The notes below the pieces were generated by a model, which did not search any database, was not told where the DNA came from, and saw only the letters and a list, made by a program, of their open reading frames with translations. 32,000 nt of DNA, from the NCBI RefSeq assembly GCF_000025685.1, contig NC_013967.1:2250001-2282000 (forward strand), written 5' to 3'. Origin of the DNA: Haloferax volcanii DS2 (GTDB lineage Archaea; Halobacteriota; Halobacteria; Halobacteriales; Haloferacaceae). Shown here in pieces: positions 1 to 32,000 of this stretch. A program made the position numbers and the translations under genes. How positions within the stretch are numbered: position 1 is the stretch's first letter; each line of letters opens with the position of its first letter.

Positions 1-1
1 C

Positions 2-673
2 ACCGGCTGTGACGCGCTCGACGACCTCCTCGACGGCGGGTTCGAACGCGGCACCGTCACGCAGGTGTACGGTCCCTCCGCGGCCGGCAAGACGAACGTC
101 GCGCTCTCGGCGGCGGTCCGGGTCGCCGCCGCGGGCGGCACCGTCGTCTACATCGACACCGAGGGCCTGTCGGTCGACCGCTTCCAACAGCTCGCGGAGG
201 CGGTCGCCCCCGAGGACGTGGAGTCTGTGACCTCGCGGCTGATGATAAGCGAGGCGTACGACTTCGAGGACCAAGAGCAGGCCGTCCGCGACGCCGAGGA
301 GTTCGCCGCCAGCGCCGACCTCATCGTCCTCGACTCCGCGACCGGGTTCTACCGGCTCGAACGGACCGCCGAGGGCGACGGCGGCGAGGCGCTGCGCCGG
401 GTGGCCCGGCAGGTCACCCACCTGCTGTCGCTCGCGCGCAAACACGACCTCGCGGTCGTCCTGACGAACCAGGTGTACGCCGACCCCGACTCCGACCGGA
501 CGCGCGCGCTCGGCGGCCACACCCTCGAACACTGGACGGGGACCGTCGTCCGCCTCGACCGCTTCCGCGGCGGCAACCGCCGGGCGACGCTGGAGAAACA
601 CCGCGCGAAACCCGCCGGAGAGACGGCGACGTTCAAGATAACCGACCGCGGGCTCTCCGCGACTGACGTGTAG
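2..673 (+). CDS. radB: DNA repair/recombination protein RadB (RecA/RadA paralog); 5' end truncated by the window edge
   Basis: The frame is open from nt 2 (TGCDALDDLLDGGFERGTVTQVYGPSAAGKTN...). Walker A is GPSAAGKT, followed by DTEG and a Walker B-like LIVLDS. It is a short RecA core with no visible N-terminal HhH domain, which fits RadB rather than RadA. Confidence 0.85.
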   Translation, partial: TGCDALDDLLDGGFERGTVTQVYGPSAAGKTNVALSAAVRVAAAGGTVVYIDTEGLSVDRFQQLAEAVAPEDVESVTSRLMISEAYDFEDQEQAVRDAEEFAASADLIVLDSATGFYRLERTAEGDGGEALRRVARQVTHLLSLARKHDLAVVLTNQVYADPDSDRTRALGGHTLEHWTGTVVRLDRFRGGNRRATLEKHRAKPAGETATFKITDRGLSATDV

Positions 674-786
674 AAAAGGGGTCGACGCGGCCGGGGAGAC
701 GACCCGGCCGAATCCCGCTCCTGTCTCCGATTTCCGTTCCCGTTCTCGTTCCCGTTCGGGCCGGTGAGTGCCGGCGAGGCTACGGC

Positions 787-1929
787 TTACAGCTCGTTGA
801 GCTTGCGGAGCAGCTGGCCGCGGTAGCGCTCGTCGGCCTCGAAGCCCTTGACTTCGAGCACGTTGCGTTCGAGCTTGTCGAGCGCGACGTGGAACGCGTG
901 TTCTGCGCCGTAACCCTCGCCGCTGCCCGCCAGTTGCCCGTGGCTCGTGCGGAGCCGAATCTGGCACTGGATGAGCGGCGTGCCGCGGAGCTTCTCTTTG
1001 TGCTCGTGGAAGCGGACGTGGGCGTGGAGCACGCTCATCCGCTGGTACTTGTCCGCGACCTCGGTGATAGCCGAGTTGATGTCGGCGCGGCTCAGCGTTT
1101 CGATGAGGCCGATGTTCGTGACCTGCACGTCCATCTGCTCTTCTTCGGTGTAGGTGAGCGCGCGGAGCACGTCGGTCTTCGTCACGACGCCGAGCACCTC
1201 GCCGTCGTCGTCGGCGGGCGTGACGACCAGCCCGGCGATGTCGTGTTCCAGCATGCGCGCGACCGCGTCGCGGACGCTCTCGTCGGGCGTCGCCGTGCGC
1301 GCCGGGCTGGTCATCAGGTCGTAGACCGGGAGGTCGAGCATCCGGTCGGTGTCGCCGCGGCGGTCCTGTTTGCCCTGCCGACCCTCGTCGCGCACCATGA
1401 ACTCGACGAGGTCGTAGGTGGTCAGGATACCTTCGAGGCGGCCCTCGTCGTTGACGACCGGCAGCCGCGAGACGCCGTGTTCGCGGAGGCGGTTGATGGC
1501 CTGCCCGAGGTGGTCGCGCTCGCCGACGGTGACCACGTCGTCGGTGTAAATCTGCTCGACGGTCAGCGCGTCGAGGTTGTCGAGCACGGCTTCGAGGATG
1601 GCGTCCTGCGTGATGATGCCGTACTGTTTTTCGCCCTCGTAGACCGGCGCGACCTTCGTGTCGCCCTCGACGAGCATGCGCGCGACCTCGCGCACGTTCT
1701 CGTGACGGTCTATCTTGGGGACGGCCTTCGTCAGCGCGGCCGCTTTGGTGTTGTCTTCGACGTGCGAGTTGATGAGCTGCTTCTCACCGATGACGCCCGC
1801 GTACTCGCCGTCGTCCTGAACGATGATGCCCTTAGGGTTTTCCCGCTCGAAGATGGAGCGGACTTTGCCTAATCGCTCGTTAACGTCGACCTCGATGAAA
1901 TCAGGAGTGGCGATATCAGCAATATCCAT
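787..1929 (-). CDS. Protein with four CBS domains (two Bateman modules) fused to a C-terminal HPF/RaiA-like (ribosome hibernation factor fold) domain
   Basis: 380-aa ORF with ATG at 1929. It carries four repeats of the CBS pattern (e.g. GIITQDAILEAV, GILTTYDLVEFM, GVVTKTDVLRAL). The C-terminal ~110 aa (MDVQVTNIGLIETLSRADINSAITEVADKYQRMS..VLHAHVRFHEH...IQCQIRLRTSHGQLAGSGEGYGAEHAFHVALDKLERNVLEVKG) aligns by eye with the beta-alpha-beta-beta-beta-alpha pattern of bacterial HPF/YfiA, including the A-x-D-K-L-E-R-x-L-x-K end. Confidence 0.85.
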   Translation of the reverse strand: MDIADIATPDFIEVDVNERLGKVRSIFERENPKGIIVQDDGEYAGVIGEKQLINSHVEDNTKAAALTKAVPKIDRHENVREVARMLVEGDTKVAPVYEGEKQYGIITQDAILEAVLDNLDALTVEQIYTDDVVTVGERDHLGQAINRLREHGVSRLPVVNDEGRLEGILTTYDLVEFMVRDEGRQGKQDRRGDTDRMLDLPVYDLMTSPARTATPDESVRDAVARMLEHDIAGLVVTPADDDGEVLGVVTKTDVLRALTYTEEEQMDVQVTNIGLIETLSRADINSAITEVADKYQRMSVLHAHVRFHEHKEKLRGTPLIQCQIRLRTSHGQLAGSGEGYGAEHAFHVALDKLERNVLEVKGFEADERYRGQLLRKLNEL

Positions 1930-2318
1930 AATACATCCTTACATACAACGCCGCTTCTCTTGAAGGTTCGTCCCGTTTCCACCCGCGAGGAAGGACCGAA
2001 ATCGCAAGGCCACGACGGGGCTGAAGGAGCGAATTCCGCCGGCAGACGGCCTATGACCATTGGTAACTCCCCTCTCTCGACGAATATCACCGTTTCTTGC
2101 CGACGCGTCGGCCGGTGCTGTCGGCCGCGAGGAGCAGTACTATCATTCGATTGCCAGCCGTCGTCGGGTCATCTCGGGGGCGACAGCCGGTCTCGCCCCG
2201 CCGAAATCGAACCAGTTAGTTCCCCGAATTCAGCGGTAGTCTCGGCCTAACCGGCCGAATTCGGACATCTAGTCGCTCCATACTTACAGCCGTTCCTACC
2301 GTTCAGTATTTCCAGAGA

Positions 2319-4595
2319 ATGGCGTCTCCTGACAAGAACTCCCAAACTGACCGCCTCGATGGCGAAGAATCGTTCCGAGCAGACGGTGCCGGCACCGCCG
2401 AACTGGTCCCCACGACCGGGCCGGAGGCGATGGCCGCCCGCGCGAGTGAACTACCGGTCCCCGCGTCGGACCGCATCGAATACGGCCCCGTCGAAGACCT
2501 CGTCGACGACGAAGCGGCGGACGAAGACCGCCCGGAAACGCTCCGGGAGGCCGTCCTCCGCGAGGTGAAGGCGTTCTTCGCCGAAATCGACGACGAGACG
2601 GCGTTCGCGCCGACGCCCTCGGAGGCGTTCATCGAAGACCAGTTCTTCGACTTCTCGTTCCTCGAGGGCGTCGAGGCCGTCGAACACTACTGGGTGAACA
2701 AGCCCTTCGCGTTCGTCTCCATCCTGTACGACCACGAGAAGCGCGAACACCGGTACCACGTGAGCGAACCGCGTCTCGACGACTTCGAGGACTTCGTGCG
2801 CGACGACCTGACGAAGATTCTGCGCAACAGCCTCCTGTACCGCGACCTCGACGCCGACGGCGACCGCGAGGACGTGTTCGACGACGAGGCCCGCGAGATA
2901 ATCACCGAACACGCGGCGACGGTCGAAGACGGGTCGCTCTGGAAGCTGTTTTACTTCCTGCTTCGGGACTTCATCCACTTCGGCCGCATCGACCCCGTGA
3001 TGCGCGACCCCGGCATCGAAGACATCTCCTGTGACGGCGACGACGTGCCCGTCTACGTCTTCCACAGCGTCTACCGGGACGTGCCGACGAACGTCGTCTT
3101 CGACGACGGCGACCTCTCGTCGTTCACCATCCGCCTCGCGCAACGCGCGGGCAAGCAAGTGACCGTCTCCGACCCGCTCGTGGACGCGAGCCTCCCGGAC
3201 GGCTCCCGCGTCCAGTTGACTCTCGGCTCCGACGTGGCCACCCGCGGGTCGAACTTCACCATCCGGAAGTTCTCGGACGTGCCGCTGTCGCCGGTCGACC
3301 TCGTGCGCTGGAACACCTTCAGCGTCGAGCAGATGGCGTACTTCTGGCTCGCCATCGAGAACAACCGCTCGCTCATCTTCGCCGGCGGCACGGGCTCCGG
3401 GAAGACCACCTCGATGAACGCGGTGTCCTTTTTCGTCCCCGGCCACGCGAAGGTCGTCTCCATCGAGGACACCCGCGAAATCACCCTCCCGCACGACAAC
3501 TGGATTCAGTCTGTCACCCGCGACACGTTCACGGCGGACGGCCGCGGCGAGGTGTCGATGTACGCGCTCTTGCAGGCCGCGCTCCGACAGCGCCCCGAGT
3601 ACCTGCTGGTCGGTGAGATTCGCACGGAAGAGCGCGTCGCCCTGACGTTCTTCCACTCCATCGCCACGGGCCACACCGCGTACACGACGTTCCACGCCGA
3701 CTCCTCGGAGGGCGTGGTCCACCGCATGCGCAACGAACCCCTCGGCGTGCCCGCCCAGATGCTGTCGGACCTCGACATCATCTCGGTCCAAAAGCAGATT
3801 CACCTCGACGGCGACCGGACCCGCCGGAACATCGCCGTCACCGAAATCGCCGGCGTCCACGACGACGGCGAGGTCGAACTCCGCGACGTGTTCAAGCGCA
3901 ACCCCGAGAACGACGCTCACGAGCGCGTCGGTGACTCGGTCGTCCTCGACGAAATCGCCGCCGAGCGCGGCTGGACGAAAGCCGACCTCAAATACGAACT
4001 CGACGTTCGCGCCGACGTGCTCCGGTACATCGCCGCCTCGGCGCTCGACGACTACCTGACCGTCTCGGCCGTGATTCGCCGCTTCGAGCGCGACCGCGAA
4101 GGCCTCCTCGCGCGCGTCTACGCCGAGACCTCGCTAGTCTCCGTCGACGAAAACGGCGAGGCCGACGAGAGCGACGACCCCGTGGCGGGCGAAAACGACG
4201 CCGCGGCCGACGACTTCGACGACGAAATCGAGGTCTCGCCTGAGACCGAACGTCTGCTCGCGGACCTGTTCGACATCGAGTTAGACGACGACGCGGACGG
4301 CGACTCGGATGACGATGCCGACGACGATGAGGTGGCTGACGCCGCCGAGGCGGAGGCCGCCCCCGCCGCCGACGAAAGCGAAGCCGCCACCCCCGACGCC
4401 GCCGACGAATCCGATGACCCCGACGATGTCGGGACCGACTGGGAAGTCGTCGGTGACGACGCCGACGCCGGCGCAGACGACGCGGAAGCCGATTCCGCTG
4501 TCGCCGCGGACGCCTCGGACGCGTCGCCCGACGACCCCGACGACGCTGACGAGACCGTGACCGACGACGACCGGGAGGCCGACGATGCCCGCTGA
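2319..4595 (+). CDS. pilB: Type IV pilus / archaellum-family assembly ATPase (PilB/FlaI/VirB11 superfamily) with a long acidic C-terminal tail
   Basis: 758 aa. Walker A is FAGGTGSGKTTSMNA, the Asp box is VSIEDTREI, and the Walker B region is PEYLLVGEIRTEE, followed by the His box TGHTAYTTFHA. The stop overlaps the next gene's start by 11 nt. The last ~150 aa are almost entirely D/E/A. Confidence 0.9.
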   Translation: MASPDKNSQTDRLDGEESFRADGAGTAELVPTTGPEAMAARASELPVPASDRIEYGPVEDLVDDEAADEDRPETLREAVLREVKAFFAEIDDETAFAPTPSEAFIEDQFFDFSFLEGVEAVEHYWVNKPFAFVSILYDHEKREHRYHVSEPRLDDFEDFVRDDLTKILRNSLLYRDLDADGDREDVFDDEAREIITEHAATVEDGSLWKLFYFLLRDFIHFGRIDPVMRDPGIEDISCDGDDVPVYVFHSVYRDVPTNVVFDDGDLSSFTIRLAQRAGKQVTVSDPLVDASLPDGSRVQLTLGSDVATRGSNFTIRKFSDVPLSPVDLVRWNTFSVEQMAYFWLAIENNRSLIFAGGTGSGKTTSMNAVSFFVPGHAKVVSIEDTREITLPHDNWIQSVTRDTFTADGRGEVSMYALLQAALRQRPEYLLVGEIRTEERVALTFFHSIATGHTAYTTFHADSSEGVVHRMRNEPLGVPAQMLSDLDIISVQKQIHLDGDRTRRNIAVTEIAGVHDDGEVELRDVFKRNPENDAHERVGDSVVLDEIAAERGWTKADLKYELDVRADVLRYIAASALDDYLTVSAVIRRFERDREGLLARVYAETSLVSVDENGEADESDDPVAGENDAAADDFDDEIEVSPETERLLADLFDIELDDDADGDSDDDADDDEVADAAEAEAAPAADESEAATPDAADESDDPDDVGTDWEVVGDDADAGADDAEADSAVAADASDASPDDPDDADETVTDDDREADDAR

Positions 4596-6711
4596 CTCGT
4601 CGACTTCGGTCCCCCTGCCCGACTACGAGGTCGAGCAGTACTTCCCGCGCGAACACTTCGACGAGTCGCCCGAGGAGGTCGAACGACTGCGCCAGCGCTA
4701 CGGCTACGTCCGCACGTACTTCAAGCGCCACCCGGCGGGCCACCGCGACCTCCAGCGCTGGCTGAACCAGACCCGCGTGGGCACGACCTACGACCTGTAT
4801 CTCACCCAGTCGATGAAGCTGGCGCTCGTCACCGCGGCGTTCGGCTCGCTCGTCGGCCTCGCGCTCACGTTCGTCCTCGCCCGCACGGGCGTGCTGGCGA
4901 ACGCGTCGAGCCCCGTGAGCCTCGGCGTCGCGACGGGGTACGTCGCCCCGCTTGCCCCCTACAAGGTTCCCATCCTCGGCGCGGCCCTCGTCGCCCTCGT
5001 CGGCGGGTTGGCGGCCGCCGGGACCTACTACGCTCGGTACTACCTCCCCAAGAGCCGCGCCGAGATGCGCGGCCGCAGCATCGACATCCTGCTCCCGCAC
5101 GCCATCGTCTACATGTACGCGCTCAGCCACGGCGGGATGAGCTTCCTCGAAGTCATCCGCTCCGTCGCCGACGCGCCCGACTACGGCGAGGTGTCCCGCG
5201 AGTTCGAGATGATCGCCCGCGACATGGACCTGTTCGGTAACGACCTGTTCACGGCGCTCCGCAACTCGCGGAACCTGACGCCCTCGATTAACTTCGAGCA
5301 GTTCCTCGACGACCTGCTTTCGGTCCTCGACTCTGGCGGCGACGTGACCGCCTTCCTCGACCGCGAGTCCGCGACGTACCTCGAAGAGGCCCGCGACGAA
5401 CAGGAGGACTTCATCGAGACGCTGTCGATGCTCTCGGAGGTGTTCGTCGCCGCGTTCGTCGCCGCGCCGCTCCTGCTCATCGTCACGCTGATGGTCATCA
5501 GCTTCCTCGGCGGCGACACGCTCGTCCAGCTGTACGCGCTGAACTACCTCATCTTCCCGCTGGGGATGGGGCTGTTCCTGCTCCTCGTGGACGTGCTCTC
5601 CTCGCCGTACACGCAGGACACGGTCCGGACGAAACACGACGTGACCGTCCTCGAAGAGCTTCGGACGGTCGCGGTCGACTTCCTCGGCGCGATGCGCCGC
5701 GAAGTCCAGCGCGCCCGCGAGGCCCGCTGGGGCGGTGACGGCGTCGCCTCCGACGGCGGCTTCGTCGACGAGCGACTCGACGACTACCGCCGGGAAAACG
5801 CGGTGTACGAGCTTCGGACGCTCGTCGGCGACCCGCTCGACATCATGCGCCGCCAGCCGTACCTCTCGGCGGTCGCCACGGTTCCCCTCGCGCTCCTGTC
5901 GGTCGTCGGCGTCCTCGTGCTCGGCCTCGCGACGCCGACGCTCGACGCCATGCTCGCGAACCCGTACAACACGACGGTCTGGTTCGTCGTCCTCCCGTTC
6001 GCCATCGTCGCGGTCCCCCTGACGGTGTTCCACGAGCTTCGGACCCGCCGCGAGCGCACGCTCGAACGGCGCTTCCCCGACACGCTGAACCTGCTGTCGA
6101 GCGCCAACCAGATGGGTATCTCGCTGGTCGAGTCGCTCGCGCTCGTCTCCCGCTGGTCGACCGGCGCGCTCGCGGACGAACTCCGCGCGCTCCGCAACGA
6201 CATCCGCTGGAACCACGACGCCCACGCGGCGCTCATGGCGTTCGCCACCCGGCTCAACGTCCCGCAGCTCTCGCGGGTCATCCGGCTCATCGCCAGCGGC
6301 GGCCGCACCAGCGGCGACCTCTCGCGCGTCCTCAGCGTCGCCGCGGAGGACACCCGCAACCGCTACAAACTGGAGAAGTCCCGCCGTCGCGCGATGGGCT
6401 CGTACATCGCCATCGTCGTCATCGGGTACTTCGTCTACCTGTTCGTCATCCTGATGATCGGCGCGAGCTACCTCGGCCCCCTCGCCGAGATGTCCGTGCC
6501 CACGACGGCGTCGAACGGACAGTCGCTCCCCATCGGCATCTCGTCGGTGCCGCTGACGAACTTCCACGTGGTGTTCTTCCACTCCGCGCTGATTCAGGCG
6601 GTCGGCAGCGGGCTCCTCGCCGGCAAACTGGCCGACAACAGCGCCCTCAGCGGGCTGAAGTACGCCCTCGGACTGTCCGCGCTGGCGCTCGTCGCCTTCG
6701 CACTGGTGTAA
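4585..6711 (+). CDS. pilC: Type IV pilus platform membrane protein (PilC/FlaJ/TadC, duplicated T2SS-F-like domains)
   Basis: 708-aa polytopic membrane protein with two cytoplasmic helical modules each followed by TM clusters. The ATG at 4585 overlaps the pilB stop. This ATPase-platform pairing is canonical for archaeal type IV filament loci. Confidence 0.85.
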   Translation: MPADSSTSVPLPDYEVEQYFPREHFDESPEEVERLRQRYGYVRTYFKRHPAGHRDLQRWLNQTRVGTTYDLYLTQSMKLALVTAAFGSLVGLALTFVLARTGVLANASSPVSLGVATGYVAPLAPYKVPILGAALVALVGGLAAAGTYYARYYLPKSRAEMRGRSIDILLPHAIVYMYALSHGGMSFLEVIRSVADAPDYGEVSREFEMIARDMDLFGNDLFTALRNSRNLTPSINFEQFLDDLLSVLDSGGDVTAFLDRESATYLEEARDEQEDFIETLSMLSEVFVAAFVAAPLLLIVTLMVISFLGGDTLVQLYALNYLIFPLGMGLFLLLVDVLSSPYTQDTVRTKHDVTVLEELRTVAVDFLGAMRREVQRAREARWGGDGVASDGGFVDERLDDYRRENAVYELRTLVGDPLDIMRRQPYLSAVATVPLALLSVVGVLVLGLATPTLDAMLANPYNTTVWFVVLPFAIVAVPLTVFHELRTRRERTLERRFPDTLNLLSSANQMGISLVESLALVSRWSTGALADELRALRNDIRWNHDAHAALMAFATRLNVPQLSRVIRLIASGGRTSGDLSRVLSVAAEDTRNRYKLEKSRRRAMGSYIAIVVIGYFVYLFVILMIGASYLGPLAEMSVPTTASNGQSLPIGISSVPLTNFHVVFFHSALIQAVGSGLLAGKLADNSALSGLKYALGLSALALVAFALV

Positions 6712-6715
6712 GGCC

Positions 6716-8887
6716 ATGACTCACAACACTTCCCCCAAACACACGAAATCGCCCCGCAGGCACGCACTGTGCGGGTTCGTCGCGGGCGCGGCCCGCCGCG
6801 GCTCGCACCTCCGCGGTGACCGCCGCGGAGCCTCGGCCATCCTCGGCACGATGCTCGCGTTCGCGCTCGTCGTCTCGCTCGTCGCGATGGTGCAGGTCTC
6901 GGCGGTCCCCGCGTGGAACCAACAGACCGAGTTCGAACACCTCACGGCCGCCGAGACCGACTTCGCCGCGTTCGACGAGAGCGTCTCGAAGGCGGTCGAC
7001 GGCCGGCAGACCCGCGCGACCCTCGACGCCGGCGTCGACTACCCGACCCGCGCGCTGTTCGTCTCGCCCGCCGCCGGCTCCGGCAGTCTGCGGACGACCG
7101 ACCCCGCGACGGCCCGCATCTCCGGCGCGGTCGCGACCGGCGAGACCGGCACCTACTGGGACGGCTCCGAACACGCGTTCGACACCCAGCAGTTCGTCTA
7201 CCGACCCGACTACCGGTACCTCCAGAGCGAACCCTCGCTCGTCCACGAGGGGACCGCGCAGTACACCGCCTACGCAGGTAGCGAGGTCGGCGCGACCCAG
7301 TCGCTCGTCGACGGCACCAAGGTGTCGCTCGTCTTCCTCGAAGGCGACATCGACACCGCGACGAGCGAGGCGACCACCTTCGGCGTCGTCCCCCTGAGCG
7401 CCGGCACCGACTACATCACCGTCACCGACGCGGGCGCGCCCATCACCATCTCGGTCCCCACCCGGCTCTCCGAAGACGCGTGGCGCGACCTGCTGGCCGA
7501 CGAACCCAACGTCCGCTCTATCGCCTACGCGACCGGCACCGATTCCAACACCCTGACGGTCGAACTCGAACCCGGCAAGACCTACGACCTGCGGCTCTCG
7601 CGGGTCGGCATCGACACCCCCGGCGCGCTCCAAGCGCCCGCCTACATCGTCGACGTCGAGGGCGACAACGCCGTCGTCCCGCCGGGTGCGAGCCACCGGG
7701 CCGTCGTCGAGGTCCGCGACGCGCAGAACAACCCCGTCCCCAACGCGGTCGTCACGGCCAGCCCCGGCCTGACCGCCGAAAGCGGGCGCATCGTCGCACG
7801 TGACACCGGCACCGTCTCGACCGTCACCGATTCGGACGGCCGCGCGACGTTCGTCTACACCGCGACCGGAAGCGTCGACGGCGTCGTCAACGACGCGTTC
7901 GACGTGGTCGTCGAGGACGCCGCGGGCGCGACCGTCGACCGCGTGACCTTCGACGTACAGCTCCGCGAGGGCGGCGTCACCGACCCGCTCCGCGGGCTCG
8001 TGGCCGCCGTCGACGACCCCGGATTCGTCTACGCCGATGTCGGCGGAAACGGCGAGTTCGACGGCGCTGACTACCGCGTCAACGACACCGGCACGGGCGG
8101 CGACGTGACATACGACGCCGGAACCGACCGGATCGTCGTCCCGCCGAGCACCGGGACCATCGTCTCCGACCGCGACATCACCTTCGCGGGCGACGGAGTC
8201 TCGCTCCACGTCGACACCGTCGCCACCGGCTCGAACAGCCGAATCGACATCGACGCCGGAAGCGGCTCGCTGGCCGCGGTCGGCGTGAGCGTCACCTCGG
8301 TGTCGGGCCAGGACATCACCGTAGTTGCGGGCGACGAAATCGACCTTTCCGGCGCGTCGGTCACGCAGGGAAGCAAAGCCAGCCTCTCCATCGAGGCCGG
8401 CGGCGACATCGACCTCGACAACGCCGGGGTGACGGTCGCACAGGACAGCAACAGCCTCCGTATCGTCTCGACGAACGGCTTCGTCAGCGCCCGGAGCGCC
8501 GACATCAGCGGGAAGGGCGACATCCGAATCGACGGCACGGACGGCGTCGACCTCGCCGGGGCCGGCCTCTCGGGGGTCAAGGACAACGACGCGCTCGACG
8601 TCGTCTCCGCGCGCGGCGGGGTCAATCTCAACGGCGTGGTCATGCTCGGCGACGGCGACATCGTCGTCGACGCCGAGGGCAACGTCTTCGTCGTCGGCGC
8701 GAACATCGCCTCGACCAAGACGGACGTGGTGATAACCTCCGACGGCGGGATGGTCAGCGGCCGCGAGGCCGCCATCTCAGCCGAGGACGACGTGGTCATC
8801 ACCGCGGCGGTCCGCATCTACCTGCCCGACTCCTCTATCGAAGACGAGGACACGCCAGAACTGAACGCGCCCGAAGTGGAGGTCTGA
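6716..8887 (+). CDS. Giant pilin-like protein 1: class III (prepilin-like) N-terminus, conserved N-module, Ig-like domain, and C-terminal beta-helix-like repeats
   Basis: 723 aa, starting 4 nt after the pilC stop. The N-terminus ..GDRRG|ASAILGTMLAFALVVSLVAMVQV matches the archaeal prepilin pattern (basic residue-Gly, small residue, hydrophobic helix). An Ig-like segment (VVEVRDAQNNPVPNAVVTA...TDSDGRATFVYTA) lies at ~7688-7963. About nine 22-24 aa repeats lie at ~8173-8835. Confidence 0.75.
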   Translation: MTHNTSPKHTKSPRRHALCGFVAGAARRGSHLRGDRRGASAILGTMLAFALVVSLVAMVQVSAVPAWNQQTEFEHLTAAETDFAAFDESVSKAVDGRQTRATLDAGVDYPTRALFVSPAAGSGSLRTTDPATARISGAVATGETGTYWDGSEHAFDTQQFVYRPDYRYLQSEPSLVHEGTAQYTAYAGSEVGATQSLVDGTKVSLVFLEGDIDTATSEATTFGVVPLSAGTDYITVTDAGAPITISVPTRLSEDAWRDLLADEPNVRSIAYATGTDSNTLTVELEPGKTYDLRLSRVGIDTPGALQAPAYIVDVEGDNAVVPPGASHRAVVEVRDAQNNPVPNAVVTASPGLTAESGRIVARDTGTVSTVTDSDGRATFVYTATGSVDGVVNDAFDVVVEDAAGATVDRVTFDVQLREGGVTDPLRGLVAAVDDPGFVYADVGGNGEFDGADYRVNDTGTGGDVTYDAGTDRIVVPPSTGTIVSDRDITFAGDGVSLHVDTVATGSNSRIDIDAGSGSLAAVGVSVTSVSGQDITVVAGDEIDLSGASVTQGSKASLSIEAGGDIDLDNAGVTVAQDSNSLRIVSTNGFVSARSADISGKGDIRIDGTDGVDLAGAGLSGVKDNDALDVVSARGGVNLNGVVMLGDGDIVVDAEGNVFVVGANIASTKTDVVITSDGGMVSGREAAISAEDDVVITAAVRIYLPDSSIEDEDTPELNAPEVEV

Positions 8888-8890
8888 GCC

Positions 8891-10621
8891 ATGTCTCGCC
8901 TCTCTCTCGACTCCCGCGGCGTCTCGGAAATCCTCGGGTTAGTATTCGCGTTCGGGCTGGTCGTGTCGGTCATCGCGGTGGTCCAACTCGCGGGCACCCC
9001 CGTCTGGACCGCCGGCGACGAAGCCGACCACAGCGCCAGCGTCTCGGCCGACCTCGCGTCGCTCGACTCGCAGGTGTTCCGCGCCTCCGGCGTCGAGGCC
9101 GGCAGCCGCGTCGCGGTCGACTCGGACGTGTCGTACCCCGAGCGGTATCTCGTGGTCTCGCCGCCCGACAGCGTCGGGACGTTCCGGGTCGACGGCGCGG
9201 ACGCCGTGACGGTCACGGGCGTCTCCGCGGTCGGTCCCGAAGCGGTGTTCTGGGACGGCACGACCCGCACCTACGAGACCGGAGCCATCGTCTACGAGGC
9301 CGACTACGCCGAGCGCGACGAGGCGCGGATGGTGCTCGAAAGCGGCGTCTCGTACCTCGAAACCGACGGGACCCCCGTCGTCCACCGCCAGTCGCTCGTC
9401 CGCGGCACGACCGTCACGCTCGTGTTCTTCGAGGGCGACCTCGACGGCCACACGACTGCCGGCGACACCGTGGCGCTCGCTCCCGTCTCCGTGCGCTCCG
9501 AGTCGCTGCCGGTGTACAGCGCCACCGGCCCGGTGCGCATCTCGGTGCCGACCTACCTCTCGGAGGACGCGTGGGTCGACCTCATGGCCGAGGAACCCCA
9601 CGCGCGAGTCGTCTCCCACGTCGCCAGCGGCGACCACGCGGTCGTCACTATCGAACTCGACGCGGGCGTCCGCTACGACTTCCGCGTCGCCCGTCTCGGC
9701 GTCGGCGAGGCCGTCGAACCCGACCCCGCCGCCTACGCGGTCGCGGTCGAAGGCGAGGACGCCGCGGTCCCCTCGGGCGGCCGCGAGACGCTCGTCGTCC
9801 GCGCGTTCGACCGCTACGGCGCGCCCGCCGCGGGCGCGACGCTGACCGTCAGCCCGTCGACCCCGCTCGGCGGCACCGTCGCCCCGACCGCCGGGGCGAC
9901 CGCCGTCACCGACGAGTCCGGCCGCGCGAGCTTCACGTACACCGCGCCCGACGACGTGACCGAAATCGAAGGCGACACCGTCACCGTCACCCTCGACGGG
10001 GCGTCCGGCCCCGGCGCGACGGTCACCATCCCGCTGGAAGTCCGCGGGATGGGCGAGAGCTACGAGGTCCGAAACACCACCGCGTCGACGCCGGAGCCCG
10101 AAGACGACTTCGACATCGACGACGGCGAGGTCGTCCCGTCGGACGCCTTCACGGGCGATTTCGAACTGCTCGGCAGCGCCATCACGGACGGGCGGGGTCC
10201 CGTTCCCGTCTCCGTCACCTTCGTCGTCGACGGCGAGCAGCACCACTCCGCGGACTGGGACGACGTGAACGACCGCCGGTCGCACTCGTTCAGCGTGGCT
10301 GGCGACGCCGGTGACTCGCTCGCCATCATCGCCGCCACCGACGGCTACGTCACCGCCGACTCGTCGGTCGACCACCGACAGGTCGCGGTCCTCCGCGACG
10401 GCGACCGGGTCCCGAGGATACGGGGCTACAACGGACAGGACGACGCCGCCGAGTTCGTCGCACCCTACATCAGCGACGGCGGGAAGACGATGGAACTCGA
10501 CAGCAACCAGGCCATCTTCCTGTTCGAACTCGGAACGACCGACACGCACAGTCCCGCGTTCGATATGCAGGACGTGGTCATCCTCGTGACCCTCTGGGAG
10601 GACGGGGAGGGAGGCGACTGA
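8891..10621 (+). CDS. Giant pilin-like protein 2: a paralog of the upstream gene with a different C-terminal domain
   Basis: 576 aa, starting 3 nt after the previous stop. The N-terminus MSRLSLDSRG|VSEILGLVFAFGLVVSVIAVVQL looks like a short class III signal peptide. It shares blocks with protein 1 (SVPTYLSEDAWVDLMAEEP vs SVPTRLSEDAWRDLLADEP; TDESGRASFTYTA vs TDSDGRATFVYTA). The C-terminal ~190 aa are unrelated to protein 1. Confidence 0.75.
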   Translation: MSRLSLDSRGVSEILGLVFAFGLVVSVIAVVQLAGTPVWTAGDEADHSASVSADLASLDSQVFRASGVEAGSRVAVDSDVSYPERYLVVSPPDSVGTFRVDGADAVTVTGVSAVGPEAVFWDGTTRTYETGAIVYEADYAERDEARMVLESGVSYLETDGTPVVHRQSLVRGTTVTLVFFEGDLDGHTTAGDTVALAPVSVRSESLPVYSATGPVRISVPTYLSEDAWVDLMAEEPHARVVSHVASGDHAVVTIELDAGVRYDFRVARLGVGEAVEPDPAAYAVAVEGEDAAVPSGGRETLVVRAFDRYGAPAAGATLTVSPSTPLGGTVAPTAGATAVTDESGRASFTYTAPDDVTEIEGDTVTVTLDGASGPGATVTIPLEVRGMGESYEVRNTTASTPEPEDDFDIDDGEVVPSDAFTGDFELLGSAITDGRGPVPVSVTFVVDGEQHHSADWDDVNDRRSHSFSVAGDAGDSLAIIAATDGYVTADSSVDHRQVAVLRDGDRVPRIRGYNGQDDAAEFVAPYISDGGKTMELDSNQAIFLFELGTTDTHSPAFDMQDVVILVTLWEDGEGGD

Positions 10622-10676
10622 GTCGGCCGCCACCCGCCCGTCGCGCTCGTCAGGCGCGCCAACCCATTCTTCGGTC

Positions 10677-10682
10677 TTTTTT
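10677..10682 (+). terminator. Oligo-T tract (T6), a candidate archaeal intrinsic terminator for the pil operon
   Basis: ggtcTTTTTTctc lies 56 nt after the stop at 10621. Archaeal RNA polymerase terminates at oligo-T runs. Confidence 0.35.
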
Positions 10683-10740
10683 CTCGTCGCGTCCGCGCGA
10701 CCGCCGTATCGTTAACATCCGCGTCGCCGTAGGGTCGCGT

Positions 10741-11445
10741 ATGTCGTTCGACCCCGACCGCGTCTCGACGGTCACGTTCGACTCGTACAGCACGCTCGTG
10801 GATGTCGACGCCGCCGAGAAAGCGCTCGCCGAGCGCGTCGACGACCCCGAACCCGTCTCGAAGCTGTGGCGGTCGCGGTCGCTCGAATACACGTTCGTCG
10901 GCAACCACGTCGACGAGTACGAACCCTTCTACGAGGTCAACCGCGCGGCGCTCCAGTACGCGTTGGAGGCCCACGACGTGTCCGTCTCCGCGAGCGAGCG
11001 CGACGCGATTCTCTCGGTGTACCACGAACTCGACGTGTTCGACGACGTGCGCGACGCGGTCGGTCGCCTCCGCGACGCCGGCTACGACTGCTACGTCGTC
11101 TCCAACGGGAACCCCGAGATGCTCGATTCGATGGTCGACCACGCCGACATCCGCGACCTCCTCGACGGCGTCGTCAGCGCCGACGAGGTCGGAGTGTTCA
11201 AACCCGACGCGGAAATCTACCGCCACGCGGCCGCCCGGACCGGGACGCCCATCGACGAAATCGCCCACGCGACCGCCGGCTGGTTCGACGTGATGGGGGC
11301 GCAACACGCCGGAATGCAGGGCGTCTGGGTCGACCGGAAAGCGTCGCCGTGGGACCCGTTCGGCCCCGAGCCGAACCTCACCGTCCCCGACCTCACGACG
11401 CTCGTCGAGGCGCTCGCCGGCGGCGGTCCGAGCGCGGCGGACTGA
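10741..11445 (+). CDS. Haloacid dehalogenase type II / HAD-superfamily hydrolase
   Basis: 234 aa. Motif I is VTFDSYSTLVDV (D-x-Y-x-T-L). Other family motifs are VVSNGNPEML, VFKPDAEIY and the WFDVMGA region typical of L-2-haloacid dehalogenase-like HADs. Confidence 0.8.
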   Translation: MSFDPDRVSTVTFDSYSTLVDVDAAEKALAERVDDPEPVSKLWRSRSLEYTFVGNHVDEYEPFYEVNRAALQYALEAHDVSVSASERDAILSVYHELDVFDDVRDAVGRLRDAGYDCYVVSNGNPEMLDSMVDHADIRDLLDGVVSADEVGVFKPDAEIYRHAAARTGTPIDEIAHATAGWFDVMGAQHAGMQGVWVDRKASPWDPFGPEPNLTVPDLTTLVEALAGGGPSAAD

Positions 11446-11526
11446 CGCTCGCGGCTCCCGCCGCGCCCGAGACGGCGCGTGGTATATGCTCACAATACTA
11501 TTACCGCTGGCCGAACATCTATCCGG

Positions 11527-11898
11527 ATGGAACGGCGGCGCGTGAAAGGCGGCATTCTGGCCGCTATCGGGTTCGTTCTATCTCCGCTTTCGTGGTGGAA
11601 CGACCTCGTGGTCAACCTCCCGCTGGCCTACGCGTTCGGCGTCGCGGTGAGCCTCATCTCCAGAAGCTGGTTCCTTCCGGGCGTCGTCGCGGGCTACTGG
11701 CTGACGAACGTCATCGGGTTCGTCCTGCTTCACAAGGGCGCGGTCGACGCAGTCTCGGCGGAGGCACATCCGTACACCGCCCGACGGTTCACCAAGGATT
11801 TCGCCATCTCGGTCGGCTACACCGTACTCGTGGTGCTGTTGGTCTGGTTCGGGTTCCTCAGCGTTCCCGACGGCCTGCTCGCGGCGCTCGGTCGCTGA
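11527..11898 (+). CDS. Small integral membrane protein of unknown function
   Basis: I chose the internal ATG at 11527 (MERRRVKGGILAAIGFVLSPLSWWNDLVVNLPLAYAFG...). The protein has 3-4 hydrophobic helices and high third-position GC. The upstream 16 codons of the track ORF are AT-rich and look non-coding. Confidence 0.55.
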   Translation: MERRRVKGGILAAIGFVLSPLSWWNDLVVNLPLAYAFGVAVSLISRSWFLPGVVAGYWLTNVIGFVLLHKGAVDAVSAEAHPYTARRFTKDFAISVGYTVLVVLLVWFGFLSVPDGLLAALGR

Positions 11899-11990
11899 CT
11901 TCGGTCGGGCCGGTCGGGCCGGCGCTCGCCGTGTGAAAATAGCTCCGAGCCGACCCGGTGGTGGGTCCGAGTCGGCCGGTAGTCGGCGGT

Positions 11991-12941
11991 TCAGCTCTCC
12001 GTTTCGTTATGGATGGGTGTCTCGGTCGGCGGTGCTGTCTCCGTGTCGTCGTCAGTGGTCGTCGTCTCCGCATCGTCGTCAGTGGTCGTTGGTTCCTCCG
12101 TCGTCGGTTCCTCACCGATAGTCACGACTGCGTCATCGGTGACGGGCGTGCCGTTGACCGTGTACGGGCCGTCTTCAGTTCCGTTGGAGGTGAGGAAGTC
12201 GAGCGTCTGGTTGTCGTTGGTGTCGAGATGCGCCTGCGCCGTGAGGTTCACGCTCTCGTTCTCGCTCAGCGGTTCGAGGAGCGGCACGGTAACGTTCTCC
12301 TGTGGGCCGGAGTCGAGGTAGTCGGTCGCGCCGACGACCGAGCCATTCTCGTCGAGGATGGCGATGTAGCCACCGTCGGAGAGGTTCGCGCTCGTGACGG
12401 TCACGTTACTGCCGTCGGACTCCTGGTCGTCGAACTGGAGCGTCGCGGTCGGCTCGTCGGGTTCGGGCTCGGGCTGTTCGCCCACGGTGAGCGTCGCCAA
12501 CTCGCCGAAGTCGCGCGTCTCGATACCGTGGATGTACGTCCCGTCTTCGAGGTCCGTCGTGTTGACGTCGAACTCGATGGTCTCGGTCTCGTTGGGGTTC
12601 AGCGCCCAGCCGGTCCGTTCGACCACGTCACCTTCGAGTCGGAACTCGACGCACTGAATCATCGGCACGTCGTTCGGATTGGTGATATCGGCCGACACCG
12701 TCACCGGCTCACTGGCTTCGACGCCGGACGGCGCGGAGAGATTGCTCACCCCGAACGACTCATACGTACCGTTGCTCGGATACGTGCAGTACTGTGTCTG
12801 CGTCTGCGTCTGTGTCTGTGTCTGCGTCTGTTCTTGTACCTGTGCCTGCTGTGTATCGACCGCCGCCAGACCGGTCCCCGACGCCGCCGCGACGAGGGCG
12901 ACGACGACGAGGACGCCGGCGATACGTGTTCGTGTGCTCAT
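11991..12941 (-). CDS. Secreted, heavily N-glycosylation-sequon-rich cell-surface protein with a (TQ)n linker and Thr/Asp/Glu-rich C-terminus
   Basis: The start is taken at the ATG at 12941 (MSTRTRIAGVLVVVALVAAASGTGLAAVD), giving a Sec-type signal peptide. This is followed by QTQTQTQTQTQTQ, two beta-rich domains (the second containing NLSDGGYIAILDENGSVVG, a motif seen in halophile surface proteins), at least 12 N-x-S/T sequons, and the tail TTEEPTTTDDDAETTTTDDDTE. No C-terminal membrane anchor is visible. Confidence 0.7.
   Translation of the reverse strand: MSTRTRIAGVLVVVALVAAASGTGLAAVDTQQAQVQEQTQTQTQTQTQTQYCTYPSNGTYESFGVSNLSAPSGVEASEPVTVSADITNPNDVPMIQCVEFRLEGDVVERTGWALNPNETETIEFDVNTTDLEDGTYIHGIETRDFGELATLTVGEQPEPEPDEPTATLQFDDQESDGSNVTVTSANLSDGGYIAILDENGSVVGATDYLDSGPQENVTVPLLEPLSENESVNLTAQAHLDTNDNQTLDFLTSNGTEDGPYTVNGTPVTDDAVVTIGEEPTTEEPTTTDDDAETTTTDDDTETAPPTETPIHNETES
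12792..12830 (-). repeat. Imperfect hexanucleotide coding microsatellite (CTGYGT)n on the + strand, equal to (ACR-CAG)n or (Thr-Gln)n on the coding strand
   Basis: The sequence reads ctgtgtctgcgtctgcgtctgtgtctgtgtctgcgtctg. That is 6.5 units, in frame within the glycoprotein gene. Confidence 0.8.
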
Positions 12942-13440
12942 GTGTCTGCGATGACAATCTACCGACGCCGCCGGCAAAAGCTGACGAGATAGTTTCAATA
13001 GTTTCGCGCGTTGGCTGTCAACTTACCTGACGGTGTAGACGGTTAGTCCGCCTCTGATTCCGATACTGGTGGCCTCTCGACCGATTTTTCCGCAACAGTT
13101 CACGAAACACGATGTTTCACGCGAGACGCTACGCGTTAACTGTCAGAAAATCGAGTTTGTCGCCAATGCTAACGGGGTAGCTTCTCGTTTATTCGAACGT
13201 TCTGACAGTTTGAGTGACGCGGCCGACTGAGCGTTTCGAAACCGGGACGGTGTCGAATCGCTGGCTGTCTCTGAACTACTCGGGAGCTCAAGGGGTGACT
13301 TCTCATACGGGTACCGATTGTCCAGTTACGTTGAGTAGTGAGAACCGTAGATACAGTTGGCGTTACATTCGTGGTCGAATTCGAGACATCACATACATTA
13401 TATCCAAAACTTCTTGTACCAGTACCGTATTGGGCTGTGT

Positions 13441-13590
13441 ATGAGCGAATCCACCGAGAATTCGCGGATTGCACCGTACACGGAGTACTCGCGCACCCGT
13501 TCGCGGTGTCCCCGATGCGGGACCTCGGTCCCGAAGGAGGCGGTCGGCGACGCGCTGTGTGCGAGCTGCAAGACGGACGTCTCCATCTGA
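13441..13590 (+). CDS. Small CPxCG-type zinc-ribbon protein (49 aa)
   Basis: MSESTENSRIAPYTEYSRTRSRCPRCGTSVPKEAVGDALCASCKTDVSI carries CPRCG...CASC, a C4 zinc ribbon. A TTATAT motif sits ~40 nt upstream. The stop TGA overlaps the next ATG (TGATG). Confidence 0.6.
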   Translation: MSESTENSRIAPYTEYSRTRSRCPRCGTSVPKEAVGDALCASCKTDVSI

Positions 13591-13778
13591 TGAGCACGGC
13601 CGCACCTCACAGTTCCGACGAATTGGCGGATGCGCCCGTGTTCGACCTCGAATGCATCTACGACGACCCGGAGAACCCGACCGAACTGACCGTGTTCTCC
13701 CCGAAATCGGAGGAGTTGACCACGTCGTGGATTACGGTTGACCGCGGCAGCGCCGTCTCACTGGACGATATCGCGTAG
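13590..13778 (+). CDS. Small acidic protein (62 aa) translationally coupled to the zinc-ribbon gene
   Basis: The sequence is MSTAAPHSSDELADAPVFDLECIYDDPENPTELTVFSPKSEELTTSWITVDRGSAVSLDDIA. It has haloarchaeal acidic composition and high GC3. Its ATG shares the A of the upstream TGA. The motif pattern (ELTVF...TSWITVD...AVSLDD) resembles a small protein family recurrent in haloarchaea; this is from memory, not verified. Confidence 0.6.
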   Translation: MSTAAPHSSDELADAPVFDLECIYDDPENPTELTVFSPKSEELTTSWITVDRGSAVSLDDIA

Positions 13779-13796
13779 GCGCTCGGCTGGCGACGG

Positions 13797-13807
13797 TTTT
13801 GTTTTTT
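13797..13807 (+). terminator. Oligo-T tracts (TTTTgTTTTTT) downstream of the small-gene pair
   Basis: cggTTTTgTTTTTTgatt lies 19 nt after the stop at 13778. Confidence 0.4.
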
Positions 13808-13856
13808 GATTAACTGACGACGACCAGTTTCGGCTCCGTGAACGCGCTGTCACTTA

Positions 13857-13899
13857 TCGTTTCGAGAACTCAGAACGTGGGTTGGGGCGGATTCGAACC
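13857..13899 (-). repeat. Degenerate direct copy of the tRNA-Val 3' end plus its downstream flank (att-like remnant / tRNA fragment)
   Basis: 13877-13899 (gtgggttggggcggattcgaacc) is identical to 14000-14022, which covers the T-loop, the 3' half of the T-stem, the 3' acceptor strand and the first flanking base. The preceding 20 nt match 14/20. The offset is exactly 123 nt. No 5' acceptor strand (GGGTTGG) is present, so it is not a functional tRNA. Confidence 0.7.
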
Positions 13900-14000
13900 T
13901 CGGTCGCTCACTCCGTTCGCTCCCTGCTTCGAATCCGCCGTCACCACTTTCGGTACCACGGACTCCTCGCTGTCGCTCGTCGTTGCGAGGTACCAGAAAG

Positions 14001-14075
14001 TGGGTTGGGGCGGATTCGAACCGCCGGCCTGCTCCGTGTGAAGGAGCCGTCATAACCTGGCTAGACCACCAACCC
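14001..14075 (-). tRNA. tRNA-Val (anticodon CAC)
   Basis: The reverse complement is GGGTTGGTGGTCTAGCCAGGTTATGACGGCTCCTTCACACGGAGCAGGCCGGCGGTTCGAATCCGCCCCAACCCA. The acceptor stem GGGTTGG/CCAACCC has 7 bp. The anticodon stem GCTCC/GGAGC encloses loop TTCACAC (anticodon CAC). The T-arm is GGCGG-TTCGAAT-CCGCC and the discriminator is A. CCA is not encoded. Confidence 0.93.
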
Positions 14076-14146
14076 GGCTACGATTTCGATTTCCCGCGCC
14101 GCCAATTAAGACTTACGTTGTGCCCCGATTCGGGACGCAGACACAC

Positions 14147-14398
14147 CTACTCGGGTCGCCGCACGCGACGCCGAACCCGCCCGGCGACCCGCCGACTCCG
14201 CGTCGCCGCCCGGCGCGCCCCGTACTCGACGCGTTCCCGCGGCGTCTGCGGCGCAGGTTCTTCCTCGTCTTCGACTTCGCGCCCGAGCGCCGCCATGAGG
14301 CGGCGACGGAGCGGTGCCGTCTCCTCGTCGAGTCCGGCGTACAGGTGCTCGAACCCCCGTCGGAAGTAGTACCGCGCGTCGGTGAAATGTCGGTTCAT
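14147..14398 (-). CDS. Small protein (83 aa) with a helical acidic N-half and an Arg-rich basic tail
   Basis: I used the ATG at 14398 (MNRHFTDARYYFRRGFEHLYAGLDEE...). The N-terminal motif HF-DARYY resembles a small protein family conserved in haloarchaea; this is from memory, not verified. The C-terminus is RRAATRSRRVAGRVRRRVRRPE. Confidence 0.55.
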   Translation of the reverse strand: MNRHFTDARYYFRRGFEHLYAGLDEETAPLRRRLMAALGREVEDEEEPAPQTPRERVEYGARRAATRSRRVAGRVRRRVRRPE

Positions 14399-14657
14399 AC
14401 CTCCGGATAGTCCCGCCGACGAGAACACGATTATGTTATACGGTACCGAGAGTCATATGTCTGAGAAAGAGCGATACACTTTAGTGATTCTTAGGCATAC
14501 CTAAAACTGGGAACGCAGGCCACGCTTCGTGGTCGGTCCCAGTTAGCGTCTGGCCCCTTCCGGGACGGCGATACCGTGGGCACGATTCGTCCGTCCTGGT
14601 CCCATTATCCTCGCGAGCGACCGCGCCGACACCGGCCGGTGCGGCGGCCGCTCGGAC

Positions 14658-15191
14658 TCAGTACGTCGGTGACTCCTCGGGTACCCCGTCGCGCGTGTTG
14701 ACCAGTCGCGCGAAGACGAACAGCGCGTCGGAGAGGCGGTTGAGGTACGCGACGACTTCCTCGTTGACGGGTTCTTCGGCCGCCAGCGAGACGGCGCGGC
14801 GCTCGGCCCGCCGCGACACCGCGCGGGCGTGGTGGAGTTTGGCCCCCGTCTCGCTCCCGCCGGGAAGGATAAACGACGTGAGCGGGTCGAGTTCCTCGTC
14901 GGCCTCGTCTATCCACGCCTCGAGCTCGTCCACGTGGTCGGCGGCTATCTGCGGGTCGCCCTCGTCGGGGTCGGGGTTCGCGAGGTCGGCCTGCACGATG
15001 TGGAGGTGGTTCTGGACGGCTTCAAGTACGTCGTCCACGTCGTCGTGGCCGGTCGGACGGACCGTCCCGATGAGCGCGTTCACCTCGTCGACGGTCCCGT
15101 AGGCCTCGATTCGGTGGCTCGTCTTCGACACGCGGGTCATGTCCCGCAGGTCGGTCATCCCCTCGTCGCCGCGGCCGGTGTATATCTTCAT
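14658..15191 (-). CDS. ATP:cob(I)alamin adenosyltransferase, PduO/MMAB type
   Basis: The sequence is MKIYTGRGDEGMTDL...SHRIEAYGTVDELNALIG-like...FILPGGSETGAKLHHARAVSRRAERR...YLNRLSDALFVFAR. These are hallmark PduO-type ATR motifs. The ATG at 15191 overlaps the glutaredoxin stop (ATGA). Confidence 0.88.
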   Translation of the reverse strand: MKIYTGRGDEGMTDLRDMTRVSKTSHRIEAYGTVDEVNALIGTVRPTGHDDVDDVLEAVQNHLHIVQADLANPDPDEGDPQIAADHVDELEAWIDEADEELDPLTSFILPGGSETGAKLHHARAVSRRAERRAVSLAAEEPVNEEVVAYLNRLSDALFVFARLVNTRDGVPEESPTY

Positions 15192-15427
15192 GCCAGCGTC
15201 TGGTCGACGTACCGGAGGATGTTCTCGCTCTCGGACATCGTCACGCCGCGGTCGTCGTCGACGAGCACCGGGACGCCGCGCTGCCCGCTCACGCGCTTGA
15301 CCTCGTTTCGCTCCGAGTGCAGCGCGTCGACCCACTGCGTCTCGTAGTCGACGCCCGCCTCCGAGAGCGCGTCGTGGACTTTCTCGCAGTACGGACAGCT
15401 GTCGAGCGCGTAGAGTTCGATTCCCAT
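15188..15427 (-). CDS. Glutaredoxin-like protein (CPYC active site)
   Basis: The sequence is MGIELYALDSCPYCEKVHDALSEAGVDYETQWVD...RGVPVLVDDD. It shows the thioredoxin-fold CPYC motif and the cis-Pro region GVPVL. The start is taken at the internal ATG at 15427. Confidence 0.8.
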   Translation of the reverse strand: MGIELYALDSCPYCEKVHDALSEAGVDYETQWVDALHSERNEVKRVSGQRGVPVLVDDDRGVTMSESENILRYVDQTLA

Positions 15428-15580
15428 GTCCCACCGTTGGACGCGCCGACCCAAAGAGATTTGCACGCCGGTCGGTCCGACCGCCGCGCCTCGACCGTCG
15501 TGCCGTCGGTGCCCTGTGAGCCGTTACGGCTCGCCACTCGAACGTTTTAGACATATCAAAATTCAACCTTAGAGCAACAA

Positions 15581-15590
15581 ATCTATATGG
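15581..15590 (+). promoter_or_regulatory. Candidate TATA box for a leaderless znuA transcript
   Basis: atcTATATgg is centred ~30 nt upstream of the ATG at 15616, inside the only AT-rich block of the grx/znuA divergent spacer. The spacing fits haloarchaeal leaderless promoters. Confidence 0.35.
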
Positions 15591-15615
15591 TGGCTTGTAT
15601 CTATTTCACATAGTG

Positions 15616-16722
15616 ATGAACACGAACGCAGATTCGTCCGACCCCAAACTCTCTCGGCGGTCGGTCGTCGCGGCCGGTTCCGGTCTGTTGACGGCCGGTC
15701 TCGCGGGCTGTCTCGGCAGCGGTGGCGGCGCGGGAAGCGGAAGCGACGGCTCGAACACCGACTCGAACGACGCCTACGGCGGGTCCGAGTCCGAAGACGG
15801 CCCTGTCGTGGTCGCCTCGTTCTTCAGCTTCTACGACTTCGCGCGCGAGGTCGCGGCCGACACGCCAGTCACGCTCAAGAACCTCATCCCGACGGGACTC
15901 CACGGCCACGGCTGGGAACCGGACGCGAGCGTCACGCGCGACATCATCGAGGCCGACGCGTTCGTCCACGTCGGGAAGGACTTCCAGCCGTGGGCCGACC
16001 GCGCCATCCAGACGCTGAAAGACGACGACGTGGACACTCAACTCATCAACGTCCGCGAGGGCGTCGAACTCGTGGAACTCGCGGCGAGTCTCGACCGCGA
16101 CGAGGAGGGCGTCGGTGAGGGTCGCGGGAAGGACCCCCACTTCTGGCTCGACCCGCGGCGCGCCAAGACCGCCGTCGACAACATCACCGAGGGGCTGGTC
16201 GAACTCGCCCCCGCGTACGAGGAGACGTTCCGCGACAACGCCGACGCGTACAAAACCGACGTACTCGACCGCATCGACCGGGACTACCAGGACATCTTCG
16301 ACTGGGCGTCGCGCAAGGTCGTCCAGTTGGCGGCCCACAACGCCTTCCAGTACATCGGCGTCCGCTACGGCGTCGAGATGCGCCCGCTCGTCGCCAACCT
16401 CGCCGCCAGCGGCGACGTGAAGCCCTCGGACATCACCGAGGCGAAGCGCGTCATCGAGGACAACGACATCCGGTACATCGGCGCGGGCGTCTTCGAGACG
16501 CGCCGCCCGGCGAAACAGCTCATCGCCGAGACCCCCGTCGAGGCGTACTTCCCCGTCACCCCGTACGCGGGCGTCCGCGAGGACTGGGTCGCAAACGACT
16601 GGGGCTACGAGGAAATCGCCGACAACATCAACATGCCGACGTTCGAGGTCGTCCTCGGCAACAAGTCGCCCGAGGAGGTCGGCGGCGACGGCTGGGCCGA
16701 CGAGTGGAGGAACTTCGAATGA
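15616..16722 (+). CDS. znuA: Zinc/metal ABC transporter substrate-binding lipoprotein (ZnuA/TroA family)
   Basis: The N-terminus MNTNADSSDPKLSRRSVVAAGSGLLTAGLAGC combines a twin-Arg motif with the lipobox LAGC. The conserved motif DPHFWLDP is present, along with an acidic Asp/Glu-rich loop (LDRDEEGVGEGRGKD). It is followed by ABC ATPase and permease genes. Confidence 0.85.
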   Translation: MNTNADSSDPKLSRRSVVAAGSGLLTAGLAGCLGSGGGAGSGSDGSNTDSNDAYGGSESEDGPVVVASFFSFYDFAREVAADTPVTLKNLIPTGLHGHGWEPDASVTRDIIEADAFVHVGKDFQPWADRAIQTLKDDDVDTQLINVREGVELVELAASLDRDEEGVGEGRGKDPHFWLDPRRAKTAVDNITEGLVELAPAYEETFRDNADAYKTDVLDRIDRDYQDIFDWASRKVVQLAAHNAFQYIGVRYGVEMRPLVANLAASGDVKPSDITEAKRVIEDNDIRYIGAGVFETRRPAKQLIAETPVEAYFPVTPYAGVREDWVANDWGYEEIADNINMPTFEVVLGNKSPEEVGGDGWADEWRNFE

Positions 16723-17588
16723 GCGCCCTCCGCAACGGCGAATCCGCGGAGTCTGCCGAGTCCACCGACGCCGGCGTCTCCGACGACGCGAGCCGAGACG
16801 CCGGCGGCTCGTCCGACCCCCTCGTCGAACTCGCAGACGTCGAGTTCGGCTACACCGCGACGCCCGTCGTGGAAGACATCTCGCTCCGCATCGACCCCGG
16901 CGAGTACGTCGCCATCGTCGGGCCGAACGGGTCGGGCAAATCGACGCTGATGAAGCTCATCCTCGGCCTGCTCCGGCCCGACGAGGGGGCCGCGCGGCTG
17001 TTCGGCGAGCCCGCCCACGCCTTCGACGACGGCGCGCGCATCGGCTACGTCGCCCAGCACGCCAGCGCCTCCAAGGAGATGCCCATCACCGTCCGCGAGG
17101 TCGTGAAGATGGGTCGGTTCCCCCACGTCGGCTTCGGCCGGCTCTCGGCCGAAGACCACCGCATCGTCGACGAGGCGCTCGCCACGGTCGGGATGTCCGA
17201 CTTCGCGGACCGCCGGGTGACGAAGCTCTCGGGCGGCCAGCGCCAGCGCGCCTTCATCGCCCGCGCGCTCGCCGGCGAGGCCGACCTGCTCGTCTTGGAC
17301 GAGCCGACCGTCGGCGTCGACGCCGAGTCGGTCGACGCCTTCTACGACCTGCTCGAATCACTCAACGAGGAGGGCATCACGATTCTCCTCATCGAACACG
17401 ACCTCGGCGCAGTCACCGACCACGCCCGGCGCGTCGTCTGTCTCAACCGCGAGGTCTACTTCGACGGCCCGACCGACGAGTTCGTCGACAGCGACGCGCT
17501 CGCGCGGGCGTTCGGGACGGCGGCCTCCTTCGCGGGCGGTTCGGGCAGTTCGAGCGGTACAGGCGGTTCGGGCGGTGGTCGCCCGTGA
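16719..17588 (+). CDS. znuC: Zinc/metal ABC transporter ATP-binding protein
   Basis: Walker A is GPNGSGKST, the signature is LSGGQRQR, and Walker B is LLVLDEPT. The ATG at 16719 overlaps the znuA stop (ATGA). Confidence 0.9.
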   Translation: MSALRNGESAESAESTDAGVSDDASRDAGGSSDPLVELADVEFGYTATPVVEDISLRIDPGEYVAIVGPNGSGKSTLMKLILGLLRPDEGAARLFGEPAHAFDDGARIGYVAQHASASKEMPITVREVVKMGRFPHVGFGRLSAEDHRIVDEALATVGMSDFADRRVTKLSGGQRQRAFIARALAGEADLLVLDEPTVGVDAESVDAFYDLLESLNEEGITILLIEHDLGAVTDHARRVVCLNREVYFDGPTDEFVDSDALARAFGTAASFAGGSGSSSGTGGSGGGRP

Positions 17589-18583
17589 TACCCGTCGAAC
17601 TGGTCGCCGCGTTGCAGGCGGGGCCGTTAGACGCTGCCCTCGCGCCTCTCTACTGGCTTCTCGCGCTGTGGTCCGACCTGCTTTTCGCCGTCGGCGACGC
17701 GACCGGCCTCGGCTTCCTCGACTACCGGTTCATGCACCGCGCCATCCTCGTCGGCCTCTGTATCGGCGTGATGGCCCCCCTCATCGGGACGTTCCTCGTC
17801 CACAGACAGCTCGCGCTCATCGGCGACGCGCTCGCCCACACCGCCTTCGCCGGGGTCGCCGTCGGCCTCTTTCTCAACGGCGTGTTCAGCCTCGGCGTCT
17901 CGCCGTACCTGACCGCCGTCGTCGTCGCCGTCATCGCGGCGCTCCTCATCGAACTCATCTCGGAGGCGACCGACGCCTACAACGACGTGTCGATGGCTAT
18001 CGTGCTCTCGACGGGGTTCGCGCTGGGGACCGTCCTCATCAGCCTCAACGCGGGCGGCCTCGCGGTCGGCATCAACCAGTACCTCTTCGGCAACCTCTCG
18101 ACCGTCTCGGCGGAGAACGCCGCCATCCTGCTCGTGCTGTTCGCCGTCATCGTCGGCACCGTCGCGCTCACGCGCAACCAACTGCTCTACGTGACGTTCG
18201 ACGAGACGGCCGCCGCCGTCTCGGGTATCTCGGTCACGTGGTACAACCGCGTGATGGTCATGCTGACCGCGCTGGTCGTCGTCGGCGCGATGCAAATCAT
18301 GGGCGTCATCCTCGTCGCCGCCATGCTCGTCGTCCCCGTCGCGGGCGCGGCGCAGGTCTCCCGAAGCTTCTCCGAGTCGCTTCTCGTCTCCGTCGTGCTG
18401 GCCGAACTCGCCGTGCTCCTCGGCATCGGCGCGTCCTACTACGGCGAGGCAACCGCCGGCGGCGTCATCGTCCTCGTCGCGGTCGGCATCTACGTCGTCG
18501 CCGTCGCCATCGGCAAGGTACAGGCGCGCGCCGGAGCGGACGCGACCCCCGAACTGGGGAGCATCGACTCCCGCGAGGCGTAG
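17585..18583 (+). CDS. znuB: Zinc/metal ABC transporter permease (ABC-3 family)
   Basis: 332-aa polytopic protein with family motifs FMHRAILVGLCIGVMAPLIGTFLVHRQLALIGDALAHTAFAGVA. The GTG at 17585 overlaps the znuC stop (GTGA). Confidence 0.88.
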   Translation: MIPVELVAALQAGPLDAALAPLYWLLALWSDLLFAVGDATGLGFLDYRFMHRAILVGLCIGVMAPLIGTFLVHRQLALIGDALAHTAFAGVAVGLFLNGVFSLGVSPYLTAVVVAVIAALLIELISEATDAYNDVSMAIVLSTGFALGTVLISLNAGGLAVGINQYLFGNLSTVSAENAAILLVLFAVIVGTVALTRNQLLYVTFDETAAAVSGISVTWYNRVMVMLTALVVVGAMQIMGVILVAAMLVVPVAGAAQVSRSFSESLLVSVVLAELAVLLGIGASYYGEATAGGVIVLVAVGIYVVAVAIGKVQARAGADATPELGSIDSREA

Positions 18584-18758
18584 CCGCGGGACTCGACTGC
18601 ACTCTCTCCTGTCTGCGCTCGGTAGACGGTCGCCGCACGCGGACTGACGTGGAATTCGACCACAATCCCGATTTGCTATCGCGATATTCGATTTATTTTC
18701 TCTTCCACAGCGTCCGCGAACCAATATCTTCAACAACGACTACCACGGATTCGACCCC

Positions 18759-18935
18759 ATGAGCGACCTCGAAATCGAACGCGAGTGCCCGGCCTGCGGC
18801 AACGACACGTTCTACCTCGCCGCCAGCATGGAGATTCACCTCGGCACGAAGACGAAGTGGCACTGCACGGAGTGCGACTACGGTTACATCCACATCACGG
18901 ACGACATCGAGACGTACGCGAAGGCCGAAGCGTAA
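18759..18935 (+). CDS. Small CPxCG-type zinc-finger protein (58 aa), absent from the supplied ORF track
   Basis: Hand translation gives ATG(18759) MSDLEIERECPACGNDTFYLAASMEIHLGTKTKWHCTECDYGYIHITDDIETYAKAEA TAA(18933-18935). The pairs CPACG and CTEC form a C4 zinc ribbon. The ORF has strong GC3 bias and acidic composition. Confidence 0.55.
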   Translation: MSDLEIERECPACGNDTFYLAASMEIHLGTKTKWHCTECDYGYIHITDDIETYAKAEA

Positions 18936-18940
18936 CCGCG

Positions 18941-18953
18941 AAAAAAGGCTTTT
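18941..18953. terminator. Candidate bidirectional terminator between convergent genes (A6 / T4)
   Basis: The 22-nt spacer ccgcgAAAAAAggcTTTTctcg gives T4 on the + strand after the zinc-finger ORF and T6 on the - strand after gcvPB. Confidence 0.35.
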
Positions 18954-18957
18954 CTCG

Positions 18958-20379
18958 TTATTCGTCGTCGCCGAGCGCCCGCCACGAGAGCCGCGGGTTC
19001 CGCGCGGCCGACACCTGGTCGATGCGGCGGGCGCTGGTCTTCGAGGGCGCGGTTTCGAGCGCCTCGTCGGAGTCGGCGTACGCCGCGTTGAAGGCGTGCG
19101 CGAGGTCGTCGAGCGACGCCTTGTCTTCGACTTCCGTCGGCTCCGTGAGCATCGCCTGCGAGACGAGTTCGGGCCACTTCGTCGTCGGCGGGTGGACGCC
19201 GTAGTCGAGCATGCGCTTCGCCACGTCGGCGGCGTCGCGGTCGCCCGAGGTCGCCGCGAACTCGTGGTGGAACGGCCCGTACGGCACGTCGAGGTCTAGC
19301 TGTGAGGCGAGGTAGTTGGCGTTGAGGACGGCCTTCGCGCTGGCGTCCGCGAGGCCCGCGTCACCGAGGCGGGCGATGTAGGCGTACGCCTTCACGAGCA
19401 CGAGCCAGTTGCCGGCGAAGCCGTGGACCTTGCCGATAGAGGACTCGGGTTCGTACTGTTCGTAGCCGGCGGCCGTCTCGCGGACCATCGGGCTCGGGAG
19501 GAACTCCGCGAGCTCTTCGACCACGCCGACCGGGCCGGCACCGGGGCCGCCGCCGCCGTGCGGCGTGGCGAACGTCTTGTGGACGTTGTAGTGCATGATG
19601 TCGAAGCCCATGTCGCCGGGGCGGGCGCGGCCGAGCAGCGCGTTGAGGTTCGCGCCGTCGTAGTACAGCAGGCCGCCGGCGTCGTGGACCAGCTCAGCGA
19701 TATCGACGATGTCGCGCTCGAACAGCCCCAGCGTGTTGGGGTTGGTGAGCATGAGCGCGGCCGTCTCCTCGGAGACGGCGGCGTCCAACGCCTCCATGTC
19801 GACGCGGCCGTCGTCGTCGGAGGGGAGTTCGACCACGTCGTAGCCGGCCATCGCGGCCGACGCGAAGTTCGTCCCGTGGGCCGACGAGGGGATGATAATC
19901 TCCGAGCGGTCGTCGCCGCGCGACTCGTGGTACGCCTTGGCGACGAGGATGCCCGTGAACTCGCCCGCGGCACCCGCCGGGGGCTGGAGCGTCACGGCGT
20001 CCATCCCGCCGATATCGGCGAGGTACTCCTGGAGGCCGTGCAGGAGGCCGAGCGTTCCCTGAATCGTCCGGTCGGAGCGGTCGGGGTGAACCCCGGCGTT
20101 GGGGTCCGCCGCCACGTCCTCCGTGAACGAGGGGTTGTACTTCATCGTACACGACCCGAGCGGGTACGGCCCGAGTTCGACGCTGTAGTTCATCTGCGAC
20201 AGGCGCGTGTAGTGCCGCGCCAGTTGCGGCTCCGACAGCGCCGGCAGCGTCAGTTCGTCGCGGGTCAGGTCGTCGGGGAGGACGCCCTCCGAATCGACCT
20301 CGACGGTGGTGCTGTCCTTTTCGGACAGGAGCGGTTCATACTCGTCGTCGCGGCTGAATCGGGCTTGGTCGAAGTTCAT
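18958..20379 (-). CDS. gcvPB: Glycine dehydrogenase (aminomethyl-transferring) subunit 2, P-protein beta
   Basis: It begins [18 protein letters not shown] at the ATG at 20379, which shares one nt with the gcvPA stop (TGATG). The PLP-lysine region is MHYNVHKTFATPHGGGGPGAGP. The track ORF's Arg-rich N-terminal extension is rejected. Confidence 0.92.
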   Translation of the reverse strand: MNFDQARFSRDDEYEPLLSEKDSTTVEVDSEGVLPDDLTRDELTLPALSEPQLARHYTRLSQMNYSVELGPYPLGSCTMKYNPSFTEDVAADPNAGVHPDRSDRTIQGTLGLLHGLQEYLADIGGMDAVTLQPPAGAAGEFTGILVAKAYHESRGDDRSEIIIPSSAHGTNFASAAMAGYDVVELPSDDDGRVDMEALDAAVSEETAALMLTNPNTLGLFERDIVDIAELVHDAGGLLYYDGANLNALLGRARPGDMGFDIMHYNVHKTFATPHGGGGPGAGPVGVVEELAEFLPSPMVRETAAGYEQYEPESSIGKVHGFAGNWLVLVKAYAYIARLGDAGLADASAKAVLNANYLASQLDLDVPYGPFHHEFAATSGDRDAADVAKRMLDYGVHPPTTKWPELVSQAMLTEPTEVEDKASLDDLAHAFNAAYADSDEALETAPSKTSARRIDQVSAARNPRLSWRALGDDE

Positions 20380-21722
20380 CAGATGACCTCCTCGAAGGCC
20401 GCGACCAGTCCGTCCGCGGCGTCGGCGTTCGCGTCGGTGATACAGACCTGCAAGTGGTGGTCGTCGAGGGCGTGCACCGCGAAGCCGCGCCCCGCGAGGT
20501 CGTTCGTGATGGCGGGCGCGGGCTGGTCCGTCCGGACGACGAACTCGCGGAAGTGGTGGCGGTCGTACAGCGGCGCTTTGACGCCCGAAAGCTCGTCCAG
20601 CCGGGCGGCGAGGTCGCGCGCGTCGGTGACGGCCTGCGTCGCGAGGTCGACGAGGCGGTCGGGGCCGAGCCACGCCATGTGCATGGCCGTTCGGAGCGCG
20701 ACCCACGCCTGGTTCGTACAGATGTTCGAGGTCGCGCGCTCCTTGCGGATGTGCTGTTCGCGGGTCTGGAGCGTCAGCGTGAACGCCCGCATATCCGCGC
20801 TGTCCTCGGAGACGCCGACGAGGCGGCCGGGGACCTGCCGGAGGTACTCCTCGCGGGTGGCGAAGATACCGAGACCCATTCCGTAGGCCGTTCCGAGGCC
20901 GAGCGCGCCGGCCTCGCCGACGACCACGTCGGCACCGACGCTCGCAGGCTCTTCGAGCAGCGCGAGCGCCACGAGGTCGCTTCCGATACAGAACAGCGCG
21001 TCGTTGTCGTGGGCGAGGTCGCTGATATCGGCGAGTCGCTCCTCGATGACGCCGCGGACCGTCGGGGTCTCGGCGTAGACCATCACGGTCTCGTCGTCGA
21101 CGAGGTCCGCGAGGGTCTCGACGTCGACCGCGCCGTCGTCCATCGGGTACTCGCCGATTTCCATCTCCGCGCCGTCGAGGTAGTTCTCCAAGACGCCGAG
21201 ACGACCCTCGTGGAGGTGTTCGGGGACGAGCACGCGGTGGCCGCTCGCGCCGCGGCGAAGGCGGTTCGCGAGGAGCGCGGCCTCGGCGAGCGCCGTCGCG
21301 GCGTCGTACATCGAGCAGTTGGCGACCGGAAGCCCGGTCAGTTCGACCAGCATCGACTGGTACTCGAACAGCACCTGCAGGAAGCCCTGTGCGATTTCGG
21401 GCTGGTACTGCGTGTACGAGGTGAGGAACTCCGAGCGCCGCGAGAGGTCGTCGACCAGCGCCGGCACGTAGTGGGCGTGGTGGCCGCGACCGAGGAACTC
21501 CGTCAGCTCCTCGTTGCGTGAAAGCAGGTCGGCCATGGCGTTCCTGAGCTCCTGTTCGTCGGCGCTGTCGACGCCGAACTCGCCGTCGAAGCGGACCTCA
21601 CCGGGGATATCGAAGAGGTCTTCCGCGCTGTCGACGCCGACGGCGTCCAGCATCGCTTCCTCGTCGGCGTCCGTGTGTGGGGCGTACGGGCTTCCGACCC
21701 GCCGTCCGTTTCCAGCCGTCAT
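20379..21722 (-). CDS. gcvPA: Glycine dehydrogenase subunit 1, P-protein alpha
   Basis: 447 aa. It carries ...[48 protein letters not shown]..., diagnostic of GcvPA. Confidence 0.92.
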
Positions 21723-21723
21723 C

Positions 21724-22104
21724 TCACTCCGTCTGCTCGCGGTACTCCTCGGGAGAGAGGAGGTCGTCGAACTCGCTCGTGTCGGCCGGTTCGACTGCGA
21801 GCATCCAGCCGTCGCCGTAGGGGTCGTCGTTGAGGAGTTCCGGGGCGTCGAACAGTTCCTCGTTGACGGCCGTGACCGTGCCCGAGATGGGGGCGTAGAG
21901 GTCCGAGACGGCCTTGATGCTCTCGACCACGCCGAACTCCTCGCCGGCGGCGAGTTCGTCGCCCTCGGCGGGGAGTTCGACGAAGACGACGTCGCCCAGT
22001 TCGTCCTGCGCGAAGTCGGAGATGCCGATTTTGACGGCGTCGCCCTCGGTGGTGGTCCATTCGTGCGATTCCAGGTACTTCCGGTCGTCAGGGATTTCGA
22101 ACAT
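21724..22104 (-). CDS. gcvH: Glycine cleavage system H protein (lipoyl carrier)
   Basis: It begins [18 protein letters not shown] and carries the lipoyl-lysine motif [13 protein letters not shown]. It is 126 aa from the ATG at 22104. The long upstream extension in the track overlaps gcvT in another frame. Confidence 0.92.
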
Positions 22105-22106
22105 TG

Positions 22107-23198
22107 TCAGTTGATGAAGGGAGGTGTCACGATTACTGCGCGCTTCTCGCGGCCGCGGACGAGCACCGAAACCTCGGTCTCGTCGTCGGCGTACTCGACG
22201 GGGACGTAGCCGAGACCGATGGGTTCCGACAGCGTCGGGCTCATCGTCCCGCTCGTCACGACGCCGATGACCTCGCCGTCCGAATTGGCGATGTCGTAGC
22301 CGTGGCGCGGGACGCCGCGGTCGAGGAGGGCGAAGCCGACGAAGGTCTCCTCGACGCCGGCCTCGCGCCGTCGTTCGAGGGCGTCGCGCCCCACGAACTC
22401 GGTGTCGAGGTCGACGACGAAGCCGATGCCGGCCTCGTAGGGGGTCCGGGGCTCCGTCTCGGGGTCGAAGTCCTGTCCCGAAAGCAGGTAGCCCATCTCC
22501 AGTCGGAGCGTGTCGCGGGAGCCGAGCCCGCAGGGGGTCGCCTCGAGCGCCGCCCAGACGGTCTCGGCGTCGGCCCACGGACAGAGGAGCTCGAAGCCGT
22601 CCTCGCCGGTGTAGCCCGTCCGGGCCACCCAGCACTCGACGCCCGCCACGTCGGCGAACGTCGCCTGGAACTTCGAGAGGTCCCCGAGGGCCGCGTCGGG
22701 CGCGGCGTCGGTGACCGAATCGAGGGCGTCGGGGCCCTGTACCGCGAACATCGCCCAGTCCTCCGTCACGTCCTCGACGGTGGCGTCGAGGTCCCAGTCG
22801 TCGCGGAACGAGGTCCATCGGTCGTACATCTCCTCGTCGTGGCCGGCGTTCGGGACGAAGAGATAGACCCGCTCGTCGCGGTCGGGGAGTCGGTAGACGA
22901 CGGTGTCGTCGACGATGACGCCCTCGTCGTTCACGATGGCCGAGTACTGCGAGTCACCCGGTTCGAGGGCCGTCACGTCGTTCGTCGTCAGGCGTTGCAT
23001 CAGCGCGGTCGCGTCCGGGCCGGACACCTCGATTTCGCTCATGTGAGAAACGTCGAAGATGCCGACCGACTCGCGGACGGCCGCGTGTTCAGCCTTGATG
23101 GAGTCGTACTCCACAGGCATGTCCCATCCGCCGAACTCGGTGAACGTCGCCCCGGCGTCCGCGTGGACGTCGTACAACGGCGGCTTGCGAAGGCCCAT
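22107..23198 (-). CDS. gcvT: Glycine cleavage system aminomethyltransferase T protein
   Basis: It begins [31 protein letters not shown] at the ATG at 23198. The sequence [13 protein letters not shown] and the folate-binding fold pattern are present. It is 363 aa. Confidence 0.92.
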
Positions 23199-23428
23199 AC
23201 ACGCCCCTGCGAACTGCGATAAGTAATGCTTTGGTATCTGTTCGCTCGGTCTGTTCAGTATCTTGTATGAATACGGGGGACGAATCGGGGTAAAACACCA
23301 CGAATCCGCAACCACATGGCGAAATCTGCCGTCCGAGCGCGGCGCTGATCGGGACCGCGGTGGACGTGATAAACCGATTAGTGCGATACCGAATTCGGCG
23401 CGCTGCGCGTGCGTCGGGGGATAGTTCG

Positions 23429-24229
23429 CTACCGCGTTTGGTCCAGCAGGTGGGCTCGTGCCTCCGAGACGGTCAGCGGAACGTCGTCAACGTCGAGTAT
23501 CCCCTCGAACAACTGCACCGTCGCCGGCGGCCGGAGACCGTTGTCTCTCAGCAGGGTAGTGTCTGTCAGCACGTCTCGAACAGGTCCGTCCGCGGCTATC
23601 GACCCGTCCTGCCCGACGACGAGTACTCGGTCGGCAATCTCGGGCACGGCGTCCACAGACGGCGTGAACAGCACCACGGTCCCCTCGTGGCCGGTCACCA
23701 GTTCCAAAATGCGTTCTCGGTAGCCGGCGTCGACAGCGCCGAACGGCTCGTCGAGAAGGAGCACCGCCGGCTCGAACGCGAGGACGCTCGCGACCGCCGC
23801 CCGCTGTTTCTCGCCCCCCGACAGACGGAACGGGGGGCGGTCCAACAGGCTCTCTAACCCGAGTTCGGCCGCGAGGTGTGCGACTCGCTGTGTCGCTGCC
23901 TGCCGTGACATCCCGAGCTGGGCCGGCCCGTATTCGATGTCCTCGCGGACGGTCGTATTGAACAGGTAGTCGTCGGGGTCTTGCAGGAGCACGCCGAGGC
24001 GGTCCCTGACGGCTTCGGCATCCGCCGTCTCACCGACGTACTCGACCGTTCCGGCCGTCGGCTCGACGAGGCCGCCGAGCACGTGTTGCAGCGTGCTCTT
24101 TCCCGACCCGTTCGCACCGATGACGGCAACTCGCTCTCCCGCCTCGATTGTGACCGTCACGTCTCGGAGCGCCGTCGTTCCGTCCGGGTACTCGTGTGTC
24201 AGTCCCCGGGCTTCGATTACAGGCCCCAT
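23429..24229 (-). CDS. cbiO: ECF/CbiO-type Ni/Co transporter ATP-binding protein
   Basis: It begins MGPVIEARGLTHEYPDG (ATG at 24229). Walker A is GANGSGKST, the signature is LSGGEKQR, and Walker B is LLLDEP. It overlaps the cbiQ stop by 13 nt. Confidence 0.88.
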   Translation of the reverse strand: MGPVIEARGLTHEYPDGTTALRDVTVTIEAGERVAVIGANGSGKSTLQHVLGGLVEPTAGTVEYVGETADAEAVRDRLGVLLQDPDDYLFNTTVREDIEYGPAQLGMSRQAATQRVAHLAAELGLESLLDRPPFRLSGGEKQRAAVASVLAFEPAVLLLDEPFGAVDAGYRERILELVTGHEGTVVLFTPSVDAVPEIADRVLVVGQDGSIAADGPVRDVLTDTTLLRDNGLRPPATVQLFEGILDVDDVPLTVSEARAHLLDQTR

Positions 24230-25029
24230 CGAATCACCCCCGAGCCGGTGACGGCCACGACGGCGAGCGCGACCAGCGCGTAGTCGCCCCCGTCGACGTC
24301 CCGCGACCGACTGTACGGTGACGGTGGTCGGGAACCGCCGCGGGCCCGCATCCCGCGGCCGACCCGTTCGCCGCGGTCGAGCGTCCGCAACAGGAACGTC
24401 CCGACGAGCCGCTTTGCATCGCGCCACCCGTCGCGGAGGCTCGACTGTCCGGTCGTGCGACTGTTCCGCGCGAGAACGAGTCGCTGTAACTCGTCGAAAA
24501 ACAGGAACAGGTAGCGATAGGTGACGGCGACGACCCACACGAGCGCGACCGGGACGCGCAGTTCCCGCATGGCCGCGACCACCGACGAGAACGGCGTCGT
24601 CATCACGATGAGCGACAGGAGCGCGACGCCGACGCCGACGCGGAGCGTGAACAGCACGACGTACGCGACGCCGGCGTCAGTGACGGCGAACCCGAACGCC
24701 CGCACGAGCGCGTCCCCGGGGAGCAGTACGGCTTGGGGAACGACGATACCGGCGGAGACGAGCGGCACGACCGCCGAGCGTGCGAGCAACTGTCGGAGCG
24801 GAACCGCCGACAGCCGCGCCAAGAGGACGGTCACGACGCCGAAACAGAGGGAGACCGCGACGGTTCGCGTAATCATCACCGCCAGCGCGAGGCCAGCGAC
24901 CGAACACAGGGAGACGCGAGGGTCCCGTCGCTGGAGGAACCCGTCGGACGAGGCCACCTGCTCGGCCGTGAACACGGATCGAAGCGCCCCCGTGATGGAT
25001 TCGACCGAGCGGCCGACGACGCCGGTCAC
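24217..25029 (-). CDS. cbiQ: ECF transporter transmembrane (T) component CbiQ
   Basis: 270-aa polytopic protein. It has the CbiQ-like C-terminal region AMRELRVP...YRYLFLFFDELQRLVLARNSR...R (two Ala-Arg-Gly/coupling-helix-like motifs: ARNSR and MRARGG). Confidence 0.85.
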   Translation of the reverse strand: MTGVVGRSVESITGALRSVFTAEQVASSDGFLQRRDPRVSLCSVAGLALAVMITRTVAVSLCFGVVTVLLARLSAVPLRQLLARSAVVPLVSAGIVVPQAVLLPGDALVRAFGFAVTDAGVAYVVLFTLRVGVGVALLSLIVMTTPFSSVVAAMRELRVPVALVWVVAVTYRYLFLFFDELQRLVLARNSRTTGQSSLRDGWRDAKRLVGTFLLRTLDRGERVGRGMRARGGSRPPSPYSRSRDVDGGDYALVALAVVAVTGSGVIRWGL

Positions 25030-25325
25030 TGTTCGAGGAGGCGACCGACTCCGACTCCGACCGCCAGCGTGAGCCCCGTCCCGACGACCGCCGAGACGAG
25101 CGTTCCGAGCGGCGAACTGAGCCCCGGGACGGAGTAGTCCGGCAGCAGTCCGGGACTGACGGGGTCGGCCGCGTCGGCCGCCCCGGTCTCTTCGGCGGCG
25201 TTTTCGAGCGGTTCGGCGTACCCGACTGCGCCGGACGCCCAGCCGAACACGGGAGCCAAGACGACGAGCACGAGCAGCCCGATGAGCGCCCGCCGACCCC
25301 AGGAGTCAGACACGAGCGCGTTCAC
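25026..25325 (-). CDS. cbiN: Small two-TM accessory component (CbiN-like / PDGLE-type loop) of the Ni/Co transporter
   Basis: The GTG at 25325 overlaps the cbiM stop (GTGA). The sequence VNALVSDSWGRRALIGLLVLVVLAPVFGW..GYAEPLENAAEETG...LLPDYSVPG...LVSAVVGTGLTLAVGVGVG shows two TM helices flanking an acidic loop, positioned between cbiM and cbiQ. Confidence 0.6.
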   Translation of the reverse strand: MNALVSDSWGRRALIGLLVLVVLAPVFGWASGAVGYAEPLENAAEETGAADAADPVSPGLLPDYSVPGLSSPLGTLVSAVVGTGLTLAVGVGVGRLLEQ

Positions 25326-25978
25326 AGGCCCACCTCCGGGGAAAGCGAGTCGTCGTCGAGTCGCCCGAGCACGAGGTCCGGTCGAGCGTCCGCGACGTAG
25401 CCGTAGACCGCGGCCGTAATCGCGCCCTCGACGAACCCCAAGAGCGCGTGGCCGACGACCATTATCAGCACGGTCACGCTCAGCTCGTAAGCGAACGCCG
25501 ACGAGAGGCCGATGCCGACGCCGACGATCAGCGCCGAGACGGTAATCGCTCCCCACCCGGCGACGAACGCAGCGCCGGTTTCGTGAACCCCTCGGAGCGC
25601 CCGGAAGAGGGCGTACCCGACGAGGACGTCGACGACGGCCATCGCAAAGAGGTTCGCACCGAGCGCGATGATGCCGCCGTCGCCGAACACGAGCGCCTGT
25701 ATCGTCACGACGGCACTCATCGCGAGGACGCCGAGATACGGTCCGAGGAGGATACCCGCGAACGCCCCGCCGACGAAATGAGCGCTCGTCCCGCCCGGAA
25801 TCGGCCAGTTCAGCATCTGCGCGGCGAAGATACCTGCCGCAACGACGCCGAGAAGCGGCGTCCGTTCGTCACCGAGTTCGCCGCGGGCGCGTCTGACCGC
25901 GATACCGATTACGATGCCGGAGCCGAGCCAGAAGAGACCCGCCACCCAGGGGTCGAGGAAGCCGTCCGGAATGTGCAT
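25322..25978 (-). CDS. cbiM: Ni/Co ECF transporter substrate-capture component CbiM/NikM
   Basis: It starts MHIPDGFLD. The N-terminal Met-His-Ile-Pro-Asp-Gly is the metal-ligating signature of CbiM/NikM. It is a 218-aa polytopic protein. The track ORF's 90-aa upstream extension is rejected. Confidence 0.9.
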   Translation of the reverse strand: MHIPDGFLDPWVAGLFWLGSGIVIGIAVRRARGELGDERTPLLGVVAAGIFAAQMLNWPIPGGTSAHFVGGAFAGILLGPYLGVLAMSAVVTIQALVFGDGGIIALGANLFAMAVVDVLVGYALFRALRGVHETGAAFVAGWGAITVSALIVGVGIGLSSAFAYELSVTVLIMVVGHALLGFVEGAITAAVYGYVADARPDLVLGRLDDDSLSPEVGL

Positions 25979-25979
25979 T

Positions 25980-25999
25980 CGTATCACACGTGTGATTCG
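25980..25999. promoter_or_regulatory. 20-bp palindrome (14-bp perfect core ATCACACGTGTGAT), a candidate NikR operator at the cbiM transcription/translation start
   Basis: cgtATCACACGTGTGATtcg has a perfect core at 25983-25996 and one mismatched pair in the outer arms. It starts 2 nt upstream of the cbiM ATG. It lies between that ATG and an AT-rich TATA-like block (minus strand AAAGTATTATTG, ~26004-26018). Confidence 0.45.
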
Positions 26000-26105
26000 G
26001 TCAAGCAATAATACTTTTCTTCCAAATCGTAATACTGGCCGATATGGTGTCGATTCGAAAGCGTTACTGCCAACGACTAAACGGCTGCTGGGAAAAGTCA
26101 AGATT

Positions 26106-26522
26106 ATGAGCCAGGACGTCGACCGGATGAGCGTCACGCTCCCGCCGAGTCTGCTCTCCGAACTCGACGACGTGGTCGCCGCCGGCGAGTACGACAGCCG
26201 CTCGGAAGCGACCAGAGACGCGCTTCGCGCGTTCGTCACGGAGTTCAATCAGCAGACGGGGCTCTCCGGAAGTCTCAGCGGAACCGTAGTCGTCCTCTAC
26301 GAGCACGACCACAGCGGCGTGAGCGACGAGATGACCGAACTGCAACACGACTTCACCGAGACCATCATCGCGGTCCATCACGTCCATCTCGGCGACCACC
26401 TCTGTCTGGAATCCATCGCCGTCGACGGGACGGGCGAGCGAATCGAGGAGTTGCTCTCGCGAATTCGGCCGCTGAAGGGCGTCCATCAGGTCAGACTCGC
26501 CGTCGTCGAAGCGGACCGGTAG
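26106..26522 (+). CDS. nikR: Nickel-responsive transcriptional regulator NikR (ribbon-helix-helix plus ACT-like metal-binding domain)
   Basis: It begins MSQDVDRMSVTLPPSLLSELDDVV..YDSRSEATRDALRAF (RHH/CopG N-domain). The C-domain carries His/Cys ligand motifs (VLYEHDH, IAVHHVHLGDHLCLE). The alternative start at 26127 (MSVTLPP) would place AAGATTAT ~25 nt upstream, making the transcript leaderless. Confidence 0.88.
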   Translation: MSQDVDRMSVTLPPSLLSELDDVVAAGEYDSRSEATRDALRAFVTEFNQQTGLSGSLSGTVVVLYEHDHSGVSDEMTELQHDFTETIIAVHHVHLGDHLCLESIAVDGTGERIEELLSRIRPLKGVHQVRLAVVEADR

Positions 26523-26648
26523 CGGACGAGCCGCGAGCGTTTGTGACGCGTTGTGAGCGGTTTGTGACGACCGACCGGGCCGACCGGGAGTTCTTGGTTG
26601 GGACCCACCGACCCGGTCGAGAACCAAACGTGTTCGGCCCCGAAACGG

Positions 26649-29081
26649 TTAATCGTCCGCGACGGCGGTCGCCGCCGGCGTGTCCGGCGCCTCCGGTTCG
26701 GGGTTCGATTCGACCCGTTCGGACGCCGGCGTCCACGTCAGTTCCTCGTCGTAGTGGAACGCGCGGTGGTCCTGCGTCGGGTCGACGACCGTCAGCGAGA
26801 GCCAGTCGTTGTCGAGCAGTTCGGTCAGTTCCGCGTGGTCGGCCAGCACGTCGGTGACGCGGTCGACCGGCGCGTGGATAATCGTCGAGAGGCGGAGCGG
26901 CTGGTGGTACGGCGTGTCGTCGTCGGCCATCAGCGACTGGAGCGGGAGGCCGGTCATCAGGTCGCCGCCGTTGCCCTGATAGACGCCGACGTTGCCGACG
27001 GGGTTTTGGGTCACTTTCGACCCGCTGCCGTAGACGGCGTTGTCGACCGTCGAGAAGTAGTACTGCGCGTTAATCCACTGGGTGACGACCATCGGCCCCG
27101 TGAGAATCGCTTCGAGCGCGTCGCCGTCGGGGTCCGTCGCGTGGTCGTAGGAGTGGAGGAACGCGCGGCCGTCGAGGTCGAGGTCGCTCGTCAGTTCGCG
27201 GGGGCCGATGACGAAGCCGGCGTTGCCGGCCAGCCCCCATTCGGGACGCGTCTCGGCCCAGTCGGCGGCGCGGCGCTCCGTCTCGCTGACGGCCGCGGAG
27301 CCGCCGGCTCCCATCGTCTCGGCGCGCTCGGCGGCCGCGTGCTCGCGGGCGACCGCGAGGTCCGCGCGCAACTGGTCGAGGTCCTCGGCGTGGCTCTCGG
27401 GTACGTCGCCGTCGTACAGTTCGATTTCGTCGGTCGTCGTGTTGTGCTCGCCGGCGACGAACACCGTATCCTCGGGGATGCCGAACCCGCGGTCGCGGAG
27501 TTGGGCTTTGACCGTCTCGTCGTTACAGATGGCCGCGAGGACGCGGGCGTTCGGGCCGCCGGGGTGACCGGCGCAGGCCCCGCAGTCCAGACTCGAATCG
27601 TAGGGGTTGTTGGCCGTCTCGCTGGCGTGACCGGTGAACACGACGAGGCGACCGAACTCCTCCCAACCCATCAGCCCGAAGGCGTTCGCGGCGTACTCGA
27701 CTTTCTCGTCGTCGGTCAGCCCCACCGGGAGGTCGCCCGCGTACGAGTGCTGGTGGTGGATGACTTGGTCGCAGAACTCGCGGTCGTCGGGGACCGCGTC
27801 GTCAGCGGTTCCGAGCAGGTCGGAGACGCGACCGGGGACGAGCGTGCGGGCCGCGAGAGCCAGCCCGTATCCGCTCCCCGCGCTCTCGACGAAGCCGAAG
27901 GCGGTGGCGGGGTTGGTCTTCAGCGACTCGATGGCCTCGCCCGCGGCCTCGCGGAGGCGCGACCAACGGTCGCGGGTCGCCTCGGTGTCCCTGTCGGTCG
28001 GGACCTCGGTGACGCGGTGCTGCGGGTCGACAATCGGCGGGCAGGCGTCGACCGCTACCTCGGCGTCGTACCCCCGGTACTCCATCGGGATGCCGAAGAA
28101 GCCGGCGTAACCGTGGGTCTCGTAGTCGCCGGTCGCCTCGATGTGCCGGCGGATGACCTCCGAGCGCGTGTCGATACAGAACACCAGTTGCGCGTCCGGG
28201 CGGCCCGTGGCGTCGCTGGTGTCGAGCGCCTCGCTCTCGGCGGCGACGCGGTCGACAACCTCGTCGCGGTAGCTCGCCTCCCACGCGCTCAGGAACGCAT
28301 CGGCGAGTTCGTCGGCCGCCTCGGCCTCGTCGCTCTTCGACCCGGTCGACGGCGCGATGTCGACGCCGAACGCGTCGAGGAGCGCGAGGCGGGCCGCGAG
28401 GTAGCCGTCGAGCGAAATCGGGTGCGCGGACTGCCACTCGCCGCCGTCGGCGGCGCGTTGCTTGATGAAGCCGGTCCAGCCGGGGAGCGCGGCGAGCTGC
28501 TCCTCGAATATCGGCACCCATTGGCTTTCGGGATACGACGCGACCGCGGCCTCGATGGTCTCGACCGGCGACTCGGGCAGGTCGGAGACGATGCCGTCGT
28601 CGGGGATTTGGCCGTCGTACGCGGCCATCGACCGGAAGGCGTTGTAGAACCCGTCTTCGCGGTCCGGCATCGGCCAGTGGGCTTGACCCTCGTCGAGGAA
28701 CGCCGACAGCCACTTCGTCAGCACGCGGTCGACCCGCGCGGCGTCGGTCTCGACGTCGTCGCCCGCGCCCGCGGACTCGACGCCGGCGTCCATGCGCTCC
28801 AGTAGGGCTTCGGGGTCGCCGTCGTAGCCGCGGTCGGCCAGTTCCGCGTCGAGCGCCGCGGGGTCGATTTGCCCCCCTTCGAGGGCCGCTTCGAACGTCT
28901 CGGGACTCGGGTAGCCGCGGCCGCCGACGAGGTCCGCGGCCTGCGTGACCGCCTCGCTGAACGGCATATCTTCGAACCCCGAAAGCGGGTTGGCCGTGAC
29001 GAACGAGTGAACCGGCCAGACCGAGCCGACGGTCGTCGCGGCTTTGTCGATGCTGTCTTCGATGCTGTGTTCAGTACTCAT
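26649..29081 (-). CDS. dabA: DUF2309/UPF0753 family protein, DabA-like subunit of a putative DAB inorganic-carbon (CO2 to bicarbonate) pump
   Basis: 810 aa, the typical family length. It has beta-carbonic-anhydrase-like Zn-ligand motifs VFCIDTRSE (C-x-D-x-R, ~28169-28182) and FTGHASETANNPYDSSLDCGACAGH (~27564-27640). Its start overlaps the stop of the NuoL-like gene by 11 nt. Confidence 0.85.
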   Translation of the reverse strand: MSTEHSIEDSIDKAATTVGSVWPVHSFVTANPLSGFEDMPFSEAVTQAADLVGGRGYPSPETFEAALEGGQIDPAALDAELADRGYDGDPEALLERMDAGVESAGAGDDVETDAARVDRVLTKWLSAFLDEGQAHWPMPDREDGFYNAFRSMAAYDGQIPDDGIVSDLPESPVETIEAAVASYPESQWVPIFEEQLAALPGWTGFIKQRAADGGEWQSAHPISLDGYLAARLALLDAFGVDIAPSTGSKSDEAEAADELADAFLSAWEASYRDEVVDRVAAESEALDTSDATGRPDAQLVFCIDTRSEVIRRHIEATGDYETHGYAGFFGIPMEYRGYDAEVAVDACPPIVDPQHRVTEVPTDRDTEATRDRWSRLREAAGEAIESLKTNPATAFGFVESAGSGYGLALAARTLVPGRVSDLLGTADDAVPDDREFCDQVIHHQHSYAGDLPVGLTDDEKVEYAANAFGLMGWEEFGRLVVFTGHASETANNPYDSSLDCGACAGHPGGPNARVLAAICNDETVKAQLRDRGFGIPEDTVFVAGEHNTTTDEIELYDGDVPESHAEDLDQLRADLAVAREHAAAERAETMGAGGSAAVSETERRAADWAETRPEWGLAGNAGFVIGPRELTSDLDLDGRAFLHSYDHATDPDGDALEAILTGPMVVTQWINAQYYFSTVDNAVYGSGSKVTQNPVGNVGVYQGNGGDLMTGLPLQSLMADDDTPYHQPLRLSTIIHAPVDRVTDVLADHAELTELLDNDWLSLTVVDPTQDHRAFHYDEELTWTPASERVESNPEPEAPDTPAATAVADD

Positions 29082-30555
29082 TGTAGTCCTCCGTGGCGGT
29101 CAGCATGGTGCTGGACGCGGGCTGGCTCGCGTTCAACAGCGCGACGTAGAGACGCCGGCTGCGTTCGTGGACGCCGAGTTCTATCGCGACGTAAGTCACG
29201 AGGAAGACGCCGGCGACGAGCGCGTGGAGCGCGCTCAGCTCGGCGGGGGCCTCGACGACCGGCAGCCCGGACAGCACGCTCGAAATTCCCTGATAGACGA
29301 GGGCGTACACGGCGATGGCCGGCAGGAAGACCAGCGGCACCGCGCCGTAGCGGGCCGTCGCCGGGAGCGCGGCGCGCGCGACGACGTTGCGAGCCGCGTG
29401 CAGCGTGGTGAGCACGACGAACGCCACGAGCAGGAGCCCGCTGTCGAGGTGCGTGCCCTTCCCGGTGAGCGCCGCGAACAGCGCGCCGCCGGCCAGTCCG
29501 GTCGCCACGATGACCGCGGAACCAACGGCCCCGGTCTCGTGGTCCTCGTGGTCGGGCGGGGCGGTCCGTTCGACCGCGCCGCCCGCGCTGAGGAAGTGGT
29601 ACGCCTTGTAGAAGCCGTGCAGGATGAGGTGCGTGATGGCGGCTCCGAAGAAGCCGAGGCCGGCCTGCATAATCATGAAGCCCATCTGTCCGATGGTCGA
29701 ACAGCCGAGTTCGCTCTTGACGTCCGACTGGACGTTCTTGAGCAGCTTTCCGAGGAGGGCGCTCGTCGCGCCGACGGCCACGATGCCGAGCATGAGCGTG
29801 GCGTCGAGGGTCACGACCGGGGCGAACCGAAGCAGCAGGATGCCGCCCGCGTTGACGAACCCGGCGTGCATCAGCGCGGAGGCGGGCGTCGGGGCGGTCA
29901 TCGACGAGAGGAGCCAGCCGTGGAACGGGACGAGCGCGGACTGAATCATCGCCGCGAGGACGAGCGCGACGCAGGCCAGAAGCCACACCGGGCCACCGAG
30001 CCCGTTGGCGCTCGCGGCGATGCCGGAGACCGTCGTCGCGCCGGTCGACCACCACAGCGCCGCGAGCGCGACGCCGAGGAACGCGCTGCTTGCGAGGAAG
30101 TACCTGCGGGCGACGCTCGCGGCGGCCCGCGCCTGCGGCCAGCCGTCGATGATACCGATGAGTTTCGCCATGAGGAGTCCCATCGCCAGCCAGCACAGCC
30201 AGAACAGCGCGACGTTGTCGGCCGCGACGAGGGCCATCACGGCGACCGTGAAGCCGAACACGGCGGCGAAGAACTTCGTCTCGTGGACGGAGCCTGCCAT
30301 GTAGCGGCGCGAGTAGCTGTGGACGATACCGCTGAAGAACGTCACGACCACCCACAGCAGCACGGTCAGGCCGTCGACGGCGACGACGCCGGGGACCTCA
30401 CACGCGCCGCCGAGTCGGAGTCGGGCGAAGAGCACGGCGACGCTCGCGGCGAACAGCGCCCACACGAGCCGCGTTAGTGCGACGGGCGCGAACGGCGAAT
30501 CCGCCGTCGCGTCCGGGAGTGCTCCGACCGTCGGTTTCGGGCTGTGTCCTGACAT
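29071..30555 (-). CDS. dabB: NuoL/ND5/MnhA-like proton-conducting membrane subunit, DabB-like partner of DabA
   Basis: 494-aa polytopic protein with complex I antiporter-like motifs (SALVPFHGWLLSSMTAPTPASALMHAGFVNAGGILLLR, STIGQMGFMIMQAGLG, HLILHGFYKAYHFL). No other nuo/mnh genes are adjacent. It is translationally coupled to dabA. Confidence 0.85.
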   Translation of the reverse strand: MSGHSPKPTVGALPDATADSPFAPVALTRLVWALFAASVAVLFARLRLGGACEVPGVVAVDGLTVLLWVVVTFFSGIVHSYSRRYMAGSVHETKFFAAVFGFTVAVMALVAADNVALFWLCWLAMGLLMAKLIGIIDGWPQARAAASVARRYFLASSAFLGVALAALWWSTGATTVSGIAASANGLGGPVWLLACVALVLAAMIQSALVPFHGWLLSSMTAPTPASALMHAGFVNAGGILLLRFAPVVTLDATLMLGIVAVGATSALLGKLLKNVQSDVKSELGCSTIGQMGFMIMQAGLGFFGAAITHLILHGFYKAYHFLSAGGAVERTAPPDHEDHETGAVGSAVIVATGLAGGALFAALTGKGTHLDSGLLLVAFVVLTTLHAARNVVARAALPATARYGAVPLVFLPAIAVYALVYQGISSVLSGLPVVEAPAELSALHALVAGVFLVTYVAIELGVHERSRRLYVALLNASQPASSTMLTATEDYNEY

Positions 30556-30932
30556 CGTTCGGTTCGTCGTTGACCAGACCGGTCACCAAAACGCACTCGG
30601 CGTCCGATATTGGTCGTCCTTACGCCCATCCGAGAACAGATTGTCTATTAAATCTACCTACATTCACAAATCGTTCGTAAATTAGCCATTATAGAACATT
30701 AGGGTTTCGCGGGTACGGAGCGTCAAAGACTGTCGACTCTGACGAGCTAAACCCGCGTAGAACAGCTTGTTCGCGGCCTGAAGCACGATAACGCGGCGTG
30801 AGCGACCGAATCCGTGCGCCGGCCCGGTCGGTGTCGCCTCGCCGCGGCGACCGGCGACTGCGGTCGCTCGTCGGTCTCAGCGAGCGGTTCGTGAACGCTC
30901 CGTTCGTCGGAGGATATCGAGCGCGCGCCCGT

Positions 30933-31418
30933 TCAGGAGTCGTTCTCGGCGTGCCTCTCGGCATCGAACTCGCCGAACGGCGTCGTCTCGTGCGTGCGGA
31001 CGAGAACCTCGTCGGCGACGGTGACGCCCATGTCGAGGAGTTCCTGTGCGATGGCCGTGATGTCGTCGTCCGTCTCGCAGACGGCGGTCACGAGGAGGTT
31101 CTGTTCGCCGGTGACTAACTCCTGGACCGCCACGACGCCATCCATCTTCAGAATCTCGGGGACGAGTTCGCCCCGCTTGGGAATCGAAGCGGTGCAGTAC
31201 AGCAGCATTCGGAGCGGATAGCCCGACTTCTGATAGTCGACGCTCGCGCTGTATCCCTTGACCACGCCCTCGGATTCGAGCCGCTGGATGCGCTTGCGGA
31301 CGGTGCTGTCCGAGGTTCCCGTTCGCTTTGCGATGTCGCCGGACGACATGTTCCGGGCGTCCTCCTGGAGTGCGTACAGAATCGCCCTGTCGACGTCGTC
31401 GATATCCTCGCCGGACAT
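30933..31418 (-). CDS. lrp: Lrp/AsnC family transcriptional regulator
   Basis: 161 aa. It has an N-terminal HTH (DDVDRAILYALQEDARNMSSGDIAKRTGTSDSTVRKRIQRLESEGVVKGY) and a C-terminal RAM/AsnC_trans_reg-like domain. Confidence 0.9.
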   Translation of the reverse strand: MSGEDIDDVDRAILYALQEDARNMSSGDIAKRTGTSDSTVRKRIQRLESEGVVKGYSASVDYQKSGYPLRMLLYCTASIPKRGELVPEILKMDGVVAVQELVTGEQNLLVTAVCETDDDITAIAQELLDMGVTVADEVLVRTHETTPFGEFDAERHAENDS

Positions 31419-31830
31419 ACCACTCCCTCCGCGAGGAGGACACTTTAGCCTTTGATATCGCGCGACACCGCTCGCGACTCGCCCTCGGCGGCAGATTTAT
31501 TACCCAAACGATAGAATTAGTTACTATGATTGTTGTAAACTCTAACGCCGATACGTCCGTCGCTCACGAGCAGTCCGTTCGCCGCACGGCCACCTTCGCC
31601 GACATGGCCGCGACGATGCGCGGGTTCTGAGCCGTCTGCTACCGCTTCGATTCTCCGCTCGGTTCGCCCGACGGCGTCGTAACGTGACGGCGTTCCTGAG
31701 TTTTCGTGTTTCCTGACAACCCGTTTCACCGACCCGTTCGAACCGGCGCGAGACGCGTTTCTCGCCGGGAAAACGGATTTACCGTTGGGTGTCATATTCT
31801 ACCAAACTGGGCGACACCGCCCTGATAGCC

Positions 31831-32000
31831 ATGGCAGACAAACCACACCAGAACTTAGCCATCATCGGACACGTCGACCACGGGAAATCCACGCTCGTCG
31901 GCCGGCTCCTGTTCGAGACAGGTAGCGTCCCGGAACACATCATCGAACAGCACCGCGAGGAGGCGGCGTCCAAGGGGAAGTCGGGCTTCGAGTTCGCCTA
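31831..32000 (+). CDS. tef1a: Translation elongation factor aEF-1alpha; 5' part, running off the window
   Basis: The ATG at 31831 opens [56 protein letters not shown]. It contains the G1 motif GHVDHGKST. It is missing from the ORF track because no stop falls within the window. Confidence 0.93.

Follow-up and report, generated by a model that had tools for sequence, protein, structure and literature searches.

The window, the whole 32,000-nucleotide stretch of DNA that was analysed, contains on its minus strand a gene for a 380-residue protein in which four CBS domains are followed by a C-terminal domain predicted to have the HPF/RaiA fold. The gene is almost certainly that of HVO_2384 (AHA), a member of the HibA family, or of an orthologue indistinguishable from it; the assignment rests on the mass, the pI, the positions of two lysines and the synteny. 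We are highly confident that the protein as a whole is best explained as an AHA/HibA hibernation factor working by the published mechanism. It is not new, having already been described in 2025–2026 with ribosome structures and knockouts. A coupling of nucleotide sensing to a ribosome-binding module, which an earlier sequence-only reading of the window had proposed, is reported for the family by three independent studies, one of them on HVO_2384.

The gene and its product

The coding sequence (787..1929, minus strand) begins with ATG and comprises 380 codons and a stop codon. The ORF, its coding-type GC3, the full-length matches to PDB entries and the values published for HVO_2384 all point to it as the gene of AHA/HibA. 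With GC3 at 0.89 and GC2 at 0.35, the ORF has the composition expected of a genuine gene in haloarchaeal DNA, and the GC content of the DNA around it is 67%. These boundaries, as well as the location of the internal residue M266 at nt 1134, had been given exactly in the sequence-only reading. An antisense ORF that overlaps the gene (889..1872, plus strand) fails the codon-position GC test and was rejected as an artefact of GC-rich DNA. Rfam gave no match close to the gene, and a scan of its surroundings for sigma-70 promoters and intrinsic terminators, which is inapplicable to archaea, gave none above shuffled expectation.

The mass computed for the 380-residue protein is 42,520.3 Da and the computed pI is 4.87, with lysines at positions 311 and 313. 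The values for HVO_2384 (UniProt D4GWN2) are 42,521 Da and 4.87, and both K311 and K313 of that protein are reported to be acetylated (mBio 2025). Among the nine other Haloferax orthologues (92–98% identical), none matches both the mass and the pI. Two PDB chains match over the full length: 9l96_a (406 aa, E 2.2e-69) and 9sr9_H, the P. abyssi HibA (392 aa, E 1.9e-48, residues 3–377). The identity is 97–98% to the proteins of H. denitrificans, H. chudinovii, H. massiliensis, H. prahovense, H. marisrubri and H. gibbonsii and 66–77% to those of other Haloferacales. Many homologues bear the JGI name ‘CBS domain-containing protein/ribosome-associated translation inhibitor RaiA’.

The neighbouring gene (65..673, plus strand) encodes a Rad51/RecA-family protein, consistent with radB, which we take to be HVO_2383. 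It lies tail-to-tail with the gene in the window, and radB does so in 73 of the 80 Haloferacales loci returned by the genome search, all of which come from one order and none from H. volcanii itself. The gene order is common to 16 Haloferax loci. Together with the 97–98% identity to proteins of other Haloferax species, the radB neighbour is consistent with HVO_2384 and with a place of the window in Haloferax.

The CBS tetrad and the HPF/RaiA-like domain

The full protein was modelled with AlphaFold2 from 45 orthologues (mean pLDDT 78.8). Pfam CBS matches four stretches of the 380 residues (E 5.3e-43), the best of which is 202–258. The ribose motif of CBS domains is G-h-h-T-x-x-D. CBS1 (1765..1929, minus strand; approximately residues 1–55) and CBS2 (1567..1752, minus strand; approximately residues 60–121) have approximate boundaries, taken from the Pfam match together with the AlphaFold2 secondary structure for CBS1 and the AlphaFold2 model for CBS2. 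On inspection of its sequence, CBS1 is without the ribose motif and reads GVIGEKQL. The CBS3 core (1399..1566, minus strand; approximately residues 122–177), placed by the Pfam and NCBIfam stretches and the AlphaFold2 model, carries the motif G167-I-L-T-T-Y-D173, in which G167, T170, T171 and D173 are invariant among 45 orthologues. CBS4 (1150..1329, minus strand; approximately residues 201–260), placed by Pfam CBS, carries G247-V-V-T-K-T-D253, with G247 and T250–D253 invariant in the same comparison. As judged from the sequence, the presence of invariant ribose motifs in CBS3 (167–173) and CBS4 (247–253) and the absence of one in CBS1 agree with nucleotides that would bind at the CBS3/CBS4 interface.

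When the full-length model was used in Foldseek, the tetrad matched SriA/B/D, AMPK gamma, Dri and MJ1225 (E 3e-22 to 1e-17). This search returned CBS proteins only; HPF matches appeared once the C-terminal domain was modelled alone. The sequence-only reading had described the first ~265 residues as two Bateman modules with four CBS repeats, a description borne out by the Pfam match, the AlphaFold2 model and the Foldseek matches to CBS tetrads.

Between CBS3 and CBS4 lies an extended loop of CBS3, ‘loop 3’ (1330..1398, minus strand; approximately residues 178–200, MVRDEGRQGKQDRRGDTDRMLDL), delimited from the AlphaFold2 model and from conservation. In the model of the full protein, the pLDDT is below 50 at residues 180–190. 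R180, Q185, G186, D189, R190, G192, D193 and R196–P201 are invariant among 45 orthologues. A loop of low pLDDT that is nevertheless largely invariant fits the pattern of a ribosome-contacting segment that would be disordered off the ribosome. Loop 3 aligns with the loop of P. abyssi HibA, and the equivalent CBS3 loop enters the peptidyl transferase centre both in HVO_2384 (Souza et al.) and in P. abyssi HibA (Madru et al., PMC13324472). This extended and highly conserved loop was absent from the sequence-only reading. The CBS tetrad is more than a sensor in the published structures; it itself binds the 50S subunit, and one of its loops enters the peptidyl transferase centre.

The HPF/RaiA-like domain (790..1134, minus strand; residues 266–380) was assigned from AlphaFold2, Foldseek and PF02482. 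In the AlphaFold2 model it consists of β1 (268–271), α1 (281–292), β2 (300–314), β3 (317–328), β4 (331–340) and α2 (342–379). The C-terminal 119 residues, when modelled alone, gave a pLDDT of 85.5 with the order of the elements unchanged from the full model. When this domain was compared with the PDB in Foldseek, the top 32 matches were all HPF, RaiA/YfiA/protein Y, plastid pY/PSRP1, mycobacterial MPY or RafH (E 5.8e-6 to 3.3e-3; target-normalised TM 0.28–0.74, mostly 0.5–0.74). Structures of dsRBDs follow from rank 33, with E 4e-3 or worse, query-normalised TM 0.28–0.43 and large rmsd. Most of the top 32 matches derive from ribosome complexes.

The similarity in sequence to known families is below threshold. 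PF02482 (Ribosomal_S30AE) matches residues 284–361, scoring 20.5 bits when the entire protein is searched and 21.8 bits (E 3e-4) with the C-terminal part, both below the curated cut-off of 23.7 bits, and NCBIfam TIGR00741 (HPF/YfiA) scores 13.8 bits against a cut-off of 40.9 bits. The PF02482 match is more than chance, because 19 of 19 orthologous C-terminal domains match this family at E ≤0.01, the best at 3.5e-5. A profile of 21 C-terminal domains, compared with the sequences of the PDB, reached bacterial RaiA/YfiA at E ~0.5 only, a value not significant alone. In hhalign, the alignment to E. coli RaiA and HPF covered β3-β4-α2 only, with probabilities of 59% for RaiA and 16% for HPF; as the profile was too shallow (Neff ~2) to decide, we relied upon the comparison of folds. 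The models thus support an HPF/RaiA fold for the C-terminal domain.

This fold had been proposed by eye, with a structure search named as the check by which a different fold might come to light; the top 32 PDB matches are all hibernation factors, and the outcome favoured the proposal. All three strands picked out by eye, and the last helix too, coincide with β2, β3, β4 and α2 of the AlphaFold models, and the helix, at 342–379, is about twice as long as had been thought. The N-terminal motif string holds for its first six positions, M266-x-V-x-V-T271, and breaks down further along, where L275, E277 and R281 stand in the places for which the string has [IV], [IV] and L.

The tip of the β2-β3 hairpin (973..1008, minus strand; H308–L319, HEHKEKLRGTPL), assigned from conservation and alignment, bears K311 and K313. 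H308, H310 and K311–L319 are invariant among 45 orthologues, and E309 is present in at least 90% of them. Residues 313–319 (KLRGTPL) align without gaps with the insertion 324-KFRGVHL-330 of P. abyssi HibA, and residues 274–276 (GLI) align, also without gaps, with 283-SAL-285; both archaeal-specific insertions are thus found in the window protein. In P. abyssi, the insertion 324-KFRGVHL-330 contacts uS12 close to the decoding bases (Madru et al., PMC13324472). Among the hallmarks of AHA/HibA, four tandem CBS domains, an HPF-like fold, homology to a characterised member, a long CBS3 loop and the archaeal insertions are present.

Ribosome binding, regulation and other readings

HVO_2384 was seen on the Hfx. 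volcanii 70S ribosome by cryoEM of lysates and named AHA (Souza et al., bioRxiv, February 2026). [quoted passage not shown] 2026). The CBS tetrad is located on the 50S subunit at H69–H71, H80, H89–H93 and uL16, loop 3 of CBS3 reaches into the peptidyl transferase centre, and the CBS3/CBS4 junction contains two AMP molecules. In the same study, the knockout strain showed delayed regrowth from stationary phase, formed ~4.4-fold fewer colonies and was outcompeted; 32 ribosomal proteins were depleted. The abundance of AHA was constant across growth phases (Souza et al. 2026). The family was named HibA in P. abyssi by Madru et al. (bioRxiv, October 2025; Nat Commun, April 2026, PMC13324472), where the protein adopts three ribosome-bound conformations. 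HibA prefers AMP to ATP (Kd of 12 μM versus 113 μM), inhibits in vitro translation and is found in 47% of archaeal genomes; its deletion in T. barophilus has a phenotype. For HibA, neither AMP nor ATP made a clear difference to ribosome binding or to the distribution of conformers (PMC13324472). [quoted passage not shown]

The mechanism that we favour is the one demonstrated in the literature for AHA and its P. abyssi homologue. There, the C-terminal HPF-like domain sits in the mRNA/tRNA channel of the 30S subunit over the A and P sites, the place taken by bacterial HPF/RaiA. The four-CBS disc binds the 50S subunit over the A and P tRNA positions, and its long CBS3 loop is pushed into the peptidyl transferase centre. 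Intact 70S ribosomes are thereby locked in an inactive, nuclease-protected state; without the factor, stationary-phase cells become depleted of ribosomal proteins and regrow slowly.

AMP rather than ATP at CBS3/CBS4 may tune the affinity for the ribosome, possibly by stabilising loop 3; hibernation would then follow the energy charge and not the abundance of the protein. Such an affinity switch is unproven, and equilibrium experiments with HibA speak in part against it (PMC13324472). The abundance of AHA is constant, whereas hibernation is specific to growth phase, and control layers beyond AMP/ATP might reconcile the two. We consider it rather unlikely that these layers are acetylation of the hairpin and sequestration by partners. 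Were it so, acetylation of K311/K313, linked to the GNAT Pat2, could weaken binding to the 30S subunit, and RadA/RadB or other partners could sequester free AHA. Pat2 co-purifies with HVO_2384. The conserved tail-to-tail pairing of radB and aha would in that case reflect a functional link of recombinational repair with translational shutdown.

The protein could instead serve chiefly to regulate, or to partner, the machinery of DNA recombination and replication (the RadA/RadB, GINS/CMG network), with ribosome binding as a secondary or storage state. Pull-downs link the P. abyssi homologue Pab0961 to RadB and replication proteins, HVO_2384 is said in a cited personal communication to interact with RadA and RadB in vivo, sequestration by RadB or replication partners was raised by the HibA authors (PMC13324472), and the tail-to-tail arrangement recurs in 73 of 80 loci. 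The interaction data, however, are pull-downs or unpublished; the convergent genes radB and aha are not co-transcribed, and with all 80 loci from one order the shared radB order may be inherited. In the structures, the occupation of the functional centres of the ribosome is stoichiometric and specific, and the knockouts show ribosome loss and impaired recovery. We therefore regard a primary role in recombination or replication as very improbable; a RadA/RadB role is possible as an extra layer rather than as an alternative.

Two further readings start from annotation. The C-terminal domain might be another α/β nucleic-acid-binding fold (dsRBD-like) or a transcription-regulator module, the protein then being a CBS-regulated transcription factor like HhpR. 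Some JGI names, ‘predicted transcriptional regulator’, suggest this, and the NCBIfam HhpR model matches at E 2.5e-14, but through the CBS part only and with 53 bits, far under its cut-off of 520. The dsRBD structures, the first of which is at rank 33 of the fold search, stand behind 32 of the HPF family with the poorer values given above, Pfam finds no DNA-binding domain in the 380-residue protein and homologues have been seen on ribosomes in published structures; we attach almost no probability to this assignment. The IMPDH and GuaB1 models, matched through their CBS inserts, and the depositors’ molecule name for 9sr9_H, ‘Dehydrogenase’, would suit a generic CBS metabolic regulator or a protein related to IMP dehydrogenase. 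Against this, the IMPDH/GuaB1-type scores are far below the cut-offs (for example, 47 versus 481 bits) and confined to the CBS region, Pfam finds no catalytic domain and the 9sr9 entry is the complex of P. abyssi HibA with the ribosome, so that a metabolic enzyme or regulator is extremely unlikely. The transcription-factor and dehydrogenase readings were both set aside as annotation artefacts of the CBS part.

Relatives of the AHA/HibA factor

As an AHA/HibA hibernation factor, the window protein would represent an HPF-type hibernation module common to Bacteria and Archaea that is here fused to an AMPK-gamma-like energy sensor plugging the peptidyl transferase centre. The finding adds nothing to what was known, but it does show that a genuine architecture, and one far from obvious, was picked out by eye from the sequence. 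The residual interest is in regulation, that is, in nucleotides, in the acetylation of K311/K313 with Pat2 and in the RadA/RadB partners.

Searching 1.84 billion cluster representatives with a C-terminal-domain profile retrieved 124 clusters at E ≤1e-3. The representatives of 52 clusters have at least 330 aa, and in 51 of these 52 the domain is located at the C-terminus; tandem CBS repeats are present in all eight long representatives tested. The 58 clusters below 200 aa are fragments or stand-alone HPF-like proteins. A yield of 124 clusters from a shallow haloarchaeal profile is too few to include the bacterial HPF family and agrees with the two well-separated sequence clusters described by Souza et al. 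(2026).

The closest known system is AHA (HVO_2384). The two are alike in length class, mass, pI, K311/K313, the radB neighbour and the Haloferax genome context, as well as in the architecture of four CBS domains and an HPF domain, the extended CBS3 loop and the long terminal helix; no difference was detected. The HibA proteins of P. abyssi and T. barophilus (PMC13324472; PDB 9SR9 series) are full-length homologues with both archaeal-specific insertions, but in the C-terminal domain P. abyssi HibA has only ~29% identity to the window protein. HibA has been described in three conformations (PTC, uL5 and L1 stalk), each module binding one nucleotide, whereas the classes of Hfx. volcanii AHA are with and without E-site tRNA and contain two AMP. 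The best solved match, 9l96_a (also 9l98, 9l9c and 9l9v; ‘CBS domain-containing protein’), shares the two-part architecture and ~45% identity in the C-terminal domain; its CBS3 loop region is more extended, and the chain as a whole exceeds the window protein by 26 residues. It may be a paralogue, or else the orthologue of a different haloarchaeon. No relevant paper came up in a literature search for 9L96, 9L98, 9L9C and 9L9V, and 9sr9 and 9l96 were absent among the Foldseek matches listed, from a library of entries released up to April 2026.

The other relatives each resemble one module of the protein. Bacterial and plastid HPF/RaiA proteins (YfiA, protein Y, PSRP1, MPY and RafH; PF02482) share the fold and topology of the C-terminal domain and, according to published structures, the 30S site, but the similarity in sequence is sub-threshold. 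The archaeal domain differs from bacterial HPF in its extended β2-β3 hairpin and much longer α2. Compared to long HPF, the window protein is without the dimerisation domain and has the N-terminal, 50S-binding CBS tetrad instead. Dri of Pyrobaculum calidifontis (PDB 9E6Q/9E7F) and SriA-D/ARC-A/P of Methanosarcina and Methanolobus (9ZNF–9ZNI) are likewise hibernation factors built of CBS tetrads (Foldseek E 3e-22 to 7e-17), but they are without an HPF domain and are related to the N-terminal module alone. A loop of Dri likewise enters the PTC; Dri has two tetrads, and its binding to the 50S subunit is rotated by ~180°. Sri/ARC proteins are stand-alone tetrads that lie in tandem on the small subunit. 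The AMPK gamma subunit of eukaryotes is built as the same disc of four CBS domains and has sites for adenine nucleotides at CBS3/CBS4 (Foldseek E ~1e-18, target-normalised TM ~0.65); with ~18% identity and no HPF domain, it regulates a kinase and not the ribosome.

Genes surrounding the AHA gene

The AHA gene (787..1929, minus strand), which encodes the 380-residue CBS-HPF-like protein, lies tail-to-tail with a Rad51/RecA-family gene consistent with radB (65..673, plus strand), with 113 nt between the two stop codons. The N-terminus of the radB-like gene is probably cut off at the window edge. The convergent arrangement, with radB downstream of the AHA gene, occurs in 73 of the 80 Haloferacales loci. 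Interaction of Pab0961 (the Pyrococcus abyssi homologue) and HVO_2384, most likely the product of this very gene, with RadB and RadA has been described from pull-downs and a personal communication; neither of the two hibernation papers (AHA, HibA) mentions radB.

On the other side, an operon-like run (2319..10621, plus strand) diverges from the AHA gene. It encodes a PilB3-like T2SSE ATPase of 758 aa, whose C-terminal tail is long, acidic and rich in Asp, Glu and Ala. The PilC/T2SSF membrane protein (708 aa) is encoded by a gene whose start overlaps the stop of the preceding one, and the run also includes the genes for two large DUF7289/Big_1 proteins, of 723 and 576 aa. Among the 80 loci, the run is retained beside the AHA gene in the 16 Haloferax loci only.

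Remaining genes of the window

GC content reaches its minimum (0.594) at 12001-14000, as compared to about 0.67-0.70 elsewhere. The low-GC stretch (11991..14075) contains the gene for a DUF7282 protein (11991..12998, minus strand) and ends with a tRNA-Val(CAC) gene (14000..14075, minus strand); the stretch could represent a short piece of integrated or foreign DNA adjoining the tRNA. At 26649..30555 (minus strand), two genes that overlap at their ends encode DabA (810 aa; Pfam E 1e-266) and a DabB-like protein (Proton_antipo_M, 494 aa). The pair is a putative system for taking up inorganic carbon, here in a haloarchaeon that lives heterotrophically. The metal-uptake operon (ZnuA, ABC ATPase, and ABC-3 permease; 15595..18583, plus strand) and the glycine-cleavage genes (P-protein subunit and T-protein; 20379..23315, minus strand) are ordinary housekeeping context.

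Related proteins and the hairpin tip

P0140, a cluster representative matched by the C-terminal-domain profile, is a single ORF of 381 aa in which a CBS repeat (58-112) is followed by an HPF-like domain (123-227) and, at 204-358, by an IPP transferase domain of the MiaA type. The probable explanation is that a truncated AHA gene was joined to its neighbour through a gene-calling or assembly error; a real CBS-HPF-IPP transferase fusion is a possible alternative.

The best solved-structure match of the AHA protein is 9l96_a (E 2e-69; approximately 45% identity in the HPF domain), an acidic, haloarchaeal-looking CBS-HPF protein of 406 aa with four entries (9l96, 9l98, 9l9c, and 9l9v). A literature search found no citing paper for these entries; the chain may be the product of a fourth independent study or a member of a paralogous subfamily.

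In HVO_2384, K311 and K313 are reported to be acetylated, and an inactive Pat2 acetyltransferase co-purifies with the protein. Both lysines are located in the tip of the β2-β3 hairpin (residues 308-319; 973..1008, minus strand), where all positions are invariant but E309, conserved at a level of at least 90% (orthologue alignment, n = 45). The tip aligns with the insertion of P. abyssi HibA, which binds uS12 and the decoding centre. Acetylation of K311 and K313 may accordingly affect 30S binding.

Follow-up and report, generated by a model that had tools for sequence, protein, structure and literature searches.

Two large pilin-like proteins in a type IV pilus operon of Haloferax volcanii as candidate minor or tip pilins

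What might two proteins of 723 and 576 amino acids, each starting with a class III signal, be doing directly behind the ATPase and platform genes of an archaeal type IV pilus operon? The operon lies in the window studied here, a 32-kb stretch (32,000 nucleotides) of the Haloferax volcanii DS2 chromosome, and all four of its proteins are exact matches to H. volcanii DS2 proteins. The two large proteins are here called A and B. The kind of system is already known, and the function of A and B is predicted only.

The operon and its machinery

The operon comprises four plus-strand genes with junctions of -11, +4 and +3 nt (Table 1). pilB and pilC share 11 nt, and spacers of 4 and 3 nt lie ahead of the genes for A and B, respectively. 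These coordinates and lengths reproduce those of an earlier description made without database searches (the sequence-only reading), and all the motifs quoted there from A and B are present. A coding GC3 pattern of 0.89-0.95 is confined to the four operon ORFs; long antisense ORFs were considered as genes and rejected, being high-GC artefacts without this pattern. Elsewhere, the window carries genes for RadB, a CBS protein, a HAD protein, ZnuABC, the glycine cleavage system, an ECF cobalt transporter with NikR, DabAB and an Lrp regulator. It was also noted earlier that the window holds neither a short pilin nor a prepilin peptidase, and indeed no A24 peptidase or further class III-like ORF was found among the ORFs of the 32 kb. 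PADLOC anti-phage defence models gave no match to the four operon proteins.

Table 1. Features of the operon and of its two large proteins
Feature	Coordinates	Strand	Description
pilB, 758 aa	2319..4595	+	PilB/FlaI-family secretion ATPase; exact match ADE03592.1 'type IV pilus biogenesis complex ATPase subunit'
pilC, 708 aa	4585..6711	+	PilC/TadC/FlaJ-type polytopic platform; exact match ADE03832.1
Large pilin-like protein A, 723 aa	6716..8887	+	Class III signal, DUF7289 module, Ig-like domain, beta-helix-like C-terminal domain; exact match ADE04810.1
A, aa 1-38	6716..6829	+	Long basic signal N-region, predicted disordered; ends DRRG at predicted PibD site
A, aa 37-297	6824..7606	+	Pfam DUF7289 match, 28.4 bits, first 318 aa scanned alone
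A, aa 39-94	6830..6997	+	Predicted continuous alpha-helix, H-domain and extension; begins at predicted +1 residue (AlphaFold2)
A, aa 325-417	7688..7966	+	Ig-like (Big_1/MG-like) beta-sandwich; ends in TDSDGRATFVYTA
A, aa 432-723	8009..8884	+	Beta-helix-like C-terminal domain; many short regular beta-strands, pLDDT ~90; protein A only
Large pilin-like protein B, 576 aa	8891..10621	+	Class III signal, DUF7289 module, Ig-like domain, unrelated C-terminus; exact match ADE02530.1 / D4GWN6 'secreted glycoprotein'
B, aa 9-67	8915..9091	+	Predicted N-terminal alpha-helix (AlphaFold2)
B, aa 300-379	9788..10027	+	Ig-like Big_1-type domain; ends in TDESGRASFTYTA
B, aa 389-576	10055..10618	+	C-terminal domain; pLDDT <50 (AlphaFold2), no assigned fold

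The locus encodes archaeal type IV pilus-type ATPase/platform machinery, and the earlier assignment of a PilB/FlaI ATPase and a PilC/FlaJ platform holds. PilB matches T2SSE (1.7e-31), has the Walker A motif GGTGSGKTT, and ends in an acidic low-complexity tail of ~150 aa. Its scores for PilB3_N (34.4 bits) and PilB3_C (35.6 bits) also exceed the cut-off of 27. Its top NCBIfam match is FlaI (5e-111), yet this score is under the FlaI equivalog cut-off; PilB is therefore a FlaI paralog, and its identification as the archaellum motor was rejected. PilC is a single ORF, not two genes, with two T2SSF stretches (1.9e-35).

Annotated as a pil operon, the locus is one of the five type IV pilus operons catalogued for H. 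volcanii. It is probably an entry in clade 2 ('system 2') of the 2016 census of Makarova and colleagues, and its literature name is probably pilB5-C5. In that census, the H. volcanii ATPase GI 292656512 is placed in clade 2, separate from the PilB3-type and PilB4-type enzymes and beside 397774918 of Natrinema J7 (PMC4858521). Judging from the GI order along the chromosome and by elimination, GI 292656512 would be the operon's pilB. The sequence-only reading was right in remarking that such loci had been catalogued bioinformatically yet are uncharacterised. According to the ArcPP text, PilB3 was seen in every dataset, and PilB1 and PilB4 in GMM medium only. The operon's ATPase is not among the Pil ATPases named there, so that laboratory cultures may not express the operon.

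Two paralogs from a widespread pilin-like family

Proteins A and B share 37% identity over 408 aa (BLASTP, E 6e-69), while their C-termini cannot be aligned. Judged by sequence comparison, their paralogy is far beyond chance, as expected from the ~400-aa N-terminal module and Ig-like domain ascribed to them earlier. The shared module carries the motif SVPTRLSEDAWRDLLADEP in A and SVPTYLSEDAWVDLMAEEP in B, and the endings of the Ig-like domains are given in Table 1.

The FlaFind core pattern [KRDE][GA]|[ALIFQMVED][ILMVTAS], with an uncharged hydrophobic stretch behind it, is present at the N-termini of both proteins, in line with the class III signature already proposed; the signals were called by our own pattern scans with this core pattern, not by the FlaFind program. 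In A, the signal reads DRRG|ASAILGTMLAFALVVSLVAMV, with RG|AS followed by 20 hydrophobic residues. In B, it reads MSRLSLDSRG|VSEILGLVFAFGLVVSVIAVV, with a predicted cut after G10 (SRG|VSEILG), where RG|VS is followed by the hydrophobic helix. The 38-aa N-region of A is long for a class III signal; it is kept in Haloferax orthologs and has pLDDT <50 over aa 1-33 (AlphaFold2). In the AlphaFold2 models of both proteins, an N-terminal helix of 56-59 residues at the predicted cleavage site is followed by beta domains, with pLDDT 80-96. A C-terminal membrane anchor is absent from both. A pilin-like character of A and B is thus supported by the class III motif together with the modelled long N-terminal helix and beta-rich domains.

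The DUF7289 (PF23960) module defines a family of ~2800 sequence clusters with a median length of ~710 aa. Of the 145 family representatives, 138 have the motif [DE]R[GA]|xxxx[IVL]G, with constant spacing to the hydrophobic helix. DUF7289 itself is matched by 17 of 24 family members (best 1.7e-10). With a gathering cut-off of 27 bits, A scores 28.4 when aa 1-318 are scanned alone (profile positions 1-233 of 238) and 21.9 at full length, and B scores 24.2 at full length. In the profile search suggested earlier, Pilin_N (PF07790) matches five of the 24 members (best 5.7e-6) and neither A nor B. Against the PDB, the top three matches of the family profile were the solved haloarchaeal pilins 8FJ5, 8GI2 and 9MYG, with GspG fourth; these matches (E 0.09-0.5) are singly insignificant and cover the N-terminal helix only, and the top ones are Pilin_N proteins. 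Fold searches with A and B returned generic Ig arrays only (TM <0.2) and no pilin head domain, and profile searches found no substrate-binding-protein or enzyme domain in either.

The Ig-like domain of A matches Big_1 below threshold (20-24 bits), its strands having mostly pLDDT 80-95 (AlphaFold2), and that of B scores 23.7-28.3 bits, under the cut-off of 34.9. The C-terminal domain of A has no sequence match in Pfam or PDB; an A ortholog (P0011) carries a precomputed Fil_haemagg_2 match. For the C-terminal domain of B, sequence and profile searches gave no match, and in the Haloferax loci L015-L017, L019 and L020 it is absent or replaced. C-termini in the family carry Invasin_D3, filamin, FG-GAP and haemagglutinin repeats. 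No proteomic records of processing or filament incorporation of A or B were found. The two proteins had appeared exceptional in size; instead, such lengths are ordinary in their family, which is large and widespread and made up of pilin-like surface proteins.

Conservation and possible roles of the large proteins

Haloferax species share the order pilB-pilC-family member without exception (16 of 16), and 16 further loci, representing nine genera or more, show it as well. It is also seen in all three loci reached from the PilB side, which makes at least 19 non-Haloferax loci in total. Every locus found with the operon's PilB type has a family member directly 3' of pilC. The tight junction to pilC (3-4 nt) is conserved across genera in both search directions, and no short class III ORF occurs near the loci examined. 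Seen from the large proteins, however, no pilB/pilC lies within reach of 39 of the 55 non-Haloferax homologs that could be evaluated. The neighbourhood is conserved for the operon's PilB type, but homologs lacking adjacent pilB/pilC, which the sequence-only reading had named as evidence against itself, are in part what was observed.

Within the operon, identity falls along the gene order. In L015, for example, it is 88% for PilB, 83% for PilC, 63% for the N-module of A and 39% for its C-terminus; for B, it is 48% for the N-module, and the C-terminus is undetectable. Closely related species have swapped C-termini in the large proteins. The falling conservation and the C-terminal repeat types suggest an adhesin-like behaviour.

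The earlier terms 'only cargo' and 'dedicated filament' are a different matter. According to the literature, H. volcanii has 42 predicted pilins (PMC6491452), its PibD gene is not part of a pil operon, and a pilin gene is likewise missing from pilB3-C3, a well-studied operon (PMC4858521, PMC6491452). Therefore, neither term follows, and a missing short pilin and PibD in the window says little.

The reading that we consider best, though tentatively, is that A and B are PibD-processed large minor or tip pilins. Their variable adhesin domains would be exposed on a shaft whose short pilins have their genes elsewhere. Tip display of large adhesin-like modules, one of the earlier suggestions, is retained in this form. 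The N-terminal hydrophobic helices would insert both proteins into the membrane, where PibD, encoded elsewhere, would cut after DRRG in A and SRG in B. The PilC platform, driven by the PilB ATPase, would then pull the processed proteins out of the membrane, and these would join the filament first or sparsely, so as to cap or decorate it. In such an arrangement, docking would fall to the DUF7289 module, comprising the helix and the first beta domains, and the Ig-like domain would be a spacer. Binding surfaces would be provided by the C-terminal domains, which evolve fast and consist of a beta-helix in A and a different domain in B. The shaft would consist of short PilA-type pilins from genes elsewhere. 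The location of 39 of 55 homologs away from any pilBC, the precedent of H. volcanii PilB3-C3, which uses pilins encoded elsewhere (PMC4858521), and the Natrinema PilB1-C1 result discussed below together argue for such a supply in trans. A published proposal agrees with the tip or minor pilin reading: arCOG02911, which is FlaFind-positive, all-beta, 250-550 aa long and duplication-prone, was put forward as a minor pilin (Makarova, Koonin and Albers 2016).

Proteins A and B may also polymerise on their own. With one or both as major subunits, PilB/PilC would use the N-terminal helices to assemble a thick 'bottle-brush' fibre, and beta domains of 500-650 aa would radiate from each subunit. That no class III genes other than those of the A/B type occur in cis, whether in this operon or in the conserved three-gene unit of other loci, speaks for such a fibre, as do the tight translational coupling to pilC and the long conserved helix with invariant Q, P, E and H just past the hydrophobic stretch. 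Nevertheless, we regard it as unlikely: most homologs are dispersed from pilBC, and C-termini swapped between close species are hard to square with conserved helical packing. Large pilin-like proteins of bacteria, such as CofB, TcpB, GspK and ComZ, are minor subunits. Solved haloarchaeal pilins, moreover, are of 145-165 aa with compact heads, and in Natrinema the likely ortholog of the machine rescues infection that depends on PilA, implying assembly of short PilA pilins (PMC12426801).

It is similarly improbable that no long fibre is made at all and that processed A and B are lifted into a short stub or envelope assembly resembling a bindosome or pseudopilus, their adhesin or enzyme-like domains being held at the S-layer or released. 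BasE is the second-best NCBIfam match of the ATPase and BasF the fourth-best of the platform, but they score only 191 against a cut-off of 1000 bits and 52 against 1300, both below the FlaI/ArlJ scores. In a 2026 preprint, archaeal TFF machines are proposed to be 'functionalised' by SPIII proteins other than pilins; visible pili in H. volcanii have been reported from pilBC3 only, and the UniProt name of B is 'secreted glycoprotein'. However, A and B lack a substrate-binding-protein or enzyme domain, and the conserved 300-aa N-terminal module is explained no better than by the tip model. A bindosome proper (BasE/BasF with SPIII sugar-binding proteins) was rejected, with BasE/BasF below cut-offs and no SBP cargo. 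Still less probable are plain membrane-anchored surface proteins, with the helix as an uncleaved signal anchor or Sec signal and the pilBC adjacency reflecting co-regulation only. The 39 homologs without adjoining pilBC and the atypically long N-region of A would fit, as would the status of the cleavage as a prediction. But the motif stands at a fixed distance from the helix in nearly all representatives, as in PibD substrates; pilins are the best PDB matches; and the 3-4 nt coupling to pilC is kept across genera in both search directions. Genuine haloarchaeal pilin genes are, besides, also dispersed as a rule (PMC4858521).

Relation to known systems

The PilB3-PilC3/PilA1-6 adhesion pili of H. 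volcanii and pil-1 of H. salinarum resemble the locus, whose ATPase is probably also of clade 2, in having an ATPase with PilB3_N and PilB3_C, a single two-repeat PilC and no short pilin in the operon, so that pilins would come in trans. The pilB3-C3 operon has two genes only, whereas this locus adds two large class III proteins, and its ATPase probably falls with Natrinema J7 on a census-tree branch separate from PilB3. In the PilB4-type loci (H. volcanii HVO_1160; Halalkalicoccus 300711547; Haloarcula hispanica 344212111), too, class III proteins, arCOG02911 among them, are encoded in cis with a TadC and a clade 2 ATPase. Unlike the A/B locus, which has none, they have small pilin genes, five or six in number (arCOG06117, 04652, 07777, 03926), directly 3' of tadC, and their ATPase is longer. 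With the 'predicted minor pilin' arCOG02911, A and B share the FlaFind-type signal, the all-beta Ig-like body, variable length, tandem duplication and a (here probable) clade 2 ATPase/TadC neighbourhood, a link made by description and Pfam DUF7289 only; its listed members are of ~245-475 aa, against 576 and 723 aa for B and A.

PilB1-PilC1 of Natrinema sp. J7, the sister in the census tree, is by elimination probably the ortholog of the ATPase/platform pair, and Natrinema loci show pilB (59-60% identity), pilC and a family member in the same order. Overexpression of PilB1-C1 in Natrinema J7 restores PilA-dependent SNJ1 infection, implying PilA pilus assembly; pilB1-C1 is weakly expressed and could not be deleted (PMC12426801). 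That study dealt with PilA pilins, and the large downstream gene is unmentioned there (PMC12426801).

As for the bacterial large minor pilins, the domain of life, the peptidase and the head folds differ from those of A and B, and no sequence or fold homology with CofB/TcpB, GspK, ComZ or PilY1 was found beyond the N-terminal helix. CofB/TcpB (type IVb pili), GspK (T2SS), ComZ and PilY1 have a pilin-like N-terminal helix or form a tip complex, with extra beta-rich domains. They are located at the filament tip, where they prime assembly or bind ligands, and they provide the working analogy for A and B.

The pilB-pilC operon and its setting

The operon comprises pilB, pilC and the genes of two large pilin-like proteins, A and B, with an 11-nt overlap between pilB and pilC and spacers of 4 nt (pilC/A) and 3 nt (A/B). 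The four genes and the -11/+4/+3 nt junctions, first described in a sequence-only reading, were reproduced by ORF listing and translation. The domains found in the first two products (see the table) likewise bear out a PilB/FlaI-type ATPase and a PilC/FlaJ-type platform. Codon-position GC of the kind expected for genes of a high-GC archaeon (GC3 0.89-0.95) is limited, in this region, to the four operon ORFs; two long ORFs on the opposite strand (909 and 564 aa) were ruled out as artefacts by the same analysis. The scans for sigma-70 promoters and terminators use bacterial models and are not meaningful for an archaeal operon.

Features of the window and of three homologous loci (coordinates are those of the window unless a locus is named)
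Feature	Coordinates	Strand	Description
pilB	2319-4595	+	758 aa; T2SSE, PilB3_N and PilB3_C; Walker A GGTGSGKTT
PilB tail	~4150-4592		aa ~610-758; ~150 aa, nearly all D, E and A
pilC	4585-6711	+	708 aa; two T2SSF repeats
Protein A gene	6716-8887	+	723 aa
A N-region	6716-6829		aa 1-38; unusually long, strongly basic
Protein B gene	8891-10621	+	576 aa
DUF7282 gene	11991-12998	-	secreted 335-aa protein; DUF7282 (1.5e-32)
tRNA-Val (CAC) gene	14000-14075	-	at 13-14 kb, where alone the window is low in GC (0.56)
Cobalt/nickel cluster	23429-26522	-	ECF-type uptake: CbiM, PDGLE, CbiQ, ABC ATPase; divergent NikR-like regulator
DabA/DabB-type pair	26649-30555	-	putative inorganic-carbon transporter
Stand-alone member, Halorussus sp. 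AFM4	L085 10001-13429		just upstream of hmgB (HMG-CoA synthase)
Stand-alone member, Halorubrum sp. LN27	L086 10001-14948		just upstream of hmgB
Member in MAG 'Candidatus Chewarchaeum aethiopicum'	L048 2584-8972		upstream of divergent pilB/pilC

All four products have exact matches among the chromosomal proteins of H. volcanii DS2: ADE03592.1 ('type IV pilus biogenesis complex ATPase subunit'), ADE03832.1 ('...membrane subunit'), ADE04810.1 for A ('hypothetical / Big-1 domain-containing') and ADE02530.1 (D4GWN6) for B ('secreted glycoprotein'). The acidic tail of PilB differs in length among close Haloferax orthologs, whose total length is 704-786 aa. The flanking genes (radB, a CBS-domain gene, a HAD hydrolase, znuABC and glycine-cleavage genes) are housekeeping and syntenic in other Haloferax, and there was no plasmid match by megablast; an origin in a mobile element or plasmid was therefore rejected. 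Membership of a defence system was also rejected, as no PADLOC model matched. Further along, the DUF7282 gene, whose product starts with a signal-like hydrophobic stretch, is convergent with the pil operon and the HAD gene, with no link to the pilus genes seen. The transporter pair adjoining the cobalt/nickel cluster carries an annotation unusual for a haloarchaeon.

Five pil operons, pilB1C1 to pilB5C5, are known in H. volcanii, and PilB3, PilB4 and PilB5 belong to clade 2 (PMC6491452, PMC6098224). The supplements of Makarova et al. (2016) contain three clade 2 ATPases of this species: GI 292655193, of PilB3 type, clusters with H. salinarum pil-1, GI 292655315 belongs to the PilB4-type clade, and GI 292656512 occupies its own branch, shared with Natrinema J7 397774918 (PMC4858521). 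From the GI order along the chromosome, the pilB of this operon is very probably GI 292656512, and would hence be 'PilB5'. The tags of the four genes are presumably HVO_2385-2388, with radB as HVO_2383. A full-text literature search found no paper naming HVO_2385-2389 or DUF7289, the ArcPP supplements gave no entry, and 'pilB5' turns up in lists only. In the features tested, those of its ATPase and platform domains, the operon agrees with archaeal type IV filament loci of clade 2 (system 2), and A and B agree with class III pilin-like proteins in sequence and predicted fold.

Proteins A and B and the DUF7289 family

Both proteins carry class III-type motifs at the N-terminus, as had been quoted from the sequence. 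They are 37% identical over 408 residues (E 6e-69), a stretch that includes the two sequence blocks noticed earlier, and past it they diverge completely. When residues 1-318 of A were scanned alone, DUF7289 (Pfam PF23960) was matched at 28.4 bits against a cut-off of 27, over profile positions 1-233 of 238; the full-length proteins score slightly under the cut-off. Among 24 diverse homologs, DUF7289 was found in 17, Pilin_N (archaeal type IV pilin N-terminal) in five and DUF7266 in four. A search of the PDB with the profile of the shared N-terminal module placed H. volcanii PilA2 (8FJ5), Natrinema PilA2 (8GI2) and Natrinema PilA1 (9MYG) at the top, followed by the bacterial pseudopilin GspG. 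The signal and N-terminal helix are what all of these alignments cover (for example, 'sddrgvsvviGavllfgllvvllav' vs '[25 protein letters not shown]'), at E-values of 0.09-0.55 that are individually not significant.

As an alignment-based word-index search had added few members, the family was sized by an exhaustive profile search with the N-terminal module. This yielded 2820 representatives of 50%-identity clusters at E <= 1e-3 and 1692 at E <= 1e-30, with the module always N-terminal. The 145 newly listed representatives have a median length of 713 aa (range 329-1897), and 135 of them reach at least 500 aa; the motif [DE]R[GA]|xxxx[IVL]G occurs in 138, at a median position of 6. The 'giant' size of A and B, which had been taken as exceptional, is therefore the norm of the family and no peculiarity of the operon.

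In the AlphaFold2 model of A (mean pLDDT 86.4), residues 1-33 are disordered and a single helix spans 39-94, its first residue being the predicted +1 residue. Beta-sandwich domains follow up to residue 417, then a flexible linker and a beta-helix-like domain of short strands (439-722). For B, the model gives a helix at 9-67 and confident beta domains up to 388, with the last 188 residues unmodelled. A C-terminal anchor is absent from both proteins. Foldseek against the PDB returned nothing beyond generic Ig/MG arrays, and the C-terminal domains had no match in Pfam or PDB sequence searches. One ortholog matches a filamentous-haemagglutinin repeat, and in other members of the family the C-terminal end is an Invasin_D3, filamin or FG-GAP domain.

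The basic N-region of A precedes the predicted cleavage site and contains an SP(L/R)RH motif kept across Haloferax orthologs. Similarly long N-regions occur in a few members from other genera (P0020, P0022, P0023, P0027), and those of B and most of the family have at most 10 residues. An alternative start of A at M46, used in some 678-aa database entries, lies inside the hydrophobic helix; it was rejected in view of the long N-region that Haloferax orthologs share, and these entries are probably mis-started.

Conservation of the gene neighbourhood

Scanning one genome per species gave 205 relatives, and the neighbourhoods of the best 80 loci of the 205 were analysed. Conservation across Halobacteria, proposed earlier as a check, was found in part. 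Among these 80 loci, pilB-pilC-A-B is present in 16/16 Haloferax species, and pilB-pilC lies directly upstream on the same strand in 16 of the 55 non-Haloferax loci with enough upstream sequence; the other 39 have no pilB-pilC within 10 kb. The linked loci belong to Natrinema, Halosimplex, Natronoglomus, Halorientalis, Haloarchaeobius, Natronomonas, Halorubellus, Salinigranum and Halapricum, and the identity of their PilB is 52-71%. Near the operon in the pilBC-linked loci, no short class III ORF was detected. Look-ups seeded with PilB (Haloarcula, Halarchaeum, Salinibaculum) gave pilB-pilC followed by a protein of 547, 568 or 602 aa in 3/3, with 300-312 bits against the family profile. As the linkage is seen from both directions, the pilB-pilC-DUF7289 unit is conserved, and its third gene is duplicated in Haloferax. 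The family extends far beyond the linked loci, as haloarchaeal pilins usually do.

Along the operon, identity to a Haloferax locus (L015) falls from 88% (PilB) and 83% (PilC) to 63% and 39% for the N-module and C-terminus of A and 48% for the N-module of B, and the C-terminus of B is undetectable in five Haloferax species. Such a decay would be expected if the docking module is conserved and the binding domains that it carries are exposed, evolve fast or are swapped.

Stand-alone family members lie beside hmgB in Halorussus and Halorubrum, which may be a second conserved context of the family. In the latter, a 526-aa class III protein with Pilin_N and CarboxypepD_reg, weakly related to the family, stands between the member and hmgB. 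The order is reversed in the 'Candidatus Chewarchaeum' locus, whose PilB and PilC are 43% and 32% identical.

Possible assembly of A and B and comparison with known systems

The reading we favour, though tentatively, makes A and B large pilins of the minor or tip kind, processed by the prepilin peptidase PibD. PilB would assemble a filament on PilC, and the helices of A and B would dock into it. Of their domains, the DUF7289 module would correspond to a pilin and the Ig domain would serve as a spacer, while ligands or surfaces would be bound by the variable C-termini. Cleavage, filament incorporation, tip position and adhesion are all inferred here. The shaft would consist of short PilA-type pilins encoded elsewhere. 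It was confirmed by a six-frame class III scan and Pfam annotation that the window holds no other class III-like ORF, and so no short pilin, and no A24 prepilin peptidase among its remaining genes; what had been concluded from this absence does not hold. In support of the favoured reading, the pilins that PilB3-C3 assembles likewise have their genes at other sites, and PilB paralogs cross-complement (PMC4858521, PMC6491452). The ArcPP text names PilB3, PilB1 and PilB4, not this operon's ATPase, and the operon may therefore be silent under laboratory conditions.

A filament built of A/B-type subunits alone appears unlikely. It is likewise doubtful that the machinery serves a bindosome-like stub or secretion; membership of the bindosome (BasE/BasF) system failed. 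Plain membrane anchoring of A and B is very improbable. A bolder proposal, which we consider improbable, is that the DUF7289 proteins, with their ~2800 clusters, make up a very large and so far unrecognised system of haloarchaea, a set of tip adhesins exchangeable like 'cartridges', in which a conserved pilin-like docking module is fused to swappable binding domains and the PilB5-type machine is specialised to prime filaments with the cis-encoded member; in a more radical version, the 550-720 aa proteins would self-polymerise into a giant-subunit type IV filament without structural precedent.

As a kind, the locus is already known: it is an annotated pilus biogenesis operon, most probably an H. 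volcanii clade 2 locus of the 2016 census, and its kind of accessory protein is described in print. The finding as it stands repeats genome-census listings. The new points are descriptive: A and B are linked to DUF7289, their family is large and uniform, the three-gene unit is conserved when approached from either side, conservation decays towards the C-termini, and orthology with Natrinema PilB1-C1 is probable. A filament is assigned to one of the five H. volcanii pil operons, leaving four without. As a test case, this operon is clean and genetically tractable: the unit is minimal, with three or four genes, it is shared by several genera, and the organism is the main model among haloarchaea.

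Functional analogies to A and B, with no claim of homology, are provided by the bacterial CofB/TcpB, GspK, ComZ and PilY1. If A and B are tip adhesins, they would be an archaeal counterpart of the CofB/TcpB/PilY1-type tip proteins and would explain different binding specificities on one PilA shaft.

Natrinema J7 has two PilB-PilC pairs, and PilB2-C2 adjoins pilA6-10 (PMC12426801). As this is the PilB4-type layout, PilB1-C1 is by elimination the census-tree sister of the operon's ATPase. In a strain deleted for pilB2-C2, overexpression of PilB1-C1 brought back virus infection that depends on PilA pili; pilB1-pilC1 is weakly expressed, and its deletion failed despite repeated attempts (PMC12426801). 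Should this pair be the ortholog, the machinery may serve for more than dispensable adhesion. Makarova et al. proposed arCOG02911 as a minor pilin, FlaFind-positive, all-beta, 250-550 aa long, prone to duplication and common to clade 2 systems (PMC4858521); by this description, A and B may be likened to it.
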